NCBI GenBank assembly: GCA_965205865.1
Contig: CBDBHR010000030.1
Span: forward strand, 224,001 to 288,000
Length of the DNA stretch: 64,000 nucleotides
Direction of reading: 5' to 3'
Origin: a bacterium
Lineage (GTDB): Bacteria; SAR324; NAC60-12
Shown: positions 1-64,000 of the stretch, piece by piece
Layout of the letters: the number at the start of each line of letters is the position of its first letter
Position numbering within the stretch: the stretch's first letter is position 1
Made by a program: the position numbers and the translations under genes
The notes under the pieces: model-generated
The model's database searches: none
Told to the model about the DNA's origin: nothing
Seen by the model: the letters and a program-made list of their open reading frames with translations, nothing else

Positions 1-352
1 TGGTGTTAAAAAAATGACTTGCTTTTTTGATAAGTCGTTCCACCTTTTTACGACTCACCGTCTGCTCTTGATAGTCCGCTTAATTTCTCAATTCTAAGGC
101 CTCCATTAAATACCCTTGTAACCCTGGATACGTTTTCTGCCTTTTTACGAGTCGTTTAGCAAATTCCGATTGTACCCAATCATGTTTGTTATCTTCTTTC
201 GCTGAAGTGTAGTCATAATGGATCAACGCTGCTAAAGCTGCCTGATACATGGCATAATATATTCTATTGACGCCAGCGTTGATATGTTGATTTTTAAGAC
301 ACCATTCAGCTACTTGAAGATTTTCTTCCGCCTTTTCAAGAAAGGGTATCAT
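1..352 (-). pseudogene. HEPN domain protein with in-frame nonsense codon; runs off window start
   Basis: ORF 80..352 has a HEPN-like N-terminus (AEENLQVAE...NRIYYAMYQAALA). The frame reads ...ELRN*ADYQEQTVSRKKVERLIKKASHFFNT past the TAA at 80-82, so the stop sits inside the RxxADY motif. Confidence 0.75.
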
Positions 353-556
353 GATCCCTGGTGCTTCATTCAGATTGACAACCTGCCGTCCTTCCGCTAA
401 TTCTGAAAAGAAAACTCAACAATGACGCAAGTTTGATTGCTATTTTTTGCTGTAATCCTTGCCACAGGCACCTTAAAAAATAACAAAAGCAGGAATAAGT
501 TAAAAGATAAAATATTAGAAAGTCAAATATAATAAAGGACGAAGATAGAGCAAAAG

Positions 557-1276
557 GTCACCGTAAAGAACTGACTTATAGTGGTTTCCAGCCACCTTTC
601 GTCATTCCTCCGGTACAAATCCGGACATGCGCTGCTAACGCATCCGGCTCCTGCTTCGAGTCAGACGCTCAAACGTTGATTCGGATACGGGTGGGTTGTC
701 CTTACAGAAGGAATGTGTAGTTTGAGCAGTACTTTGAAGCGTTCTTGGTGGATCCTCCGGTGCAGATCGTTAATCCGCTCCATGAGATTGATGCCATAGT
801 CCCTCCAGGTCTCCTCGTCCACTCCCGCCGCTGAATTGCGATTGAGATCAAAGTAAGCTCTCCGCCGCCGCTTCATCGCTACTACGAACTTGTCCGACTT
901 CCTGAAGACGTAGATATCGGGGTTATTTATTAATTTTCCCGATCCGACTACCAATGGAATGTTGACAGTCATCCTCAGGATCTCCCAGGTTCCGATCAAG
1001 AAACTTCCACACATGCGCCGGGTCTTTGACTCCGCCAGGCTCGACCGGGACTCACGCTAACGCCTTCGGTTGATGTTGCCTTCCCCACCAGACCACAAGG
1101 TCAGCGCCTGAAACTATGATTTCGGAGCTCAATACCGAGCCTATGTTCTCCCTTGTCAACGCTTAGCGCCTATCCTTGTGAATAACCACTCATGACTCGG
1201 GGACTCGGCGGGTCGTTACTGCCTTACCGAGTAAGAGACTTTCACTCTCTATTTCTTGCCAGCTTTCCTGGCGCAT
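557..1276 (-). mobile_element. Group II intron (family A, copy 1), RT ORF internally deleted
   Basis: Near-identical to 46835..47526. Domain V/VI-like 3' end (GAGCCGGATGCG...CTTTACGGTGAC); 5' end ATGCG (GTGCG in the other copy). Residual ORF carries RT0-like AYFDLNRNSAAGVDEETWRDY joined to a maturase-like C-terminus HPYPNQRLSV. 5' exon is GGGTCAGGCT. Confidence 0.9.
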
Positions 1277-1455
1277 AGCCTGACCCAATTTCTAGACTAC
1301 CAGGCCGTCATTGACTAAAAGTCCACATGAAAATCATGAAATGTGCTTTCGTGACTTTTTCGGCAGACCCTACTTGGTTATGAAGGCAGCGCCCGTTGGC
1401 CCGGAAGCAATGCGGTTGGATGGGTTTTACGACCCGATTGGAGAGAGTGTTGCTG

Positions 1456-2424
1456 CTAAGCGAAGGGGTTGATCAGTCGGGCCAGGAGGCCTCGTTTGCG
1501 TTTCCTCCCTACGGTGCCATAACTGCCCTGTCCGCCCCGCAGCCGGGGATCCAGCAGGTCCCTCACCGCGTCGCCGAACATGTTGAGGGAGTAGACGGTA
1601 ATCGTCAGAGCAAGACCGGGAAAGAGAGCCAGCCGTGGCGCCGTCTCCATGTATTCACGCCCTTCCCGGCTGAGCATTCCTCCCCACTCAGGAATCGAGA
1701 ATGGCAGCCCGTATCCGAGGAAGCTCAGAGAAGCCAAAGACATAATCACCCCCCCGATGTTAATGGAGAAGATAATGATGACGGGTGCCATAATATTGGG
1801 CAGGACATGGCGGATCAGGATTTGGCTCGTGGGGGTGCCCACAGCCTGGGCTGCCAGAAAATAGTCATTCTCTTTGATAGCGATCACGGCGCTTCTGATG
1901 ATTCTTGAGCCGCCGATGCCTCCGGCGATCCCCAGGACCACGATGATCTGGAGGAGACCCTTTCCCACAATGGACATGATGGTCAGCAAAAGCAGCAGTC
2001 CCGGGAAACACATCCAGGCGTCGACAAAGCGCTGAACCACCAGGTCCAGTTTCCCACCCAGGAATCCGGAAGTGCCGCCGATCAGGGTACTGATCACAAC
2101 ACTAAGAGCGGTCGTGGCCAGGCCGACAAGTAACGAAACACGAGCCCCGAACATAAGGCGGCTCAAGAAGTCTCGCCCCAACTTGTCGGTCCCCAGGAGA
2201 TACTGGGCTGATGGGCCTTTCATGATGTCACGAATGTGTGCTTCATCATAGGGATAAGGAGTCAGAACATCGGCAAAGATCGCCACAAAAATCAAGAGCA
2301 AGACGATCATCCCGCAGAACGCCCCCAGCGGCTTCTCCTTGAGAAGCCTGCGGAAGAAATCCACAAACCGGCTTCGTCGCTTGGGCTCACTGACGGCGGA
2401 GGGTGCCTCTGTGGCATTGCTCAT
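1456..2424 (-). CDS. Peptide/nickel ABC transporter permease (DppC/OppC-like)
   Basis: LLGTDKLGRD motif, EAA-like loop (AAQAVG...ILIRHVLPN), GDAVRDLLDPR C-terminus. Confidence 0.92.
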   Translation of the reverse strand: MSNATEAPSAVSEPKRRSRFVDFFRRLLKEKPLGAFCGMIVLLLIFVAIFADVLTPYPYDEAHIRDIMKGPSAQYLLGTDKLGRDFLSRLMFGARVSLLVGLATTALSVVISTLIGGTSGFLGGKLDLVVQRFVDAWMCFPGLLLLLTIMSIVGKGLLQIIVVLGIAGGIGGSRIIRSAVIAIKENDYFLAAQAVGTPTSQILIRHVLPNIMAPVIIIFSINIGGVIMSLASLSFLGYGLPFSIPEWGGMLSREGREYMETAPRLALFPGLALTITVYSLNMFGDAVRDLLDPRLRGGQGSYGTVGRKRKRGLLARLINPFA

Positions 2425-2447
2425 ATTAAGGCCTTTCGCGCCAGCGA

Positions 2448-3150
2448 CTATTCATACCGCACTCTCGGATCCAAATACGGATAAATCAGGTCGATCAGTA
2501 GAATGTTAAGCATCACCACGCCGGATAAAACCAGGTTTATTCCGGAGACCATCGTGTAATCTCTGCCTTCGAGTGCCATCAGAAAGAGACGACCCAGCCC
2601 CGGCAGGTTGAAGATGTTCTCTATGATAACGGAGCCACCTACCAGCAGAGGCAACTGCAGGCCAATCAGGGTAACTATCGGGATGAGGGCATTTTTGATG
2701 GTGTGCCGGATAATCACGACCCGTTCCTTGAGACCCTTGGCCCAGGCCGTCCGGATATAGTCCTGCCGGAGCACCTCCAGCATCATGGTGCGCGTCAACC
2801 GCATCGTGCCTGCAGACATGGCCGTCCCCAGAATCAGGCTGGGAATGATGAGCACCCCGAGATTCCCCAGGCGGGTCTTTTGTGAAAGTAATCAGCCGCA
2901 TCGGTGGCGACCAGCCCCACCAGAGTGCCGGGTAGATCATGACCATAATTCCCAGCCAGAAGTTCGGCGTGGCCAGGCTGATGATGGCGACCGAGCGCCC
3001 CAGGTAGTGGGCGGCGGTATCCTGGCAAATCGCCGAGTAGATACCCACCGGCAGCGCGATCACCAGCCCGATGAGGATGGCCGGGAGCCCCAGCTCAAGG
3101 GTGACTGGCAGTCTCTCTATGATCTTCTTCTCCACCGCCCAACCGCCCAT
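2448..3150 (-). pseudogene. Peptide ABC transporter permease (DppB/OppB-like), frameshifted and 5'-truncated
   Basis: ORFs 2506..3150 and 2448..2855 join at a 1-nt frameshift near 2871 (KDP/LGNLG). The N-terminal third is missing; a TA module lies where it should be. Confidence 0.85.
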
Positions 3151-3257
3151 CTTTTCTTTTTTGAAGCGTAGTTTTGCTTAATTCCCGGGGTTCATGTAGA
3201 ATTTGAAAAATAGGGCATAATCCCTTTGTCACAGCAACGATTTTCAAAAAGGTTAGC

Positions 3258-3482
3258 ATGGAATTTACCACAACGGTTAAGGGGTTTCCCACTCAAGTCC
3301 AACTTCATCACCTTTCAGCTGATGCTGAGATACGAGTGATTGTCGAAGCAAAGCAAGCAGAGCAGAAGAGTCCGTATATTCAAATTGGGGATAAAGCGGC
3401 CTTTGAAGAATTTAAGGCAGTTGATCCTGAACCGGGGGCAAGATTGGCTTCGGATATTATCTATGAACATCGCAAACCCTAA
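3258..3482 (+). CDS. Putative antitoxin (partner of the PIN toxin)
   Basis: 74 aa ORF directly upstream of a PIN-domain gene; ends in ASDIIYEHR, a typical VapB-like tail. Confidence 0.6.
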   Translation: MEFTTTVKGFPTQVQLHHLSADAEIRVIVEAKQAEQKSPYIQIGDKAAFEEFKAVDPEPGARLASDIIYEHRKP

Positions 3483-3483
3483 G

Positions 3484-3972
3484 ATGAAGTTCTATTTCGA
3501 TACTTCTGCCCTGGTCAAGGAATTTGTCAATGAAACCGGTTCCGCTGAAGTCAAACAATATGTTGTGGAGAAGGTTCATCAAGAAGATGTCGTATTTTCT
3601 ACGGCTGTCATTACAAAAGCGGAGATTGCCGCAGCGTTGTCAGCAATGCGTCGCAATCGAGAGTTGACCCAACCAAAATTAGATGAAGCAGTAAGCAGGT
3701 TTCAGAAAAGATGGAAACTCTTCAACATTGTCAATGCGTCTCTTGCTGTTATTGAAAAATCGTATCAGATCGGGTTGCAACATAAAATTAAAGGGAGTGA
3801 TGCCTTTCAATTAGCTTCGGCTTTGATAGACGGAACGGAATTGCTGATTTCATGTGATCAAGATTTAAACGCAGCTGCAAAAAAGGAAGGGATACAGGTC
3901 TGGAATCCGATGAATGGCAGGTTTGAACCGATCAAAGAAGAGCCTGAGCCGAGCGATGACCAAGAGAGATGA
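3484..3972 (+). CDS. VapC-family PIN-domain toxin
   Basis: MKFYFDTSALVK...E...DAFQLASA...SCDQDL PIN motifs; ATG at 3484. Confidence 0.88.
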   Translation: MKFYFDTSALVKEFVNETGSAEVKQYVVEKVHQEDVVFSTAVITKAEIAAALSAMRRNRELTQPKLDEAVSRFQKRWKLFNIVNASLAVIEKSYQIGLQHKIKGSDAFQLASALIDGTELLISCDQDLNAAAKKEGIQVWNPMNGRFEPIKEEPEPSDDQER

Positions 3973-3985
3973 GCACCAAGCAAAT

Positions 3986-4021
3986 AAAAAACCCTCCCAT
4001 CCACACCGTGGGTGGGAGGGT
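3986..4021 (-). terminator. Rho-independent terminator downstream of the solute-binding protein gene
   Basis: Hairpin ACCCTCCCA...TGGGAGGGT with an A-tract on the left (U-tract on the minus strand). Confidence 0.7.
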
Positions 4022-4049
4022 AGCTAATGTGAACGGGTAGGTGGTTCGG

Positions 4050-6038
4050 TTAGAACCCCATTTCTTTCTTCAGATCGTGGTCAATCCACAGGTAAGGTAA
4101 AACCAAAATGGGGTAAGCATTACTGCCTCCCAATTCGGCTTCACCGTTATAACCTATGACCCACGGCTGGGTCACATTAAAACTTGGAGTTCTCGGGCCT
4201 GCTATCCACCAGTGATTCTCTATGATGTACATATCGGCCTCTTTAACCAGCCTTATCTGCTCCTCAAGAGTAGTAGCTGCGTCGACGGCTCTAACCATGG
4301 CGTCATAAACCGGATCATTGACGTTGGGGGTGTTCCAGAGATGACCCTTGGTAGGGCTGGATATTGCAGGAAAAGCGCCATAGTCGACGTTGGTGCTGTC
4401 AGTTATCAGACCTTTCATTTGATGCCCTTGTATACGAGCGTTATGAGTGGTTCGATCATTTAAACTCATCTCTACACCAATGCCAATGGCACGAAAGTAT
4501 TCCACGGCTATCTGGAAATAGTCTAAATCGAAGAACTCGTAGTGCTCATAGGTGGTCTGGAATCTAACGCCGTCGGCGCCGCGCGGATATCCAGCCTCAT
4601 CAAGCAACGCTTCTGCCGTTTCCGGGTCATACTTGTAGTATTGTTTGAGTTCTTCGGACCACTCCTCAAATGGGGTGAGATGATCGACAAGACCTAACCC
4701 TATACGCCCTGTTCGTGTCGTATCTGCCCAGCCATTGAAGTAGGTAGCGTTGATTGTCTCCCAGTCGATTGCCATCTGCAGTGCCCTCCGCACTCTGATG
4801 TCGCTCCAGGGCTCTATCTGCGTATTAAAAGTAAAAGCCGTCTCCGCTCGAAATGAAAATGGCCATACGTTCACTTCGGGGTTGGTCCGCTGGAGGCTTA
4901 CCGCCGCGTCGACTTTAATTAGCTGAGTGTTGCCCGCCCTACCGAGGTAATCAGCCTTACCCGAGCGAATTAACGCCAGATGTGTCGCTCTATCCTTCGA
5001 AACCAGGATCCTTATCTCGTCAAGATAAGGCAGGCGGTTCTCCGGGTATTTTGGGTCGTAGCGCCAGTAGTTAGGATTCTTGACATAGGTGATAGAGCTG
5101 CCCTCCACCCAGTCAGTTAGCTCAAAGGGCCCGGTGCCGACCACATTCTTCCAATCGGTAACGTCGCCATATTGTTCGACTACCTCGCGGGCCACTATAG
5201 GAGTGTTACCTCCAATGGAGATTTCCTTCAGCGATGATATGGTCGGTGACTTCAGCTTAAAAACAACCGTCCAATCGTCGCTGGCCGTTACCGATTCAAC
5301 ATTGAAGTAACCGAGCTGAATATCTATGCCGGGTTCGGTGAAGCCGCTACCCAGTCCCAATATACGCTGAAAGCTAAATTCGACATCATAAGCCGTCAAT
5401 TCTCTCCCATTCATTGGGGCCTTATTATGCCAGTGAACGCCCTTGCGGATGTGAAAGATAATAGTTTGTAGGTCGGGTTGCTCCCAGCTTTCAGCCAGCA
5501 GCCCTGTTATGAGAGAGTCAGGGATGAACGTTGTTCTAAAATTAAATACGTCCCTATCTATTGCCCAGTTCGCAGTGCCGAGCGTCTCATTAACCACCCC
5601 GATTTTGTATGGGGCCGAGCCCCGGAAATAGGGATCAATCGGGTCTCCCTCCCCTAATCCGGTGCTGACGAAGGTGAGTGTCCCGCCGTACTCTGGTGCG
5701 GTCACGAGCTTGCCAGTACTGGGGTCGGTGACATACTTGGCTGCCCAGACCTGGCCAGCCATGAAGACGCTTGCTCCCAGGATGAGAGCCAGCAGGGTTG
5801 CGCTCAATTTTGAGCTACTTTTTTGAGTATCCATCTTTTTCCTTTCGAATGGATGTTGAGAATTAAGGATTGATTTGAAACCTGCCTTCATTCCCGAAAG
5901 CAGGTTCTCGAGGATTCCTCTACTTTTTTGACGATTCATGGTGCTCCTTTCTGCTTTTTGATTAAAAACAAGATTGCGGGTTGCTTTAAAACCTGCTTTC
6001 GTTCCCGAAAGCACGTTCTTGACGATTTCTCTACACAT
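4050..6038 (-). CDS. ABC transporter substrate-binding protein, family 5 (DppA/OppA-like)
   Basis: LAESWE...GVHWH...TAYDVEFS, GTGPF and RVRRALQMAID motifs. A signal peptide follows the ATG at 5834, the likely main start. Confidence 0.9.
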   Translation of the reverse strand: MCREIVKNVLSGTKAGFKATRNLVFNQKAERSTMNRQKSRGILENLLSGMKAGFKSILNSQHPFERKKMDTQKSSSKLSATLLALILGASVFMAGQVWAAKYVTDPSTGKLVTAPEYGGTLTFVSTGLGEGDPIDPYFRGSAPYKIGVVNETLGTANWAIDRDVFNFRTTFIPDSLITGLLAESWEQPDLQTIIFHIRKGVHWHNKAPMNGRELTAYDVEFSFQRILGLGSGFTEPGIDIQLGYFNVESVTASDDWTVVFKLKSPTISSLKEISIGGNTPIVAREVVEQYGDVTDWKNVVGTGPFELTDWVEGSSITYVKNPNYWRYDPKYPENRLPYLDEIRILVSKDRATHLALIRSGKADYLGRAGNTQLIKVDAAVSLQRTNPEVNVWPFSFRAETAFTFNTQIEPWSDIRVRRALQMAIDWETINATYFNGWADTTRTGRIGLGLVDHLTPFEEWSEELKQYYKYDPETAEALLDEAGYPRGADGVRFQTTYEHYEFFDLDYFQIAVEYFRAIGIGVEMSLNDRTTHNARIQGHQMKGLITDSTNVDYGAFPAISSPTKGHLWNTPNVNDPVYDAMVRAVDAATTLEEQIRLVKEADMYIIENHWWIAGPRTPSFNVTQPWVIGYNGEAELGGSNAYPILVLPYLWIDHDLKKEMGF

Positions 6039-6268
6039 TGTGTCTCCTTCATTTTGGAGTGATCAAAAAATCGATTCATTGGCTCCAGGATGGGGCAATG
6101 AACCCTGAGCTTTCAATCCCCATTCTCTTGAGAAATTTCCATTTGCTGAAATGAACTTTGGTGTAATTTAAGGATCTCTCCCTGAAGTCGAGATGACATA
6201 AAGGGAGACAACCCAATGAACTTGGGATTGAGGACTTGTGACTTGTTGCTTGGAACTTATTTGGGACT

Positions 6269-6352
6269 GGGAACTGGGAACTGGGAACTGGGAACTGGGA
6301 ACTGGGAACTGGGAACTGGGAACTGGGAACTGGGAACTGGGAACTGGGAACT
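6269..6352. repeat. Heptanucleotide tandem repeat (GGGAACT)x12
   Basis: Read directly from the sequence. Confidence 0.97.
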
Positions 6353-6486
6353 GGTTTTTAAGTATACTCTCATAGCCACCTCATTGTCAATATTTTTTAT
6401 ACTTGAAACAGGTTAATTTCAGACTTTCATGCCATCCTGACGGTCCGCCGATGTGGCAAATCGAAGGATCGCCTTATTGCTCTTCT

Positions 6487-6826
6487 GTCCTATCTCAGGG
6501 CATAAAGTTAATAAATTTCTTGCCAATCTCTCGGTATTTTAACGAAATGCAGTGAAAATCTTGCTCAAATGTAACAAAATCTGACAGCTTTCAGAGACAG
6601 AATAAAGAGATTAAAATGGTAAGTCAAGCATTTCTCTAAAAAAAAAAAAAGAATAAAATATTATTGAACAACCCGTCCTATCTCAGGGCATAAAGTTAAT
6701 AAATTTCTTGCCAGTCTCTAACGGTATTTTAACGAAATGCAGTGAAAATCTTGCTCAAATGTAACAAAATCTGACAGCTTTCAGAGACAGAATAAAGAGA
6801 TTAAAATGGTAAGTCAAGCATTTCTC
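6487..6826. repeat. Direct duplication of ~150 bp (6487..6636 and 6675..6826)
   Basis: Near-identical text from GTCCTATCTCAGGG to GCATTTCTC in both copies. Confidence 0.92.
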
Positions 6827-6878
6827 AAAAAAAGATAACTATTCAGGTCTCTGAAAAACCCGTTTATTAAATATCATT

Positions 6879-7190
6879 AAAAAAGATTCCCGGGGAGGAT
6901 CCATCGTTTTCAAGTCCTCTCACGATATTGTTCAATCGATCAAGCGGGAACCCTCATCTTTCACTCAAACAACTCAGCGATGACATGATCATAGCACAAA
7001 ACAACGCAATGTCAACCCCCCAAGGCAAAATAAATGCGGGATTCGCAAAAAAAAACAAAAAATCAATAAATCTGCTCAAATCCGGGAACAGTCAGAAGCC
7101 GTTCAGTTCAATAACATTGAAAAAAGATTCCCGGGAAGGATCCATCGTTTTCACGTCCTCCCACGATAATGTTCAATCGATCTGGAACCC
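6879..7190. repeat. Diverged ~65 bp direct repeat (about 6879..6945 and 7119..7185)
   Basis: AAAAAAGATTCCCGGG.AGGATCCATCGTTTTCA.GTCCTC.CACGATA.TGTTCAATCGATC occurs twice. Confidence 0.8.
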
Positions 7191-7639
7191 TCCGCGAGAG
7201 CGACCCTTGTTTTTACATGAACTTTTGCTCTTGCGACTTGCATCGGTGGATGGAGGCTTACTCGAGTTTGGTTGATCAAAAAAACCGACTCATTAGTGTA
7301 TCGCACTTTATGAGTTTGAAAATAATTCCTTGGTGTGCTTTACTAGGGGCTGTCTTTTTTTTTGCAATATATGGAGATTGCATGAAGAAAGCACTAAGGA
7401 ATGAAATTTAAATAAGTTAGAAGTATGGATACGCAAAATTAGGGGACAGGTAACAGCAGGAAAACAGTAGAGTTGGGATGCGCAGCGCTGTACATGTCCC
7501 CCAATTTTGCTCACACCATTGGAAAAATTACAGGTTATTTAAGGTTTGTTCCTAAGTGTAGACTGACCCAGGAAGAACGGGATGGATTGAGCAAAACCGC
7601 CCTCCGTTAAACCGGAGCGATGCGAGACACTCTTCCATT

Positions 7640-7735
7640 TCACTTCGAAACTCAAGGATGTCATCGCTTTGTACATGAATCATCCTGAGAAAGCGCTGGT
7701 CTTGAGCGTCGATGAGAAATCACAAAACCAGGTAT
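7640..7735 (+). pseudogene. IS630-family transposase remnant
   Basis: [27 protein letters not shown] matches the IS630 first catalytic-D motif (LYLNPP..ALVL.VDEK.QIQ). Confidence 0.75.
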
Positions 7736-7749
7736 TTGTAACCAGCCCT

Positions 7750-9840
7750 ATGAAAACACATACCACCAGCTATACGCCAACTCATACCATCAGTGTAACC
7801 CACACGCTAGAAGAGCCACGGGCAACCAAAAGCGTCAATTCACGGGCCCAACTGGCAGAGTACGTGTCGCGAGGTTTCATTTTGCTGACACCCGAGGAGC
7901 TGGGTGTGGACGCCAGCATTCACCCGCGAATCCACCAGCAAACAACGAAAGCGCTGAATGCACTGGAGCAGCAGCGCGCAAAGAGACAAGAAACTATGCC
8001 GTCCGGTGCCGTACGTGTGGCTCCACGAGAGCAGGTGGGCAGGGGACTCCATCCTGGAGTTTCTCAAGCGCGGGCGGAGTAAAAACCGCCACGCTGACCG
8101 GTGCTGCGGAGGAGGAATCGGTAACAGAAAAGGCGATCTTTGCTGCCAACCTTGCTGCGGAAGTGCCAGAGCTGTCCGAGATTTTTGCCTCACCAGGGCT
8201 CACCGTAGTAGTGGAAGGCATCCTTGGCCCAGGTTGGGCGATCGTGCCCTTTGGAAGCAACGTGATCTCGGCCGGCTCCTATGATCAGCACTGGCACAAG
8301 GACGACCTACTTCCATGGAATGCGCGAAAACCAGGCCTCCGTCACCATCACCTCGAAACCGTTGACATGTTCTACTACCCGCAGGAGGTCCCAGAGACTA
8401 TGGCACCGACGGCGATCGTGCCACACTCACAATACTGGACCTTCGACCACGATGAGAACAACGACAACATCTGCCTTGAAATGCTGGACTACAACTTTGT
8501 GCGAGAGAAAATGGGCGCAAATCCTGACCTCGCAGAGCGGGACCGACGCTTCGACAGTGCCGTTGCAGGCACTCAGTGGCCACTTGTCCGCCAGGTCAAG
8601 CTGTGCGTACCAGCAGGCTCCATTGTGCTAATGAACCCAAACTGCTTCCACCGAGGGCAGCGGCGCAGTGATGACCCATCACTCTGGGTTGAGAACCCTC
8701 GCTATATGTGGCGATTTTGGATGTACCGGACGGTGGAACCACCGCAGGCGCCATCGAGCGATCCGTCTCCGTCAGAGAATGAGAATGCCTGCATGCGGCT
8801 GTTACCTGCAGTGGACCAGCTTACCGGCATACCTCTGCACTCTCCGGAAGCGGCGGCGGTGTGGGAGCCTATCTTCGCGTGGGCTACCGGCACGGCACAG
8901 CCAAGCGTTGCAACGCCCCAGCCCACCGAGGAGCTTGAGAAGATGTTGTACCTCCGCGGAGACGAGAATGAGCCGCAGCGAGTTGCCGCCGCCTACCACC
9001 TGGCAAAGGCAACACAGGGAGTCGAGGTGCTGAGGCGGGCCTTCGTGGACGACCGCGAGAGTGTGCGACGCGCGGCCACCCACGGCATCGTCGCCGCAGG
9101 CGCCGATGCTGCGTGCGAGGTTGCGTTGGACGTAGCCCTGTCGCCTTCGACCCACAAATGGGCGAGGAAGAATGCAGCGTGGGCCCTCGGCGAGACAGCC
9201 CCCGCAGAGCCTGAGGTTGTGGACGCCCTCCGGGAGCTGCTCAAGCGCGAGCATTCGGTCCACGTTCGCGCTACCTGCGCAGCGTCACTCGGTCTTGTCG
9301 GACGGCGCGCCTTACGCGACGGCAGGTTCGAGGTAGCGGCTAGGGTGGTTTCGGCACTACTCGAATGCCTCGAAAGAGAGGAGAACCGACCGTGCCAGGC
9401 CATCGCTCAGAATCGAGGAATATACGACATTCGGCCGACGGATGAGTCAGACATGTGTGAAGGCAGCGGCGCTACCGCCCGGCGAGCTTTCGCAAGCTGT
9501 GGTCCGGCCTGACGGCAAACCACGCTTCGCACAAGTGCGTTCGGCGGTTCGCGAGAATGCGCTGTGGGCGGCCGTGACGTTAGCAACGCAACAAGGCTCC
9601 GGCAACACTCGTCTGTCCAGCGCATCTATCGAGGAGTTGCGCCGTGGAATGTTGCGCGTGATCGCAACCGACGACAACATTGTGTGCTTCGGCTTCGCTT
9701 TGGATGCGTTTTGCCGACTCTCGGCCGCGCAAGGAGGCGAGGCGATTGTGGAAGCGCGACAGCTGGTTGCCTCTGAGCCAGTGGTGTGCGTAGCCAGTAT
9801 ATGGCAAGCGCAGCGGCTTACCGATGGGCTACTGACGTGA
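7750..9840 (+). pseudogene. GC-rich PhyH-like dioxygenase plus HEAT-repeat protein, split by two frameshifts
   Basis: QHWHKD...FHRG dioxygenase-like motifs and HEAT repeats (RESVRRAATHGI, WARKNAAWALGE). Reading frames 7750..8082, 8163..9512 and 9442..9840 are colinear. Confidence 0.65.
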
Positions 9841-10089
9841 GTACCGGTGAAATGCCTCATGGTGAGGTGGTTTCTCTCGGCATAAGCGGTGATTCTCCTG
9901 CCAACAAACCGCGAGACAGCTTTTTTCCTGATCCGGATCTAATTGTGACTGAGCACTCACATGAACCAAGTGGAATTTTCATCGCCCTGCGGGACATGTT
10001 CTCTGAACAGAGGCTTGTTGATGCAGAAAAAAATGGTTAGAGTAGCAGACAGGCATGCGCCTTCTTCCAAGGGGCTGAAGTTCGCCCCT

Positions 10090-10154
10090 TTTTTGTTCTC
10101 AATTGCGCTGAAACTCACCCCATCCAAACCGGGCGAGCCTTGTTGGGGTCTCAT
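10090..10154 (-). pseudogene. Tiny group II intron RT (RT0) remnant
   Basis: QGSPGLDGVSFSAIE resembles the conserved NKG.PG.DG..F..IE motif. Confidence 0.45.
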
Positions 10155-10224
10155 TCAAACGGAAGCATTAATATCTTTTTTCTCCAAGAACCATCCCTGA
10201 AAAAACAGTGCTGAATAAAGGCAA

Positions 10225-10491
10225 TCAGGACGAGCGGTTGGGAACAACAGGCGTATTGACCTTTAATGCGGATTGACCTTTGTTATTGTAAAGAATTTCA
10301 ATCTCCAGACTGGTTCGATTGATCGTGAAATATCGGGAAATCACTCGATAGAGATCACCTTTCAATTTATTGAGATCATTCTCCGAAAGGCCGGTTCGTT
10401 CTCGGGTCAACACCAGTTGCAGACGGTTTTTGGCAGTTTGCGCGCTTTTCCCCCTGGTCTGGCCAAACATTTTTTTCAACTTTGTAAACAT
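10225..10491 (-). CDS. minE: Cell division topological specificity factor MinE
   Basis: SAQTAKNRLQLVL...R motif; downstream of minD. Confidence 0.93.
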   Translation of the reverse strand: MFTKLKKMFGQTRGKSAQTAKNRLQLVLTRERTGLSENDLNKLKGDLYRVISRYFTINRTSLEIEILYNNKGQSALKVNTPVVPNRSS

Positions 10492-10493
10492 AA

Positions 10494-11276
10494 TTATCCC
10501 CTTCCAAGAATCCTGGCGATAATGCCTTTTTTTTGTTCAACTTCAGGAATTTCCACGCGTTCTCCCAGCAATCGCTGGGCAATCCTCTGATAGGCCCGCC
10601 CTGCGGGGGATTTGTTATCCAGGGCAACTGGAATTCCCTGGCCACCGGAAGTTATTATCTTAGGATCTTCCACAATCAATCCTAACAAGTCGATGGCGAG
10701 AATATCCACCACGTCTTCCTTGCTCATCATCTCTCCGTTTGCCACCATATTTACTACAAGTCGGTTGATCAGCAAAGATGCGGGGATATCATGATTTTGC
10801 AGCAAGCCGATGACCCGGTCGGCATCACGCACCGGAGAGACTTCCGGGGTGGTCACCACAATTGCATGATCTGCGCCAGCCAACGCATTTTTGAAACCCT
10901 GCTCAATGCCGGCAGGGCAATCAATTAACACAAAATCGAAATCTTTTTTGAGTTCTTGACACAGATTTTTCATTTCTTCGGGGGAAACAGCCGATTTGTC
11001 ATCGACTTGAGAGGCAGGCATGAGAAATAGTTTATGGTTTCTTTTATCCCGGATGAGGGCCTGTTTGATCTTGCAGCGATTTTTTACCACATCGACCAAA
11101 TTATAAACAATCCGGTTTTCCAAACCCATGATAAAATCTAAATTCCGCAAGCCGATGTCTCCATCCACAGCCACTACTTTTTTGCCAAAGTCTGCTAAAG
11201 CAGTGCTGAGATTTGCCGTACTTGTGGTTTTGCCAACTCCTCCTTTCCCTGAGGTAATAACGATTGCTTCTCCCAT
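10494..11276 (-). CDS. minD: Septum site-determining ATPase MinD
   Basis: SGKGGVGKTT, DIGLRNLD and DCPAGIEQGF motifs. Confidence 0.97.
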   Translation of the reverse strand: MGEAIVITSGKGGVGKTTSTANLSTALADFGKKVVAVDGDIGLRNLDFIMGLENRIVYNLVDVVKNRCKIKQALIRDKRNHKLFLMPASQVDDKSAVSPEEMKNLCQELKKDFDFVLIDCPAGIEQGFKNALAGADHAIVVTTPEVSPVRDADRVIGLLQNHDIPASLLINRLVVNMVANGEMMSKEDVVDILAIDLLGLIVEDPKIITSGGQGIPVALDNKSPAGRAYQRIAQRLLGERVEIPEVEQKKGIIARILGRG

Positions 11277-11402
11277 AATATCATCCCTAATATTCTGACA
11301 ATTCCACAGGCAGAAACGTATGCCCGGGATTAAGATGCCTTCTATAAGTTTTTAAATAGCGACACTCATTGAAAGGTGAAAAAAATAATTATTTCATAAA
11401 GA

Positions 11403-12326
11403 TCATAAACGAATTTTTTGACAAATTTCAATAATAATTGATTCTCCTTCAATAAAAGCTATTTCTGATTCAAAGCGTTGTGATCGTTTGTCTTCTTTTG
11501 AAGGTTGAGTGATCAGTTCTGCAATACGCAATTGTGTGGGCTGCATCCGCAGGGCAAAAACAAGGGCTTTCCGATTTCCGGAAGCACCCGCGTGCACCGT
11601 CCCACGAAGGGTTCCCAAGACAACCACGTCATGATCCGAAACGATCTCGGCGCCTGCATTCAAGTCTCCCATCAAAATTACGCCGCTTTGAGAACGAAAT
11701 GCCTGTCCGGAATGCATTGTTTGACGAACTATCAATGCATCTGTCGTTTTAAATCCTTTGATGGGAAACAAGGAATCAGGTGTGGATTCGAAGGATGTTT
11801 TCTTTCGTTCTTCTTCCGCAGTTTTTTCCGAATAATCAGGGGGCAAAGATCCTTTTGCTGTCAATGAAGAATAGGGCATTTCTCTCTTTTTCATGGGTAG
11901 TTGGGCTTGTAGAGATTCAGAGACCCCATCCATACTCTTCAGCAATTCGTTGTCAGACTGTGGAGGGGAAAACCAGGCTGTTTCCCGATTTCTTTCGAGA
12001 GAAGAAGATGGGTCTGCAAACAATTCCGTCGAATTGGATGCGCTTTCCTGAGAACGGATCATCTTTTTGGCAGTTTCACTGACTAGATGAAGATCGCCTT
12101 CGCGTTTCAAAATACGCTGTAGGCGAGAAAACTCATCGGGATTTAAGCGGCGGCCGTCGCTTTGAAGAAATATTTCCGCCCCCTTGAAAAACTGTCTCGA
12201 GTTGAGGCGCTGTAGCAACTTCTTTAATTCTTCCTCCAATTGATCAAATGCAGCCATTCCATCAAGAAGAAGCCCTAATTTCCCTCCAAAACCTTTGATT
12301 TCCACCAACGGCTTTTCAAATTTCAT
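11403..12326 (-). CDS. minC: Septum site-determining protein MinC
   Basis: GDLNAGAEI...GTLRGTVHAGASGN...PTQLRIA C-terminal domain; long central linker. Confidence 0.92.
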   Translation of the reverse strand: MKFEKPLVEIKGFGGKLGLLLDGMAAFDQLEEELKKLLQRLNSRQFFKGAEIFLQSDGRRLNPDEFSRLQRILKREGDLHLVSETAKKMIRSQESASNSTELFADPSSSLERNRETAWFSPPQSDNELLKSMDGVSESLQAQLPMKKREMPYSSLTAKGSLPPDYSEKTAEEERKKTSFESTPDSLFPIKGFKTTDALIVRQTMHSGQAFRSQSGVILMGDLNAGAEIVSDHDVVVLGTLRGTVHAGASGNRKALVFALRMQPTQLRIAELITQPSKEDKRSQRFESEIAFIEGESIIIEICQKIRL

Positions 12327-12448
12327 AGTGGCTTAGCAATGGAGATGGCCTGCAGACAAATGCTAATATAAACGGGGAATATGCCATTTTATACACAATC
12401 TCTTGAAAAGAAACAACAATATTTTATGAATATAGTGGGGTTTCTCCG

Positions 12449-14131
12449 TTACAAAATGTTGGCAGCCAATTCTGCCAACTGAGAACGCTCTCCTCGTTTG
12501 AGTGTCACATGACCAGCCATTTCTTGTTTTCGAAACTTTTCAACAAGGTAGCTCAAGCCGTTGGAGGCTTTGTTGACGTAGGGATTGTCGATTTGATCCG
12601 GGTCGCCCGTCAAGACCATCTTGGTACCTTCTCCCACACGAGTAATGATCGTTTTTATCTCGTGAGGTGTCAGATTTTGCGCTTCGTCGACAATCATATA
12701 TTGATGAGGAATACTTCTTCCTCGAATATATGTGAGCGGTTCTATGATGAGCAAGCCTTGTTCAATTAACTCCTCATGGCCTGTTGAGGCAGGAGGCGCA
12801 TTTTTTGACACGCCCCCTAGCAGCAATTCCAAGTTGTCGAAGATAGGCTGCATCCAGGGAGCCAATTTTTCTTGAACGTCACCCGGCAAATAGCGGGAAT
12901 AAAGCCAAATTCCGGCCCATGGGAAAGATAGGGCGGGAAACCAGTAGACGGGAATATTGATTTTCAAGCAACATCATTTGCAACCCTGAGGCAAGCGCCA
13001 TCAATGTTTTTCCAGTGCTCGCTCGCTGTGAAAAACGGCACCGACACCAAGACCCGCTTCCTGCGTCTTGACTACCTCGAAGCAAAGGTACACTTGATCC
13101 TGCAATTACGATAGGGATTGCAGGGTTGAGTAGTAAATCGAAAGCGAGATGCTGCTCGGCGTTGCGGGGTAAAATTCCCCAAATCCCTTTTTTGTAGGCA
13201 ATTCCAAGTTGTCGAAGATAGGCTGCATCCAGGGAGCCAATTTTTCTTGAACATCACCCGGCAAATAGCCCAAATTCCGGCCCATGGGAAAGATAGGGCG
13301 GGAAACCAGTAGACGGGAATATTGATTTTCAAGCAACATCATTTGCAACCCTGAGGCAAGCGCCATCAATGTTTTTCCGGTACCCGCCTTGCCCACCAAA
13401 GTCACGATAGGGATTGCAGGGTTGAGTAGTAAATCGAAAGCGAGATGCTGCTCGGCGTTGCGGGGTAAAATTCCCCAAATCCCTTTTTTGTGGACTGCTT
13501 TGAAAAAACACTGTTTTTTATCATCAAAGACGGCCAATTCATAATCATCCGCATCTTCCTCATTGACCAGAAGCAAACCTTCGTGTGGAGCAAATTCCTC
13601 TTCAAATTGAAAAGTATCCTGTTTTCGATATTTTTCCAGCTCAACTGAAGGGAGAAAGTGGTACTGAATACCAGTGTAGAACCCTGGGCTTTCCTGCTTT
13701 TCCTGGTAGGACGTCACCTGTATCCCAAAGGCATTTCCTTTGACGCGCAAGTGGGCGTCCAGAGTCACTATAATCGGCTCCATTCCAGCCTTTTTCAGTT
13801 GCAAAGCGACACCGAGCACCCGGTTGGAGGATTTCTTCCAATCCAGTGAGCCCTCGTTCTCTTCGGGTGGTACGGAAAAGTCAATACGGAGGCATGCTTT
13901 GTTGGCAAGGAGGATACCTTCGGAAAAGTTGCCATGTTCCCGATAGACGTCCAGCATTTTTGAGAGCACTCGGGCGCTGTTTCCGGTTTCGCTCAAAGTT
14001 CCTTTGAATTGGTCGATTTCTTCAATCACGTCAATGGGAATCACAATTTCCGCATGCGGGTATGCATTAAGGATTTCGGGATCATAGAGCAAAACGCTGG
14101 TATCAAGGACGTAGTTGGTTGCTGATGCCAT
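12449..14131 (-). pseudogene. PIN-PhoH family protein disrupted by an internal tandem duplication
   Basis: N-terminal PIN (YVLDTSVLL), GKAGTGKT, and C-terminal RGRS..DEAQN..GD..QID. The segment 13198..13490 is repeated at 12823..13194 with insertions. Confidence 0.85.
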
Positions 14132-14463
14132 TTTACACTGGTCTGAAGGAACGAGCAGGTAATCAATCTTAATCCTTGTCTATAAAAACTTCTTTGGAAT
14201 TTCAAGTTAAAATAATATCCGTCAAACTGCTCGCCTGCTTGTCACAGACAAGGAAGTAGCTACCAGGTTTTATCCCTTCGGGTTTAATTCCCCTCTGCTT
14301 GCTGAAGGGATTTATTTATTTGCGTTGCGGAATTCTCACGGAAATTGCGATTGGCAAACGCTTGCGTGTTTGCTATATTGCGGTGATGCGCAAGACCAAT
14401 GAAAGCACGACGTGTCGTAACCAAGTGAAACATTTGCTCAACATGCATAGTGAGCTTAGAAAA

Positions 14464-15546
14464 ATGAATGAAACATCTCATCAACAATCCGAGCAGCGAC
14501 AAGAAAACTGGCTTCGATGGATTGCTCTATTTTTAGGAGGATTGCTGCTGGTGACGGTTTGTCTGGTTTTGGAAACCTTGCAAACGATCTTGATTCCTTT
14601 TTTTATCGCGCTTTTCCTCGTCTACTTAGTCGAGCCTCTGCAGAAAGTACTGGTCGGTCTGAAGCTTCCCCGTAGTGCCCGGATTGCCGTGATTTTATTG
14701 TGTACCGCATTGCTGCTCTACTTGGTAGGGTTGCTGGTTTATTCAAGTGTCAAGTCCCTCAGTCTTAGTCTCCCTCTGTATGAAGAGCGGGTCGTGGGGC
14801 TCCTCGGTCAGATGGTCTATGTCCTCCCCTTTCCTTCGGAAGAAGTAGAATCCTTTATCCGGAATTTTCGCTGGGAAGAACATTTCAAACCCGGCGCCGT
14901 TGCGCAAATCATTGGTAAGAGTTTTGGAAAATTCGGCGGTTTTTTGGGGAACCTCTTACTGGTTTTGCTCTACATGGTCTATTTGCTGTTTGAAAGGGAA
15001 TCGTTTTTCAAACGAGTGCGCAACAGCTTTGAAGAGGAAAAAGCCCAGCGAATAGCCCTCGTTGTCAAACAGATCAACAAGCAAATCGCCAACTACCTGG
15101 AAGTCAAAACATTGCTTTCCTTTTTGACGGCAACTATTGTCACTGTCGTTTTATGGTTTTTCGACATCGATTTTGCGATCTTTTGGGGCATATTGACATT
15201 TTTATTCAATTTCATCCCCGCAATCGGCTCTGTGATTGCCACACTACCACCGGTCGTCATTGCTTTTTTACAATTTGACAATCTTTGGATTCCACTCGTC
15301 ATTCTCCTGTTGCTGATTCTCGTTCAAGTGACGATTGGAAATGTGGTTGAACCGAAAGTGATGGGGGAAAGACTGGGTTTGAGCCCTTTAGTTGTGGTTC
15401 TTTCTCTTATCTTTTGGGGATGGCTGTGGGGTCCGGTGGGGATGATCCTCGCGGTTCCCATTGTGTCGGGTTTGCGAATTATTTGTGAAAATATTGAGAC
15501 TTTGAGACCCGTCAGCCGTTTCCTTGCAGAAAAATTTGAGCAATGA
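14464..15546 (+). CDS. AI-2E family transporter
   Basis: Multi-TM protein with NFIPAIGS, EPKVMG..LGLSP...WG..WG..GMILAVP motifs. Confidence 0.9.
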   Translation: MNETSHQQSEQRQENWLRWIALFLGGLLLVTVCLVLETLQTILIPFFIALFLVYLVEPLQKVLVGLKLPRSARIAVILLCTALLLYLVGLLVYSSVKSLSLSLPLYEERVVGLLGQMVYVLPFPSEEVESFIRNFRWEEHFKPGAVAQIIGKSFGKFGGFLGNLLLVLLYMVYLLFERESFFKRVRNSFEEEKAQRIALVVKQINKQIANYLEVKTLLSFLTATIVTVVLWFFDIDFAIFWGILTFLFNFIPAIGSVIATLPPVVIAFLQFDNLWIPLVILLLLILVQVTIGNVVEPKVMGERLGLSPLVVVLSLIFWGWLWGPVGMILAVPIVSGLRIICENIETLRPVSRFLAEKFEQ

Positions 15547-15556
15547 AAGAAAAAAT

Positions 15557-16943
15557 ATGAGTCCTGCCATTCCGGGAAAACCAACAGGAATTCGCCAGGT
15601 TATTTTGTCCGCTTCCAATCCTGATGCGTTGGTGACCAAATGTCAATCAACTCTGACTGATCTCGAATCCGCAGACCCTGAACCCCACTACCAAACGCTG
15701 CTTGAAGACAGTGTCAAACCTGTCTCCTGAGGATTTTGCGAGAATGGGATTCGTAAGCGAGTCGGTGGCAGAAGCAGCAATGCTCCTGCAAAGTGGTCTC
15801 CGGAATTTGGAGAAAAAACGGGAGGAGACTGCCTGGACGTTGCGCAAAGGCGTCCATTATCGTCGTCAGGCTATGGATTCCCAAAGCAAGGTGGTGGCTT
15901 TGTTTCCCGGACAAGGCTCTCAATATGTAAGCATGTTAGAAGTACTGCACACCTCTTTCCCAACGATGGCTACCTGTTTTGAAACCATGGATACATTGTT
16001 TCAGAAAGAGGGATTGGAACCGCTTACCTCGATTGTGTTTCCCCCTCCTACAGAAGACAAATCCAAGAAAAAAGAGCAGGAAACACGCTTGACTTTGACA
16101 GAACACGCGCAGCCTGCCATAGGGGCGGCCAGTGTTGGCCTGTATAAAATCTTACAGGCAGCCGGTTTGAAGGCGCACGCTACAGTGGGGCACAGTTTTG
16201 GAGAGGTAACAGCTTTGTGGGCGGCTGGGGTTTTCAGTGATTCCGACTATTTTTATCTTGCAAAAGTCAGAGGAAAGGTTATGGCGGCACCGCAAACCTG
16301 CCCAAGTGATGATGCCAACTTTGATGCGGGAGCCATGCTGGCAGTCAAAGCGGATGCAGCCCTGGTTGAAGAAGAAGCCAAATTTTTATCGAGGACTATT
16401 GAAGCCGAAATTACGGTAGCCAATTTGAATTCGGACAAACAGGTCGTATTGGCGGGTTCCAAACAAGCGATTCTGAAAGCCTGCGAACTTTTGCGGGAAA
16501 AAGAATATTCGCCGGTACTGCTTCCGGTTTCTGCGGCATTCCACACTTCTTTCATGGAACATGCTCGCAAGCCTTTTGCCGAAGCTATGCGCAACGTTCA
16601 ATTTCATTCCCCCAAAATTCCCGTCTATTCAAATACGACTGGAACTCTATATCCAACGGACCCGCATGCGATCCGGTCAATTCTGGAGCAACACGTCATC
16701 AAGCCCGTTTTGTTCAAAACCGAAATTGAAAAAACCTACGAAAACGGCGGTCGAATTTATATCGAATTTGGTCCCAAAAACGTATTGACCGGTTTGGTTT
16801 CCAGCATCCTGGCAGAGCAAATTCACGCCACGGTCGCTTTGAATGCCAGTCCTAAAAAAAGCAGTATCCATCAGCTGCAAGACGGGTTGGTTCAACTACG
16901 CGTACTGGGCTTGGAAATCAGGATTTGCTCAAATCAGACCTGA
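15557..16943 (+). pseudogene. Stand-alone PKS/PUFA-synthase-type acyltransferase, frameshifted near the 5' end
   Basis: LFPGQGSQY, AQPAI, GHSFG, VSAAFH and IEFGPK motifs. The N-terminus from ATG 15557 is in a different frame and shifts near 15710-15725. Confidence 0.75.
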
Positions 16944-17121
16944 TGACCTGCGCGAGGTCCTGTGATCCTCAATAAAACAAACGCAAAAATTGGCGCTGAG
17001 CCTTGTTCCACTTCCCTTGATTTTTCTCGGGTTTTTCTGGAAAATATAGTAAATGAAGGGCTGAAGACCTTTATGCTGTTTCCAGTCAGCAGACAATTGA
17101 ACCACTATAAAGGAGAAAGCG

Positions 17122-17916
17122 ATGCATACCCCGGAACAAGTCAGAGAATTGTTGGAAATTATTGAAATAGAGGATGATAAAATCGACATTTTGTTGAAGG
17201 AGCAAAGCTTGGAGCAAGCTCATACTACCATTGATATCGACCTGTTAGTAATTTATTACAATTTTTTTCAGTACGAGGAAACCTGGGAGCATATCTCGCA
17301 GGTACTCGAAGGTTCCATTGCAGGATGGATCCGGTTTATCGAGAATCAACATGTTGGCAGTCCTGTCCATAAAAAGGGCATTCAAACCTTGATCAAACGT
17401 GTTTTTGTCCATATCAATCCCTGGTTCAAGTATGAAAAAGCATGGAAGGAATTGTTTCGGCATTGTGAAGTATCTGCTTTAGATGCCAACCAATTCAAGG
17501 ATTGGCTCATTGATCAGCTCTTTGAAGATCCTCCCCCGACCCTGGAAGCTTCGAGAATTCTTGTCGATTATGCCAGTCAGCCCAAATTAGGCCGTCCTTC
17601 AGAAACCCGCAGGTGTTTAACAGACGAGGAATTTCAGCATGTTTGTGAGTTGGAAGATTCGATCCTTCATCTCAAACACACCCTGGATAGTTGGCATGAA
17701 ACGGATACAACGGGCAAAATGGAGCGCTATGCTCCGGTATTGGAGAAGATTGCCGAATTTGCGGCAGATTTGGACAATGTGCGCTACGTGTGGGATTTTA
17801 TTAAAAAATATGAAGACAAATTCAAAGTGCGGGAGGAGGAAGTCAAACTGCTGATCCGGCGCACTGCTTTCAAAGAGTATAAGTTACCCACGGTGGTCAA
17901 TCCCATGTTTTTTTAG
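17122..17916 (+). CDS. Hypothetical protein
   Basis: 264 aa ORF with AAGGAG RBS; no motif recognised. Confidence 0.75.
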   Translation: MHTPEQVRELLEIIEIEDDKIDILLKEQSLEQAHTTIDIDLLVIYYNFFQYEETWEHISQVLEGSIAGWIRFIENQHVGSPVHKKGIQTLIKRVFVHINPWFKYEKAWKELFRHCEVSALDANQFKDWLIDQLFEDPPPTLEASRILVDYASQPKLGRPSETRRCLTDEEFQHVCELEDSILHLKHTLDSWHETDTTGKMERYAPVLEKIAEFAADLDNVRYVWDFIKKYEDKFKVREEEVKLLIRRTAFKEYKLPTVVNPMFF

Positions 17917-19027
17917 CATTAAATGAGCGGAATTGACGAGTTACGCGAGCAAGGGCGATCAGCAAGATTTCCAGTTGTTGCCAGTACTCTTCCTTCAGCA
18001 TCTCTGATTTGCGATTACGGAGTAACAGGACGGAGCGTTCCAACTCCAACATTTTCGCCATCAGATTTCTTGCGATGTTGCCGTCCTCGTTTGTTAATTT
18101 GGCTGCCTGCGTAACGGGCAGGAATGTGGTCAAGGGATCAACGGTGGCTACTTGGGCTAATCCTCCGTCGTTTTCAGTGGGGTCCGGATCCGAATTGAAG
18201 AACCCGTCCCCATTGTCATCGAGCGTCGCATGTTCTGTGGACAATCTTTCCTGCTCCACATACCAGTTCTCTGCCCGTTTCCGTGCGTATTGAAAAGCTT
18301 CCCAGATGGAAAGACGCGTGTTTTTATCATAGTCACCAGCATGGTTGTTGAGTGCTTCGATAAAAAACTCGGCAAAAATAGTATCGTATTTTTCCGCACT
18401 GCTTCTGGTGGCGGAAATAACAATCCGTCCGGGGGAAGAAATTGCCATACTGAAAGGATAGCTGCTGTTGGTAGTGTTGATCACGATTATGTCCTGGCCG
18501 GAAAAGGCATTCAACCAGTCTGAGAATTCCTTGCCGGTGATATCGGGACCAACGATATTGAATTTAGCGACGGTTCCTCTTTTTCTGTCTGAGTCGCTGG
18601 TACCATGTCCCACCAGAAAGAAAAGAATTTGGTCTCCGGGTTGGACTTGATTGTGAAGTTCCCGCAAAGCGTCACGGATGGTTTCTTTTCGGCAAGGGCC
18701 GGAAATTCTCGGCTCCGAGCTATCTCCGTTTCCGAGGAGAGTAAAAATGTGATCGGCAGTATATCGATATTCCACGGTCAGGATGTCATGGAGTCTCAAA
18801 ATCCAATGCCGAAACTGCTCTTCATATTTTTTCTCCGCAGCGGCACCTCCAAGGAGGACTGCATATTTTTGTGTCGAAGGGGCGGCAAGAAAATAATCCC
18901 GTTGCTGAGCAAACCCGAGAATGCTTGCCGATAAAAAAAAGAAAAGCGCGCACGCCACCAGAAATCCGAAAGTTCGCATGAGTGCTGACAGGGGGGCTGG
19001 TGAATCATTGAATATCCAAATTTTCAT
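17897..19027 (-). CDS. Secreted caspase/peptidase C13-like fold protein
   Basis: Signal-like hydrophobic stretch; FFLVGHG motif; last gene of the MoxR cluster. Confidence 0.6.
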   Translation of the reverse strand: MKIWIFNDSPAPLSALMRTFGFLVACALFFFLSASILGFAQQRDYFLAAPSTQKYAVLLGGAAAEKKYEEQFRHWILRLHDILTVEYRYTADHIFTLLGNGDSSEPRISGPCRKETIRDALRELHNQVQPGDQILFFLVGHGTSDSDRKRGTVAKFNIVGPDITGKEFSDWLNAFSGQDIIVINTTNSSYPFSMAISSPGRIVISATRSSAEKYDTIFAEFFIEALNNHAGDYDKNTRLSIWEAFQYARKRAENWYVEQERLSTEHATLDDNGDGFFNSDPDPTENDGGLAQVATVDPLTTFLPVTQAAKLTNEDGNIARNLMAKMLELERSVLLLRNRKSEMLKEEYWQQLEILLIALARVTRQFRSFNAKKTWD

Positions 19028-21363
19028 GAAAGCCCTTTTTGACGACGGCTAATCCATTCGATACTGAAAAATGCGAATAGCAATATCAGCACCAGGGGCA
19101 TATCCCAGAGATCTTCCTCCATTTCAACAGAGTAAGTATTCCGAGTGTGTTTGATTGCTTCCAGCAGCGCTTCCTGATCCTGCCACCTAAAAAATTTTCC
19201 TCCACTAGTCTCTGCGATTTTTTTAAGCAAGTCGGCATCCATGCCCGGGTTTGAGTATTCCAAATTGGAAGCGGCAACTAAAAAACTGAGGGGGTGGTCC
19301 GCAAAAATAGTCTCTTCCGCTTGCTGAGAAGAGCTTACCGCAGTGGCATCCAAGAGATGCGCTCCTTCTTGTTGGACCATGAAAGTTCCTTGGTAAATGC
19401 CATCCTTTTCAATGTTCCACTGAAGTTGCAGATCCTGAATCGTTCCGTCAGGTTCGGTGATTTTCAACCAGACTGTGGCGTCATCCACGGGAGTGTAAGT
19501 TTTATCAGCAACTTGGATCTGAACTTCTACCATCTCACCCACACTATAGCTGTCGTGATCCAAATTCATTTGTAAGCGCGGTGGAGAATCCATCGTCAGC
19601 CAGCGTGCCACCTGCCGCCAAAAACGTTCATGGGAGAGATCATCATAAGGTTGTAGCATTTGCCAACGCCAAGTACTCGCTGTCATGATGGCCATAGTGC
19701 GTCCCCGGCCAAAACGTTCGTAGACAATGACCGGCAGTGGAATTTCGTTGTAGCTGAGAATAGGGTGAACCGCCAGCACAATAGCTCCGGATTTGGCTCG
19801 CTCGGTGACATTGACCCCTTGTAGTTGGGGCATCTTGTCCCATAATTGCCGATTCTTCTCCTTTTCCAGTTCCAGCCGCAAGATAGGGGCCTCTTCTCCC
19901 TCCTGCGTGAGTCGCAGGGTGAATTTATCCCTGATCGGACGGTCACCGAAAGCATCGGGAGAAAGCCGACCCCCTTGCAAGTTGGCAGGCAGGGATTGTT
20001 TGCGTATTTGAATGACCGGCAAGATTTCTGCGATTGGCGTATCAATGAAATTCTCTTCAAAACCAGTGGAGCCACCCAGCATTAGAAAGCCCCCGCCTCG
20101 TTTCGAGACGAATTCCTTTGTCAAATCCAACTGTTTTGTTGAGAAAAAGGAGCTGGAAATGTCCCCAAAAATAATAGCTTGATACTCAAAAAGCTCCTCC
20201 ATGCTGTCAGGGTAGCCATTTTCCAGCTCCTCAGGGGATTTGATTCCCTGGCGAAGAAATTTACGGGGACCGGTTTGCAAGTAAGTCACCAAACGCAAGG
20301 CATTATCGCCTTTGATTGCGCGTTGGATGAATTTATATTCGTGGCGCGGATGTCCTTCAACGTATAGAATGTCGCTTTGCTGCTGCTTGTTCTGAACCAG
20401 GAACATTCGCTGGTTGTTCTCGGAGATGATTTCATCTTCTTGCAAGGGAATACGCAATGTATAAATCAGATTCCCTTTCCGTTCCGGAGTCAGTTGCAGT
20501 CTGTGTCGAGTTACGCTTCCGCTTTTCTGCAGTTTGAGCGTCTTGGAAAGCGCAACCCGATCTCCTTCTTCAATCCGCAATTCGATTTGATGGTCTGCAT
20601 AACCCTGATTGCGGAGCAAAACGTCGACATGAAAAATAGAGCCTTCCAAGACAGATTCAGCAGTATGAATTCTGACGACCTCCAAATCTTTGGGAAGGCG
20701 CTCTTGTCCAATGCCTATCGTAAAAACAGGAATGTTGGCTGATTTGAAAATGTCTGCCGTACGAAGAGGATCGATATTGCTGTTGTCTCCTCCATCACTG
20801 ATCAAAATTACTGCCGACAATGGAAGTCCTTTCATGGCTTCCCCGGATTGTTGGAGGCTTTGGGAAAGAACAGTCTTCGATCCCTCAAAGGTGAGATCTT
20901 CAGAAGCGGAGATCAGTCGGGCACCCACGTTAAAACCGAAGACCCGAATTCGAAAATCTTCCTCGAGGCGGGAGAGCAATCCTTTACTGCCATAAAGCGC
21001 GTTGGTCATTACATTAGCGCGGGATTGCCCTTCTGCTATATCTTGGATAGTCATGCTCCGGGAATCGTCGAGGAGGATAGCCAAATAGCTTTCCTGCGGA
21101 ATGACGCGTGAAATGCCCAATTTTGGCTGCAGCAAGCAGAGCAAAAGAACCATCAAGATCCCGGATCTCAAGCCAACAAGCAGGATTTTCACTGGTAAGG
21201 ACACCTTCGCCGTCGTTCGGTAGTAAAGGACCCAAGTCAGCATCACCACCAGAATGGCACCGATGATGAGAAGAGGCGCGTCGACTGGAATCCCAAAAGA
21301 AAATTCCCCCTCAGCCAGCTCATGCAGTTTGTGACCTGTCAGAAAATCAAAGATCTCCATCAT
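19024..21363 (-). CDS. Membrane-anchored VWA plus glutamine amidotransferase-like domain protein
   Basis: LLDDSRSM MIDAS, ILISDG and FVSKRGGGFLMLGG motifs; terminal TM segments. Confidence 0.8.
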   Translation of the reverse strand: MMEIFDFLTGHKLHELAEGEFSFGIPVDAPLLIIGAILVVMLTWVLYYRTTAKVSLPVKILLVGLRSGILMVLLLCLLQPKLGISRVIPQESYLAILLDDSRSMTIQDIAEGQSRANVMTNALYGSKGLLSRLEEDFRIRVFGFNVGARLISASEDLTFEGSKTVLSQSLQQSGEAMKGLPLSAVILISDGGDNSNIDPLRTADIFKSANIPVFTIGIGQERLPKDLEVVRIHTAESVLEGSIFHVDVLLRNQGYADHQIELRIEEGDRVALSKTLKLQKSGSVTRHRLQLTPERKGNLIYTLRIPLQEDEIISENNQRMFLVQNKQQQSDILYVEGHPRHEYKFIQRAIKGDNALRLVTYLQTGPRKFLRQGIKSPEELENGYPDSMEELFEYQAIIFGDISSSFFSTKQLDLTKEFVSKRGGGFLMLGGSTGFEENFIDTPIAEILPVIQIRKQSLPANLQGGRLSPDAFGDRPIRDKFTLRLTQEGEEAPILRLELEKEKNRQLWDKMPQLQGVNVTERAKSGAIVLAVHPILSYNEIPLPVIVYERFGRGRTMAIMTASTWRWQMLQPYDDLSHERFWRQVARWLTMDSPPRLQMNLDHDSYSVGEMVEVQIQVADKTYTPVDDATVWLKITEPDGTIQDLQLQWNIEKDGIYQGTFMVQQEGAHLLDATAVSSSQQAEETIFADHPLSFLVAASNLEYSNPGMDADLLKKIAETSGGKFFRWQDQEALLEAIKHTRNTYSVEMEEDLWDMPLVLILLFAFFSIEWISRRQKGLS

Positions 21364-24300
21364 TGCTCCCTCAGCCTTCCTTCGTGAGGCTGCGAAAGAG
21401 CCCGGTAATACTCTTCAACCAGATTTTCATAAGTTGCAGGAATATCCTCCTGCTCTACCGAAAAAAGTCTATTCTTCAGTTGACTGATTTCCGCCTGAGC
21501 CTGCAATTGAGATTCGAGTTCCAGGATTGGTTCAAGGAGCTGTTTCCAAATGTCGGATCGAGTGAGGAAATCTTCGATTTCTTTCCGGGTCAATTCTCGG
21601 TGAATGGAACGCGCATCCTCTGCCCATCGCTCACCACGAGTCCAGGGCTCTATCAAGCCACGGGCATAATATTGAACGCGTTCCAGATTTTCCTGCATTT
21701 GATTGATCCTAGCACCCGGTTCTTCCCCTTGACTCAACTGTCTACCTCCCATCTGATCTGCTCTCCGTTGTCCCCGTTGTCCCTGCTGTGATGCCGTCCC
21801 TTGCCGCCCTTGCCGTGCAATCTCTTGCGGGGATGGGACCGCTCCCTGCCGTCCTTGATTTTCCGCCTGTACTTGTGGGGATAATTCGGTTTCGGAAGGA
21901 CGGTTCATTTCCGATTGTTGTTGCAACTGTTGATCAGCCAAGGGGTTGATTTGGTTCGAGTTTTCCACTTGCTGACGCAGGTTTTCCAATTCTCGTCGCA
22001 GCCTGCCAACATCAGCAGTTGCCTGTTGGATTTGTTCATCCCGGGATAGGGTTGCTCTTCCGCCTACTTGCTGTAGTTTGGTACTGAGAAAATCGATCGA
22101 TTGAGCGATTTCCTTTTCCATTTCTTTGGAACTTTCGAGCATTCCATTCTCCAGCAAAAAACGAGAAGACTCGACACGGTCAATCAAATGTTCTCTGCGA
22201 AGCGTGCGCAATGCATCCAGCGCTCGAGTTGCGATCTGCGGCTGTTTTTCATTTCCCCGCGCCAGTATTGTCCGTAAGAGCTTTTCAGTTTCACGTAAAT
22301 CATGTTCCAACTGTTCTTTTCCGGTTAATACTTCTTGTGTCAATGGTTGACTCGATTCCTGTGCAGGCGTGTTCTCTTCTATGGAAGCAAGGGTATCTTC
22401 TTGCGCGCCGTCTTGCATTTCCGTTGAAGCAGGTTGACCGGCATCGGAAACATCAGCGTCTGATTCGCCCTGATCGGCATGGGATAAATCCTGAATGTTT
22501 TCCAACAAAGCTCGCTGCAAGTTCTTTTGAATTTGGTCTTCCAGTTCTCGCAGTTGCCAGGCTTTTCGATTGAGGGCATCTACCAGATTGGACATCGCAT
22601 CCTTATTTTCCCGACTTCGCATGGCTTGTTCCTGGTTTCGCAGGTTCTCCAAGGCTTGGCTGCTTTTTTGAGCCGCGGTTTTGGTGTCTTCACGCAGGAG
22701 ACTGCGGGCAGCATCCTGCATTTGTTGGGATGCTTGCTCGAGTTGTTGCAAACGACTGGAGCCAGGGCGATTCATCCGACCATCCGCAGTACCTTGCCGA
22801 GTTAACCGAGAGGCGCTCTGGGAGAGTTCTTCCGTCTGGCGCTGCAACGCTTCCTGTTCCCGTCTCAGTTCTTCCAGGCGTCGTTTCATTTCTTCTTCGG
22901 AAATTTGATTTTGCCGGCGAGCGAGATCATTTTGACGCCGGTTCATCAATTCCTGACGCTGGGCCAATTCTTGCAATCGTCTCAGGACCTCCTCTTCTTC
23001 TGCTTGTTGAGGAGAGAGATTATTCTGTCCCGGCATCTCATAGCGATTTTCCAGACGTCCCATTTCCATTTCGAACAATTCCCTGAGATCTTCCCTTTCT
23101 TGTTGTTCTCTGCTACCGGCCCCTCCTCTTTGTCCACGGTTTTGGGCCGTCTCGATCTGAGTTTTTTTGCTGAGGGCGTCTGCTTTCAAAATGGCTTGCA
23201 AGGCAGTCTGCTCCGGAACCAACGCTTCTTTCAATTGTTGAGCATCCAGTTTTTCCCGGGCAAGCGCCATTTGCTCTACTGCCTGTTCCATGTAGGAGAC
23301 TGCGGTATCATAGCTTTCATCAGAATAGGAAAACCGTTCTGTCAGGCGACGCAAAGACATTTGGGCACGTTGCAGGACTTCGGATTGGGAACTTGCCACA
23401 ACTTGGACGTCTTCAGTAAATTTATTCGTGTTGACGTTTTTTTGTTGTTTCAACAATTTCCAGGTTGCTACAATGATTTTCTTTTGATTTTCCGCCAGGG
23501 CGCTGGATTGCTGCTGGCGCCCGCCCATTTCTCCGCCTCCCATTCCTCCTTCGTTCGGCCTTGCGACAACACGGCGAAATTCTTCTTTGGTGGAAATCAC
23601 TTCGAGGAAATAAATATCAGAAAACACTTCGCTGGAGCCTTGCAGGCCATTGTTGTCTGCGGCGGATAAATAATACGAAACAAAATCTCCCGGTTTTACC
23701 TCCAACTCCTCCAAATAGATTAGCGCGTCACCCTCCAGGGTGAGATCGAGTTGCTGTTGGGGTTCACCGGACAAGGGAACTTGCTGTTCGTCTCCTCCGG
23801 AAATGCTGTAATGCAGGACAAATCTGTTCAGTCCATAATCATCTGACGCCGTTGCGCGCAGGAAGACTTCTTCCAAGGAGGTCACTCTTCGGTCTTTTCC
23901 AGGATGGAGAAGAGACAACTGAGGCGCCTTGTCGGGGATCGAACGGACAAAGTATTCAGTGGGGTTGACGTTTTCCAGGCCCTCCTGGTCTGTCACCCGG
24001 ATGGTATAGGTAGCATCTTTCAAGACGGTAAAGCCACCACTGCTACCCAACTCTCCAAGACGGACGGCAGACGTTGAATTTTCCGGCGGGCTCAGTTCTA
24101 TAGTGGTACCGTCTTTGAATTGAAGAGTTGCCCTGCTGACCGGTTTATTGAAGGTTGCATGGAGCGTGACCCGAGTCCCTTGCGGAGCAATGATATCGCC
24201 TTCGGGTTCTCCGGTTTTTGATGGCATCCCCGTGTAGTGCGGATAGTCATAGTCCACTTCCAACTTCTCCAATCGTGGCATTTCAAAGACTGAGACTCGA

Positions 24301-25169
24301 TACTGTCGGGAGCGTTTTCCGCCTGTATCGACATAGTAACTCAGATCTTCTTGGACCGATGACAAGTAGTAAGTATAAGTCTGCTCTTCACCTTCAGTGC
24401 GCATCGGTTCGGATTCCCAATGCGCGCGGTTTGTTTGCAGGTAAAGATTGACTCGTTCCGGGAAACTGTTTTCCACAGTGGCTACGATGGTGAGATCCTT
24501 CCCCCTTTGCATGCGGAGATCTCCGGGTATCACCGTCAATTCGACAGGCAATGTTTTCGCCTCACCTGCTTGCCAAGGCCAGAGAATTTGGCTGCTGGCA
24601 TGAAAAAAATCAACGGAAGTGAAGAGCAAGGTCATCCAAAAGACTGATATCAGCAAAGCCGTTCCCATTGCCGGCCAAGCTTTGCGAAATGTCGCTACGC
24701 GTTCAATGCTTTGATGCCGGATATGGGTCTGCGCGTCTTCCCAGAGTTGATTGAGCAATTGGGCGGAAACTCCGCTTTGGCCCGCTGTCCGCTCAGCTTG
24801 AGCCGCAATTTTTTCGTTTTCAGGGTAAGCGCTTTTGTCAAATTCGATGGAAGTGAGAAGCCGCTGTTCCAGATCGGGGAGCCGGTCTTCCACGTAATGA
24901 GCAAGCCGCTGCTGGTCGGATTCCAAGCGTCGCGCTTTCCAACTATGACGGCCGATCATGGAAACCAAGCCAAGAATCCAAAGGAAAAACAGAAAAACAC
25001 GGCCTTGCCATGAAAATTGAAAGGACATTTCCAACCACCCGAAAATGAGCAACAAAACCACAATTCCAGCAAGCGTCAGGCTACATTGCCGCAGAAAGAA
25101 AACTCGCTGACGGCGCTGTTGAACGCTTTTGATTTTTTCACGCAGGTTTTCAATTGCTGATAAGGACAT
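21360..25169 (-). CDS. Large membrane-anchored coiled-coil protein (DUF4175-like)
   Basis: N-terminal TMs, Ig-like region with ASDDYGL, long Q/E/R-rich coiled coil. Confidence 0.75.
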   Translation of the reverse strand: MSLSAIENLREKIKSVQQRRQRVFFLRQCSLTLAGIVVLLLIFGWLEMSFQFSWQGRVFLFFLWILGLVSMIGRHSWKARRLESDQQRLAHYVEDRLPDLEQRLLTSIEFDKSAYPENEKIAAQAERTAGQSGVSAQLLNQLWEDAQTHIRHQSIERVATFRKAWPAMGTALLISVFWMTLLFTSVDFFHASSQILWPWQAGEAKTLPVELTVIPGDLRMQRGKDLTIVATVENSFPERVNLYLQTNRAHWESEPMRTEGEEQTYTYYLSSVQEDLSYYVDTGGKRSRQYRVSVFEMPRLEKLEVDYDYPHYTGMPSKTGEPEGDIIAPQGTRVTLHATFNKPVSRATLQFKDGTTIELSPPENSTSAVRLGELGSSGGFTVLKDATYTIRVTDQEGLENVNPTEYFVRSIPDKAPQLSLLHPGKDRRVTSLEEVFLRATASDDYGLNRFVLHYSISGGDEQQVPLSGEPQQQLDLTLEGDALIYLEELEVKPGDFVSYYLSAADNNGLQGSSEVFSDIYFLEVISTKEEFRRVVARPNEGGMGGGEMGGRQQQSSALAENQKKIIVATWKLLKQQKNVNTNKFTEDVQVVASSQSEVLQRAQMSLRRLTERFSYSDESYDTAVSYMEQAVEQMALAREKLDAQQLKEALVPEQTALQAILKADALSKKTQIETAQNRGQRGGAGSREQQEREDLRELFEMEMGRLENRYEMPGQNNLSPQQAEEEEVLRRLQELAQRQELMNRRQNDLARRQNQISEEEMKRRLEELRREQEALQRQTEELSQSASRLTRQGTADGRMNRPGSSRLQQLEQASQQMQDAARSLLREDTKTAAQKSSQALENLRNQEQAMRSRENKDAMSNLVDALNRKAWQLRELEDQIQKNLQRALLENIQDLSHADQGESDADVSDAGQPASTEMQDGAQEDTLASIEENTPAQESSQPLTQEVLTGKEQLEHDLRETEKLLRTILARGNEKQPQIATRALDALRTLRREHLIDRVESSRFLLENGMLESSKEMEKEIAQSIDFLSTKLQQVGGRATLSRDEQIQQATADVGRLRRELENLRQQVENSNQINPLADQQLQQQSEMNRPSETELSPQVQAENQGRQGAVPSPQEIARQGRQGTASQQGQRGQRRADQMGGRQLSQGEEPGARINQMQENLERVQYYARGLIEPWTRGERWAEDARSIHRELTRKEIEDFLTRSDIWKQLLEPILELESQLQAQAEISQLKNRLFSVEQEDIPATYENLVEEYYRALSQPHEGRLREQ

Positions 25170-25187
25170 AAGCGCCTCGCTTGAAAA

Positions 25188-27350
25188 TTATCTGAAAGTC
25201 CGATTTGCCAGTATTGTTTCTCCGATTCCCAGAAGGACAACAAAGAGGAGCAGCCACCACCAGAAACGCTGTGATTTGTCCGCCTGAAGGTTGTAAAAGA
25301 AAGTTTGCGATTCCTGTGAAGTCCGGGTTTCGATTTCAGGATTGACCACCAAATCGTGAAGCGCCTGGGGAGCGAATGACGTCAAATCCGATTCTTTGGG
25401 GGAAGTATTGACAGCAAAGTAATCCTGAAAATTATTGCTGCGGATGTGGTAAAAACCGGGTGTCTGGGTCTTGCTATAGAAATGACGTTCGCCAGATTCG
25501 GCGAATTGCTCATGAGGAGTCAATACAGTTTTTTCCCCCAGGGGTGAAATAACATGCATCAGCGTCCTTGCCGGAACATGTATCGAAACCGGCTCATCGA
25601 TCACATAGGCCCGTTTTTTTTCGACATGTCTGGATAGATAGCGGAAAGTTTCATGCAGCCAGGGAAGATACCAAACCTGCAAAGGGAGGTTACTCCATTC
25701 GATATCCAATGACGAGGTGAGTAGCAATACTCGTCCCCTGCCAATCTTTTGCTCGACAAGAGCGGGTTTGCCGTTGTCGAATTGCATGAGGATTTCGCTC
25801 TCTTCTTTAGCTGTCACCAACCAGTAACCTTTAAATCGGGCGGTCCCAAAGTCACTATCCGCATTTGCTCGCAGCGCCTGAAACACCGGATGCCGGTGCT
25901 TGACGTCAGCAAGCACCAGATAACCATCGTCAAGGATCTTTTTTTCCTCCAAAACGGCTGGCGCCATTTTTGAAAAAAATCGGTTAAAACCTTCGACTTC
26001 CACTCTATCCCCCAGAGCAATCAGCAAATTGCCTCCGCGTGACACAAAAGACTGAATGGCTTTCAACTCGTTTTCTCCCAGTTGTCTCACATTGAGCAGG
26101 ACAATGACTTTATAAAGATTCAGAGATTGCCGGTCGAACTGATGGGGCTCGACCACCTCCAGTTGAAAATTGGATGCGCCGTCGGACTGGAACGTTAAGG
26201 CGGGTGATTCACTTTCGCTGAGTCCGTCATAGCGAGTAGATGGCTCGCCCATGGCCAAACGGAACCAATGACTCTCGTCGTCATACCAATCCTCGTCGGA
26301 TTCTCCATTGACCGCCAAAATATGAATGGGCGAAGGAAGATTGACCGTGAAATGGTAAGTGTTGTCCGGTGGAAATTGATCGTCCTCAACCACCACGGCA
26401 CCCCGCTGCGTCAATTGCTCAGTGGTGGACTTCCCAGTATCTGAATTGCTCTCGAAAGTGGCGTGGAATACTACCACAGCTTCCGATTCATGGCTCAGCT
26501 CCACCGTCCGGGTTTCAATGATTTGCAGATCACTGCCCGTCCGTTCCATCATCAAGGATACTCTTGCTCGAGAGACGTGTTGGCTGCCCAAGCTTCGAAT
26601 TTTTCCCAGGATGGTATGCTCTTCTTCATCTCGGCCCACCAAATTGGGCGATTTGACATCGGTTACAGCAAGGTTGGAGGTGGTCTCATTTCCGATTTTC
26701 CTGGATTTCAAGGTGATTCCCGGGCTCAACTGCCAAGAGGTATCCGGACTTTCGAATGCCTGACGTTGAAAATCAGACACCAGATAAATAGTCCGTTCCG
26801 GATTGCCTGCCGAACTCAGGATTTGATCGGCAAGCTTCAGTGCCGGAAGATATTGAGTTTCCCGGTAGTCGGGGCTGTCCAGGCTTTTTAAGAAAGATTC
26901 CAGTTCATTCAGATCGGTGGTCAACCCTTTAAGATGATCGGTGCTTTCCGAAAAAGTTACCAAAGCCGCTTCGTCTCCTGTCTGCAGCGACTGGAGAATT
27001 TGGAGTGCTTCTGCCTTTGCACGGGCAAAATGATCTCCATAGCGCATGCTCATGGACCTGTCCAACAGGATCACCACAGACTGAGGAGACAACCCTGCAA
27101 TTTGAGAAAAGGCTCCGAGGAATGGACGAGCAAAGGCCAGCGCCAGCAGGACAAAAATCAGCGTGCGCGCCAACAGGAGTAGCCATTGCTGAATCTGCTG
27201 AAAATAAACCGTCCTTTTCGAAGTCGTTTTCAAGAATCGGAGAGTGGTGAAAACTACTTTGACGGCCTTTTTTCTGCGGATCATGTGAATCGCAATGGGA
27301 ATCGCGATACCTGTGATTGCAAGCAAAAACCAGGGCGTCAGAAAGGACAT
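25188..27350 (-). CDS. BatA N-terminal and VWA domain protein
   Basis: MSFLTPWFLLA...PIAIH...F.TLRFL BatA motif; LLDRSMSM MIDAS. Confidence 0.85.
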   Translation of the reverse strand: MSFLTPWFLLAITGIAIPIAIHMIRRKKAVKVVFTTLRFLKTTSKRTVYFQQIQQWLLLLARTLIFVLLALAFARPFLGAFSQIAGLSPQSVVILLDRSMSMRYGDHFARAKAEALQILQSLQTGDEAALVTFSESTDHLKGLTTDLNELESFLKSLDSPDYRETQYLPALKLADQILSSAGNPERTIYLVSDFQRQAFESPDTSWQLSPGITLKSRKIGNETTSNLAVTDVKSPNLVGRDEEEHTILGKIRSLGSQHVSRARVSLMMERTGSDLQIIETRTVELSHESEAVVVFHATFESNSDTGKSTTEQLTQRGAVVVEDDQFPPDNTYHFTVNLPSPIHILAVNGESDEDWYDDESHWFRLAMGEPSTRYDGLSESESPALTFQSDGASNFQLEVVEPHQFDRQSLNLYKVIVLLNVRQLGENELKAIQSFVSRGGNLLIALGDRVEVEGFNRFFSKMAPAVLEEKKILDDGYLVLADVKHRHPVFQALRANADSDFGTARFKGYWLVTAKEESEILMQFDNGKPALVEQKIGRGRVLLLTSSLDIEWSNLPLQVWYLPWLHETFRYLSRHVEKKRAYVIDEPVSIHVPARTLMHVISPLGEKTVLTPHEQFAESGERHFYSKTQTPGFYHIRSNNFQDYFAVNTSPKESDLTSFAPQALHDLVVNPEIETRTSQESQTFFYNLQADKSQRFWWWLLLFVVLLGIGETILANRTFR

Positions 27351-27368
27351 GCGAATTACTCTGCGCAA

Positions 27369-28277
27369 TTAAAAGCTTTTGGCGCGCCTCATCAAATAAG
27401 ACGACAAAGCGGCATCTATTGGTTCCGAAGTATTTAAAAGGTGATAATCGATTCCATGGATCTGGCATTGCTTCCGGCAGAATCGGCAAAATTTTTCGAG
27501 CTCCTGCAGATAGGATTCACGGACTGCTTCGGGTACGGTCGTGATGGTTTCCAGACTTTCCATGTCTTCGAATTCGGAAATCCGCTCGAAAGGAAAGGTC
27601 AATTCGGCGTCATCCATAACATGAAACACGATGACGTCATTGCCCTTGAAACAAAGTTGCCGCAAGGCTTTGACCGCCGATTCCTCCATCTCCACGGGCT
27701 GATCATCCAGCAGATCACTGATCATGATAATCAAACTTTTCCGCTTCAAACTGAAAGCCAATTCCTCAAGTGGACGCATGAAGTTGGTCCGCTTCCCCAA
27801 CTCCACCTGGGCCAGGGTTCTTAAGATTTGCATGAGATGTCCTTGACGGCAGCGGGATGGCAAGTGTTCGCGGATTTTCTCGTCAAAGGTGATCAATCCC
27901 ACCGCATCCCTTTGGCTCATCATGAAATAGGCCAAAGCGGAGGCTAGAGTCCGCGCATATTCCAGTTTCGTCATCGCTCCGGATTGATAGCCCATGGAAG
28001 CGCTGCAATCGAGCAGAATATGGCAGCGGACATTCGTCTCGTCTTCATATTGCTTGATATAATACTTGTCGGTGCGCGCATAAAGCTTCCAGTCGACGTG
28101 CCGGATGTCGTCGCCGGGCGCGTAATGTCGATAGTCGGTAAATTCGACGCTGAATCCCCGGTAAGGGCTTTTGTGCAATCCGTTGAGAAAACCCTCTACC
28201 ACCGTTTTGGCGCGCAACTCCAAATTTGAGATACTGGCCAAAACCGTTGGGGGGAGAAAACGAAGTTCTTCAGCCAT
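27369..28277 (-). CDS. DUF58 domain protein
   Basis: G.SVEF.DYR.Y.PGDDIR.VDWK..AR motif. Confidence 0.92.
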   Translation of the reverse strand: MAEELRFLPPTVLASISNLELRAKTVVEGFLNGLHKSPYRGFSVEFTDYRHYAPGDDIRHVDWKLYARTDKYYIKQYEDETNVRCHILLDCSASMGYQSGAMTKLEYARTLASALAYFMMSQRDAVGLITFDEKIREHLPSRCRQGHLMQILRTLAQVELGKRTNFMRPLEELAFSLKRKSLIIMISDLLDDQPVEMEESAVKALRQLCFKGNDVIVFHVMDDAELTFPFERISEFEDMESLETITTVPEAVRESYLQELEKFCRFCRKQCQIHGIDYHLLNTSEPIDAALSSYLMRRAKSF

Positions 28278-28290
28278 GTATTGCCTGTTT

Positions 28291-29397
28291 TTATAAGCCG
28301 GAGCTTGGCTCGGGCACCACCTCCAGCAGTTTGTGGATCACCCGGGTCGTGTCAATGCGCTCTGCCTCGGCATGGAAATTAAGAAGAATACGGTGACGCA
28401 GGACAGGATGCGCCAGTGCCCGGATGTCATTGAAAGAAACATTGTAACGACCCTGAAGCAAAGCTCGTACTTTTCCGCCCAGGATCAGAAATTGAGAGGC
28501 GCGGAGTCCGGCGCCCCAACTCACCCAGTCTTTAATGAACTGAGGAGCGTCGGGTGTGGACGGACGACTGCTTCGAACTAGCCGTACTGCGTATTGCGTG
28601 ACTATTTCTGCCGCCGGGACTTGACGGGCAATATATTGAAAATCGAGAATGTCCTGCCCCGTGAGAAGATGTTCCACGGTAGTATCGATGATTCGCGTAG
28701 TGTTATTCACCACCTTGATTTCATCTTTCTCTGGCAGGTAGTCGATTATTATTTTGAACATGAATCGGTCCAACTGCGCCTCCGGCAAAGGATAAGTGCC
28801 TTCCAATTCAATGGGATTTTGTGTTGCCAGTACGAAAAATGGCTCGTCCAACCGGTAGGTTGTACCTGCAGCGGTGACTTGTTTTTCCTCCATTGCTTCC
28901 AGCAAGGAAGATTGGGTTTTTGGAGGCGTGCGATTGATTTCATCTGCTAGTAAAATGTTGGCAAAAATAGGACCCTTGACGAACTTCAAAGTTCGATGTC
29001 CGGTCGCATGGTCTTCTTCCACGACCTCTGTCCCCACCACGTCCGAGGGCATCAAGTCGGGAGTGAATTGAATGCGGTTGAACTGGAGTTGCAGGATATC
29101 GGCAATTGTCTTGATGAGCAGTGTTTTGGCAAGTCCGGGAACGCCGGTAATCAAGCAATGTCCACCGCAGAATAGCGCAACGAGCACTTCCTCGATCACT
29201 TCATCCTGCCCCACGATCACCTTTTTCAACTCCCGGACCATTTTTTCCCGCCCTTCTTTCATGCGGGCTACTAATGCCAGATCGTCGTTTTGCCGGGCTG
29301 ACGGATCGTCAATCGGATCTCCTGAATTTTGGCTATGCGAAGTGTTACAAGGGAGATCGGTTGAGTCAGTACGTCCCATCATTGCTCCTTTGATCAA
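28291..29397 (-). CDS. MoxR-family AAA+ ATPase
   Basis: GVPGLAKT, RIQFTPDLMPSD, DEINRTPPKTQS and EGTYPLPEAQLDRF motifs. Confidence 0.95.
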   Translation of the reverse strand: MIKGAMMGRTDSTDLPCNTSHSQNSGDPIDDPSARQNDDLALVARMKEGREKMVRELKKVIVGQDEVIEEVLVALFCGGHCLITGVPGLAKTLLIKTIADILQLQFNRIQFTPDLMPSDVVGTEVVEEDHATGHRTLKFVKGPIFANILLADEINRTPPKTQSSLLEAMEEKQVTAAGTTYRLDEPFFVLATQNPIELEGTYPLPEAQLDRFMFKIIIDYLPEKDEIKVVNNTTRIIDTTVEHLLTGQDILDFQYIARQVPAAEIVTQYAVRLVRSSRPSTPDAPQFIKDWVSWGAGLRASQFLILGGKVRALLQGRYNVSFNDIRALAHPVLRHRILLNFHAEAERIDTTRVIHKLLEVVPEPSSGL

Positions 29398-29480
29398 GGA
29401 AAAGGTCGACGCCGTTCACCATAAATAGTACCCTGTGATTTTCTTTGATTAATTTTAAAAAAGATAATTATTTCAACAAC

Positions 29481-29564
29481 TTGTCATACCGGACTTGATC
29501 CGGTATCCAGATAATGAATAGTGAGGCAGACCACTGGATTCCGGGTCGAGCCCGGAATGACAAA
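29481..29564. repeat. REP-like palindromic element (TGTCAT.CCGG...CCGGAATGACA)
   Basis: Inverted ends TTGTCAT/ATGACAA with two internal hairpins. Confidence 0.7.
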
Positions 29565-29639
29565 AATAGAAAATCACACCCAACTAAATAGCATAATTTT
29601 CAATAAATAATGTTATTTTTCAAATGTGATTCTAATGTT

Positions 29640-30404
29640 TCAATGCGTCATGGCGTAAATCAAGTAATTGATCCCAAGCTGGTAAGCCAGATTGGCGTAT
29701 TTGGTTGGATATGCCGGATGGTAGGTATGTTCCCAGCCATCACCTATATCAGAATTCCAGTTGATCAAAACCATCACTCGTCCCTCGTCGTCAAGAATGG
29801 CCCGATTGATGGCGACGGCCACGTCTTGTTCCGGGTAATTGTATTGGCTGCGACTGATTGCAGGAATCATTTGGGGACCATCGATATCATAGAAACAGTG
29901 GAAAATTGGATGATTTCTATCAAGTTCAACCACCGGTCGGTCTGGAAAAACTTTGGAGAAAGCATTGTAAAAGTAGTCCCATTCCAAGCTTCCCCAAAAA
30001 TCGTCGATGAAGAGAAAGCCTCCCCGCAGGAGATACTCGCGCAGGTTTTTGATTTCTTTTTCGTTGAAATCAGGCCCCTTTCCTCGTCCCATTTCCAGCA
30101 TGTAGAGAAACGGGTATTCAAAAATCCGGTCATCGTCCAAACGCAGAACTTCCGGACTGGCATTGATATGGATATTGGTCAGTCGAGTAACGCCACGGAG
30201 GAAATTGAAGTCGGCATCCGGATAATCGACCGACCAACTGGACCAACCGCCCCACGAGTATTCATTTCCCCAAGTGCCGAAATTGTCGTATTGGATGCGA
30301 ATGAAGGTAAATTCATCTCCGGCAGCTCCTATTTTTTTTGACCCTTGCTGCGCCAATGCGCAAGAACCGATGAGCAAAGCCAAGAAGAAAAGCAGTTTTT
30401 TCAT
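29640..30404 (-). CDS. DUF4159 domain protein
   Basis: DYPDAD.NF, LREYLLRGGFL.IDDFWG, DIGDGWE and GINYLIYAMTH motifs. Confidence 0.88.
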   Translation of the reverse strand: MKKLLFFLALLIGSCALAQQGSKKIGAAGDEFTFIRIQYDNFGTWGNEYSWGGWSSWSVDYPDADFNFLRGVTRLTNIHINASPEVLRLDDDRIFEYPFLYMLEMGRGKGPDFNEKEIKNLREYLLRGGFLFIDDFWGSLEWDYFYNAFSKVFPDRPVVELDRNHPIFHCFYDIDGPQMIPAISRSQYNYPEQDVAVAINRAILDDEGRVMVLINWNSDIGDGWEHTYHPAYPTKYANLAYQLGINYLIYAMTH

Positions 30405-30503
30405 TTTTTATCCCAAATTTTTCGCTACAGCGACTGAGTTGTCCACTTGGAAAGGCACTCCCGCAAATTTTTCAATCATTGTCCTGCAGCTTTCATTTTC
30501 CAG

Positions 30504-30608
30504 TTGACAGTTCCTCTGTCATCCTCGCGAATGCGGGGATCCAACTTCGTGACTACCACTGGATTTCTGCCTGCGCAGGAATGACAACAAAGGCGGCAAA
30601 CTGTCAAC
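30504..30608. repeat. REP-like palindromic element inside a TTGACAGTT/AACTGTCAA inverted repeat
   Basis: TGTCATCCTCGCGAATGCGGGGATCC...GCAGGAATGACA flanked by a 9-bp inverted repeat. Confidence 0.65.
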
Positions 30609-30660
30609 TACTTTTTACTATTTGTGAAGGCTCCCCATTGTCCTGCGAAATATTATTTTA

Positions 30661-33339
30661 TCAGGGTTCGAGGGATTCCAAAAGAATGTTTTGCGCAGGC
30701 TCGTAAGTGGGAGCGATTTCGAGAGCAACCAGGACAGTTTTTTTTGCCTCCGCTTTTTTACCTCCCTTTAAAAATACATTGGCAAGATCAGTGTGCGCTC
30801 TGGCGGGATCTGTCTTGTCGAGAATGACCAGAATTTGGTATTCACGAATGGCGGAAGGAAAATCTCCTTGCCCCAGCGAAATCTCAGCCAGCATTTTGTG
30901 AACGTCTTCATCGTAAGGATTGACGTCAAGCGCCCGTTCCAGGTAGTAGGTCGCCAAGTCATGATTCTTGTCTTGATATGCAGCCTGCGCCAACTCGTAT
31001 GAAGCTTGAAAAGCGAGCTGCTGGAAAGCCACCCATTTTTTCAACTCACGTAGCCGGGCTTCCTTGTTCCCTTGAATCTGATAAATAGCTGCCAGAATCT
31101 GGTGGGGACTTGGAACGCCACTGTATTCCGGGAGTAGCTTCTGCGCGAGGATCAAGTGTTCGATCGCCTCGTCGTAGGATTCGCTTTGATAAAGAAGAAT
31201 TCCCAATTGGAAATGGGCCAAAAAGTCGCGAGGCTGCGCTTTGATGCGGCTTCTCATGACTTCCATGATGGCTTCTCGGTCGGGACGCTCAGACTGTGAT
31301 GAGAAAGAGTTGCGTCGAATTCCGTGACCATGGCCTGTCAGTTGATCATTGGGATCGTCCCGATACACAAAAACATCGATCTCTTTTGCCCGTGCTTCCG
31401 CCCAACTGAAAAACAATTCTTCAAATGAATCGAGAGGTTGTTGGAAAACGGTTTGAAAAATAGTCTCCATCGGTTGATAGCCGCGGTATTGCTGAAGCAG
31501 GGAAAGCAGGGCTTCGAATCCATACGTTTCGACGATATATTCCACAACCAGAGATGACTGGTAATATGCAAAGTTCAAATCTTCGCTGGATTTTGCCTTG
31601 GAAAACCCCTCGTTGAGTTTCTTCAAACTGAAAAGCCGGTTTTCCTCGATAGCCCGTACCAGGTCCATTTCCTGTTCGCGTCCCCATTCGGGGCGACCCT
31701 GGTGTTCTTCATAGACGGATATGCCTTCCGAAAGCCAACGGGGCAGGCGATTGTCCGTCATTTGAAGAGTGATCACATGGACCAATTCATGCCAGAGGAT
31801 TTCCTTCCAATTTGCCAGGTTACCGGCTTTCAAAGTAATTGGGGAAGACATGGTGATCACGTTACCAAAACAAACCGCAAGTAAGGGTCCGATGTAGGGT
31901 AGCCCGATAGTGCGGACGGCAAAGTCCTCATTTTTATGAAAGATTTCAATGAGAACAGGCCCCTCGGGAGTGAATCGGTATTTATGCGTAAGCCTGTCCC
32001 AGGCTTCGTTCAGCAAAGGTTGCAGGTAAGGCCAAAGCAGGTCGGCTTCGCTGTGGTGCATACGGACGATGAAATTTTCGTTTTGGCGGGTTTCAAACTC
32101 GGCCAACAGGTCCAGTACATTGAGCATGTTTTCAGTGAGGACGTTGAAAGGATCTTTTTTAAAGCTGTATTCCAAGTGAATTCGTCCTTCTTCCTCTTGT
32201 CCGATCCGGAGGAGATTGGTTCCCAGGATCGTGTAAGCATTCCAATACTCGGGGTCGACTTGAATTGCGAGGCGCGCCAGTGCAACTGCTTCTTTGAATA
32301 GATACTTCCTCCCCAGAATTTCAGCGATATCCGCATAAAATGCTCCGTTGCCGGGACTGAAGCGTTCCACTTCCGTACGAATCCTCACGAAGTCTTTCTC
32401 ATTGTCTTTCAGGTAGACAATGGCAGCCTCCAGCAGATGGGCTTTCAAGGATTCGGGATTAATGAGCAGGATTTTATTGAGCAAACCAAGTGCTTCATTG
32501 TATTGGCCATCTTCAAGGGCTATCTCGGCCAGCACAAGTAAAGCCGGAATGGAATATTCATTGATGGCCAGGGCATCCGCCAGGGCTGCCTTGGCATTGC
32601 TGCCATGGAGCAATTTCGCCATGCCGACCAAGGCGGGGACATAGTACCTGTTTCGTTGCAGCACGAAGCCAAATGATTTTTGCGCTTCTTTTTTATTGTA
32701 TTTTTGCAGAAACAATTCTCCCCAAAGCGCTTGTACTTCATGGTTGTGCGGGTCCACCTGCGCGGCTTCCCGAAACAAACGGTTGGCGTCATGATAGCTT
32801 TCCAACTCCCAAGCCGCCACACCCACCATGGCAATCGCTTCTCCCTCGAAGACCAAGCTTTCATTGTATTGGTCGATTGCTTTTTCAAAGTAGTGGAATG
32901 CTTGTTGACGGCGCCCACGCAACTTGAGCAATTTACCGTACTGCACCTGACTGCGGATAGGAGGTTGGGGAGCACTGACTACTTTTTCAAGGATCTGCAG
33001 AGCTTCACCTGAACGTCCGGTCGATATCAGGACCTCTGCGAGTTCGGTGGCAATGGTCGCATGCGGTTCTGATGCTTCCAACGACTGCCGGGAAATCGCT
33101 TCAGCCTGCTCATACTGCCCCATCATGGCCAGGCTGCGACTTGCTCCCACAATGCCTGCAATTCGATCTTGATCTTTGGTCTTTCGATAGAATTCAAGTG
33201 CTTCCGCATAGGCCCCTCTTTGAAAATACCGGTTTGCTTGAATTAAAGGCGTCTCCTGGGCGCTAACTTGTTCCGGGAGTAAAAACGATGTTCCACAGAC
33301 GAACAAAAAGAGGAGTAACCTTGAGCGAAGACAGACCAT
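30661..33339 (-). CDS. TPR-repeat protein with central zinc-peptidase (HExxH) domain
   Basis: Many TPR-like repeats; LWHELVHV...PRWLSEG motif; signal peptide from ATG 33339. Confidence 0.85.
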   Translation of the reverse strand: MVCLRSRLLLFLFVCGTSFLLPEQVSAQETPLIQANRYFQRGAYAEALEFYRKTKDQDRIAGIVGASRSLAMMGQYEQAEAISRQSLEASEPHATIATELAEVLISTGRSGEALQILEKVVSAPQPPIRSQVQYGKLLKLRGRRQQAFHYFEKAIDQYNESLVFEGEAIAMVGVAAWELESYHDANRLFREAAQVDPHNHEVQALWGELFLQKYNKKEAQKSFGFVLQRNRYYVPALVGMAKLLHGSNAKAALADALAINEYSIPALLVLAEIALEDGQYNEALGLLNKILLINPESLKAHLLEAAIVYLKDNEKDFVRIRTEVERFSPGNGAFYADIAEILGRKYLFKEAVALARLAIQVDPEYWNAYTILGTNLLRIGQEEEGRIHLEYSFKKDPFNVLTENMLNVLDLLAEFETRQNENFIVRMHHSEADLLWPYLQPLLNEAWDRLTHKYRFTPEGPVLIEIFHKNEDFAVRTIGLPYIGPLLAVCFGNVITMSSPITLKAGNLANWKEILWHELVHVITLQMTDNRLPRWLSEGISVYEEHQGRPEWGREQEMDLVRAIEENRLFSLKKLNEGFSKAKSSEDLNFAYYQSSLVVEYIVETYGFEALLSLLQQYRGYQPMETIFQTVFQQPLDSFEELFFSWAEARAKEIDVFVYRDDPNDQLTGHGHGIRRNSFSSQSERPDREAIMEVMRSRIKAQPRDFLAHFQLGILLYQSESYDEAIEHLILAQKLLPEYSGVPSPHQILAAIYQIQGNKEARLRELKKWVAFQQLAFQASYELAQAAYQDKNHDLATYYLERALDVNPYDEDVHKMLAEISLGQGDFPSAIREYQILVILDKTDPARAHTDLANVFLKGGKKAEAKKTVLVALEIAPTYEPAQNILLESLEP

Positions 33340-33405
33340 AATGCGCCTTTCCCAAATGGATTTATGAGTTCCGATTCTATCAGTTCTCCCCTCCCCAACA
33401 TTTCT

Positions 33406-33590
33406 CCCCTCCCCTTGAGGGAGGGGCCGGGGGAGGGGGTTTTTAGAGCCCCAACAATGCAATCCTCAGTTCCCCCCTCTCCTTGAGGGAGGGGCCGGGG
33501 GAGGGGTTTTTCAGCCCAACAATGCAATCCTCAGTTCCCCCCTCTCCTTGAGGGAGGGGCCGGGGGAGGGGGTTTTTATCCCCAACAATG
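33406..33590. repeat. Three tandem ~66 bp units with CCCCT..CCTTGAGGGAGGGGCCGGGGGAGGGG hairpin
   Basis: Read directly from the sequence. Confidence 0.9.
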
Positions 33591-33914
33591 AACCCCTCCA
33601 TCATTACTTTAGCAGGAATGCAATGTGAGTTGGATAGCCAGCCAGACGTTTTTACGAGAGAATCGTCTGTGTTTGCATGCTTCAATGGTAACACTAGTGG
33701 TCAATGCAGTCCAGTATGTCTGTACCCCGTATCAGGCAATCAAGGGGTACGGTCACCCAAATTTTGTTCGCAGTCCTATTGTAATGCGTGACATCGAAGG
33801 ATAAGATGCAATCCTCAGGCGCTGAATCCGGAACAACAGTTGAACGGCATGGTCTCGTCTAAAGAGGTCACCGGTAAACTTGTTCACGACAAAACAATTT
33901 CCAGGAGAATTAAA

Positions 33915-34529
33915 ATGAAACCGATTAGAAGACTATCCTATCAGCGTCCCATTTTTTTTTGGGAAAAAAAGGACGCCCTTTCTATTGGATCTCTTTACCT
34001 CAATTCATTACAGGTCGCTTTGATATCGGCGTTGGTCCTTGGTTGGACAGGAATGCTATCTGGTAACTTTGCCACTGCGGAGGATCGACATTCATCAAAA
34101 AGAAATGAAAAAATCGAGGTCGAGGATGCCTGGGTTAGATCCGTGCCTTCTTCCTCTCGACACACTGCTGCCTACATGGTCTTGCAGAATCATGGCAGTA
34201 TGGACGATCGTCTGCTCTCGGCACATAGTGATATTGTCCAGGTAGTCGAGCTGCACGAAGTGGTCATGATTGGAAAACTGATGTCCATGCGACCTGTTGA
34301 ATATTTTCCTATCCCCGCCCTTGGATCAACCGAACTCAAACCTGGAGGTTACCACCTCATGTTGATCAATTTAAAAAGGGTTCTCAAAGCAGGTGAGCAT
34401 GTCTCACTCACATTAAAGTTCCAGCATGCCGGAGACCTCACCCTGTTGGTCAAGGTTCAATCAGAAAAAATGGAACAAAGTCATTCCGAAAAAGGTCACG
34501 ATTCTTCACAAAAAGAACACAAACGCTGA
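33915..34529 (+). CDS. Periplasmic copper chaperone PCu(A)C
   Basis: DAWVR...AAYM, ELHE......MSM and LKPGGYHLML motifs; AGGAG RBS. Confidence 0.9.
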   Translation: MKPIRRLSYQRPIFFWEKKDALSIGSLYLNSLQVALISALVLGWTGMLSGNFATAEDRHSSKRNEKIEVEDAWVRSVPSSSRHTAAYMVLQNHGSMDDRLLSAHSDIVQVVELHEVVMIGKLMSMRPVEYFPIPALGSTELKPGGYHLMLINLKRVLKAGEHVSLTLKFQHAGDLTLLVKVQSEKMEQSHSEKGHDSSQKEHKR

Positions 34530-34928
34530 TTATACCGGATTGGTCTTGTTTGCCGGATATATGTATATGCTGCCATTGTGACGACTTTTCAAACGAGTCT
34601 GGCTTCGATCATTTCACCAACCTTTGATTCCGAATAATTTTCTCTGGCTTCTCCGGATCAACCACGTTATGGTGGCTCATCGGCGTATCCTTTCTTTGAT
34701 GTTATTTTTATTTCGAACTGATTCCATCAACAGAATACGCCACCTTTCTCACCGAAGTCCGCATCGAACAGGCAATCCCGGCCTGGGATGTACTCAGCGA
34801 TCATGCTACAGGCTATCATTTTCAACACACTGCCTGGCGGTGTGGTGAGTATCTGTCAGCCAAAATCAAGAGACGAGTATCATGAGCATCAATCTTCTTT
34901 CTGAATATATCGTCGAGGCGAGGCGTTC

Positions 34929-37775
34929 ATGACACCGGACGAATTCATCAGCAAGTGGCAGGCGTCTTCATTGAAGGAACGCTCTGCTGCGCAGGAACAC
35001 TTCATTGACCTGTGTCGGCTGTTCGGGGAACCAACGCCGGCGGAAGACGATCCGAGCGGTGAGCACTACTGTTTCGAGCGTGGCGCCCGCAAGGATTCCG
35101 GCGGGGACGGTTGGGCCGACGTGTGGAAACGCCACCACTTCGCCTGGGAGTACAAGGGCAAGCACGCGAATCTCGACTTGGCTTTCAATCAGTTGCGACA
35201 ATACGCGCTCGCCTTGGAAAACCCGCCGCTGTTGATCGTTTCCGACATGGCGCGATTCCGCATTCGCACCAACTGGACCAACAGCGTGAGCAAGACGCAC
35301 GAGTTCACCCTGCACGATCTCAGGGACGCGGCCAACCGGGACAAGCTAAAATGGGCCATGTCCGATCCCGAGCGGTTAAAGCCCGGCGAAAGCAGACAAG
35401 CGCTCACCGAGCGCGCGGCGAAGGAATTTGCCTCACTGGCTCAGGCCTTGCGGGAACGCTGCCACAATAGCCATGAGGTCGCGCATTTCGTCAACCGTCT
35501 GGTGTTCTGTATGTTTGCCGAAGATGCGGGTCTGTTGCCAAACGACATGTTCACGCGGATGCTGAAACAAGCGCGACGTAAGCCCGGTGAATTCTCCGCA
35601 TTGGCTGCTGATTTGTTCCGGGCAATGGCAACGGGGGGCCGGGTCGGATTCGAGGAAGTGGCCAGGTTCAATGGAGGATTGTTCGATGACGATGCCGTCC
35701 TGCCACTGGAAAAACCCGAGATCGAAACGGTATTGACGGCAGCGACCCTTGACTGGTCGGAAATTGACCCTTCGATCCTGGGTACCTTGTTCGAACGCGG
35801 ACTCGATCCGGACAAACGTTCTCAACTCGGTGCGCACTACACCGACCGTGACAAGATCATGCTGATCATAGATCCGGTGGTGACTCGTCCCTGGCTCGCC
35901 GAATGGGAGAAGGAAAAAAAAGACATTGCCGCCTGTCTGAAGCCTGGGGAGACCACCCGGTCCAAAGCGGTAAAGAACCTACAGCGTGAGAAAGCGGAAA
36001 AATTGCTCCGTGAATTTCTCGAGCGATTGAGGGAATTCACCGTGCTCGATCCCGCCTGCGGTTCGGGAAATTTCCTTTATCTGGCATTACAAACACTTTT
36101 AGATCTGGAGCACCGGGTGCAACTGGAGGCCGAAGCCCTGGGTCTCCATCGGACTTTTCCTTCGGTGGGGCCGGCCAATGTGAAGGGAATCGAAATCAAT
36201 CCTTACGCCGCCGAACTGGCGCGCGTGTCGGTGTGGATCGGTGAAATCCAGTGGATGCGGCGCAACGGTTTCGACGGATCGAGTGATCCGGTCCTTAAAT
36301 CCCTGGAGACCATTGAATGCCGCGATGCCATCCTGACGTCGGATGGTAAAGAGCCGGAATGGCCGGCGGCCGACGTGGTGATCGGCAATCCACCATTTCT
36401 TGGAGGAAAGTTTTTGCGAAACCGTTTGGGTGACGATTACGTGGAGTCCTTGCAACACCTTTACGCTTCCCACATCCACGGTGAGGCCGATCTGGTCTGT
36501 TACTGGTTCGACAAAGCGGCACGCCTGGTCGCCCAAGGCAGGATCGCCCGTGCCGGTCTGGTTGCGACAAATTCAATCCGGGGCGGGCGAAACCGTCCGG
36601 TACTGGACCGGATTGTTGAGCATGGGGTTGTCTTTGATGCCTGGTCGGACGAGCCCTGGGTGGTCGAGGGTGCTGCGGTTCGAGTTTCCCTTGTCTGCTT
36701 TGCCGGCCACGGGACTGAGTTGCCTGTCACGCTGAATGGCACACCAACAGCAGGTATTCAGGCCGATTTGACAGCCGGCGATCTGAACCTTGCAAAGGCT
36801 GTCCGCCTGCCATGCAACACGAGCATCGCATTCATGGGCGATACGAAGAACGGTTCCTTCGACATTTCAGGTGATCTGTCCCGCAAATGGCTTCGCCTAC
36901 CTGCGAATCCGAATGGCCGACCAAATGCTGATGTTCTTAAACCCTGGATCAACGGTATGGACTTGACGAGGCGTCCCACAGGAAAATGGATTATTGATTT
37001 CGGTTCTTCAATGAACGAATCCGATGCTGCACTCTACGAAGCTCCATTCTTACATGCCACCGAACATGTCAAGCCGGCAAGGCAACGGAACCGCTCAAGA
37101 AAGGTCAGAGAATTTTGGTGGCGCCATGAAGCGCCACGTCCTGGAATGTGGAAGGCGCTCGCCGGTTTATCTCGCTATATCGCCACGCCCACCGTCTCCA
37201 AACATCGCCTGTTCGTTTGGTGTGACGTTCGCATCTGTCCCGATCATCAATTGATCGTCTTCGCGCGTGACGACGATATGACCTTCGGTATCCTGCACAG
37301 TCGGTTTCATGAGGCCTGGTCATTGCGGCTCGGCACGTGGCTCGGGAAGGGCAACGATCCACGCTACACGCCGACCACCACCTTCGAGACATTTCCCTTC
37401 CCGGATGGACTCTCTCCCGACGTTCCCGCCGCCAGGTATGCAGACGAGCCTCGCGCCGCCAACATCGGGGCAGCTGCGCGACGCTTGGTCAAATTGCGTG
37501 ACCGCTGGATCAACCCGCCGGAATGGGTGGAGTGGATCGACGAACCGGTTCCCGGCTATCCAAAGCGACCGGTTGACCGCAATGAGACGGTGGCAAAGGA
37601 ACTCAAAGTCCGTACGCTCACAAACCTCTATAACGCGCGTCCTCAATGGCTGACCGATGCGCATGACGCGCTCGATGCCGCCGTCGCCACCGCTTACGGT
37701 TGGTCTGCCGACATCACCGAGGACGATGCGCTGCGCGAACTGCTGGAACTGAATTTAACGGATAAGAAGCGATAA
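34929..37775 (+). CDS. MmeI/YeeA-like fused restriction endonuclease and N6-adenine methyltransferase (type IIG/IIL)
   Basis: N-terminal AD...FAWEYK nuclease motif, LDPACGSGNFL, IGNPPF, C-terminal TRD; GC-richer than the flanks. Confidence 0.88.
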   Translation: MTPDEFISKWQASSLKERSAAQEHFIDLCRLFGEPTPAEDDPSGEHYCFERGARKDSGGDGWADVWKRHHFAWEYKGKHANLDLAFNQLRQYALALENPPLLIVSDMARFRIRTNWTNSVSKTHEFTLHDLRDAANRDKLKWAMSDPERLKPGESRQALTERAAKEFASLAQALRERCHNSHEVAHFVNRLVFCMFAEDAGLLPNDMFTRMLKQARRKPGEFSALAADLFRAMATGGRVGFEEVARFNGGLFDDDAVLPLEKPEIETVLTAATLDWSEIDPSILGTLFERGLDPDKRSQLGAHYTDRDKIMLIIDPVVTRPWLAEWEKEKKDIAACLKPGETTRSKAVKNLQREKAEKLLREFLERLREFTVLDPACGSGNFLYLALQTLLDLEHRVQLEAEALGLHRTFPSVGPANVKGIEINPYAAELARVSVWIGEIQWMRRNGFDGSSDPVLKSLETIECRDAILTSDGKEPEWPAADVVIGNPPFLGGKFLRNRLGDDYVESLQHLYASHIHGEADLVCYWFDKAARLVAQGRIARAGLVATNSIRGGRNRPVLDRIVEHGVVFDAWSDEPWVVEGAAVRVSLVCFAGHGTELPVTLNGTPTAGIQADLTAGDLNLAKAVRLPCNTSIAFMGDTKNGSFDISGDLSRKWLRLPANPNGRPNADVLKPWINGMDLTRRPTGKWIIDFGSSMNESDAALYEAPFLHATEHVKPARQRNRSRKVREFWWRHEAPRPGMWKALAGLSRYIATPTVSKHRLFVWCDVRICPDHQLIVFARDDDMTFGILHSRFHEAWSLRLGTWLGKGNDPRYTPTTTFETFPFPDGLSPDVPAARYADEPRAANIGAAARRLVKLRDRWINPPEWVEWIDEPVPGYPKRPVDRNETVAKELKVRTLTNLYNARPQWLTDAHDALDAAVATAYGWSADITEDDALRELLELNLTDKKR

Positions 37776-38018
37776 GAACCTGTCGCTGGAGTTTGTGGAA
37801 AAGATATTGGAACTGAACCTCGACATCGCAAAAGAAGCCAAGAGGCATTGGATCCTCTTGAGAAAACGTTGGATTGTAAAGCTCGCATTCACCTGGTTCG
37901 AAGGATGCAGATGATTAACCATAGATTTTGAAATCTTCACAAACTCTGCTGAAAATATATTTCGTATTGCCATGATCAAAGTTACCTTAGCCAAATGTCT
38001 TATTTAACATACGGGTTC
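37776..38018 (+). mobile_element. Miniature IS5-family element with TAA target duplication
   Basis: Ends GAACCTGT/ACGGGTTC flanked by TAA on both sides. Interior reads KRWIVKLAFTWF...DFEIFTNSAENIFRIAMIK, a decayed IS5 transposase C-terminus. Confidence 0.75.
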
Positions 38019-38021
38019 TAA

Positions 38022-38367
38022 GTGATCAGAAAGTGGCTATCGAAGTGCCACGTGTGCGTGATAAAGCAAATAATCAAGAAGTGCCTTTAGTCGGGTATCA
38101 TCAATTGCAGTGCCCACGGGTGATCAACGATTTGCCATTATCGAGGGTTCTCAAAGGGATCAGCACGCGAAAATATGAGAAAGCAGCAAAAGGATTCCAG
38201 AGACTTTTGGGATTTCTAAAAGTAGTGTGTCTCGGATTCAGAAGAGTGAAGGGCTATAAACATTTCGCTCAGCTCAGAAAGGCTATGGCCAATTTGAATC
38301 AAATGAAGAAAAAGAAAAAAGCAGTGTGAGTGTCATCAAAAATTTCAATAAAAATTGGGATTGATAC
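38022..38367 (+). mobile_element. IS256-family remnant (internally deleted)
   Basis: IEVPRVRD...GISTRKY fused to GFRRVKGYK C-terminus; ends in AAATTTCAATAAAAATTGGGATTGA. Confidence 0.7.
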
Positions 38368-38406
38368 GCTACTCTACCCATTTCGATTATTGAATTTGTT
38401 GTGATG

Positions 38407-39903
38407 TTACATATCAGAATAGTTGCTTTTAAACTTTTCATAATTATTAAAATTTTGAATTGATTGAGGAGCTCCTTGAATTATTTTTTGTTCTATAAGA
38501 TTTGAAAGTTTAATTTTTTGTTTAAAATGTTTTATAAATCTGAACTCTATAACTAATACTCTTTGGTTTGTCATTTTTTTAATTTCCTCAAAAGAATATA
38601 CAGACCTCTTCCCTATAAGAGAAACAACTTCCAGTAATTCATTTGAACGAAATACTGATTCAATTATACCTATTGAAGTAATAGCTTGAACTGGAGTAGA
38701 TACATAAAAAAATACTAAATCATTACATTTTAATTGTTTTATTGGAGCATGACAAAGATAAACTTTTTTTATTGTGTTTCCAGGAATTTCATCCTCTTCT
38801 ATAGGTTCTATAGGAAGAGACATTTGCAAATTTTTTTCAGGAAAAAGAATGTGGTAATACCTCTCTTGTATTGGGATAATATATTTTTTAATATGACTCG
38901 AATCATCATAAAATGGAAAATATTTAATATGGTAGTCTAAACCTTTTATTTGAGGGGCACCCGGTTTAGTAAAATATTTTTGAAAAACTAATTCTGTTTC
39001 TTTTGTCCCTTTATCTTTTAAATCTGTTTCTGCAATCTCATCGAATCCAAAATCTTTTATTAAATCAATTAATATTTTGTGTTTCGGAAAAACTGTCATC
39101 CAACAAGACTTAAATTGATTTGTCACAGAATAGAAAAAAGCCTGTTTTAACATCAATTCACCCAATTTTTTCCCTCTATGAGATTCAGCCACTTTAAATG
39201 TAGCAAGTTTTAATGATTTTTGTGGGAGATTATAATTGATATAATCATCTTCTTTAGCTTCCTTGTAAATACATATAGATTCCAATTCATTTGATGAATT
39301 TTTAATTGTCCAAGCCTTTACTTGTTCTTCAGAACATTTTTCAAACCACTTTTGAAAATCTATGTAATCTTCTCTTAAGTTATCAAAGATTTTATCATCA
39401 CTATTTATACTATAAAGAAATTCTGTTTCAATTTTAGGAAGAGAAATTTCAATTTGTTTTGGAAATAGTCTTTCCAGAGTATTATTTGCTTGATTGATAG
39501 TAAGAACTTTATTTCTAATCGAAGCATTTTTAGCTCTTTGATGAATACCAATATCTTCCGTTATCAAAAAAGAAACAGTGTGTCTTTGTAAAGCGTATAG
39601 TAATTGACAATCAATTTTATCATTAGTGGACTTTATTAATCCAAATAAATTCTTTAAAGAATGTTCTTCAGCAATTGGAGGTCTTTCAAGAATTCTATAT
39701 TTCTTGATTTTACTTAAAACTTTTTCTTTTCTTTGTGGATTATTATCATTTTGTAAATCTTCTATTGTTAAAGGATGTATGCAAATAACAGCAAAATTTT
39801 CATTGCATAAGCTATGAAATTTTGTAAATGCATCTTTCAAAATTTCATTATCTTCCAATTGTATAAAAATATTGGTATCTATGAGAAAGAAAATTTTATC
39901 CAT
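38407..39903 (-). CDS. PIN-GNAT fusion with C-terminal PUA-like (EVE/ASCH) domain
   Basis: IDTNIFI PIN start; LKLATFKV..HRGKKLGELML GNAT motif; GNTIKKVYLC...APQSI C-terminus; very AT-rich. Confidence 0.75.
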   Translation of the reverse strand: MDKIFFLIDTNIFIQLEDNEILKDAFTKFHSLCNENFAVICIHPLTIEDLQNDNNPQRKEKVLSKIKKYRILERPPIAEEHSLKNLFGLIKSTNDKIDCQLLYALQRHTVSFLITEDIGIHQRAKNASIRNKVLTINQANNTLERLFPKQIEISLPKIETEFLYSINSDDKIFDNLREDYIDFQKWFEKCSEEQVKAWTIKNSSNELESICIYKEAKEDDYINYNLPQKSLKLATFKVAESHRGKKLGELMLKQAFFYSVTNQFKSCWMTVFPKHKILIDLIKDFGFDEIAETDLKDKGTKETELVFQKYFTKPGAPQIKGLDYHIKYFPFYDDSSHIKKYIIPIQERYYHILFPEKNLQMSLPIEPIEEDEIPGNTIKKVYLCHAPIKQLKCNDLVFFYVSTPVQAITSIGIIESVFRSNELLEVVSLIGKRSVYSFEEIKKMTNQRVLVIEFRFIKHFKQKIKLSNLIEQKIIQGAPQSIQNFNNYEKFKSNYSDM

Positions 39904-39971
39904 TAGAATTTGAAAGAATACACTAGAAAAATTCTAATTTTATAGCTATTATTTTTTTCTTTGTTGGACAA

Positions 39972-40376
39972 TTAAGCAACCAATTTATTAGAAATATATC
40001 TATAAGATTGTGGGGGATAACTAATTTCTCCAAGAATCTTTTTTAACTCAATTGGTTTTTTATATTTTACTGGATTTTCAAGATAAAGGGCAAAACCAAA
40101 ATCACGATTTTTAAAATATTTTTGAAATGAAATAAGATCTATCATGGTACAATGTTTTGAAATATCCCAAAGCATTTTTAAGGGCATTTTTTTTACTTCC
40201 TCCAGATCACATTCACCAATAACTTTTGAAATTGGAGAGCAAGCATAAATAAAAATCTTTCTTCTATCATCTTTTTTAAACAGAGGAAATTTCCTTCTAA
40301 GCTCAATAGTCTTCCACCCTTTTAATATGCCTGTAGCATACTCAGAATGAATACTAATCAATAAGTCTCTTTTCAT
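39972..40376 (-). CDS. ASCH-domain protein
   Basis: LISIH..YA..IL.G.KTIELRR...YACSP...PPQSYRY motifs. Confidence 0.85.
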   Translation of the reverse strand: MKRDLLISIHSEYATGILKGWKTIELRRKFPLFKKDDRRKIFIYACSPISKVIGECDLEEVKKMPLKMLWDISKHCTMIDLISFQKYFKNRDFGFALYLENPVKYKKPIELKKILGEISYPPQSYRYISNKLVA

Positions 40377-40424
40377 AATACACCTCCATGTGTTTCGATA
40401 TTACTACACCCTAACCCGGTAAAT

Positions 40425-40789
40425 GGGTCAGGCTTGCAAGTTTGCGAATTTAAGAAAACATTTTTAGGTTAAGTTCTTTTAACCGCTCTTGGAGATTTGT
40501 GGATTCTTTCAATCTTTCTCTCAATTTATGCACTCTACGACTGAAAGTAGAATCATCTCGATTGAGAGCATTTGCCACTTCCCGGATTGTTGCAGATTCC
40601 AATTGAAGACTTATAAAAGCGACGAGAGTCGCTGTCATCGAAATAAGTACGTTGCCCCCCATTACCTCGAAGTATCACATGATAAAGCGTACCAGGGTCG
40701 TACAAACGCGTTTTCCGAGACATCTTGGCAAATTGAAAAAGGTTAAAATTTAAAAAATACTCATTTTTGCAAACTTGCAAGTCTGACCC
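40425..40789 (-). mobile_element. RAYT-derived mini-element, copy 1
   Basis: Inverted ends GGGTCAGGCTTGCAAGTTTGC / GCAAACTTGCAAGTCTGACCC. Minus strand encodes MSRKTRLYDPGTLYHVILRGN (Y1/RAYT N-terminus) joined to IREVANALNRDDSTFSRRV (HTH C-terminus). Confidence 0.88.
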
Positions 40790-41147
40790 CTTTTCCACGA
40801 TGAAGCATATTTTATTAGAAGCAATTGGACTCTTAACCCAAGTACCGCTTTTTTTTAAATCGGCATTTTTTAAACAAAGACAGAAGAAAAGTGAAAAAAA
40901 TTGAATAGGCCGTCTATCCCCCAAGAAACCTATCAAAAAATAGGAAAATTCCTCATGAATTTCTATTTACAAATCAATTTTCAGATGCTACTGTCTTGAA
41001 AATTTTTGATTTTCCTAAATGATATCGTGGCAGAAAAACTAATCTGATCGGTAAAAAAGGCCCGGAAAGAGACAAACTGGGTGGGGAGGTAGTCGCAATA
41101 CCAAAGACGGGTGGATTGTTGAAGACCGAAAAAACAATAAAAATCCT

Positions 41148-41840
41148 ATGGATATTTCATTGCAGGAAATCGAAGAAATAGAAATGCTTACATTGCGATG
41201 GGTATTTCAATCAGTGCTTGATTTTGGCATGGAAGCTCATGAGATTTTTCATAAATCACCGGATAGTGTGAAAGACATTGCAGAAGATGTAACAAGGGAA
41301 TTACTTGACAGACTTTCAGGATTTAACGTTCAACAAAGAATTTATGGCACTGTAGATTATAAGAAGGCCAGATACGTTATCTTACCTGAGCAAACAGTCA
41401 GACAAGCGTTATTCATTGACTCAAAAGCAGAAAAAGAAAACCGTTCTGCCACAATCCAGATGTCTCAAACCTCCATGCGCATAAAACAGCGGAGGGCAGG
41501 AACTGAAATAAATGAAAAGGGAACCCTGCCGGAAATTTCTAAATATGGCGGAACAAATTTTTTAACGACTACATGTCTTGTACATTTTAAGTATGAAGAT
41601 GATGCCACTGGTGCGCATCATTTACGCAAAGTTACTATAGTTGCTATTCCCAATGGCCGATTACAGAACAGGTACAATCCAAGTGTTGATGATGGAATAT
41701 GGTTGGCAGGAAGGAATGCTCCTACACTACGGGAAGATTTCAGGGTAAGAGTCAGTTTCAGTAAATTAAAATCCAAGGCAGCATGGCGTGTGCAAGTGTT
41801 GACTTATAACGAAGAGTGCATAGGATCATGGCAATCATAG
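41148..41840 (+). CDS. Type II restriction endonuclease, SfiI/BglI-like
   Basis: VDYKKARY...ALFIDSKAEK...ATIQMSQ resembles the SfiI/BglI family (from memory); overlaps an N4-C methyltransferase gene. Confidence 0.7.
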   Translation: MDISLQEIEEIEMLTLRWVFQSVLDFGMEAHEIFHKSPDSVKDIAEDVTRELLDRLSGFNVQQRIYGTVDYKKARYVILPEQTVRQALFIDSKAEKENRSATIQMSQTSMRIKQRRAGTEINEKGTLPEISKYGGTNFLTTTCLVHFKYEDDATGAHHLRKVTIVAIPNGRLQNRYNPSVDDGIWLAGRNAPTLREDFRVRVSFSKLKSKAAWRVQVLTYNEECIGSWQS

Positions 41841-42838
41841 ATATTTCAAAAAAGCTGGAACCTAATGCCATCTATTGCGGAGATTCCAGAGTATTGCTCA
41901 AAGGAATTGAAGCGGAATCGATTGCTCTCAGTGTATGGTCGCCTCCCTACTATGTCGGAAAAAATTATGAGAAGGACTTAACTTTTAAGGCTTGGAAAGA
42001 ATTATTGAAAGAAGTCATTCATTCCCATTTTCCGATTATCAATCCAGGCGGGTTTCTGGTAATCAATATTGCTGACATTTTATGTTTTAAAGATGATTCA
42101 ATGCCGAGGATAATGGCAGAGAATGTGTCTCGAAGGAAAATAAATCTTTCAAGTGAAGAAATAGTAAAGGCCAAAGAGAAGAATCCTGATTGGAATAGAT
42201 ACCAACTGGCGGAGCACTTCAATTGCAGTGAACAAACCATTGACAGAAGACTTAATGGCAACAATATCAGGGGGGGGAAATATCAATCTCAGACAAGAGT
42301 CTTCTTGGTCGGCGGTTTTATTGAAGAAGCGGCACTGGAAGCAGGCTTTTATTTATATGATCGTCGCATATGGATCAAAGACGCAGCCTGGGAGAACTCG
42401 AGATGGCACACGATATCCTATCGCTCAGTAGATGAATCCGAATATATTTACATATTCTGGAAGCCAGGTATAACTAAAGTAGATCGTGCAAGATTGACTA
42501 AGCAGGAATGGATTAATTGGGGTTCGAGGGGAATCTGGGAGATTTCATCAGTTCGTAGTAATTCTGATCATGATTCTAAATTCCCGGTCGAGTTGCCAAG
42601 AAGATTGATCAAGCTCTTCACTGATCCTGGTGAAATTGTACTTGATTGTTTTATCGGTAGTGGAACCACCGCAGTTGCTGCCCTGAGTGAAACAAGACAA
42701 TATGTCGGCATAGACAAAGAGAGCAAATCGGTCAAAATTGCACGAAAAGCCGTGGCATCATTTAATGACCATAAAAAAGAATCAGTACAAATGGAGTTAA
42801 TGATCCGAGAAATTGAAGCGATTTATAATGTGGGATGA
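41828..42838 (+). CDS. Beta-class N4-cytosine DNA methyltransferase with internal HTH insert
   Basis: WSPPY ... FPVELP..LI ... VLDCFIGSGTT; insert NRYQLAEHFNCSEQTIDRRL. Confidence 0.88.
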   Translation: MAIIDISKKLEPNAIYCGDSRVLLKGIEAESIALSVWSPPYYVGKNYEKDLTFKAWKELLKEVIHSHFPIINPGGFLVINIADILCFKDDSMPRIMAENVSRRKINLSSEEIVKAKEKNPDWNRYQLAEHFNCSEQTIDRRLNGNNIRGGKYQSQTRVFLVGGFIEEAALEAGFYLYDRRIWIKDAAWENSRWHTISYRSVDESEYIYIFWKPGITKVDRARLTKQEWINWGSRGIWEISSVRSNSDHDSKFPVELPRRLIKLFTDPGEIVLDCFIGSGTTAVAALSETRQYVGIDKESKSVKIARKAVASFNDHKKESVQMELMIREIEAIYNVG

Positions 42839-42888
42839 TTGCCTAATTTGCACAAACACATGATAGAGGCAAAGCGCTAAAAAGCGAA

Positions 42889-43220
42889 TCACATCTCCTT
42901 GCGGGAGGAAATCACGCGGTCGATCAGACCGAACGCCAAGGTTTCTTCTGCAGTAAACCAATTGTCGCGGTCGATAGCCATTTTGATTTCTTGATAGGTT
43001 TTACCGGTGGCCTGGTAGTAGATATCAATGATGAAATCCCGGGTTTTGAGGATTTCATTGGCTTGGATTTCGAGATCCGTGGCCCGCCCTTGATAGCTGG
43101 TTAAAAGCGGTTGGTGGATCATGATTTTGGAAAGGGAGAAGGCGAAACGACGGCTTTTGTTGGCAGCCAGACTGAGAATCGAGCCCATGCTGGCGGCAAA
43201 TCCGGCAACAATCGTCGTGA
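42889..43220 (-). pseudogene. C-terminal half of a ClpP protease gene, cut by mini-element copy 2
   Basis: GFAASMGS, IMIHQP and DRDNWFTAEE..FGLID motifs; the 5' half is absent. Confidence 0.85.
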
Positions 43221-43221
43221 A

Positions 43222-43570
43222 GGGGTCAGGCTTGCAAGTTTGCAATTTAAGAAAACATTATTAGGTTGAGTTCTATTAACCGCTCTTGGAGATTTGTGGA
43301 TTCCTTCAATCTTTCTCTCAACTTATGCACTCCACGACTGATAGTAGAATCATCTCGATTGAGAGCATTTGCCACTTCCCGGATTGTTGCAGATTTCCAA
43401 TCGAAGACTTATAAAAGCGACGAGAGTCGCTGTCGTCGAAAAAATACGTTGGCCCCCATTGCCTCGAAGTATCACATGTTAAAGCGTGCAAGGGTCGTAC
43501 AAACGCGTTTTCCGAGACATCTTGGCAAATTGAAAAATACCCATTTTTGCAAACTTGCACAGCCTGACCC
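43222..43570 (-). mobile_element. RAYT-derived mini-element, copy 2
   Basis: Same ends and interior as 40425..40789. Confidence 0.88.
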
Positions 43571-43815
43571 GGTTTCTTACGTATTGATGGAATAGTGTTT
43601 TTACCGTTTCACTTCTTGAACTTCATCAAGTGATTTCTTTTCTTTGTGGTTGACATGGATTTCTCTATAAACTATTTTTTGAACAGACATCATCTTTGAA
43701 CAGACATCATCGGGAATAAGTTCAGGGTGTGATTTCGCAAAAAAGGGGAAATCTTGAACGCTGTAAAATCAATGGTTAGGTGGTACGACGCGTTTCACAG
43801 ATCTGAGTGAATGCA

Positions 43816-44195
43816 ATGTTCATTGCCTGCTAATAATCACATTTGCAATTGCCGTAATCGTTTCGTTCCTGGTTGTCATACTTTTCCGGAAATCCATTGC
43901 CACGATTCTAGGTCGGATCGTGGCCGAGAAGATCAGAGAGGTGTGGTAGCAGTATTTAACATTCGCGATCTACGTTGTGGGGGTGTCCGGCGGCGTACGG
44001 GTATGGGACCTGGAGAAGTACATCACCCCGAGGCCCGAGGAGGCCGAGGCCATAGTGCTCAACCCCGAGCGCTGGACGTTGGAGGTGTACCGCACTGTCA
44101 TCGGCACTTTGCAAAGCATTGCGTGGATGCTGCTTGCGTACGTGATCGTTCGGGGTTTGGAAGCAAAGCGTTCGAGGCCGCCTGCCGAGAAGTAG
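43816..44195 (+). pseudogene. Small membrane protein with frameshift and internal TAG
   Basis: Reconstructs to MFIA/LIITFAIAVIVSFLVV...IREVW*QYLTFAIYVVGVSGGVRVWDLEKYITP... Confidence 0.6.
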
Positions 44196-44279
44196 AATTG
44201 CCACCTGATCTGGGAGGTAGCGGTATTTCTCAGCCATGTCACCGCGTCAGCCTTTCGTCAGCAAGAAACGAGACCACTA

Positions 44280-45079
44280 ATGTCAGACCCAAAACACACT
44301 GCATACGAGCGTTTGAAGGAGCTTCACTCCGAAGCCGAATCGGCGACACACGCGTGGACAAAAATGGGAAATTTACTGAATGGCGTCAGAAAGTGCAGTC
44401 GGCACTGCGTCATTTGTTCGACGAGAATCGCCAACAACTCAAATCATTCAATTCCGTGCGTTATGTTCCACCTATGTTCTTAACGGGCATGCCGGACAGC
44501 GTGTTCCACAATTCATTCATAGGCGGTATGAAAACCGCTAGTGGAATCATACGCTCCGCAATTCAAGAATATGAGGATTACGAACAGCAAGCTGGTCACG
44601 ACGTCGATCACACTTCAGCCGACGGCAACTCTACCATCTCCCGTAAAGTTTTCGTCGTTCATGGTCACGACAACGAAATGAAGGAATCGGTCGCAAGATT
44701 CCTTGAGCGCCTCGACTTTGAAGCGGTCATTTTACACGAACAAGCAAGCGGCGGTGACACGATCATCGAGAAGTTTGAACGCAATGCGGACGTTAAATAT
44801 GCAGTCGTACTCTTGAGTCCGGATGACGTTGGCGCAGCAAAGGATAAATCCAATACACCGCAGCCAAGACCGCGCCAGAACGTAGTCTTTGAACTGGGCT
44901 ATTTCGTCGGGAAGCTTGGGCGGTCGCATGTCTGTCCACTGGTTCGTGAACCTCTGGAACGTCCGTCTGACATTCACGGTGTTGTCTACATCCCATTCGA
45001 CGAGGGGAATTGGAAGATTCATCTTGTCAAGGAACTCAAAAATCTTGGGTTCGAGGTCGACGCGAACAAGGCAGTCTAA
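44280..45079 (+). pseudogene. TIR-like nucleotide-binding domain protein (CAP12/Pycsar-type TIR), frameshifted
   Basis: VFVVHGHD, TIIEKFE, LLSPDD, RQNVVFELGYF and PSDIHG motifs. The N-terminus from ATG 44280 shifts frame near 44350. Confidence 0.75.
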
Positions 45080-45168
45080 TATTGAATCGGTCAACCGGAG
45101 CGGTGATTGAGTACGGAATCAAAATTGTCAGATCGCTGGCCACCGCTAGGTTAGCTCAGGTGTTTTGC
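45074..45168 (+). other. Degenerate integron attC-like site
   Basis: GTCTAAT overlaps the stop codon; AACCGGAGCGGTG pairs with CACCGCTAGGTT with a bulge; ends GTTTTGC just before the next RBS/ATG. Confidence 0.6.
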
Positions 45169-45183
45169 GGAAGGGAGATAGAA

Positions 45184-46455
45184 ATGAAGAAAGTTATTTT
45201 CAACATATTTCTCGTCATCTGCGTTGCGGGAGTCGCTTTCGCACAGTCGGTCGAAAGCGAGATTCGGGAGTTTGCCGCACGGGAGTATCCCAACGACTCC
45301 CGGATGCGGCAGTATGTTTACAAAGAGCAGATTGCGGCACACCGGTATATGGTTACCGCCAAAGATGCAGACGTTAAGCGAATTGCCATTCGAGAATACC
45401 CGAAAGACTACGCAATGCAGAAATATGCCTATTATGAACAACTCTCAGCAAAACGATACATGACCACCGTGAGAAATCGCGAGGTCAAACGAATTGCTCT
45501 GCGGGAGTATCCGAACGATTATTCCATGCAGAAGTATATATATGATGGGCAGTTGTCAGCAAAACGGTACATGGAAACTGTTTCTGATCAAGACGTGAAG
45601 AGGATGGCGATGCACGAATATCCGAATGATTATTCTATGCAGAAATACATCTATGACAATCAGCTATCGGCAAAGCTGTATATGTCCTCCGTTAGAGATC
45701 ACGAGATCAAATCAATTGCCATGCGGGAGTATCCGAAGGATTATTCGATGCAGAAGTATACATACGATGAGCAATTGTCAGCAAAACGATACATGGAAAC
45801 TGTTTCTGACCAAGACGTAAAGAGGATCGCGTTGCACGAATATCCGAATGACTATTCTATGCAGAAATACACCTATGACACTCAACTCACCTATGATACT
45901 CAACTCGTGGCCGACTTCGAGGCTTGGGTCACTGGAGATCGCTTGTATCGCAGAACATGCCCCAACAGCAAGTGTGGTGTTGTTGGGATTTTAATGTTCA
46001 GGGAAAAGGCAACAGTTTACGAAGAGAAAAACGGTTGGGCCAGAGTGTCGATGTATTACAATGCGGCTTGCCGAAACGGCCTGAGTGAGTACGTTGATTC
46101 AGGCAACGCGGCTTGCACTGAGAGCAACGGCATTGTCGACAGTCGCATTGCTGAATGGGTATCCATTAAGTACCTCAGCAAGACGCGTCCCCCCGATCCG
46201 AGCGCAGGTGCTACAGGAGATTACGCACTTGTTAGTGGCTCAGACGACTACCGCAAATACAAAGATATATTTGCCCGGACAGCCTCCAAGCTCATCGCTT
46301 CTGGCCAGTGCACTGCACGAGACTTTAAAGAAATAGGCGGCTGGCTGAAATCCATGAACTTCAAGGACAGTCCCGTGTACTTTACCTACTGTGGTGGGAT
46401 GATCGTTCAGAACCGGTTGTATCTCAATGCAGCCACCGGGGAAGTATTCAAATAG
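45184..46455 (+). CDS. Secreted protein with six ~38-aa repeats and an SH3-like/Cys-rich C-terminus
   Basis: Signal peptide MKKVIF...VAFA; repeats A.REYP.DYSMQKY.YD.QLSAKRYM; VYEEKNGWARVS SH3b-like motif. Confidence 0.8.
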   Translation: MKKVIFNIFLVICVAGVAFAQSVESEIREFAAREYPNDSRMRQYVYKEQIAAHRYMVTAKDADVKRIAIREYPKDYAMQKYAYYEQLSAKRYMTTVRNREVKRIALREYPNDYSMQKYIYDGQLSAKRYMETVSDQDVKRMAMHEYPNDYSMQKYIYDNQLSAKLYMSSVRDHEIKSIAMREYPKDYSMQKYTYDEQLSAKRYMETVSDQDVKRIALHEYPNDYSMQKYTYDTQLTYDTQLVADFEAWVTGDRLYRRTCPNSKCGVVGILMFREKATVYEEKNGWARVSMYYNAACRNGLSEYVDSGNAACTESNGIVDSRIAEWVSIKYLSKTRPPDPSAGATGDYALVSGSDDYRKYKDIFARTASKLIASGQCTARDFKEIGGWLKSMNFKDSPVYFTYCGGMIVQNRLYLNAATGEVFK

Positions 46456-46508
46456 ACACATTTGGCTTTGCTTAGCAAATATCATTCTAAAGTGAACGAT
46501 GCTGTGAA

Positions 46509-46818
46509 GGGGTCAGGCTTGCAAGTTTGCGAATTTAAGAAAACATTTTTAGGTTGAGTTCTTTTAACCGCTCTTGGAGATTTGTGGATTCCTTCAATCT
46601 TTCTCTCAACTAATGCACTCCACGACTGAAAGTAGAATCATCTCGATTGAGAGCATTTGCCACTTCCCGGATTGTTGCAGATTTCCAATCGAAGACTGAT
46701 AAAAGCGACGAGAGTCGCTGTCATAGAAAAAATACGTTGGCCCCCATTGCCTGAAGTATCACATGTTAAAGCGTGCAAGGGTCGTACAAACACGTTTTCC
46801 GAGACATCTTGGCAAATT
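46509..46818 (-). mobile_element. RAYT-derived mini-element, copy 3 (right end missing)
   Basis: Left end and interior conserved; runs directly into the next copy at GGCAAATT/GTGAA. Confidence 0.85.
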
Positions 46819-46823
46819 GTGAA

Positions 46824-47828
46824 GGGGTCAGGCTGTGCGCCAGGAAAGCTGGCAAGAAATAGAGAGTGAAAGTCTCTTACTCGGTAAGGCAGTAACGACC
46901 CGCCGAGTCCCCGAGTCATGAGTGGTTATTCGCAAGGATAGGCGCTAAGCGTTGACAGGGGAGAACATAGGCTCGGTATTGAGCTCCGAAATCATAGTTT
47001 CAGGCGCTGACCTTGTGGTCTGGTGGGGAAGGCAATATCGACCGAAGGCGTTAGCGCGAGTCTCGGTCGAGCCTGGCGGAGTCAAAGACCCGGCGCATGT
47101 GTGGAAGTTTCTTGATCGGAACCTGGGAGATCCTGAAGACGACTGTCAACATTCCATTGGTAGTCGGATCGGGAAAATTAATAAATAACCCCGATATCTA
47201 CGTCTTCAGGAAGTCGGACAAGTTCGTAGTAGCGATGAAGCGGCGAACAATGAGATCATTTGCAGAGAGTAACAATGCAAAGGAAATCAACGGAGCCTGT
47301 GGAGCAAAGGGACTTGGCTGAGAGGAATTCTGCTTGCCCTCCTGTGTTCGTAACTCAGAGGCCGGTAAAATCAGAGAGCGGTTTAAGCAGGGTGCGCCAA
47401 ACGGCAACGTTTGAGCGTCTGACTCGAAGCAGGAGCCGGATGCGTTAGCAGCGCAGGTCCGGATCTGTACCGGAGGAATGACGAAAGGTGGCTGGAAACC
47501 ACTATAAGTCAGTTCTTTACGGTGACTGCAAGTTTGCAAATTTAAGAAAACATTTTTAGTTGGAGTTCTTTTAATCGCTCTTGGACATTTGTGGATTCCT
47601 TCAATCTTTCTCTCAACTTATTCACGCCACGACTGATAGTAGAATCATCTCGATTGAGAGCATTTGCCACTTCCCGGATTTTTGCAGATTTCCAATCAAA
47701 GACTGATAAAAACGACGAGAGTCGCTGCCATCGAAAAAAATATGTTGGCCCCCATTGCCTCGAAGTATTGCATGATAAAGCGTACCAGGGTCGTACAAAC
47801 GCGTTTTCCGAGACATCTTGGCAAATTG
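46824..47828 (-). mobile_element. RAYT-derived mini-element, copy 4, split by a group II intron
   Basis: GGGGTCAGGCT at 46824..46834 resumes as TGCAAGTTTGC at 47527. Confidence 0.88.
46835..47526 (+). mobile_element. Group II intron (family A, copy 2), ORF-less
   Basis: Starts GTGCG and ends GGTGAC; domain V GAGCCGGATGCGTTAGCAGCGCAGGTCCGGATC. Removing it restores the element terminal repeat exactly. Confidence 0.92.
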
Positions 47829-47832
47829 TGAC

Positions 47833-48199
47833 GGGGGCAGGCTTGCAAGTTTGCGAATTTAGGAAAACATTTTTAGGTTGAGTTCTTTTAACCGCTCTTG
47901 GAGATTTGTGGATTCCTTCAATCTTTCTCTCAAATTATACACTCCACGACTGAAAGTAGAATCATCTCGCTTGAGAGCATTTGCCTCTTCCCGGATTTTT
48001 GCGGATTTCCAATCAAAGACTAATAAAAACAACGAGAGTCGCTGTCATCGAAAAAAATACGATGGCCCCCATTGCCTCGAAGTATCACATTAAAAAGCGT
48101 ACCAGGGCCGTACAAACGCGTTTTCCGAGACATCTTGGCAAATTGAAAAAGGTTAAAATTTAAAGAATACCCATTTTTTCAAACTTGCAAGCCTGACCC
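47833..48199 (-). mobile_element. RAYT-derived mini-element, copy 5
   Basis: Both ends present (left end variant GGGGGCAGGCTTGC). Confidence 0.88.
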
Positions 48200-48243
48200 G
48201 TTTCTTGAAAATCTGATCCTTTTTTAGAATCGCTCAATTTAGG

Positions 48244-48267
48244 TATAAATCAGTTCTTTACGGTGAC
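48244..48267 (+). mobile_element. 3'-terminal remnant of a family A group II intron
   Basis: TATAAATCAGTTCTTTACGGTGAC followed by TGCA, as at 47527. Confidence 0.7.
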
Positions 48268-48497
48268 TGCATACTTGCGTATTGGTATTTTTATCGTTTC
48301 ATAGGTGAAGAGTCTCCCTCAGAATTCTCTCGGTTTTTATATTTCTTCAGGAAGCCTTAGAGGCCTTTATCCCTCCTGTTTCCCATGCAGGACTCTCATC
48401 GTGGAGCCAATCAGAGGGCCTCCGTCCTTTTCTTGGAACCACCGATTCCAACATCCTTTTCCATGCAATTATTTAATACAAATATGCAAGCCTGACC
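48268..48497. mobile_element. Second mini-element subfamily (ends ...CTTGCGTATTGGTATT / AATACAAATATGCAAGCCTGACC)
   Basis: Inverted ends related to 51251..51450; different interior. Confidence 0.65.
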
Positions 48498-48770
48498 GTA
48501 TGCGGTAACGACCGCTCTTCTAGTGGGTTGAAGTCCCACCAAAGTAATTATCCGTTCGCTTTGTAGGCAACGGGAGCAGCGTGGGAGTAATCTGGGGTTG
48601 TAAGTTCCCGACGCCAAAACAACGGGCCGTAACGAAAGTGAACCTAGATGTAGCCTCGAAACTTGAGTCGAAAGCGCCGACCCTGTGGTCAGAAGGGAAA
48701 GGCTGTTATCTCACGAATTAGACAACGGATTTCTTCGTGAGGGTTTTCCGGGGTAGCAGGGATGGCACCG
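48498..48770 (+). mobile_element. Group II intron (family B), 5' domain I fragment only
   Basis: Begins GTATGCGG; GTGGGTTGAAGTCCCAC hairpin, CCGTAACGAAAGTGAA and GCCGAC...GAAAGGC domain I-like motifs; truncated. Confidence 0.7.
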
Positions 48771-49095
48771 CAAAGAAGAAACGCAAAAAAGCTTCCTCGC
48801 CCGACTGATCAACCCCTTCCATCAGTAGGAATCTCTTCCTCAAAGGTGCCCCCTCAGGGGGCACTTTCTCTCTCGCAATCAGTGTTCCAAAGATTGGTTC
48901 AAATAACGTCTCGTTGTCAAATCGAACGTTATTCTGAGCCGCCATTTTTGCCCCTTGCAGCGAAAATGGTCGGACTCCAGAAATTTGTTATGGAAATTAT
49001 TGAAAATACGCTGTATCTAATAATCCAAATTAGGTGGTTGCAAAAAGGAACCTCTGATGGTAATTTAAAAACCACACACTTATAAAGGAGTTCAC

Positions 49096-49323
49096 ATGGC
49101 AACCGCGGTAAAACTATCAGATGATCTTTATGAAAAAGCAAAGATTCAATCAAAGGTTTTTAAAAGGTCTATTGCTGGTCAAATTGAATACTGGGCAAAA
49201 ATAGGACAAATGATTGAAGAAAATCCCGACCTCCCACTTCCGTTTATTCAAGACATTCTGGTCGGAAGAGAACAGATAAAATCAGGTCAAGGCGCTCCGT
49301 ATGTATTTGGAGAGGGTGAATGA
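49096..49323 (+). CDS. ParD-like antitoxin
   Basis: MATAVKLSDDL...RSIAGQIEYWAKIG..IEENPDLP family signature; AAGGAG RBS. Confidence 0.85.
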   Translation: MATAVKLSDDLYEKAKIQSKVFKRSIAGQIEYWAKIGQMIEENPDLPLPFIQDILVGREQIKSGQGAPYVFGEGE

Positions 49324-49610
49324 CCCGGATTACAGAAATAATCCAGTCACCTATTTTTGAAAAACAGAAAAAGAAACTGCGCAAACCGCAGATTAAAGAC
49401 CTGGATAAGGCTGTAAAGTCTATCTCCAATGATCCTACAATCGGAGATATGAAAGTAGGAGATCTGAGGGGTATCCAAGTTTATAAGTACGAATCAAAAA
49501 ATCAGCAGATCCTTTTAGCCTATGAAGTAATTGATTCAACTTTATTTTTATATACGTTTGGATCACATGAAAACTTTTATCGAGATCTGAAAAAATACCT
49601 TCAACGATAA
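49320..49610 (+). CDS. RelE/ParE-family toxin
   Basis: PTIGDMKVGDLRGIQVYK...LLAY...GSHENFYRDLK; ATGA overlap with the antitoxin. Confidence 0.85.
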   Translation: MTRITEIIQSPIFEKQKKKLRKPQIKDLDKAVKSISNDPTIGDMKVGDLRGIQVYKYESKNQQILLAYEVIDSTLFLYTFGSHENFYRDLKKYLQR

Positions 49611-49633
49611 TTCTTCGCCTCCATTCAACTCTA

Positions 49634-49762
49634 TAATAACGTTGAAGTCAGTCGCTTTCAACCCAACCATGGACTGTGATTGAAACGAGTGATTCCATCA
49701 AACACAGAAAAAAATTAGGAGTCGCTAATGAGTGGAAGTCGGTCTGCACTGACTGGTTGGAA
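49634..49762 (-). other. Integron attC-like site
   Basis: Minus strand reads TTCCAAC-CAGTCAG-TGCAGACCGAC...GCGACTGAC-TTCAAC-GTTATTA: R''/L''...L'/R' architecture, 129 bp. Confidence 0.75.
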
Positions 49763-49876
49763 AATCCTGCCCAAAACTCATCGATACTTTTTCTTTTTCT
49801 CCTCGACGACTCCGTTTATTCGGTATTCCGTGTTCTTGCTCCGCTCAATGCCCTCATAATTCTGGTTTTCATGAAA

Positions 49877-50241
49877 GGGTCAGGCTTGCAAGTTTGCGAA
49901 TTTAAGAAAACGTTTTTAGGTTGAATTCTTTTAACCGCTCTTGGAGATTTGAGAATTCCTTCAATCTTTCTCTCAACTTATGCGTGCCACGACTGATAGT
50001 AGAATCATCTCGATTGAGAGCATTTGCCACTTCCCGGATTGTTGCGGATTTCCAATCGAAGACTGATAAAAGCGAAGAGAGTCGCTGTCATCGAAAAAAA
50101 TACGTTGGCCTCCATTGCCTCGAAGTATCACATGATAAAGCGTACCAGGGTCGTACAAACGCGTTTTCCGAGACATCTTGGCAAATTGAAAAAGGTTAAA
50201 ATTTAAAAAATACTCTTTTTTGCAAACTTGCAAGCCTGACC
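49877..50241 (-). mobile_element. RAYT-derived mini-element, copy 6
   Basis: Both ends and interior conserved. Confidence 0.88.
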
Positions 50242-50336
50242 ACGTTTGACCCCGTTTCAAGCGCTGTCTATCAGGATGAAAAACCTTTCGCGGCCGAGCC
50301 GATCTTTTCCCCATTAAAAACCATGAGTCATAGGCG

Positions 50337-50908
50337 ATGAGACTGAAAGCAACTGAAGAAAAAATTCATTCAACAGAAGCCTTTTGTGAAATTACAAGAT
50401 ACCTACTCTCTAACCCTCTTTCTCCTGTAGTTGCCGGAAAGGATGCTCGGGAACAGTTAGAAAATCATAGACTTCAAAAGAATATAGTAGCGCATATGCT
50501 TTGCGCGATAATAGTAGAGAACACGATAAAATACTCTGGGAAATGGAACACAATAAAGAATGTGAGTACTCACACAATATTCATAAAATCTACGGAGAAC
50601 TTTCCAATTCAACAAGAGCAGAATTGAAGAGCACGTATGACAAGCAAACAGCGGTATTCGCAGCAATAGAGGGAAGCATAAATGGGAAAAAAGTAAAACT
50701 TGGTGATATTGTCCAATTGGCCTCACTCGAACAAGCATTACAATCCAATGAGATTACAATGAGAAATTTCAAATATGACAACAAATTTCGGGGCAAAACC
50801 AGCGTGATTGCAAACGCTATATGGGACGCAAAGACGATTTGGATTCTACCATCCGGGCACAAGCCATTCGCTGTGTCCTTGTTCGAATACATGAAGGACC
50901 GTGTCTAA
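50337..50908 (+). pseudogene. Hypothetical gene, probably frameshifted
   Basis: Overlapping ORFs 50337..50627 and 50501..50908; no motif recognised. Confidence 0.4.
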
Positions 50909-50998
50909 ATTCATATTTTCCACAGACACGATCATGAGAAATTTGAGGATGAAAGTCTAAAAAGGAACTTGAAAGTCATGAATAACTAGGTTTTCTTT

Positions 50999-51250
50999 TC
51001 ATAGAGGATCAACCGGTCGAGTAAATTTTTTTGCTTTCGTCTGTTTGTGGCGTCCTCGTTTCTTATTTTGAGGTTTTGGAGGATAGAGCTTGAGTACTTC
51101 TTGGCTGATGTCGTGGTAGCGTTGCCGGAAGCGATCGAGTCGGGTTCGACTCAAAGCAGATTGTCCTTTGGCTTGGTCTACTTGCTCTCTGATCTGCAAG
51201 AATAACTGATTCATTTCCTGAACCCAAAGAGCCTTTTCTTGTTCATAAAT
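50999..51250 (-). pseudogene. IS66-family transposase fragment
   Basis: W..EM.QL...RY......PP....KKRGR.KQTKA resembles the IS66 transposase mid-region. Confidence 0.6.
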
Positions 51251-51450
51251 GGGGACAGACTTGCGTATTGGTATTAAGAATTTGTCTTTAGTGCATGAGT
51301 TTTTCATCCATCTGAGGATTGACTCTCATCTGGGTTTGACATGGCAATGCTTTGTCTGTTCAGCAAGGAAGATCTCAGAAAGGAACCAAGTCTCAATCCT
51401 TTTTCTGAGTGCCATTTCACAAATTAAATACCAATACGCAAGCCCGACCC
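51251..51450. mobile_element. Second mini-element subfamily copy
   Basis: GGGGACAGACTTGCGTATTGGTATT ... AATACCAATACGCAAGCCCGACCC inverted ends. Confidence 0.75.
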
Positions 51451-51453
51451 ATT

Positions 51454-52726
51454 TTAACCGACCTTGGGAATATCGCTCCACCCTGCCAGGTATCGCGGGG
51501 ATTTGTGAGACTGTTTCATTTTCCATGATTTGTCGTAAACCCCGCATGAGGCGACTCTCAGTGTCATGGGACCTTCTTTTTGATTGATGCGATCCATGGC
51601 CTTCATGAGGGCGACATCCTTTTCCGAATCACCTTTCTCGATGAATGATAGTTGAATGGATGATTTATCCCGGATGTCGGACAACTTCACTAGAGCTTTT
51701 TTATATTCGTACCCCTCCCTGTAGAGCCGTTCGAGCACGGAGAGAGCATATTTGATCACTTTCCTCGTATCTGCCGTCTGCGAGAGAGATCGTTTTGAAT
51801 CCACCGCATAATACTGGGGGGTATTTTTAAAGGGGTTGGTCCTGATCCAGACTTCGACCGAGGAGCATACCGAACTTTGTTTTCTTAATTTTTCACAGGC
51901 AACCGAGGCGTAATTGGAAACCGCCTCACGCAAGCTCTCGAGGTCATAGACGGCATCTCCGAAGGTACGGCTACTGAGAATTTCTTTTTTCTTTTGCACT
52001 TCGAGTTCGAGTTCGAAGCAAGGATTTCCTCGTAATTCTTCCTGTATTTTCCTGCCGACAATGGAAGTTTTTTTGCGGACCAGGCCTTCATTCTTGAAAT
52101 CCCTGAAATCCCTTGCCGTTCTGATCCGGAGTTTTCTGAATCTACGCCCAATTTGCCGTCCGACCCCCCAAACCTCCTCGACGTCCAGTTGTTGGAGGAT
52201 TTTATCTTGTTGCCGCGTATTCATAACTGAAACCACTCCTCCGCTGGAGTCGTGTTTTTTAGCATAAGCATTGGCTGCTTTCGCCAGCACCTTGGTGGGG
52301 CCGATACCGATGCTCACCGGAATTCCCGTATCGCGCTCCACGATTTTTTTGATTTCCATCCCGTATTCATGGAGCCCCCACTTTTCGTACCCGCCACAGG
52401 TTCAAAAATGCTTCATCCACCGAGTAAATTTCCAGTTCCGGCGTAAACCGGCTGAGGGTGATCATCACTCGATCGCTCATATTGATATATAAACTGAAAT
52501 TAGAGCTGAAGACGGCTACCTTGTTTTTTTCGCAAATATCCCGGTATTTAAAAAAAGGAGCGCCCATCGGAATGCCGAGTTTTTTCAGTTCCACCGTTCT
52601 GGAGACGAAGCAGCCGTCGTTGTTGGAAAGGACGCCGACAGGGAGACCGAGAAGATCAGGTCTGAACAATCGCTCGCAGGCGCAGTAGAATGCGTTGCAG
52701 TCCACCAGGGCAAATACTTTATTCAT
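51454..52726 (-). pseudogene. umuC: Y-family DNA polymerase V subunit UmuC, frameshifted
   Basis: ALVDCNAFY, VLSNNDGC, YSVDEAF and W.MKQ..KSPRY motifs; frameshift near 52395. Confidence 0.88.
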
Positions 52727-53077
52727 TCAGATTTCTCGCACGATCGCTACCACGACACCCCAAACTCTTGCTTCCAATTCGTTTGAGACATGTATATCTC
52801 GATAGTCTTGGTTGTCGGATCTCAGTATGATGCCTTTTCCAAAGCGAAATATTCGTTTGCAGAGCAGTTCTCCCTCGAATGCGACAACTGCCACCCGGCC
52901 GTCAACTCTGTCGATACTGCGGTCGACCACTAAAATGTCGTTTTCGAAAATGAGAGGCGCCATTGTGTTGCAGGTAGCCTTGAAGAAGAAAGTGGACGTC
53001 TTGTTTTTGACAAAACGCTCGTCGAGCGATTGATATTTTTCAATGAAATCATCATGAATACCAAACAATCCCATCAT
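52727..53077 (-). CDS. umuD: UmuD-like S24 peptidase
   Basis: TFFFKA...DILVVDRS...GELLCKR...VWGVV; the usual GDSM motif reads CNTM. Confidence 0.8.
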   Translation of the reverse strand: MMGLFGIHDDFIEKYQSLDERFVKNKTSTFFFKATCNTMAPLIFENDILVVDRSIDRVDGRVAVVAFEGELLCKRIFRFGKGIILRSDNQDYRDIHVSNELEARVWGVVVAIVREI

Positions 53078-53261
53078 CGCCTCTTGACGGTATCTATTTT
53101 AAGTGAAAACATATTATAATACCCATGAAATTTATTTTAAGTTTATCATGAAATCAATTGAAAAATGATAGACGGCCATCTTGATTTTCTCTTTTTAAAA
53201 AAAGGGGTGATCCGTTTTTGCGTACTCTGTGATTCCAGTAGATGAATAAACGGGGGAATTC

Positions 53262-53996
53262 ATGTGTTTTTCCGTAGAAGTGGACAAGGACATTAAAAAA
53301 CTGGCGGCGCGCTTCCATGCTTTGATCGACCGGCATGCTTTTGACGGGTTTTCGTCCATGCAAAAGCTGGAGGCGGAATTGGATCCGGGAAGGTTGAAAG
53401 GACTGCTGGGTCTGAAACGAAAGTCCCGTTCTCTTTTTTTCAAAGAAAGCGCTGAGGATTCTCGCATTTACCCGGGATATTTCGCACCCGTCATCGTCTG
53501 GGAAAATGGCGTGAGACAGATCCGCCCGATGCGATATCGAGTGAGGCCCCGTGGATCGGCAGAAGAAATTCCTTCCAAATTCAACGTTTTCAATGCACGG
53601 CTCGATTCACTGGAAAAGCGACGAACCTGGAGAGGCTTATTTATGAGGAAACACGCTTTGTTTCCATTTTACCGGTTTTATGAGTGGCTCACCAATGAAA
53701 GAGGAAAGAAGCGGCTTGTTGAATTCAGTCCGCGTGGTTGTGATCGAATGTGGGCTCCCGCCCTTTATGACACCTGGGTATCGAGGGACAACGAAATGAG
53801 CTTTCACTCATTTGCGCTGATCACCGATGTTCCTCCCCCGGAAATCGAGGAGCAGGGACACGACCGCTGCCCCATTTTTCTTCGGGAAACTCTGATAGAT
53901 GACTGGCTTCGACCCGAAGGAAAGTCTGCAGCGCACTATTATGAATTACTGACAAACAAAGAGATCGTCTATTACAGCCACAAACCACTTGATTAA
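53262..53996 (+). CDS. SOS response-associated peptidase (SRAP/YedK family)
   Basis: N-terminal MC, FNARLD, FYEW and HDRCPIFL motifs. Confidence 0.88.
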   Translation: MCFSVEVDKDIKKLAARFHALIDRHAFDGFSSMQKLEAELDPGRLKGLLGLKRKSRSLFFKESAEDSRIYPGYFAPVIVWENGVRQIRPMRYRVRPRGSAEEIPSKFNVFNARLDSLEKRRTWRGLFMRKHALFPFYRFYEWLTNERGKKRLVEFSPRGCDRMWAPALYDTWVSRDNEMSFHSFALITDVPPPEIEEQGHDRCPIFLRETLIDDWLRPEGKSAAHYYELLTNKEIVYYSHKPLD

Positions 53997-54050
53997 CCTG
54001 AGTTCGACATAAATCTTCAATAATATGAGTATCCTAGTGTATATGTCATC

Positions 54051-54120
54051 CTCCCGGATTGTTGCAGATTTCCAATCGAAGACTGATAAAAGCGACGAGA
54101 GTCGCTGTCATCGAAAAAAA
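54051..54120 (-). mobile_element. Internal fragment of the RAYT-derived mini-element
   Basis: CCCGGATTGTTGCAGATTTCCAATCGAAGACTGATAAAAGCGACGAGAGTCGCTGTCATCG matches the element interior. Confidence 0.85.
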
Positions 54121-54833
54121 GGGCGTGTCCCACTGAATCTATCTCGAATCAGGCCTAACTGATTGAAAGGACTTGACAAACTGATTTTCCTGCTTATCTC
54201 CTATTAGGGTGACTGCAAACCCACCCGAAAAAAGAGGCAGAGATGGCACTATTTGTCACCGTCCCGATTAGCACCGAAGTCATTGAATCCAATGCCGACT
54301 GTGCCCTCAGTGGGGCTTATGGAAACGGGGTTCTGGTGATCACAATCGATAGCCGTGGTCAAAATGTCCATCAGCGCTTGGGGCTGGGCAGCAAGACGCG
54401 GCTCCATTGGGGGGCCGAGCATTGGTTCGAGGTCCAAGAGTCGAGTGGATTGACCTGGCCGATACCTGCTGTTCAAGGCCGAAAAGCGAATGAGTCCCGA
54501 AGAAAAGCAGCGCTTGATCGAGATTGTCGAGGCCGATGAGCAGATCGGTCGCTTGCGCGCCTTCTTGGGTGGTGTCTGGAACATCTTCGAAGACAGTCAG
54601 CACGAAGAGCAAGCCCGCGCGGCGCTGGACACCTTGAAACAGATGCCGCGGGATCAACGCCATTCGAAGCCCTTTGAGAAAGTCCTCCGGTTCTTGGAAT
54701 CCCATTTCGAATGGATGACCGAGTACTTGCGAAAGGACGGGGTCCGGCGCAATTCTCTGTCCGAAAGCGGCATGCGAGTTCTGCGACGACTGGAAATCGA
54801 ACACGACGGGTTTCGCTCCGAGAAGGGTCGGGA
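54121..54833 (+). mobile_element. Transposase remnant of uncertain family
   Basis: GC-rich; VRRNSLSESGMRVLRRLEIEHDGFRS resembles a DDE C-terminal E motif; abrupt composition change at both ends. Confidence 0.55.
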
Positions 54834-54863
54834 CATTAGAGGTTTAGAACAGGCAGGTATGTT

Positions 54864-55202
54864 ATGAAGGACTTGATGAGTTATAAAGGGTATTATGGTT
54901 CTGCGCATTATAGTGATGCGGATCGTGTATTCTTTGGGAAGATTGAGTATATCAGGAGCTTAGTCAATTATGAGGGAACGGATGTAGACAGTTTGAAGCA
55001 ATCTTTTGAAGATGTTGTTGATGATTATTTGGAGCTTTGTCAAAAAGAAGGGATTGAACCTGAACAATCCTTCAGAGGAAGTTTTAATATACGTACCGGA
55101 AGTGAACTTCACCGACAAGCAGCTTTATATGCTAAAGAAAAAGGGACGAATCTCAATAAAGTTGTTACGGAGGCGCTTGAGCAGTATTTATCGAGTGTGT
55201 AA
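54864..55202 (+). CDS. hicB: HicB-family antitoxin (upstream hicA reduced to its last codons)
   Basis: MSYKGYYGS...FFGKI...VDDYL...FRGSFNIR..SELH motifs. Preceded by ...LEQAGML* overlapping at ATGA. Confidence 0.85.
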   Translation: MKDLMSYKGYYGSAHYSDADRVFFGKIEYIRSLVNYEGTDVDSLKQSFEDVVDDYLELCQKEGIEPEQSFRGSFNIRTGSELHRQAALYAKEKGTNLNKVVTEALEQYLSSV

Positions 55203-55360
55203 AGCACTTAACAACCCGCTCCAACAGAGCCTCCTCTAAGAAATCTGCCAAAAAATCAAAAAATCCTCTCGTCTATTGCTCTGATACATCTATTTCAAAG
55301 GGTAGGGTCTTCTGCAAATTTTTGATTTTCCTACTATGCAGACCTTGGAATTGCGGGAGT

Positions 55361-55391
55361 TTTAAAGCAGACCAGATTGGTCTGCTTTAAA
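55361..55391 (-). terminator. Terminator hairpin downstream of csp
   Basis: TTTAAAGCAGACCA-GAT-TGGTCTGCTTTAAA perfect inverted repeat. Confidence 0.8.
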
Positions 55392-55406
55392 ATTTTGCAG
55401 ATTTTT

Positions 55407-55601
55407 TCATTTCGCCAATTGAACATTGACGGCACATGGGCCCTTTCGTCCTTCTCCAACTTCGAAGGTCACTTTTTCACCTTCTGCCAAATAACCACCG
55501 CGTACCTCGGAATGATGCACGAATAGATCTTGGTCATTTTCCTGTTGAATGAAGCCATAGCCTTTCTGCGTGTTAAACCATTTGACGATTCCTTCTTTCA
55601 T
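55407..55601 (-). CDS. Cold-shock protein
   Basis: GIVKWFN..KGYGFI and DLFVHHS motifs. Confidence 0.95.
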   Translation of the reverse strand: MKEGIVKWFNTQKGYGFIQQENDQDLFVHHSEVRGGYLAEGEKVTFEVGEGRKGPCAVNVQLAK

Positions 55602-55774
55602 TGCTTATCCTTATATTATATTTTAGGTTGTGTTTAATGTTATTCAATAACTGAATTCGGATTTTTCATCTATTTTCACTTCAATTGAATGAAGTGAAAA
55701 GTGTAGGAGGAGAAACACTTTTTTAACTTGGCATGAAAGAATGAAAAATCGGATGGAACTCCTTTTTAACGCTG

Positions 55775-55851
<77 letters not shown>

Positions 55852-55861
55852 GTACTCGAAA

Positions 55862-55937
55862 TGGTGGGCGCTACAAGGATCGAACTTGTGACCTACGGCT
55901 TGTAAGGCCGCCGCTCTCCCAGCTGAGCTAAGCGCCC
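55862..55937 (-). tRNA. tRNA-Val (TAC)
   Basis: GGGCGCT acceptor stem, CTTACAA anticodon loop, TTCGA T-loop, CCA end. Confidence 0.97.
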
Positions 55938-56043
55938 TACCCAAGAAGAGAAATAGACAAACCCTTCTTATACAGCATAATAGAAAGGAATGCAAGTTTT
56001 TTCTTATTTGCTGTTCATTCATAAAAAAAGAGAGATTTTTGTA

Positions 56044-56197
56044 TTTTAGATTGAATTAGTACTAATTAAGTGCTATTTGTATAAAATGATCATTGAGAAT
56101 AAAGATCGCATTAAAGATTTTTTAGATTGAATTAGTACTAATTAAGTGCTATTTGTATAAAATGATCATTGAGAATAAAGATCGCATTAAAGATTTT
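56044..56197. repeat. 76-bp tandem duplication in the isc promoter region
   Basis: TTTTAGATTGAATTAGTACT...CATTAAAGATTTT occurs twice. Confidence 0.93.
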
Positions 56198-56236
56198 GCT
56201 CTTATACGGGGAATTAACTTTCAGCAAAAAGGTCCT

Positions 56237-56692
56237 TTGTTAAAACTATCCAAAAAGACCGATTATGCAATAATTTTGTTGAGTCATTTGGCTGTCAGCA
56301 ATCATCCGGTGAGCGCTCAGGAATTGGCAAGTAAATATCACTTGCCACAACCGATGGTGGCTAACATTCTTAAACAGCTTGCTTCGTCGAAAATCATAGA
56401 GTCCAAGCGAGGGCAGCAGGGGGGGTATTTGTTGATACGGGAACCGGAAAGTCTTTCCATTGCAGAGATTGTTCAAGTCACTGACAATCCTTTCAATTTG
56501 GTGGAATGCGCCCATGACAGTGATGAGTGTGGCTGTAAAATCATCTCATGGTGCCCTACCCAGGATCCTTTGATTGCCTTACATAAACAGATTGAGGCAT
56601 TTATGGAATCCCTGACACTCGATCAGGTGATCCACCATCCACAATTCGATTACGATAGGAGAACCGTCAATGAAACTGCCTATTTATCTTGA
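56237..56692 (+). CDS. Rrf2-family (IscR-like) regulator
   Basis: [18 protein letters not shown] and three-Cys region; leads iscS. Confidence 0.88.
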
Positions 56693-57884
56693 TTATCATG
56701 CTACCACGCCGATGGACGAGCGTGTTTTGCAAGCCATGCTGCCATATTTCACCAAAACCTTTGGGAATGCGGCAAGTCGCAACCATATTTTTGGTTGGCA
56801 AGCAGAAGAAGTGGTGGGGATGGCCCGAGATCAAATCGCATCGATAATTGGAGCAAATGGTAAAGAAATCGTATTCACCAGTGGCGCGACTGAATCGGAC
56901 AACTTGGCTTTGCAGGGGGTTGCTGAATTTTATAGAGGAAAAGGCAATCATCTCATCACAGTTCCCACCGAGCACAAAGCAATTCTGGACACTTGCCATT
57001 ATTTAGAACAAAAAGGTTATGAAGTGACTTACCTGGATGTCGATAAATATGGTGAGATTGATTTGCAACAATTGGAGGACTTGATCACGGATAGAACAAT
57101 TTTAGTGAGTATCATGGCGGCCAACAACGAAATCGGTACAGTGCAGCCTCTCAAGGAAATCGGCGCGATAACTCGTTCGAAAGGGATTTTGTTCCATTGT
57201 GACGCTACTCAAGGTATCGGAAAAATTCCAATCGACGTCGATGAGATGAATATCGATTTGCTTTCCATGACTGCGCATAAAATTTATGGCCCGAAAGGAA
57301 TTGGTGCCTTGTATGCCCGCAGAAAGAAACCCAGGGTGCGTCTCTCTCCAATAATTCATGGGGGTGGGCACGAACGTGGAATGCGCTCCGGGACCCTCAA
57401 TGTCTCAGGCATTGTCGGTTTTGCGAAAGCCATTGAAATTTGCCGAACAGAGATGGATTCGGAAGGTGAGCGCTTGATCAGTTTGCGAGAACGGCTTTAT
57501 AAAAGTTTGACGGATAAACTCGATTACGTGTTCTTAAATGGCCATCCTACACGACGACTTCCCGGGAATTTGAATCTCAGTTTTGCATATGTGGAAGGTG
57601 AGTCCTTGATTATGGGAATCAACGACATTGCCGTCTCTTCCGGATCTGCCTGCACCTCTGCCAGTCTGGAACCTTCCTATGTCCTCAGGGCATTGGGAGT
57701 TGGAGACGAATTAGCGCACAGTTCGATTCGCTTCGGATTGGGACGCTTTACTTCCGTCGAAGAAATCGATTATACTGCAGAACAAGTGATTGCGACGGTA
57801 AGTCGATTGCGGGAAATGTCACCTTTGTATGAAATGGTCTGCGAGGGAACCGATCTCTCTACGGTAAATTGGACTTCTCATTGA
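56670..57884 (+). CDS. iscS: Cysteine desulfurase
   Basis: [21 protein letters not shown] and SSGSACTS motifs. Confidence 0.97.
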
Positions 57885-57983
57885 TACTGGGAATTTATGT
57901 AAAAAACGATGCAGGATTCCAGGCGGAGAAAACAGCCCTCATTCCTGTATCAAAAATTCGGTTAAATTTAAGAAAGGGACAAA

Positions 57984-58379
57984 ATGGCATACAGTGATAA
58001 AGTAGTTGACCACTACAAAGCCCCTCGCAATGTGGGGAGCTTTTCAAAAGAGGAAGAAAATATCGGAACGGGATTAGTGGGAGCCCCCGAATGTGGAGAC
58101 GTGATGAAGCTCCAGATCAAAGTCGAAGAGGATCGTATCGTGGATGCGAAATTTAAAACCTTTGGCTGTGGGTCTGCCATTGCAAGTTCCAGTTTGGCGA
58201 CGGAATGGATCAAGGGAAGAACCATTGATGAGGCATTGACCATTAAAAATACCGACATTGTGGAAGAATTGTCATTGCCTCCAGTGAAAATCCACTGCTC
58301 GGTTTTAGCAGAAGATGCGATTCGTTCCGCGATCAAGAACTACCAGAAGCGTGAAGACCATGAAGCGGCTGCAGTTTAA
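57984..58379 (+). CDS. iscU: Fe-S scaffold protein
   Basis: GAPECGD, FKTFGCGSA and LPPVKIHCS motifs. Confidence 0.97.
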   Translation: MAYSDKVVDHYKAPRNVGSFSKEEENIGTGLVGAPECGDVMKLQIKVEEDRIVDAKFKTFGCGSAIASSSLATEWIKGRTIDEALTIKNTDIVEELSLPPVKIHCSVLAEDAIRSAIKNYQKREDHEAAAV

Positions 58380-58667
58380 TGATAACAATTATTAGCTGCA
58401 GAAAATTGAATTGTTAGAAAAGCCGTTTCTCCTTCTCCTCTGTGGGTGTAACGCAAACTCTATGGACAAGTACATAGTCTATACTGCGCACAGCTACAAA
58501 TTGCGTTTTTGCATAGGGTGGTTCAAGCGCAGTAAAGCTCTGGGGTTGTTGGCGCATCCGCTGCGCTTGACGCATCCTGCAATTGTAGCCTTGTTGAGTA
58601 TATAACTTTATATCTGAAAAAATCAGGAGCATCTTCAGATCATCATAGTAGTCATCTCAATCTACGA

Positions 58668-59306
58668 ATGTATTCCCGAGAATCATCCGTACAGGCTGTT
58701 TGCATGGGGTGTCAAACCACAATGGCGACACCCCTTTTTTGTTTTGCCTGTAACTCCATCCAACGCCTCAACAGCAGACCCAATTATTTTGAAATATTCA
58801 ACCTGCCTTACAGTTACGATTTGAATGTGGAGCAGTTGGAAAAACGCTATCAAAAGCTGAGCATGGAGTTGCACCCTGATTTTTATATCAGCGCCTCTTC
58901 CTTCGAGAAAAAACAAAGCCAGGAATCATCAACTTTGCTGAACCAAGCCTTTACTACGCTACAGTCCCCCATTACCCGTGCCGAATATTTATTAAAGTTG
59001 CTAGCCAATGACCAACATTCAGACCAGCGGAAACTGCCGGAGGGATTTTTGGAAAAAATTTTTGAGTTGCAGGAATCATTGGAAGAATTGCTGGCAAAGG
59101 ATCCTCATTCCTCACAAGTAGAAAAATTTCGAATCAAGATCGAGCAAAATCTGGATCAACTGCAGCAGCAGATATCAGCATACTTCGCTCAATTGGAAAC
59201 TGCTTCTGCTAAGCGGGAAGAAATATTGCCTGGGGTTCAACAGCAGCTCAATGTAGGACGATATTTCCAACGCTTGCTTGATCGTATCGCCAGGAGACCG
59301 TCATGA
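58668..59306 (+). CDS. hscB: Fe-S co-chaperone with N-terminal Cys motif
   Basis: C..C...C..C, J-domain HPD, RAEYLL. Confidence 0.9.
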
Positions 59307-61120
59307 CAGAGCCCATTATTGGAATTGATTTGGGAACTACCAACAGCTTGGCAGCCATGGTTTTTGAAGAAGGACCCGAAGTGATAGGTCGGGTTGGAGA
59401 AGATCCGATTGTACCTTCGGTCCTTGCCAAAATCGATGAAGGATGGCTTGTGGGAAAAGAGGCGCTTCCTCATCGCATTTCAACTCCGAGTCGCACCGTC
59501 TATTCAGTAAAACGGCTGATGGGACGGGATCTTTCCGAGTTGGCGGAGGAACAGAAAAACCTGCCCTATGCGATTGTAGGAGCCCAGCGTAAATTGGTCA
59601 AAATTCGGCTTGGAGAACAAGAATATACGCCTCAGGAACTGTCAGCTGAAATTTTAAGAAAAGTGAAAGAAGACGCGGAGCAATGCCTGGGATTTGTGGT
59701 TAAAAAAGTTGTGATTACAGTGCCTGCCTATTTTGATGATGCTCAAAGGCAGGCTACTCGGGACGCCGGAAGGTTTGCAGGTTTGGAGGTTGTAAGAATT
59801 ATCAATGAGCCCACTGCGGCAGCTATTGCCTACGGTCTGGATGAAAAGAAAGAAGGACACATTGCCGTCTATGATTTGGGGGGCGGGACTTTTGACATTT
59901 CGATACTGAAACTTTCGGGTAAAGTGTTCAAAGTGCTGGCCACATGTGGCAACACACACCTGGGTGGCGACGATTTTGATTACGCCTTGAGTGGCAAATT
60001 GAGAGCGATCATACGAGAGGAAAATCCTCAGGCAGATCTGAACGATGCCATCGCCCAGCAAATCTTCAAGCAAACTGCAGAAACACTGAAAATACAATTG
60101 AGCTCCGCATTGGAATCCAATTACCAAATCCATATTCCTGAAAAATTGATTGCCTTTCAAGGGGTTTTTACAAGAGCGGCATTTGAATCTTTGATTGCAG
60201 GAACATTCGCAGAGACTTTGAAGAGCTGTCAGCAAGCGTTGGATGATAGTGGACTGGGAGTTGCGGCCATTGATGAAGTCGTGCTCGTGGGAGGGTCCAC
60301 TCGTATTCCTGCCGTGCGGAAGGGTGTGGAGATTTTTTTCAATCGTCCACCTCATGTTGCTATTGATCCTTACAAAGTAGTTGCCATGGGGGCTGCAATA
60401 CAGGGGCATTTACTGGCAGGCGGCAGAAGGGATTTTGTACTTTTGGATGTTATTCCTCTCTCATTGGGAATCGAAACTTTGGGGGGAACCTTTAGTAAAA
60501 TCATTACGCAAAATACGACCATCCCCACCGAATCAACCGAGATCTTTACCACCCATGTGGACTACCAAACATCCATTGAAATAAATTTGTATCAAGGAGA
60601 ACGGGAATTGGTCAAGGATTGCCGCAGTCTGGGGCAATTCAAGTTGCGCGGTATTCCGGCAATGCAGGCGGGGCTGCCCCTGGTGGCGGTGACCCTGCAT
60701 GTGGATGCTAACGGCATTTTAACGGTTTCAGCGCTTGAGAAACGCAGTGGGCAGCATGCTGCTATTGAAGTGATCCCTTTTCACGGACTAACGCAGTATG
60801 AAATTGATCAAATCATGGAAGATTCTATCGCCAACGTTATTGACGATTTCAATGAGAGACAACTGATCGAATTTCGAAATACAATGGAATCGGTTTTTTC
60901 CGGGATTGAAAAGGTATGGGAGAATGTTGAGAAAATATTAACCCCGCCCCAGCAAGCGGCGATTCGTCAACAAATGAAGGTGGTGAAGGATTACTCAAGG
61001 AGTCAGGATGCCCAAGCCCTCAAGGAACAAATGGATATTCTTGGAGATTTGACCCGCCCACTGGCAGATGCTATCATCAGCAATGCCGTTTTGGAGGAAC
61101 TACAAAAATCTTCTCAATGA
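59303..61120 (+). CDS. hscA: Fe-S Hsp70 chaperone
   Basis: [25 protein letters not shown]; isc context. Confidence 0.9.
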
Positions 61121-61170
61121 TATTTAAAATCAATCCGATGACTCCAATCTTTTTGAATTGAATTGACACC

Positions 61171-62394
61171 ATGAACATCCTACAAACTTTTAAGGAACGT
61201 GGTTTTTTCCAACAATGCAACCATGAAAATTCCCTGGAAAAACGTTTAAAAGAAGGGCCGATTTGTTGCTATGTCGGTTTCGATCCCACGGCAGACTCCT
61301 TCCATGTGGGGCATCTGATTCCAATAATGGGACTGGCTCATCTGCAAAATGCCGGACACCGGGTCATCGCCCTCATCGGAGGAGGAACTGCACTGATTGG
61401 CGATCCCACTGGCAAAACGGAGATGCGGAAAATTCTCTCCCAAGACGAGATTGAATCCAATATAACCGGAATTCGCTCCCAGCTTTCCAGATTTTTGAAT
61501 TTTGAAGAAGGAGCCTCAGTGGTGAACAATGCCGATTGGTTGCGCACGCTCAATTATATTGATTTTCTTCGTGACATAGGCCGGTTTTTTTCAATCAGTC
61601 GTATGCTTTCCTTTGAGACTTATAAAATGCGCCTGGAGAAAGGATTGACTTTTCTGGAATTCAATTACCAGCCATTGCAAGCTTTTGATTTTCTGGAACT
61701 CTTTCGGCGGTATGGTTGCTTATTACAGTTGGGGGGAGACGATCAATGGGCCAACATCCTCTCCGGATGCGATTTGATCCGACGTGTGGCGAAGACTGAA
61801 ACCTATGCCCTCACCTACCCGCTTTTGACGCTCTCTTCTGGCAATAAGATGGGGAAAACTGAAAAAGGCGCAGTTTGGCTCAGTGCAGAAAAAACGTCTC
61901 CGTATGACTATTACCAATACTGGATCAACATTGAAGACGCGGATGTGCGGAAATGCCTGGCAATTTTTACTTTTTTGCCAATGGAAGAAATTGAATCCCT
62001 GAGTCGTTTAAAGGGGGCTGATGTTCGGCAGGCAAAAATGAGACTGGCTTATGAAGTAACTGCTTTGTTGCATGGAAAAATACAGGCACTGAAGGCTCAA
62101 AAAGCGGCAGAAGCCCTTTTTGGAGGTCGATCTAAAAACCTGGAGGGTGTCCCCTCCAGCATCTTCTCTGTCGAAGACCTGAAAGTGGGGATGGATTTGT
62201 TCAAGGCTTTTCATGAGGCAGGACTCTGCAAATCAAAAAGTGAAGCACGACGATTGCTGCGCCAGGGAGGGATTTACGTCAATGAAACGCGCATTGATGA
62301 TGAAGGATTTCAGCTAAATATTGGGCATTTGGCTGCAGGAAGCGTATTACTGAGGGCTGGGAAAAAACGCTATCATCGTCTTGTCTTTCAATGA
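61171..62394 (+). CDS. tyrS: Tyrosine-tRNA ligase
   Basis: GFDPTADSFHVGH, KMGKT, S4-like tail. Confidence 0.96.
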   Translation: MNILQTFKERGFFQQCNHENSLEKRLKEGPICCYVGFDPTADSFHVGHLIPIMGLAHLQNAGHRVIALIGGGTALIGDPTGKTEMRKILSQDEIESNITGIRSQLSRFLNFEEGASVVNNADWLRTLNYIDFLRDIGRFFSISRMLSFETYKMRLEKGLTFLEFNYQPLQAFDFLELFRRYGCLLQLGGDDQWANILSGCDLIRRVAKTETYALTYPLLTLSSGNKMGKTEKGAVWLSAEKTSPYDYYQYWINIEDADVRKCLAIFTFLPMEEIESLSRLKGADVRQAKMRLAYEVTALLHGKIQALKAQKAAEALFGGRSKNLEGVPSSIFSVEDLKVGMDLFKAFHEAGLCKSKSEARRLLRQGGIYVNETRIDDEGFQLNIGHLAAGSVLLRAGKKRYHRLVFQ

Positions 62395-62422
62395 TGCTTA
62401 TTTTATAAAACTCGTCTTGAAC

Positions 62423-62746
62423 TCAGTTGTCCCAAAAATGGATCAACGGGTCGATTTTTTCCAGATCATCTTCTTCACAGGGACTGGGCAGGCCGATTTC
62501 ATCGAATCCTTTGAAAACAAGCATTGGTCCCCAAAAAGTTTCATTGTTCAATTCCCATACAGTTTGCCGCCCCTGCCAGGCTCCTTCTCCATCTACATAA
62601 CCCATCAAGCTATATGGGAGATCAATCGCATCGGTAGCATCACACCTCAATAAATCGCACAGAGCATCGACATCCAGGTCTTCCACATCAATCATATCAA
62701 TTGATTGTTCATCCGGATCAATAAAAATATAAGGCCCTTGTTTCAT
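62423..62746 (-). CDS. Small acidic hypothetical protein
   Basis: 107 aa D/E-rich ORF; GYVDGEG motif. Confidence 0.6.
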   Translation of the reverse strand: MKQGPYIFIDPDEQSIDMIDVEDLDVDALCDLLRCDATDAIDLPYSLMGYVDGEGAWQGRQTVWELNNETFWGPMLVFKGFDEIGLPSPCEEDDLEKIDPLIHFWDN

Positions 62747-62878
62747 AAACCCGAGTACAGAATGGAAATTGTAAGAATTGCGGCCACTTGGTTCCTTTCG
62801 GACTTCAGTCGGGCAGGTTGTATAATTCCTTTCGAATGATGTTCCATATTTATCTCGCGGAAATTAATACAAGCGTTT

Positions 62879-64000
62879 TCACTCCAGTTGTGATGAAGAT
62901 TGATAGGATGCCAGATCCAATTTGTGTTTATCGCTGAATTCATCGGCTTTGAATTGTTGGACATATCCTTCTAAGGTGGTGTTAACCCGGTCAAAAAAAG
63001 GCTGAGGATAGACCCCAAGGGCGACTGTGGCAGTGGCCAACGGCAATAGCAGGAGGATTTCACGTGGTGTCAAGTCCTTGAGGTTGGCAATGACATCGTT
63101 TTTGATGGGACCAAAAATGACGCGCTGGTACATCCACAGCATATAAATTGCGGCAATGACCACTCCAAGCGCCGCAACAATCGCGTAGTATATATTAAGA
63201 CGGGCGGCTCCCAGCATGACCATTAATTCCCCTACAAATCCATTCAATCCTGGCAATCCAATGGAGGCTAATGAGAAAAAGAGGAAGAACGCGGAAAAAA
63301 CTGGCATGGTATGGACGACGCCGCCATATTCCTTGATTTCCTGAGTGTGGGTCCGTCCATAAAGCATTCCCACACATAAAAACAAGGCGCCGGTTACCAG
63401 AGCATGGTTGATCATTTGAATCAATCCTCCCGCCATCCCCTGGATATTGAAGACGAATATCCCAAGGATAATATAACCCATGTGCGCCACAGAAGAGTAG
63501 GCAATCAGTTTTTTTAACTGAGGCTGTACCATGGCGACTAATCCTCCGTAAATGATTCCCACCAAACCAAAAATAATGATGATGGGCACGTAAAGGTCTG
63601 CTGCTTCCGGAAACATGGGAATCACAAAGCGGATGATGCCATAAGGCCCCAGCTTGAGGAGTAACCCTGCCAGTTCAACGGAACCAAGCGTTGGAGCTTC
63701 ATAGTGGGCGTCCGGAAGCCAAGTGTGAAAAGGAAACAACGGCGCTTTGATTGCAAAAGCCAAACAGAACCCGATGAACAACCACGTTTGCGCAGAGGCC
63801 GGTACGGATAGCCGGTACCAGTCCGGAATACTGAAAGACCACTGTCCGAAGGTCTCCTGGTAGAGAATTCCGGTATAAATCAGGGAAGCCAGCAAGAGCA
63901 GAGAGCCAAAAACGGTATAAATAAAAAACTTGGTGGTGGCGTAAATGCGGTTGCTTCCTCCCCAGATCCCAATCATAAAATACAGGGGAACCAGCATGAT
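62879..64000 (-). CDS. nuoM: NADH-quinone oxidoreductase subunit M (5' part outside window)
   Basis: FPFHTWLPDAH, LIAYSSVAHMG and GLPGLNGFVGE motifs. Confidence 0.93.
   Translation of the reverse strand: MMLVPLYFMIGIWGGSNRIYATTKFFIYTVFGSLLLLASLIYTGILYQETFGQWSFSIPDWYRLSVPASAQTWLFIGFCLAFAIKAPLFPFHTWLPDAHYEAPTLGSVELAGLLLKLGPYGIIRFVIPMFPEAADLYVPIIIIFGLVGIIYGGLVAMVQPQLKKLIAYSSVAHMGYIILGIFVFNIQGMAGGLIQMINHALVTGALFLCVGMLYGRTHTQEIKEYGGVVHTMPVFSAFFLFFSLASIGLPGLNGFVGELMVMLGAARLNIYYAIVAALGVVIAAIYMLWMYQRVIFGPIKNDVIANLKDLTPREILLLLPLATATVALGVYPQPFFDRVNTTLEGYVQQFKADEFSDKHKLDLASYQSSSQLE

Follow-up and report, generated by a model that had tools for sequence, protein, structure and literature searches.

Element copies and gene modules of the island

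An element of 365-376 bp with inverted ends of approximately 21-26 bp is present in the window (the whole stretch analysed, 64,000 nucleotides) as six copies, all on one strand, and a 68-bp fragment. The 21-mer GGGTCAGGCTTGCAAGTTTGC occurs eight times in the window at up to three mismatches (0 expected from 100 shuffles), five times as left end on the plus strand (40425, 43223, 46510, 47834 and 49877) and three times as right end on the minus strand (40769, 48179 and 50222). Repeat search, alignment and genome BLAST showed that homology between copies extends approximately 5 nt past the 21-mer on either side. All copies lie on the plus strand. Complete mini-elements are A1 (40420..40795, homology with other copies from 40422 to 40793), A2 (43218..43576, with a 17-bp internal gap according to alignment and genome BLAST), A5 (47829..48204) and A6 (49872..50247), the latter followed by a short repeat of its right tip (...TGACCACGTTTGACCCCGTTTC). 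A3 (46505..46819) lacks the right end, breaking off at element position 311, and A4 begins at the next nucleotide. A4 consists of a 15-nt left tip (TGAAGGGGTCAGGCT, 46820..46834) and a body (47527..47828) that also ends at position 311 and is directly followed by A5. A3, A4 and A5 form a head-to-tail tandem, in which both joints read ...GGCAAATTG followed by TGA(A/C)GGGG. A7 (54052..54119), found by repeat search and genome BLAST, is an internal fragment corresponding to element positions 156-222.

The co-oriented repeat array with inverted ends given in a preliminary description of this DNA is thus confirmed, with corrections. A copy listed there separately at 46824 is the A4 tip, and the inverted ends that it assigned to each copy are both present in only four of the six. 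The window copies are 88-97% alike, none are identical and the flanks are unique to each copy. A short RTGA sequence is conserved at the left side; no target-site duplication was evident at the copies and breakpoints examined, and no strong terminal hairpins were found in the element ends.

The two parts of A4 are separated by an ORF-less group II intron of 692 nt (46835..47526, plus strand; Rfam RF02005, 173 bits) inserted in the left inverted repeat between GGCT and TGCAAG. This intron family has 38 copies in the genome, and the same target is occupied in the right repeats of three further elements (C29 B2, C29 B3 and C30:798928). A second group II intron matches in domains 1-4 (48530..48763, plus strand; RF02005, 73.5 bits).

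Genes were assigned with Pfam and, for the restriction-modification (RM) and candidate defence genes, also with PADLOC. Left of the array lie a type IIG (MmeI-like) RM gene (34929..37775, plus strand) and genes for GNAT/EVE and ASCH proteins, the candidate defence pair PDC-M11A/B (38407..40376, minus strand). A1 and A2 enclose a type II RM module with an SfiI-like endonuclease and an N4/N6 methylase (41148..42838, plus strand), which is 90% identical to a module of the sister species, and the 3′ part of an accessory clpP gene (42889..43220, minus strand; 332 bp, profile positions 70-181). They are followed by a TIR-domain protein (candidate defence PDC-S35) together with a 481-aa ORF of no clear family (43811..46455, plus strand), a ParD-like/ParE-like toxin-antitoxin pair (49096..49610, plus strand), 1.2 kb with two unnamed ORFs and two other repeat families (50248..51421), and umuC, split into two ORFs, with umuD on the minus strand and a SRAP gene on the plus strand (51454..53996). 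The conserved flank (54838..64000) carries hicB, two tRNA genes (55778-55937) and iscR/iscS-like genes; contig C28 ends in a second copy or haplotype of this flank, 99.5% identical, that diverges at 54838. Block GC content ranges from 0.29 to 0.57, in line with the differences between blocks noted before. The PIN domain in the earlier cargo list was not found: the 498-aa ORF concerned has GNAT and EVE domains by Pfam, and its module is situated to the left of A1, outside the array. The 29 ORFs scanned (34.9-57.9 kb) include no DDE transposase of the IS26 type and no integron integrase.

Derivation of the mini-elements from a TIRtron

Judged by sequence, the minis are non-autonomous, MITE-like relics of a TIRtron. 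This TIRtron is approximately 1.03 kb long, codes for a Y1/HUH tyrosine transposase of the TIRYT type that ends in a DnaA-C-like helix-turn-helix (HTH), and has terminal inverted repeats of approximately 26 bp that start with GGGGTCAG. One full-length cognate of this family (family A) is present in the genome (C4:25433-26463); its ends are the same as those of the minis and its Y1+HTH gene is frameshifted, one T being missing in a T7 run. A sister family (family B) has five intact, near-identical copies. The intact family-B ORF codes for 312 amino acids and matches Y1_Tnp (5.8e-14) and Bac_DnaA_C (5e-08) in a profile search; the NCBIfam RayT model scores 71.9, below its cut-off of 80. An alignment of 16 relatives shows no variation at the HUH histidines or at the tyrosine of RYIHLNP. 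The full-length copy and the family-B domains bear out the proposal that the repeats go back to a RAYT-like Y1/HUH element whose catalytic core was lost, and in this genome an intact transposase is found in the sister family only.

All minis carry one deletion joint (full-length positions 184/850), so that a single ancestral internal deletion of 666 bp took out the catalytic core and left the 365-bp mini. According to genome BLAST, family A occupies approximately 21 loci on six contigs, beyond this island too, with pairwise identities among minis of 87-99% and a star-like tree. In the minis, codons 1-37 run straight into the HTH-coding part, an arrangement that had been described as a fusion of approximately 35 codons; the joint is out of frame, copies contain stops or have lost the start, and none of the 19 family copies examined has an open fusion frame. 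The minis are therefore non-coding and were amplified in trans, and the one joint common to approximately 20 loci likewise means that they moved in trans, as had been suggested for their ends. These comparisons thus show the single origin and the trans-amplification; the identity of the helper transposase we infer.

The class already has a name and has been described, though barely studied: TIRtrons carry TIRYT, the TIR-associated tyrosine transposases (Di Nocera, De Gregorio and Rocco, 2013, PMC3733652), equivalent to TnpA-Y1 subclass 2.1 (Quentin et al., 2018, PMC6006769) and RAYT group 1 (Bertels et al., 2017, PMC5581495). The end motif GGGGTCAG agrees with the GGGGWSAS consensus published for TIRYT repeats (PMC3733652, PMC6006769). 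Compared with the portions of these accounts available to us, the elements share a RAYT-like Y1/HUH transposase of approximately 310 aa with a Bac_DnaA_C-type HTH tail, terminal inverted repeats starting with GGGGWSAS instead of REP hairpins, and the occurrence of repeat copies as singles, dimers and groups, with some members duplicated within a genome. They differ from the same portions in that the whole element is multi-copy, with five near-identical intact copies, that one internal-deletion derivative has been amplified to approximately 20 loci, and that strictly co-oriented arrays lie between defence modules.

Other systems are similar in part. Like classical MITEs, the minis are short, non-coding, present in many copies and trans-dependent, have terminal inverted repeats and arose by internal deletion of an autonomous element; classical MITEs are DDE-derived with target-site duplications, of which none are evident here, and to our knowledge they are not known for strict local co-orientation. 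REP/REPIN-RAYT systems, reportedly described by Nunvar in 2010 and by Bertels and Rainey in 2011, share a related Y1/HUH enzyme and short, mostly intergenic non-autonomous repeats that are presumed to be moved in trans. Here, in contrast, there are no GTAG-tagged hairpins, the transposase is multi-copy, and the repeats are 365-bp gene relics instead of palindromes of 20-40 nt. With IS200/IS605 elements (IS608, ISDra2; single-strand "peel and paste") the elements share the catalytic superfamily, the lack of an obvious target duplication and a conserved left-flank sequence; unlike them, IS200/IS605 elements have subterminal hairpins and lack terminal inverted repeats and an HTH tail.

Clustering, co-orientation and breaks at element tips

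Family A forms nine listed neighbour pairs within 10 kb (random mean 0.91, maximum 4), one of which merely pairs both arms of one element, the C4 copy, leaving eight real pairs. All eight are co-oriented, as are all four pairs of family B, and the excess of close neighbours is approximately 10-fold for family A and 100-fold for family B. Two control families behave differently: the DDE element IS1 (33 copies) forms four pairs against a random mean of 2.2, with one co-oriented, and a 64-bp repeat (71 copies) shows no close-neighbour excess, with 6/12 pairs co-oriented. In the closed genome of the sister species (G001), the seven clusters examined contain 20 adjacent pairs, every one of them co-oriented; this count omits TIR-only matches of 25-29 nt, because they match both ways. 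In the genomes compared, clustering and co-orientation of the element are strong and non-random, which upholds the earlier view that these are not random insertions. The copies extend beyond this island to six contigs. Unlike the two controls, the group II intron family shows the pattern as well, with nine of its ten pairs co-oriented locally; thus, co-orientation is not unique to the TIRtron-derived element.

In the sequences compared, element tips are the exact points at which genes are truncated, synteny breaks off and strain-specific indels end. The clpP piece breaks exactly at the left tip of A2, a joint located by comparison with the intact native clpP on contig C28. An IS1 copy is cut at the left tip of B4 (29 other IS1 copies match up to this point and the five inspected continue), another is cut at a different point beside a family-B left tip in the sister species, and an IS2 is cut at the right tip of B5. 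A search for the missing halves beside any other copy gave no matches with three patterns. The unique blocks are represented by contigs of four public runs, and these contigs extend into element tips. Positions 38601-40403 have depth in only one of the four runs (X3), apart from traces. One X6 contig departs at 40795, the right tip of A1, and X6 and X7 contigs join a family-A right tip to 51422/51452, the umuC end, skipping the 1.2-kb stretch; these joints rest on contig sides of 22-34 nt. Differences in cargo, with breakpoints at the tips, are seen between strains as well as between species. Empty sites were searched for and none were found; no transposition event, circle joint or whole-copy empty/filled pair was seen.

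Possible origin of the array

We consider it fairly probable that the array was built by transposition acting locally and on one strand, with tip-anchored deletion and recombination among copies as later steps; it would probably represent by-products and breakpoints of transposition and not a purpose-built gene-capture device. The transposase would act on one strand and reinsert the element nearby on the same strand, yielding co-oriented clusters with kilobase spacing in a defence island that is dispensable and adjoins tRNA genes. Modules would then be deleted, juxtaposed and exchanged as tips are cleaved and rejoined and as the many direct copies recombine by homology, and consequently tips would fall at the borders of modules, at truncated genes and at strain-specific indels. 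Strand-specific behaviour as in IS200/IS605 is the best available model for the co-orientation; we infer both this local mechanism and the tip-anchored deletions. Copies within one array are barely closer to one another than to copies elsewhere, a faint hint of local hopping. Deletion and hopping alone do not explain why both species have two RM modules in common that are placed between elements yet at non-syntenic loci, and the two identical joints A3/A4 and A4/A5, between copies 92-93% alike, are left unaccounted for by the model.

The preliminary description favoured a gene-capture array with ends that are substrates of a trans-acting HUH transposase. In a dedicated system of this kind the ends would be attachment sites at which that enzyme inserts defence modules and removes them again. 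IS26 pseudo-compound or translocatable-unit structures and integron cassette arrays have direct repeats of a short unit between unrelated accessory modules with strain-variable content. As in these arrays, direct-oriented short units here part single, unrelated modules (PDC-M11, type II RM, TIR PDC-S35, ParDE and umuDC), and the content is strain-variable with contig indels stopping exactly at right tips. In addition, the genome has five intact transposase genes. Unlike in those arrays, the units are old and decayed, no unit-plus-cargo circle is in evidence, and no IS26-type transposase or integrase is present among the ORFs scanned. In favour of capture, elements flank both the SfiI-like RM (90%) and the MTase+XcyI module (91%) in each of the two species, and the right end of the XcyI module adjoins a repeat tip in both, with different element family and orientation and joints approximately 10 nt apart; however, homology ends 100-600 bp short of the tips at three of the four ends of the SfiI module and on the left side of the XcyI module. 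Moreover, no block has a second copy in this genome except the clpP piece, the umuDC-SRAP block of the sister species sits at another locus, where orthologues of C25 DNA flank it and the 9 kb examined contain no element, the C29 array has blocks of 6 and 16 kb with several modules each, and the two species differ in how cargo is oriented relative to the elements. We therefore regard gene capture as unlikely.

Passive pile-up, with an island that tolerates any mobile DNA and selection sparing only insertions between modules, would make the mechanism of the element irrelevant. The island does contain group II introns, at least four other repeat families and broken genes (the split umuC and the clpP fragment), and selection against insertions inside intact modules may be assumed. 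The control families, which show neither the clustering nor the co-orientation of families A and B, make this explanation quite improbable, and the same applies to the sister species.

A strand bias across whole replichores, with the active strand on the lagging-strand template, would co-orient neighbours trivially. Members of the Y1/HUH superfamily such as IS608 and ISDra2 are described as targeting this template (PMC6006769), and orientation shows a weak trend with local GC skew, the skew itself being too weak to be of use. The replichore-wide bias of IS200/IS605 is not seen for this element: cluster orientation does not track dnaA-defined replichores in either genome. On C30, with dnaA at 1.009 Mb, orientation switches four times (-, -, + for the array, -, +, +, -), and the sister species has clusters of both orientations on one side of dnaA (1.79 Mb). 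To account for this, a model based on replication forks would have to assume inversions at a later stage or some other cause. Replichore-wide bias also leaves the clustering unexplained; as the sole reason for the co-orientation we consider it very unlikely.

That the assembler mis-joined or duplicated the copies, the artefact against which the preliminary description had cautioned, has a practically negligible probability in spite of 30 contigs, 3.7% contamination and a 20.7-kb stretch that occurs in two copies with 99.5% identity, since the copies differ by 3-12% and have unique flanks, the run contigs enter their tips, and similar arrays are found in the closed genome of the sister species.

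The mini-elements and their full-length relative

The 21-nucleotide end named in the preliminary description occurs eight times in the window at up to three mismatches, with none expected by chance. Copies were defined by repeat finding, by alignment and by a BLAST search of the entire 4.74-Mb assembly with the first copy as query. Six copies of one family (family A) and one fragment are present in the window, all on the + strand, which confirms the repeats with 21-bp ends and a common orientation. Both ends are present solely in A1 (40420-40795), A2 (43218-43576, with a 17-bp internal gap), A5 (47829-48204) and A6 (49872-50247), not in every copy as had been described. A3 (46505-46819) lacks its right end from position 311, A4 (46820-46834 and 47527-47828) is also cut at 311 and is split by an intron, and A7 (54052-54119) is a fragment of 68 bp. 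The supposed separate copy at 46824 is really the 15-nt tip of A4, with the intron lying between tip and body. This is an ORF-less group II intron of 692 nucleotides (window 46835-47526; Rfam RF02005, 173 bits), which splits the left inverted repeat of A4 between GGCT and TGCAAG. The intron family (38 copies) homes into this site in left and right repeats of both family A and its sister family B, and further insertions in such repeats are found at C29:725560-726248, C29 ~732458 and C30:799265-799705.

A3, A4 and A5 form a head-to-tail tandem, in which A3 and A4 each end at element position 311. The A3/A4 and A4/A5 joints are identical (...GGCAAATTG followed directly by TGA(A/C)GGGG) and the copies are 92-93% alike. 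A nested insertion with unequal crossing-over would fit these joints, but the leftover right end expected from it is absent. The window copies are 92-97% alike among themselves, and contigs from four public sequencing runs (X3, X5, X6 and X7) extend from unique blocks into the element tips. Since the copies are not identical and the run contigs enter the tips, an assembly artefact, which had been raised as a possibility, is excluded for practical purposes.

One full-length relative of family A with the same ends as the minis is present in the assembly (C4:25433-26463, 1031 bp). The protein encoded on its - strand is about 320 amino acids long and starts MSRKPRLYYPGALYHV; its frame is broken once, by a T6 run in place of the T7 run of the minis. 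Thus, a full-length RAYT-like element with matching ends exists, but its gene is frameshifted. The minis correspond to this element minus 666 bp, with full-length position 184 joined to 850, which leaves 365 bp. Because the deletion joint is common to all minis, they must go back to one deletion event, and their later spread to about 20 loci requires a transposase acting in trans. At the joint the reading frame shifts between the first 37 codons and the HTH-coding part; an open fusion frame was found in none of the 19 copies examined, seven of which have lost the start. The minis are non-coding relics: the proposed unit of start codons and HTH has lost its catalytic core as described, but its parts are not fused in frame, the joint being out of frame and decayed.

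Family B consists of five near-identical intact copies at C29:722037-746005, with 72-74% DNA identity to family A and ends GGGTCAGGCTTGAAAGTTTGA, which differ from the 21-nt family-A end at two positions. The 312-aa family-B ORF matches Y1_Tnp (PF01797, 5.8e-14) and, at residues 223-286, Bac_DnaA_C (PF08299, 5e-08); DnaA models likewise match the protein tail. H60, H62 and Y119 (the Tyr of RYIHLNP) are invariant across 16 aligned relatives, and about 6100 database proteins from many phyla are related at E <= 1e-20; 586 TIRYT loci were confirmed. These domain matches, together with the comparison of the C4 copy with the minis, support the earlier assignment to a RAYT-like Y1/HUH origin with loss of the catalytic core.

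The element ends are GGGGTCAGGCTTGCAAGTTTGC and its complement, and the end motif GGGGTCAG agrees with GGGGWSAS. In the excerpted text of PMC3733652, RAYT-like genes between GGGGWSAS terminal inverted repeats are named TIRtrons and their enzymes TIRYT. As far as excerpts of three papers go (PMC3733652, PMC6006769, PMC5581495), TIRYT equals TnpA-Y1 subclass 2.1 and RAYT group 1, with Bac_DnaA_C or HTH_23/28 tails and no REP hairpins. Judged by its predicted enzyme domains, HTH tail and end type, the element belongs to this TIRtron/TIRYT class. Folds of the terminal 70 nucleotides are weak (-1 to -7 kcal/mol), with no convincing tip hairpins. The helper was likely either the family-A copy, provided that the frameshift in its T run can revert or is an error, or family B with its five intact copies.

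A micro-derivative of about 110 bp (C28:52530-52746) lies directly after the stop codon of an intact accessory clpP, at a position that is empty in the closed genome of a sister species of the same genus (G001). It contains the element from its right tip up to and including the first four codons, together with a TGACCCCC tip, in 2.2 tandem units of 140 bp.

Clustering and co-orientation in two species

Family A occupies about 21 loci on six contigs; the listing of 22 pieces counts both arms of the single C4 copy. Nine pairs of neighbours within 10 kb were listed, eight of them real (random mean 0.91, maximum 4), and all eight real pairs are co-oriented. The five family-B copies (six pieces, one being the family-A C4 copy) form four such pairs (random mean 0.04), again all co-oriented. 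Two other repeat families of the same genome (G000) served as controls: the DDE element IS1 (33 copies) has four pairs within 10 kb against a random mean of 2.2, one of them co-oriented, and a 64-bp repeat (71 copies) has 12 against 9.5, six of them co-oriented. Clustering and strict local co-orientation are thus a trait of the TIRtron families and not of the mobile DNA of G000 generally, and the orientation bias suspected from the window holds for every close pair in families A and B. The only other family showing both is the group II intron homing into TIRtron repeats (10 pairs within 10 kb, random mean 2.8, nine co-oriented).

A DNA match was found in one of 40 related genomes searched, G001 (4.26 Mb), and the comparison of close relatives is that with this one genome. 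The single intact TIRYT gene of G001 shares 89% identity with family B, and the many clustered minis of that genome go back to another internal deletion, which left positions 1-234/319 and 783-1051. In the seven clusters examined, all 20 adjacent pairs are co-oriented, counted without the hits of 25-29 nt that cover the symmetric repeat alone.

Orientation does not follow the replichores: the order on C30 is -,-,+array,-,+,+,-, with dnaA at 1.009 Mb, and in G001 both orientations occur on either side of dnaA (1.79 Mb). GC skew, both near individual copies and over the length of the large contigs, was weak and noisy and gave no usable replication direction. Relatedness gave little sign of local hopping: apart from two pairs of close neighbours that are also nearest in sequence (267223/270510 and 794465/798928), the tree is star-like. 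The paralogous flanks of 23 copies were searched for empty sites and yielded one-sided matches alone. Ten metagenomic stretches (nine loci) retrieved with the 21-mer share the repeat tip alone (23-43 nt) or a TIRYT gene 66-77% alike; they have no synteny with G000 and were useless for strain comparison.

Cargo blocks and breakpoints at element tips

The blocks of the island were named with Pfam and PADLOC as defence or stress modules. They comprise a type IIG RM gene, the PDC-M11A/B pair of GNAT/EVE and ASCH genes (window 38407-40376; E 8e-134 and 8e-32), which is a candidate defence system, a type II RM pair, a clpP fragment of 332 bp, a TIR protein (PDC-S35) with a 481-aa ORF, ParDE, and umuC (split), umuD and SRAP. 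Beyond the blocks lie two tRNA genes and a conserved flank. The GC content of the blocks ranges from 0.29 to 0.57, the PDC-M11A/B pair having 0.29 compared with 0.47 for the window. At least five further short repeat families (3 to >70 copies genome-wide) occur in the island (window 53992-54056, 48203-48246, 50960-51247, 40799-41017 and 37783-38021), and G000 is unusually rich in small repeats. The SfiI-like endonuclease matches its Pfam profile at 87-292 of 292, which hints at a missing N-terminus, but the PADLOC model is covered at 7-241 of 269 and no truncation is claimed. A stretch of 20.7 kb is present twice at 99.5% identity (C28:1-21937 and C30:278838-300848, that is window 54838-64000 and beyond) and reaches the end of C28; either the bin contains two strain haplotypes or the stretch was duplicated recently. 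Just upstream of hicB the two sequences part, and the islands they carry differ.

Several genes and elements are cut exactly at element tips. The clpP piece stops at the left tip of A2, directly after GTGA, as shown by an intact paralogue (C28:51115-51707, 96% identical), whose locus has its orthologue at 4.126 Mb in G001; the rest of clpP does not follow beyond A2. IS1 is cut at the left tip of the family-B copy B4: as far as the tip, the flank on that side agrees with 29 other IS1 copies, and all five of those inspected continue beyond it. G001 also has a cut IS1 next to a family-B left tip, with the cut at another place in the IS. IS2 is cut at the right tip of B5. Three patterns for the lost halves of clpP, IS1 and IS2 had no hit next to any other copy.

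Two restriction modules adjoin or lie between elements in both species. The MTase and XcyI module (C29:75898-78358 and G001:1113661-1116132) is 91% identical between them; its right end adjoins a repeat tip in each and synteny stops there, the tip being the right tip of a family-A mini in G000 and the left tip of a family-B mini in G001, about 10 nt apart. An SfiI-like RM module, 90% identical, lies between two co-oriented elements at non-syntenic loci of G000 and G001, in opposite orientation relative to the elements, and its homology ends 100-600 bp from the tips. Strains were compared through short k-mer contigs of the four public runs; of eight runs listed, one carries the label sponge metagenome. 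The PDC-M11 block is covered in X3 alone, which looks like the source run, with 38601-40403 uncovered in X5-X7, although k-mer contigs are weak evidence. At joints with sides of 22-34 nt, each weak on its own, X5 has a family-A right tip beside the RM block with PDC-M11 absent; one X6 contig leads from the RM block across 40795 into about 2.4 kb (2474 nt) of other DNA that contains no element; and X6 and X7 have a family-A right tip joined to 51422/51452, omitting 50248-51421, and a left tip after 53996. The X6 contig leaving at 40795 may reflect a plain deletion reaching left of 38000. From the run contigs and the two-species modules, the cargo varies with element tips as breakpoints, as had been proposed, but dedicated capture is not borne out.

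The terminal 11-14 nt of the tip form short tandem repeats at right ends, where CTGACCCCGAT is repeated two to three times (C10:101169, C16:13821, C30:451356, C4:25433 and window 50242-50270), and at one left end (GTGAAGGGGTCA, C29:78336). These tip stutters are possibly nick-and-reseal scars. A segment of 3.3 kb is 95.7% identical between G001:2809729-2813055 and G000 C25:134941-138267, where ordinary orthologous DNA is about 80% identical; its G001 end coincides exactly with a mini-element's left tip, 2-3 nt past a stop codon. The identity level suggests a recent transfer or a mobile segment.

Comparison with known systems and possible mechanism

The minis resemble MITEs in being short, non-coding deletion derivatives with the ends of a fuller element at about 20 loci. 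They differ from MITEs in the lack of a target-site duplication, as direct repeats are found neither beside the listed copies nor at three exact joints. A classical RAYT with REP/REPIN sequences has GTAG-tagged hairpins and usually one gene copy per REP family. The element described here has neither; family B has five near-identical gene copies, hairpin-free ends and a score of 71.9 with the NCBIfam RayT model NF047646, below its cut-off of 80. IS200/IS605 elements have subterminal hairpins, no terminal inverted repeats and insert 3′ of a fixed tetra- or pentanucleotide, whereas here inverted repeats are present and hairpins are not. A conserved left flank, RTGA(A/G), does lie beside the copies and the clpP joint falls directly after GTGA, but the tandem joints and the IS1 joint suggest that these bases travel with the element. 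An IS26-type array shares the direct copies, but the enzyme here is Y1/HUH and not DDE, and no unit circle was seen. For an integron, with IntI and attC cassettes, no integrase family was found among the 29 ORFs of 34.9-57.9 kb. The element is no classical REP/RAYT pair, differs from IS200/IS605 elements in its end structure and, judging by its enzyme and these 29 ORFs, forms neither an integron nor an IS26 array.

The copies are TIRtron-derived, non-coding minis amplified in trans, they are clustered and co-oriented in two species, and rearrangement breakpoints are anchored at their tips. These features probably reflect local single-strand reinsertion combined with tip-joined one-sided deletions and RecA-type exchange among direct copies. 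A Y1/HUH transposase would work on one strand and reinsert nearby on the same strand, for which the "peel and paste" model of IS608/ISDra2, as excerpted from PMC6006769, may serve. Such reinsertion could give co-oriented arrays with a spacing of 0.3-7 kb in dispensable DNA, and a tip that is cut and then joined to a site nearby would leave one-sided deletions. RecA-type exchange between 365-bp direct copies that are 90-97% alike would delete or swap whole modules and may also import foreign DNA carrying the same repeats. This combination gives no account of local as opposed to replichore-wide orientation, nor of the repeated sandwiching of the same RM modules.

An alternative, which we regard as improbable, is that TIRtron ends are portable recombination sites, and that the HUH/Y1 transposase and homologous exchange move anti-phage modules between co-oriented arrays. 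The arrays would then be the single-strand-nuclease counterpart of integrons and IS26 arrays for defence genes, and the ends, if true attachment sites, a new route for gene-cassette exchange. In its favour, among 80 TIRYT loci of other phyla, examined together with as much as 10 kb on each side, 24 have additional fragments of their own element that bear its ends, in agreement with the dimers and groups of TIRYT-type repeats reported in the excerpted text of PMC3733652. Against capture, the umuDC-SRAP module of G001 is flanked by orthologues of DNA that is contiguous on C25, and the 9 kb examined there contain no element; no block is duplicated within G000 apart from the clpP piece, and blocks of the C29 array, which has four copies, contain several modules.

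Under local reinsertion and exchange as under any other mechanism, the genomic signature to be accounted for consists of local co-orientation, kilobase spacing, tip-anchored deletions and tip stutters. G000 represents a natural experiment, with an autonomous element in five intact copies and a single-origin derivative that proves action in trans. The relics mark seams of defence-island rearrangement between strains and species, which bears on the shuffling of anti-phage modules in symbionts rich in mobile DNA. Compared with the accessible portions of the TIRYT literature, which report no experiment on element movement or on end binding or cutting, the IS-like burst of intact copies, the MITE-like derivative of single origin, the strict co-orientation with controls and the tip-anchored rearrangements in a defence island are new. 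In many metagenomic TIRYT protein clusters the longest contig is about 1.0-1.5 kb, the length of the element itself, which is the pattern expected of multi-copy repeats breaking assemblies.

Follow-up and report, generated by a model that had tools for sequence, protein, structure and literature searches.

Within the 64,000-nt window, by which we mean the whole stretch of DNA that was analysed, the terminal repeat of a miniature transposable element is interrupted by an ORF-less group II intron of 692 nt (GUGCG...GGUGAC, positions 46835-47526 of the + strand). This copy is very probably a deletion derivative of a mobile, IIB-like, endonuclease-less intron that reverse-splices into the ends of RAYT-like elements. 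The exact split of the repeat across 46824-47537, as given in a preliminary description of this DNA, holds in its coordinates. The 5′ exon (46824-46834, + strand), GGGGTCAGGCT, forms the outer block of this terminal inverted repeat and has IBS1 CAGGCT at 46829-46834, and the 3′ exon (47527-47537, + strand) is the inner part of the same repeat, TGCAAGTTTGC, which runs on into the body of the mini-element. An unoccupied paralogue of the homing site, GGGGGCAGGCT followed directly by TGCAAGTTTGC, lies about 1 kb from the split repeat at 47833-47854 on the + strand. A 19-mer spanning the junction occurs nine times in the window at up to three mismatches, against 0.02 expected, and the 27-mer of the rejoined exons has 28 matches in the genome at up to two mismatches.

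The split repeat belongs to an array of three tandem mini RAYT-like elements of about 330 bp each (46509-48200), the middle one of which holds the intron. The left ends of the array are at 46509, 46824 and 47833, with a single right end at 48178-48200 on the - strand; the end pair corresponds to C30:270511-272198 (1688 bp). The - strand of the array carries remnant N- and C-terminal RAYT frames that match the ends of a 1029-bp copy of the element (C4:25434-26462). It is this comparison that assigns the frames to RAYT, as a search of the remnants against Pfam gave no match.

The group II identity of the interrupting sequence was confirmed by its match to Rfam family RF02005 (group-II-D1D4-6; 173.2 bits, E 2e-50, cut-off 49), in which the conserved domain I core (46869-47091, + strand) aligns with model positions 1-225 of 225. 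The termini are of the GUGYG type (GUGCG from 46835) and the AY type (...GAC to 47526). RNAfold places domain V at 47433-47465 and domain VI at 47468-47526, both on the + strand. Domain V has a 2-nt GG bulge and an upper helix UGCGUU/AGCGCA, and its AGC triad stands opposite GAU, with G.A where most introns show G.U; the same arrangement is present in all relatives examined. In the predicted domain VI, A47519, the 8th base from the 3′ end, is bulged and unpaired between two helices, and the 3′ tail is AC. The Rfam model of domains V-VI, RF00029, scores 31 bits (E 0.003) on sibling copies, whose 3′ end is identical, under its cut-off of 40, and was not listed at E<=1 in a 10-kb scan. The best-matching family, D1D4-6, differs from the one that we take to be the class C (IIC) family.

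The 692-nt copy is non-autonomous. Relative to a full-length intron of 1957 nt it lacks about 1265 nt of the IEP gene and with it the reverse transcriptase/maturase, and it is ORF-less, as first described, in the sense that domain IV retains only a 62-aa remnant frame (47260-47448, + strand, from TTG; IEP start ATG at 47275). The first ~43 residues of the IEP form the start of this remnant, which contains no RT domain.

A genome-wide census of the intron family yielded 46 pieces. Five are full-length copies, four of them 1957 nt long with open 470-aa IEP frames, and 16 are ORF-less copies of 689-703 nt at different sites; the rest comprise three twintrons of about 1600 nt, seven other deletion forms, ten 5′-only pieces and five 3′-only pieces. 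Identity among the copies is mostly 96-100%, and the range is again 96-100% when the ORF-less copies are compared with the ribozyme portions of the 1957-nt introns. The 470-aa sibling IEP matches TIGR04416 at 342.7 bits (cut-off 300), and its Pfam content is RVT_1 alone, with no endonuclease domain. The ORF-less copies would be immobile by themselves and are presumably spliced and mobilised in trans by the IEP that the four intact siblings of 1957 nt encode. A comparable arrangement is reportedly found in Thermosynechococcus elongatus, in work ascribed to Mohr, Ghanem and Lambowitz in 2010, where one intron lineage is said to be present at dozens of copies, including twintrons, and its ORF-less derivatives are likewise presumed to rely on a sibling's protein. 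Those introns are said to belong to a different lineage, with an endonuclease in the IEP, and to have different targets from the intron studied here.

The copy at 46835-47526 could also be an inert relic that retrohomed and is no longer spliced or mobile, an alternative that we consider fairly unlikely. Its 5′ GUGCG, EBS1, domain V, bulged A and 3′ end are all intact, the genome holds four intact IEP genes, and a single base in 692 differs from the copy at C25:20780-21471 (99.86% identity), which points to a recent event. The case for a relic is that this copy lacks an IEP and is antisense to the remnant RAYT frames of the array, and is therefore dependent on outside transcription. Assembled contigs of four public runs (three RNA libraries and one of unknown kind) contain the intron family and no joint across the intron, a result that bears neither way on splicing or transcription.

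Further evidence for precise insertion comes from the 30 complete copies in the genome (a 31st entry, a tandem intron, was left out of this count). Deleting the intron restores a repeat that is seen uninterrupted elsewhere in 20 of the 30; for the other ten, no uninterrupted paralogue of the site was found in the genome. The copies might instead have spread passively, carried along by transposing or duplicated host elements rather than by repeated retrohoming. A few do have identical flanks, for example those at C28:358767 and C29:409363 and loci L046 and L049 of genome G003; such copies may be segmental duplicates. A head-to-tail intron pair is also present (C26:239009/239712). Passive spread as the general explanation is nevertheless highly improbable in view of insertions that are spread over six or more repeat families, lie in either element end and have outer flanks unrelated to one another, and of different length forms at the same type of end, where 689-nt and 1957-nt copies both precede TGAAAGTTTGG. 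Repeated retrohoming into element ends is the reading that we retain.

The host elements are 1.0-1.2 kb long and encode a protein in which a Y1 HUH transposase is joined to the C-terminal helix-turn-helix of DnaA (Y1_Tnp 53.8 bits, cut-off 23; Bac_DnaA_C 32.7 bits, cut-off 31.5). The 312-aa protein contains HVH and, downstream, RYIHLNP, and scores 71.1 bits against the NCBI REP_Tyr_transpos equivalog, under the cut-off of 80; we call the elements RAYT-like because of this sub-cut-off score together with the DnaA_C domain. Inverted end pairs occur at 48-83, 363, 1029, 1044 and 1202 bp. In total, 40 inverted pairs were found that span between 48 bp and 3 kb, ten of them of 76-77 bp (TTTGATTA family) and seven of 363-365 bp, and the gene-less derivatives comprise 363-bp internal deletions and 48-83-bp inverted doublets. 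One family is represented by three intact copies of 1044 bp, and there are further families besides. The classical RAYT gene is single-copy and domesticated; by comparison, the host element described here appears closer in behaviour to an insertion sequence.

In the RAYT-like elements and their miniature derivatives, the terminal inverted repeats have the block (G)GGTCAGGCY at their outer end, and it is after this block that the intron is mostly found. Across the genome, 35 of 41 5′ junctions follow CAGGCY (six depart from it) and 28 of 41 follow GGTCAGGCY, while position +1 is T in 30 of 36 3′ junctions. The homing site is accordingly a 9-11-nt block, (G)GGTCAGGCY, plus T at +1; upstream of the insertion site the sequence is A-rich and then GGGG, with no hairpin. 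The suggestion that the RAYT end serves as a dedicated site is borne out as far as the preference for this position goes, but the target is not specific to the mini-element: six or more repeat families have the block in common in their terminal inverted repeats. Among the 30 complete copies, the TGCAAGTTTGC family accounts for one, the copy at 46835-47526, and the TTTGATTA family for 13. The genome contains 211 GGTCAGGCY sites, against roughly 60 expected by our own base-composition estimate. Because several families share the block and each element offers both strands, the landing sites in the genome number well over a hundred.

Recognition of the block can be followed in part to the predicted RNA structure. 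The Rfam structure line places EBS1, GGUCUG (47017-47022, + strand), in the terminal loop GUGGUCUGG of a hairpin, GCUGACCUU-GUGGUCUGG-UGGGGAAGGC, that is conserved in the Rfam alignment. This is the loop that had been singled out from the sequence, and it pairs with the exon end CAGGCT at all six positions, through four Watson-Crick and two G-U pairs. When loop bases 3-8 were compared with exon positions -6 to -1 in 21 intron-exon pairs from different genomes, 17 paired at 6/6 and 20 at five or more positions; in a cross-pairing control (n=402), the mean was 3.0 pairs and 5% reached 6/6. A relative in another genus has the loop UGGCUG and is inserted at ...AAGGACAGCCA, and more generally the loop in other genera has changed along with the inner 5 nt of the end, the GG(A/T)C at -9 to -6 being kept. 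EBS1 and IBS1 thus covary across genera. Between the two loop alleles and the last exon base there is a weak tendency only: this base is T at 14 sites and C at nine for GGUCUG, and T at seven and C at three for AGUCUG.

The expected second contact did not emerge. No consistent EBS2 partner for exon positions -7 to -14 was found with 6-nt windows, with 4-5-nt windows over all alignment columns or in the first domain I hairpin, and no alignment column pairs with exon positions -6 to -14 in more than 6 of 19 sequences. GACCC at intron positions 63-67 was considered as EBS2 for GGGTC and rejected, as a relative (L010) keeps GACCC at a GGGAC end.

With EBS1 spanning only six bases and no EBS2 found, a short IBS1 match (CAGGCY plus T) might suffice, and element ends would then be hit merely as places where this heptamer is common. 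Seven of the 35 insertions after CAGGCY lack the preceding GGT, as this explanation would allow, and some sites are not recognisable repeats. It is made improbable by the composition of the sites left free. GGT precedes 143 of 1168 unoccupied CAGGCY-T heptamers (12%) vs 28 of the 35 occupied ones (80%), an excess with a binomial p of 8e-20 for copies that are not fully independent. The joint change of loop and inner end over a constant GG(A/T)C in other genera also speaks against it. In the mechanism that we favour, the intron RNA would reverse-splice into DNA at (G)GGTCAGGCY^T, with EBS1 in the domain I hairpin loop reading the last six exon bases and at least three further upstream bases contributing to recognition besides this contact. 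Synthesis of cDNA would then presumably be primed at the replication fork, as in other endonuclease-less introns.

Other intron pieces lie in the same window. The second copy noted earlier, at 557-1276 on the - strand, is real (720 nt, 5′ AUGCG, 154 bits) and keeps two IEP fragments; it is preceded by the 5′ exon ...TGGGTCAGGCT and followed by a 3′ exon, CTTTTGC..., that bears no relation to the repeat. The 3′ remnant at 48244-48267 (+ strand) does consist of the last 24 nt of the same intron family with one mismatch, but the TGCATACTTGCG that it abuts, which had been likened to the 3′ exon, is the interior of another repeat family (TGCATAYTTG). At 48498-48763 (+ strand) lies the 5′ part of a different RF02005 intron, here called intron B (73.5 bits). 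The sequence before it, ...TGCAAGCCTGACC, is a repeat end read on the opposite strand, and the loop GGUCAG of intron B pairs with CUGACC at six of six positions. A second copy of B, on C25, has ...ATTTGACC before it, a sequence other than a repeat end, and with one of two 5′ junctions at a repeat end the idea that B might be another specialist, for the opposite strand, was dropped.

Among relatives in other genomes, the introns of a well-supported IEP clade in Delta- and Gammaproteobacteria are at ends made of GG(A/T)C plus 5 nt, and some directly adjoin RAYT-like genes. More distant RF02005 members sit in unrelated exons, so the expectation that homologues would sit in equivalent exons holds for the clade but not for the Rfam family at large. 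The RAYT-like protein beside an intron of Thiodiazotropha gives a sub-threshold NCBIfam match (37 bits) and no sequence match in Pfam or the PDB; in BLASTP it aligns with the local RAYT-like protein over two short stretches. In a Planctomycete genome the exact 12-mer end occurs six times, always in the forward direction, and an imperfect inverted end lies 80 nt downstream of one of the introns in that genome; as a repeat-end case this intron is suggestive only. Plasmid proteins with 52-55% identity to the IEP are annotated only as ltrA, the best Sinorhizobium meliloti plasmid match being 52% identical.

Homing into the inverted repeats of transposable elements is an already known principle. 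RmInt2, a class D intron of S. meliloti GR4, is reported to use the two inverted repeats of ISRm17 as homing sites (Martinez-Rodriguez et al. 2014, PMC4615759; review PMC5894124), and the authors argue that, with the target present on both strands, a site on the lagging-strand template is always available (PMC4615759; PMC5894124). As these sources present it, RmInt2 resembles our intron in having no endonuclease, in targeting a transposable-element inverted repeat and in forming head-to-tail tandems (PMC4615759; PMC5894124). All RmInt2 copies are described as lying in the left or right inverted repeat of ISRm17 (PMC4615759; PMC5894124), whereas the hosts here are Y1 HUH RAYT-like elements and their miniatures, several families of which share only the outer block. 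Unlike in RmInt2, ORF-less copies outnumber autonomous ones here, the lineage is that of RF02005, and mobility is presumed. RmInt1 in ISRm2011-2 (IS630 family) is likewise given as multicopy and endonuclease-less, with its homing site inside an abundant insertion sequence, and ectopic sites with similar IBS sequences are reported for it too (PMC5894124). Its target, according to the same review, is in the interior of a single IS family and not in a terminal repeat as here (PMC5894124).

Class C introns, which target terminators and attC sites (Zimmerly and Semper 2015, PMC4424553), are described as similarly endonuclease-less and directed at abundant repeated motifs, including the imperfect inverted repeats of another mobile system (PMC4424553). 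They are stated to recognise an upstream stem-loop (PMC4424553), in contrast to the 6-nt IBS1 without an upstream stem-loop found here; neither the insertion after a stem-loop nor the very short IBS1 that characterise class C is seen. REP sequences have been described as insertion-sequence targets (Tobes and Pareja 2006, PMC1525189), and in Pseudomonas putida KT2440 two of nine group II introns are listed as REP-associated (PMC1525189). That is a minority association, which the relevant part of the source gives without a defined junction or pairing (PMC1525189), whereas 28 of 41 junctions here are at one exact position. The usual target types of bacterial group II introns are summarised as long homing sites, terminators and attC sites (PMC4424553). 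The preliminary description knew of no account of a target of the present kind, and our literature search likewise found none of a RAYT/REP-type end as a dedicated target or of its clade-wide conservation; RmInt2 in ISRm17 is a precedent for the principle (PMC4615759; PMC5894124).

With the end block that RAYT-like HUH elements and their miniatures have in common, the homing sites within mobile elements gain a further kind of host. Annotators should expect such introns to break REP/MITE repeats and assemblies in similar genomes. Across genera, the exon-pairing loop changes with the element end, and this natural series provides a handle on how positions -7 to -11 come to be recognised where an EBS2 is not detected. 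We tentatively propose, as a reading with somewhat less than an even chance, that the clade has long lived as a specialised parasite on RAYT/REPIN-type HUH elements of Delta- and Gammaproteobacteria, and perhaps of Planctomycetes as well. It would keep its recognition of GG(A/T)C constant and retune EBS1 to the next five bases of each host element. On this proposal, intron and HUH element would both act on single-stranded DNA at replication forks. The intron may also brake its host elements, because each insertion parts the outer end from the rest, and the series of loops and ends offers a handle on whether the spread of REP-type repeats is held back by introns of this kind.

The intron (GTGCG...GGTGAC, 692 nt; 46835-47526, plus strand) lies between the 5' exon GGGGTCAGGCT (46824-46834, +) and the 3' exon TGCAAGTTTGC (47527-47537, +). 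An uninterrupted copy of the repeat, GGGGGCAGGCT followed directly by TGCAAGTTTGC, is present at 47833-47854 (+), and the junction-spanning 19-mer occurs nine times in the window with up to three mismatches versus 0.02 expected; the intron thus entered with single-base precision, as the preliminary description had proposed. Its assignment to group II was confirmed by a match over the full length of Rfam model RF02005 (group-II-D1D4-6) at 46869-47091 (173.2 bits, E = 2e-50), and the second copy claimed at 557-1276 by a match to the same model at 1020-1242 (-; 154.1 bits). The sole frame remaining in domain IV is a 62-aa remnant whose start resembles the intron protein, so the intron was correctly called ORF-less. 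RNAfold predicted a domain V helix with a two-base bulge (47433-47465) and a domain VI helix with A47519, the eighth base from the intron end, unpaired; on sibling copies that share the 3' end, the domain V-VI model RF00029 scored just 31 bits against a cut-off of 40. In domain V of this intron and of all RF02005 relatives examined (loci L004-L037), an A faces the G of the catalytic AGC triad (GAGCCG...CGGAUC), a position at which G.U is usual.

The whole genome (4.74 Mb, 30 contigs, 48% G+C; the window is C30:224001-288000, C denoting contigs) contains 44 RF02005 matches above cut-off. BLAST with the 692-nt query returned 46 intron pieces: 16 ORF-less copies of 689-703 nt, five full-length copies (four of 1957 nt, one of 2039 nt), three copies of ~1600 nt carrying a nested second intron, seven other deletion forms, and one-ended pieces (ten 5'-only, five 3'-only). 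An open 470-aa frame persists in four full-length copies; its product, which stops after the maturase region without an endonuclease domain, matches Pfam RVT_1 and NCBIfam group_II_RT_mat (342.7 bits against a cut-off of 300). The 692-nt form is the full-length intron less ~1265 nt of this gene. The three twintrons (C30:1205902-1207500, C29:627016-628615 and C28:326218-327823, the last being locus L002) share a ~905-nt nested intron at position 400 of the outer intron, from a different family (RF02003, 33 bits, under cut-off). At C26:239009-240179, two introns are arranged head to tail, the second beginning directly after GGTGAC of the first, which resembles the tandem product reported for RmInt2.

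CAGGCY precedes the intron at 35 of 41 5' junctions and GGTCAGGCY at 28 of 41, the six exceptions to CAGGCY comprising the head-to-tail pair plus five sites that differ at one or two positions; T is the first 3'-exon base at 30 of 36 3' junctions. The 3' exons fall into families beginning TTTGATTA, TGCAAGTTTGC, TGCATAYTKG, TGAAAGTTTGG, TCGTTA and TGYGACTTTGGG, each of which is also present uninterrupted, always after GGGGTCAGGCY. Thirteen complete copies belong to the TTTGATTA family and only the window's copy to the TGCAAGTTTGC family. When the intron was removed, the resulting 27-mer had 1-31 uninterrupted genomic matches for 20 of 30 complete copies and none for the other ten. The site preference extends past the six bases that pair with EBS1: GGT stands before just 143 of 1168 free CAGGCY^T heptamers (12%) but before 28 of the 35 that are occupied (binomial p = 8e-20, the copies being not fully independent). 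Every insertion is oriented inwards from an element end, and either end may be hit.

These ends delimit mobile elements. Inverted GGTCAGGCY pairs occur at fixed spacings of 48-83 bp (ten of them at 76-77 bp), 363-365, 1029, 1044 and 1202 bp. Both the 1044-bp element, with three intact copies, and the 1202-bp element carry a gene for a protein of ~310-320 aa. In Pfam, the protein of the 1044-bp element scores 53.8 bits for Y1_Tnp (cut-off 23) and 32.7 bits for Bac_DnaA_C (cut-off 31.5); its top NCBIfam match is REP-associated tyrosine transposase (71.1 bits, under the cut-off of 80). The 1029-bp element of the TGCAAGTTTGC family carries the same gene, frameshifted near its start. Because the window's 363-bp elements retain just the first 50-64 and last ~40 codons of this RAYT-like gene, the mini-element is an internal-deletion derivative of the RAYT-like element and the split repeat its terminal inverted repeat, which bears out the earlier placement of the intron in a mini-element terminal repeat. 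Three tandem mini-elements with a single right end occupy 46509-48200, and the intron interrupts the middle element's left end; other host elements in the window lie at 40424-40790, 43222-43590 and 49876-50243.

Host units of 1.0-1.2 kb encode a fusion of a Y1 HUH transposase with a DnaA C-terminal helix-turn-helix and end in 20-30-bp inverted repeats (examples at C29:722038-723081, C26:138256-139457 and C4:25434-26462), and their derivatives are the 363-bp internal deletions and 48-83-bp doublets. At least six host families share the outer GGGGTCAGGCY block and differ in the subterminal repeat. "Stuttered" partial end copies, such as AAAGGGGGTCA-AAAGGGGGTCAGGCT and GAAATGGGGTCAGGCT-GAAATGGGGTCAGGCT, lie directly upstream of full ends (flanks of C29:718096, C30:568363 and C26:286295; C16:13797-13822).

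The preliminary description had proposed GGTCTG as EBS1. In the Rfam alignment, GGUCUG (47017-47022) falls within a nine-base loop that caps a conserved hairpin. The intron protein's relatives were gathered at 38 loci in other genomes and their ribozymes placed with Rfam; loop bases 3-8 were then compared with the last six exon bases in the window's intron and at the 20 loci of relatives that had a placed 5' junction. All six paired in 17 of 21 and at least five in 20 of 21, versus a mean of 3.0, and 6/6 in 5%, among 402 cross-pairings of different introns and exons, so the proposed loop is the right one. The single failure, L028, is nested within another intron, where the splice-site call may be wrong. 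EBS1 alleles in this genome show only a weak tendency to follow the last exon base (A allele, T at 7 and C at 3 sites; G allele, 14 and 9). A search for EBS2 in the intron and exon sequences of the family and its relatives found none.

It had also been suggested that the RAYT end is a dedicated homing site, and this seems to apply within one clade. A quick maximum-likelihood tree of 23 intron proteins (omitting L028, L029 and L034, with broken frames of <380 aa, and L035, a near-copy of L037) grouped the protein of this genome, with SH-aLRT 100, with those of a deltaproteobacterial MAG, Endozoicomonas, a Spongiibacteraceae MAG, Candidatus Thiodiazotropha, Psychrobium and a further gammaproteobacterial MAG. 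Where known, 5' exons in this clade have an A-rich stretch, then GG(A/T)C at -9 to -6 and five loop-matched bases (AAAGGACACCCA, CAGGGACAGGCA, AAGGGACAGGCA, GGGGACACACA), one Thiodiazotropha copy having GTAC instead. In Psychrobium the end was found 14 times versus once for the reversed control, with four inverted pairs 110 bp apart and an unoccupied end in locus L036; a gene starting MTRARHQLID follows the intron in two of three loci, its L037 copy with marginal Y1/RAYT scores (Pfam 19.8 bits, NCBIfam 16.3 bits). One of the three Thiodiazotropha copies is followed by a 341-aa protein that matches RAYT below threshold (37 bits, E = 2e-9) and aligns with the local RAYT-like protein in two short BLASTP hits.

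The 692-nt query found no intron in 23 of 25 related genomes searched. In a same-genus genome, a 90% identical intron occupies the homologous 1044-bp-family end, at GGGGTCTGGCT, and another genus of the family has one at AAGGACAGCCA with loop UGGCUG. Planctomycete introns, in the other half of the tree, lie at GGGGGACAGGCG, one with an imperfect inverted end downstream; that end is present just six times in the genome. The proposal does not extend to relatives from Acidobacteria, Verrucomicrobia and others, or to plasmid copies of Sinorhizobium, Burkholderia and Pseudomonas (52-55% identity), which occupy unrelated exons with neither the block nor a nearby Y1 gene.

Most likely, intron RNA bound to protein from an intact sibling would reverse splice into (G)GGTCAGGCY^T, with EBS1 reading -1 to -6 and something else reading at least -7 to -9. 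Lacking an endonuclease, the intron would be primed from a replication fork, a route demonstrated by experiment in RmInt1 and RmInt2 (PMC4615759). Because inverted terminal repeats offer the site on both strands, one site would always lie on the favourable template, as argued for RmInt2 in ISRm17 (PMC5894124). Contigs of four public runs contained no joint across the intron and are uninformative about splicing.

Several other features share the window. Truncated RF02005 intron B (48498-48763; Rfam match 48530-48763, 73.5 bits; also C25:64080-64187 and C16:6077-6262) is more distant; it follows GCAAGCCTGACC, the opposite strand of a repeat end, and its loop GGUCAG pairs perfectly. At the opposite end of the same 230-bp element lies an A-type intron remnant of 24 nt, and a second copy of intron B lies outside any repeat end. 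The stretch from intron B to the next mini-element holds genes for a ParD-like antitoxin (72 bits) and a ParE-like toxin (97 bits) that overlap by four bases (49096-49610, +). A ClpP-family frame (42889-43245, -; Pfam CLP_protease positions 70-181 of 182) runs into the mini-element end at 43222 and looks truncated by that insertion; no N-terminal part was seen across the element. A 422-aa frame whose C-terminal part (44600-45079, +) hits the CAP12/Pycsar effector TIR domain at 135 bits is a possible defence gene. At 51454-53077 (-), a UmuD-like gene (Peptidase_S24) precedes one for a Y-family polymerase (IMS, IMS_C, DUF4113) that is broken into two frames at ~52360, perhaps by a frameshift or stop.

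Introns living in insertion sequences, one using both inverted repeats of an IS, have been published (PMC5894124, PMC4615759), as have REP sequences as IS targets, with two of nine P. putida group II introns nearby (PMC1525189). A literature search covering few subscription journals returned no account of group II introns at RAYT/REP-type or Y1-element ends. Given these precedents, what is new is the RAYT-type host, the single end block common to several element families, and the clade-wide conservation with retuning of the loop. The host elements may merit study in their own right.

Follow-up and report, generated by a model that had tools for sequence, protein, structure and literature searches.

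Group II introns of class IIC insert at terminator stem-loops and integron attC sites (PMC1702495, PMC4424553), and nascent-strand priming is established for introns without an endonuclease (review PMC4424553). RmInt2, from Sinorhizobium meliloti, is located in the inverted repeats of ISRm17 (PMC4615759). TIRtrons, or TIRYTs, have been described as a RAYT-like Y1 transposase gene lying within terminal inverted repeats (TIRs) that start with GGGGWSAS (Di Nocera et al. 2013, PMC3733652). The word 'intron' has no occurrences in the accessible text of the TIRtron paper (PMC3733652), and our literature search, supplements aside, returned no paper linking TIRYT or TIRtron with 'group II intron'. Here we describe a truncated group II intron, which we call intron B, at the end of such an element in a SAR324 bacterium, together with its relatives in other genomes. 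The best explanation of the whole, to which we give a probability of about 80%, is that B is the dead stump of an intron lineage whose normal habit is to occupy the ends of Y1 elements (TIRtrons).

The window, that is the whole 64,000-nucleotide stretch of DNA that was analysed, contains a match to the Rfam domain I group II intron model RF02005 (group-II-D1D4-6) at 48530-48763 on the + strand. The match scores 73.5 bits against a cut-off of 49 (E 1.3e-18) and covers model positions 1-225 of 225, the full length of the model. The 5' exon ends in TGCAAGCCTGACC (48485-48497) and the intron starts with GTATGCGG at 48498, an exact 5' end that is identical in two other copies. What follows is an RF02005-type 5' fragment of domain I only, the first 269 nt of the intron (48498..48766, + strand, starting GUAUGCGG), which is 88.8% identical over 268 aligned nt to a copy from the same genus and whose homology stops at GGGATGGCAC, at about 48766. 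Domains II-VI are missing from this copy, with no D5/D6 found by Rfam downstream in the window and no RT ORF downstream of B within the window. Nor is there an intact B copy anywhere in this genome, in which the sole RT remnant more than 50% identical to the B-lineage RT is 66 aa long and lies on another contig. Four further pieces resembling B in this genome (L002-L005) gave zero Rfam matches at the gathering threshold, being too short or decayed. We read 48498-48766 as what is left of the 5' part of a retro-mobile group II intron, dead here, and a fragment of a member of the RF02005-type group (clan CL00102) instead of a functional intron. An earlier note on this DNA, made from the letters alone, had proposed a group II intron from 48498; the domain I match of 73.5 bits confirms its nature, the start is correct, and what survives is a 5' fragment ending at about 48766.

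The EBS1 of B is presented by a hairpin at 48681..48697 (+), in which CCCU (CCCT in the DNA, 48681-48684) and AGGG (48694-48697) form the stem and GUGGUCAGA (GTGGTCAGA in the DNA) the loop. The RF02005 model alignment places this hairpin at the same model position as the corresponding hairpin of a second intron family, family A, that is also present in this region. EBS1 itself, GGUCAG at 48687-48692, forms 6/6 Watson-Crick pairs with IBS1, CTGACC at 48492..48497 (+), the final six bases of the 5' exon, which lie 2 nt inward from the outer end of the repeat described below. The positions, the stem-loop and the complementarity of GGTCAG to CTGACC had all been read in the earlier note, correctly to the base.

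The exon belongs to M2 (48268..48497, +), a non-autonomous derivative of a Y1-transposase element, about 235 bp long when intact, whose right TIR reads CAAATATGCAAGCCTGACC (48479-48497). In the window, M2 is without the first 11 nt of its left repeat (GGGGTCAGGCT) and without its final 2 nt (CC). An intact copy elsewhere in the genome (G000:C30:65503-65737), 88.7% identical over 230 nt, reads GGGGTCAGGCTTGCATACTTG...CAAATATGCAAGCCTGACCCC and displays the full terminal repeat, GGGGTCAGGC...GCCTGACCCC; a single strand of it folds with a 17-bp terminal stem in which both ends are paired (z -4.24). In the autonomous relative a 312-aa ORF lies between GGGGTCAGGCTTGAAAGTTTG and CAAACTTTCAAGCCTGACCCC, and its repeats are of the GGGGTCAG... 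/ GGGGWSAS type. This ORF matches PF01797 Y1_Tnp (9.4e-14; 52 bits, cut-off 23) and Bac_DnaA_C, and reaches 70.3 bits for the NCBIfam model REP_Tyr_transpos, under the cut-off of 80. The transposase family was named from full-length copies elsewhere in the genome and not from ORFs in the window, where the short transposase-like ORF fragments in the repeat copies gave no useful Pfam match. Like the TIRtrons described in PMC3733652, the target element has GGGGWSAS-led TIRs that flank a Y1 gene, and its repeats also form a dispersed genome family; unlike the TIRtrons of that description, it has a transposase with a DnaA-C-like helix-turn-helix tail, as well as internally deleted tandem derivatives. 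M1 (47835..48198, +, ending ...CAAACTTGCAAGCCTGACC) is an internally deleted copy of the Y1-transposase element, the third of three tandem copies that run from about 46511. The exon of B is the right TIR of M2, a TIRtron-type (IS200/RAYT-like Y1) derivative.

Several other features surround M2. Its left repeat was once invaded by a family A intron, of which the final 24 nt are preserved (48244..48267, +, ...CAGTTCTTTACGGTGAC); the inner half of that repeat, TGCATACTTG, lies directly 3' of them, and the outer half and the rest of A are gone. The A remnant adjoins a 41-nt repeat of an unrelated kind, present about 30 times genome-wide (48203..48243, +). Further upstream, an ORF-less family A intron of 692 nt (46835..47526, +) interrupts a second member of the repeat family, again in its left repeat, at GGGGTCAGGCT/TGCAAG. 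At its 3' end, truncated B is fused, via the common bases ATGGCAC, to a permease tail remnant (48760..48828, +), the frameshifted 3' end of a multi-copy ABC peptide-permease family with 41 matches in the genome; the 13 copies displayed read ...YGTAKRKRKRGFLARLINPFS followed by an in-frame stop.

We then asked what rule the relatives of B follow. An intron-internal 20-mer retrieved 80 genome loci, 50 of them B-type, and the 44 of these with sufficient length were aligned with the window to give 45 sequences. The EBS1 loop columns pair with exon positions -6 to -1 in 91.1% of cells, and the stem of the EBS1 hairpin is paired in 93.3%. Compensatory changes, on both sides, occur at 6/6 EBS1-IBS1 pairs. 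Because EBS1 and IBS1 covary in the 45 relatives, because 0/500 shuffles reach the observed values and because slid controls are lower (31-53% paired), the EBS1-IBS1 pairing is not due to chance. At each exon position from -1 to -5 the pair is present in 41-45 of the 45 sequences, and at position -6 in 28/45; the EBS1 of two relatives (L098 and L103) is mismatched to their exon. The 5' exon ends in N[TC]G[AT]CC in 37/45 and in (C/T)TGACC in 15/45, in agreement with the reading of CTGACC as an exon end in the earlier note. The 3' exon starts with C in 17/19 relatives and with CC in 13/19; the 3' junction of B is lost in the window, and a CC after the intron is not visible there. An EBS2 was not detected: in the first ~250 nt of the intron, the strongest candidate for a 5-bp helix with exon positions -7 to -30 is paired in 59% of cells, compared to 97% for EBS1.

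These results bear on the suggestion that the adjacency of B and the TIR is secondary, either because a transposon landed beside an existing intron or because an intron fragment and a repeat end were accidentally brought together in a rearrangement. The region is indeed a rearranged patchwork of mobile DNA, in which the 3' end of B is illegitimate and the neighbouring A is mostly deleted. However, the 5' end of B is exact and the same as in two other copies, and the repeat is without precisely its last 2 nt, as in those relatives that show both exons. A transposon end would also have no reason to complement EBS1, but covariation between them is seen over the 45 sequences. We consider a secondary adjacency very improbable.

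The class of B was approached through intact relatives. One of them encodes a 433-aa RT (TIGR04416, 388 bits) with RVT_1 and GIIM only and without an endonuclease domain, and the same-genus copy retains a 139-aa RT remnant ORF. A pattern search found D5 in 19/20 relatives, and Rfam model RF00029 matches in L017 (45.9 bits) and L020 (43.4 bits). Its basal stem is AGC in 19/19 recovered, with the proviso that the search pattern demanded A/G-G-C, so the single miss could differ, and its loop is 5 nt, GAAAA or GAGAA, in the minimum-energy fold of 16/19. Membership of class IIC was first suggested by relatives that lie next to hairpins and by the solved RTs, the best of which are IIC (7uim, 1.6e-58; 6ar1, 8e-55; compared to 4.9e-43 for the IIB protein 6me0). 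It was set aside on account of the D5 AGC and the 5-6 bp IBS1-EBS1 pairing, where the published IIC values are CGC and 3-4 bp (PMC1702495). The ribozyme of an intact B relative, at 614 nt without its ORF, also differs in size from the ~412 nt given for a IIC intron (PMC3753933). The RT without an endonuclease is not decisive for IIC because such RTs also occur in classes D, E and F. B does not qualify as a canonical IIC intron. The analogy to attC-targeting IIC introns drawn in the earlier note stands for behaviour, since IIC introns as described in PMC1702495 and PMC4424553 share with B the lack of an endonuclease domain and of EBS2/IBS2, the recognition of IBS3 and multiple ectopic sites, and perhaps also a preference for inverted-repeat or hairpin DNA; it fails for membership, given the AGC and 5-nt loop of D5 and the longer IBS1. 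Classes E and F (Ge.ur.I1, Pe.th.I2) resemble B in their small IIB-like ribozymes of 450-700 nt without the ORF, their RTs without an endonuclease and the 5-nt loop of domain V (PMC3753933, PMC3552965). From locus titles only, the hosts of class F (Geobacter, Acidobacteria) seem to overlap those of B. B is a possible member of class E/F: the D5 loop and the size fit, but these classes, compared here by their published descriptions only (PMC3753933, PMC3552965), have a well-defined covarying EBS2-IBS2, which was not found in B.

Both introns lie on the + strand at the two inverted ends of M2, A at the left and B at the right. This agrees with the proposal in the earlier note of a second, distinct intron in the same terminal repeat with the motif in opposite orientation. 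The domains I of A and B are 48% identical, and the RT remnant of the closest copy of B is 24% identical to the RT of A and 56% identical to a B-lineage RT. The RT phylogeny that the note had proposed as a check places A and B in separate clades, each with an SH-aLRT of 96; one row of this tree, L100, has a very long branch and is probably a wrong ORF. The motif is also abundant, as claimed. Its 13-mer occurs in the window in 7 exact copies and 10 copies with at most two mismatches, compared to 1.29 expected (0/100 shuffles reach 10), and in 53 copies genome-wide, and the genome holds 62 intact, unoccupied AAGCCTGACCCC ends. That it is often single-stranded is plausible only, the repeat being the end of a Y1/HUH element, an intact copy of which forms a 17-bp stem between its two ends.

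The note had gone further and proposed that two unrelated lineages evolved independently towards an abundant, neutral and often single-stranded 15-bp motif, on opposite strands, much as IIC introns did towards attC. The separate RT clades fit this, as does the abundance of the motif in the paired ends of an HUH-transposase element, and for family A we largely agree. Copies of A use GGTCAGGCY exactly in 28/41 cases and with at most one mismatch in 36/41, and in three A relatives elsewhere the exon ends differently (CCCTTA, CGCTTA and TTCCTA); the intron 5' end was not located in L112, the closest foreign A relative (RT 82% identical). Because A's relatives elsewhere have other exons, the specificity of A for the repeat end looks acquired in this genus. 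B is different. Its rule, YTGWCC/CC at the outer ends of GGGG... repeats, is common to relatives from other phyla lying right beside homologous Y1 elements, it is not IIC by either D5 or IBS1 length, and in this genome it occupies one ...GCCTGACC end only, leaving the 62 others free. Because it is shared by relatives in several phyla that adjoin the same kind of transposon end, the target habit of B looks inherited and not evolved here. Convergence is thus retained for A and not for B, and as an account of both lineages we regard it as doubtful. These habits explain the presence of two intron lineages at the repeat ends of this genome.

The association of B with Y1 elements was examined across loci. 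A Y1 transposase ORF lies within 2 kb upstream of 6/43 B-type genome loci and 5/12 B-type metagenome loci, compared to 0/24 genome and 0/15 metagenome controls, which were introns of other types with the same 20-mer. Pooled, this gives 11/55 versus 0/39 (Fisher p = 0.0017) for loci that are not all independent, some coming from related genomes and at least two metagenome/genome pairs looking like the same element. The ORF ends less than 200 nt from the intron in 10/11 of these loci, and 481 nt away in L074. Four of the upstream ORFs are PF01797 proteins, 30-41% identical to the transposase of this genome. We also searched for the inverted partner of each site. Perfect arms of at least 8 nt abutting the site gave a weak separation (7/50, compared to 37/920 random positions), and this measure was replaced by a search for a 14-nt partner with at most two mismatches within 2 kb upstream, for which a rough by-hand estimate of chance is ~0.6% per locus. 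Such a partner was found in 12/45 sequences and not in 33/45; GG precedes it, completing GGGG, in 6/11, and the intron enters within the 3' arm, where 1-2 nt remain to the end of the arm. The same-genus copy has no inverted partner within 2 kb, and the window has none now, the left repeat having been destroyed.

Could B simply be a hairpin-seeker with a short YTGACC specificity, its link to Y1 ends arising as a by-product because such ends are the commonest YTGACC-ended inverted repeats? In this genome 54/76 YTGACC sites at the 3' base of inverted repeats are indeed ...GCCTGACC ends, many relatives follow short hairpins without a transposase, and IIC introns are known to target hairpins (PMC1702495, PMC4424553). 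The other preserved B 5' junction of this genome, on contig C25, follows a different hairpin, GGGGTCAAATC...GATTTGACC. Several of the short hairpins, however, have arms like the Y1-element repeats of other loci (GGACACAATAC... in L038 and L039; GGTCAAATCTT... in C25 and L034). The position also differs: B inserts within the 3' arm itself, only 1-2 nt short of the stem base, and the IIC intron B.h.I1 is reported to insert 3-11 nt downstream of it (PMC1702495). In addition, those positions of the GGGGWSAS terminus that vary do so together with EBS1. We therefore think it unlikely that hairpin-seeking alone accounts for the pattern, and favour a lineage whose habit is the Y1-element end itself.

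Taking the anatomy of B, its pairing and covariation, the identity of its target and the cross-genome association as observed, we propose the following history. B would have reverse-spliced into the right TIR of a small non-autonomous transposon, 2 nt inside its outer end (...GCCTGACC/CC). The site would have been chosen by the six Watson-Crick pairs of EBS1 GGUCAG with CTGACC of the repeat and without use of an EBS2, and the following C probably contributed as IBS3. Insertion may have used DNA that was single-stranded or folded into a hairpin, either at a replication fork or in an intermediate of transposition, with nascent strands as likely primers of cDNA synthesis. Relatives in other phyla occupy the equivalent position in ends of this kind, or in hairpins that a pair of them forms. 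Everything beyond domain I would later have been lost, and an illegitimate join via the 7 common bases would have fused the stump to the permease pseudogene tail. A more far-reaching version is possible, although we hold it tentatively and think it may well claim too much: a clade of endonuclease-less introns, spanning at least five phyla, would be a dedicated parasite of Y1/HUH (TIRtron) termini and the hairpin repeats derived from them, inserting between the second and third bases of GGGGWSAS with an EBS1 that tracks WSAS, and a single-stranded, end-paired intermediate or a transposase nick may serve as entry point or primer. If true, this would add a third kind of structured-DNA target to terminators and attC sites.

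The closest parallel in habit is RmInt2, which, as described in PMC4615759, is also without an endonuclease, homes to the TIRs of a transposable element and not to a host gene, and has two target sites per element on opposite strands. Unlike B, RmInt2 belongs to class D, pairs through IBS1, IBS2 and IBS3 and is described from one species and one IS (PMC4615759); B has no detectable EBS2, and across phyla it goes to the conserved outer ends of Y1 (HUH) elements.

The fragment in the window is itself ordinary mobile-DNA debris without function. Its value lies in its lineage, whose target rule is readable from covariation (an EBS1 of 5-6 bp, C at +1 and no EBS2) and matches the conserved terminus of little-studied transposons believed to move in single-stranded form. 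Such a simple rule can be retargeted, and intact copies exist in cultured hosts, for example at a locus titled Geobacter argillaceus ATCC BAA-1139. If the link between intron and transposon is mechanistic, these introns would provide a natural system for how endonuclease-less introns find structured or single-stranded DNA, and would show the co-evolution of nested mobile elements.

Intron B, a group II intron 5' fragment at 48498-48766, begins with GTATGCGG directly after the 5' exon motif TGCAAGCCTGACC (48485-48497). A hairpin at 48681-48697, CCCT-GTGGTCAGA-AGGG, carries GGTCAG (48687-48692), which is fully complementary to CTGACC (48492-48497), the hexamer that ends the exon; the coordinates in the earlier note are all exact. 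In an Rfam scan of the window, RF02005 (group-II-D1D4-6) exceeded its 49-bit cut-off at three places, two of them in family A, a second intron family of the same genome (46869-47091, plus strand, 173.2 bits; 1020-1242, minus strand, 154.1 bits), and one in intron B (48530-48763, plus strand, 73.5 bits, E 1.3e-18, whole model covered), in line with the group II intron that had been proposed there. Neither a domain V/VI match nor a reverse transcriptase (RT) ORF follows this domain I in the window. Domain I is 88.8% identical to that of a copy in a genome of the same genus (G019), and the homology ends at GGGATGGCAC, ~48766. The adjoining 48760-48828, dropped as a candidate repeat element, is the frameshifted tail of a permease gene (its last ~22 codons) and shares 7 bases, ATGGCAC, with B at the junction. 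This tail has 41 matches in the genome, and the 13 copies among those listed read in frame as ...YGTAKRKRKRGFLARLINPFS before the stop. The conserved basic C-terminal tail (...GGQGSYGTAKRKRKRGFLARLINPFS) is common to a large paralogous ABC peptide-permease family, of which the window holds one frameshifted remnant. Just downstream of this debris, 49096-49610 encodes an intact toxin-antitoxin pair, with a ParD-like antitoxin of 75 aa (3e-20) and a ParE-like toxin of 96 aa (6.7e-28).

The 5' exon is the right terminal inverted repeat of a small element, M2 (48268-48497), a ~235-bp non-autonomous derivative of a Y1-transposase element. An intact copy (C30:65503-65737) reads GGGGTCAGGCTTGCATACTTG...CAAATATGCAAGCCTGACCCC, which places the B insertion 2 nt in from the repeat's outer end, between ...TGACC and CC. 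When intact M2 is folded as a single strand, its ends form a 17-bp helix (z -4.24). In the M2 copy of the window, a family A intron had split the left repeat between GGGGTCAGGCT and TGCATA; the last 24 nt of that intron remain (48244-48267), preceded by an unrelated 41-nt repeat. The latter (48203-48243, TTTCTTGAAAATCTGATCC...) has ~30 genome copies and adjoins truncated A introns elsewhere too, for example at C30:655382-655423.

The autonomous member of the repeat family has the form GGGGTCAGGCTTGAAAGTTTG-[312-aa ORF]-CAAACTTTCAAGCCTGACCCC. Its ORF matches PF01797 (IS200-like Y1 transposase, 9.4e-14), has a DnaA-C-like helix-turn-helix, and scores 70.3 bits against the NCBIfam REP-associated tyrosine transposase model, under the model cut-off of 80. 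The 330-bp copies at 46511-48198 (an array) and 49878-50241 are internally deleted derivatives. The array consists of three head-to-tail copies, the first two each ending at ...GGCAAATTG and giving way directly to the left repeat of the copy that follows; the left repeat of the second copy holds a full A intron that lacks an ORF. Nearby, 45010-46455 holds an ORF of 481 aa that opens like a signal peptide and contains ~7 tandem ~33-aa units (REYPNDYSMQKYxYDxQLSAKRYM...). The sequence AAGCCTGACCCC occurs 62 times in the window's genome and 30 times in G019 (reversed control, 0). At least five near-identical full-length 312-aa elements (L109 is one) lie within ~30 kb at C29:722000-753000, with A introns between them. 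Because descriptions of RAYTs usually give a single copy, these multiple full-length copies suggest that the element behaves like an active insertion sequence. The repeat family and its transposase gene fit what Di Nocera et al. (2013) describe as TIRtrons/TIRYTs, RAYT-like genes with flanking inverted repeats that have a common GGGGWSAS motif (excerpts of PMC3733652).

The earlier note proposed that two independent intron lineages had converged on this repeat from opposite strands. The domains I of A and B are 48% identical, and their full-length RTs 33% (A versus B lineage); the N-terminal part of the G019 copy's RT shares 24% identity with the 470-aa RT of A, against 56% with a B-lineage RT from a genome of the same class (G071). 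A quick maximum-likelihood tree built from 31 RTs groups A and four of its five relatives in one clade (SH-aLRT 96), with the fifth, L115, on a very long branch outside it, and 15 of the 16 RTs of B-type introns (start GUNYGCNGU) in a separate clade (SH-aLRT 96) that also holds two loci that do not include the intron's 5' end. The 16th, L100, has a very long branch and is probably the wrong ORF. Thus B is distinct from A, and the use of one repeat by two lineages in opposite orientation is real. Family A is abundant in this genome, with an RT in its full-length copies, and its preserved 5' ends (n = 41) follow GGTCAGGCY exactly in 28 cases and within one mismatch in 36. Three relatives of A from elsewhere in the phylum (RT identity 45-53%) have the exon ends CCCTTA, CGCTTA and TTCCTA, so A's insertion between GGGGTCAGGCY and T looks acquired. 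Convergence stands for A alone; B's rule looks inherited.

Group II introns of at least four lineages are present in the genome. A third family (L012, L013 and L014, on C26, C15 and C25) has a 460-aa RT with GIIM and an RF02001 + RF01998 domain I; a fourth, RF02005-type intron (L129, C30:878628) has an RT 41% identical to A's. Five minus-strand D5-D6 ends belong to yet another family (C23:187395, C23:120996, C29:587740, C29:587402 and C30:745180), and their domain VI 3' strand, ...CCTTCCTGACCCCTAT, shares CCTGACCCC with the repeat end. At C26:239010-240179 an A intron directly follows the 3' end (...ACGGTGAC) of another A, head-to-tail or nested.

The rule of the B lineage was derived with a 20-mer inside domain I that is common to the window, G019 and G071 and absent from A. 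Scanning one genome per species gave 83 stretches and 80 loci, in Thermodesulfobacteriota, Acidobacteriota, Pseudomonadota, Verrucomicrobiota, a SAR324 genome and others; 50 of the 80 are B-type. In an alignment of the 44 long-enough B-type loci plus the window copy (n = 45), exon positions -6 to -1 (IBS1) pair with the domain I loop (EBS1) in 91.1% of cells, with compensatory changes at all six pairs (e.g. CGCAAC/GTTGCG, CTGGTC/GACCAG, GTGTCC/GGACAC); none of 500 shuffles reached these values, and slid controls gave 31-53%. The relatives' 5' exons, which the earlier note had singled out for checking against CTGACC, end in N[TC]G[AT]CC in 37/45 and in (C/T)TGACC in 15/45. Where the 3' end was locatable, the 3' exon begins with C in 17/19 relatives and with CC in 13/19. 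A second exon pairing was not found: the best 5-bp helix of the intron's first ~250 nt with exon positions -7 to -30 pairs 59% of cells, compared to 97% for EBS1. The repeat's terminal hexamer is thus recognized through EBS1 base pairs, with a conserved C at +1 and no EBS2. Two B-type loci, L098 and L103, have an EBS1 (GGACAC) unmatched to the exon TTGACC, possibly through ectopic insertion or a recent EBS1 change. Many B-lineage introns, the G019 copy included, have a ~80-nt domain VI insertion starting ...TATTTAGGCACC (L017, at 830-940, L030, L034, L047, L076, L093 and others), which is absent from, for example, L051, L042 and L085.

In 12/45 loci the 14 bases that end the exon recur in inverted form, with at most 2 mismatches, within 2 kb upstream, against a chance rate of ~0.6% per locus by a rough by-hand estimate. 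Seven of these partners are 8-61 nt away and form hairpins, and five, the window's among them, are at 635-1129 nt. At L034, L039, L050 and L063 the ORF between the distant arms is a Y1_Tnp (Pfam, 5.7e-08 to 8.2e-15) 30-41% identical to the transposase of the window's genome. The left arm is preceded by GG in 6/11 cases, completing GGGG, and the 3' exon supplies CC wherever it is seen, which indicates that, as in the window, the intron entered 2 nt inside a repeat bounded by GGGG...CCCC. A custom profile from five transposases, run over 2 kb upstream of loci whose flank was 1 kb or longer, matched 6/43 B-type genome loci and 0/24 loci of other intron types with the same 20-mer. An independent metagenome scan (at least 120 stretches, 80 used, 23 B-type with a 5' end) gave 5/12 and 0/15, respectively, among the matches listed. 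Pooled, these are 11/55 versus 0/39 among the matches listed (Fisher p = 0.0017), a value that is too favourable, as some loci nearly duplicate one another; L135 and L050, for instance, seem to be one element. The Y1 ORF ends <200 nt from the intron in 10 of the 11 matched loci (481 nt in L074), and the gene points toward the intron in some and away in others, as expected if both element ends are used. Some observations speak against a universal habit: no 14-nt inverted partner lies within 2 kb upstream in 33/45 loci, the G019 copy included, and a stricter hairpin measure gave 7/50 versus 4% in controls.

Apart from the window, B survives in its genome only as pieces: B positions 1-109 on C25, internal parts with the same truncation on C26 and C16, and 59 nt at C30:673533. 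The sole RT remnant there >50% identical to a B-lineage RT is 66 aa long (C25). The G019 copy (934 nt) retains both ends, a match to D5 and an ORF remnant of 139 aa. To judge by these two genomes, B is extinct in the genus as an autonomous element. The window's genome has 5792 YTGACC sites, of which 76 lie at the 3' base of an inverted repeat (arm of at least 10 nt, within 400 nt), and 54 of these 76 are ...GCCTGACC ends; given B's inherited rule, landing in this repeat family would be expected. The window insertion, the one preserved at such an end in this genome, fits this expectation, as does the C25 copy, which follows a hairpin, GGGGTCAAATC...GATTTGACC, whose arms resemble the L034 element's repeat.

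Among solved RT structures the best matches are IIC (7uim, 1.6e-58; 6ar1, 8e-55), followed by IIB (6me0, 4.9e-43), with no class D, E or F structure among the matches. However, the B lineage differs from IIC as defined in excerpts of PMC1702495 in its 5-6 bp IBS1, its D5 (AGC in 19/19 recovered, with a 2-nt bulge and a 5-nt loop in 16/19) and the 614-nt ORF-less ribozyme of a B relative (1916-nt intron minus 1302-nt ORF). The 5-nt loop and the ribozyme size are common to classes E and F (excerpts of PMC3753933), but the covarying EBS2 of those classes was not found in the B lineage. Homing into IS inverted repeats is already in print for RmInt2 in ISRm17 (PMC4615759, in part), as are hairpin-, terminator- and attC-seeking IIC introns (parts of PMC4424553 and PMC1702495), and 2/9 group II intron copies in Pseudomonas putida are REP-associated (table in PMC1525189). 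A search of main texts in a largely open-access literature gave no paper that connects group II introns with TIRtron/TIRYT or RAYT ends; 'intron' has 0 occurrences in the excerpted PMC3733652.

The 433-aa RT of an intact B relative has RVT_1 and GIIM domains and lacks an endonuclease domain. Endonuclease-less introns reverse-splice into DNA with nascent replication-fork strands as primers (PMC4424553, in part), and B probably entered the repeat DNA in this way. Y1/HUH transposases of the IS200/IS605 group act on single-stranded substrates and recognize end structures (abstract of PMC6006769 and a passage of PMC4853749). We speculate that paired transposon ends in single-stranded DNA might present the target site, or that a nick by the transposase might aid insertion instead. 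Intron B in the window is a dead, ordinary intron fragment, correctly observed, and its interest lies in the habit that runs through its lineage.
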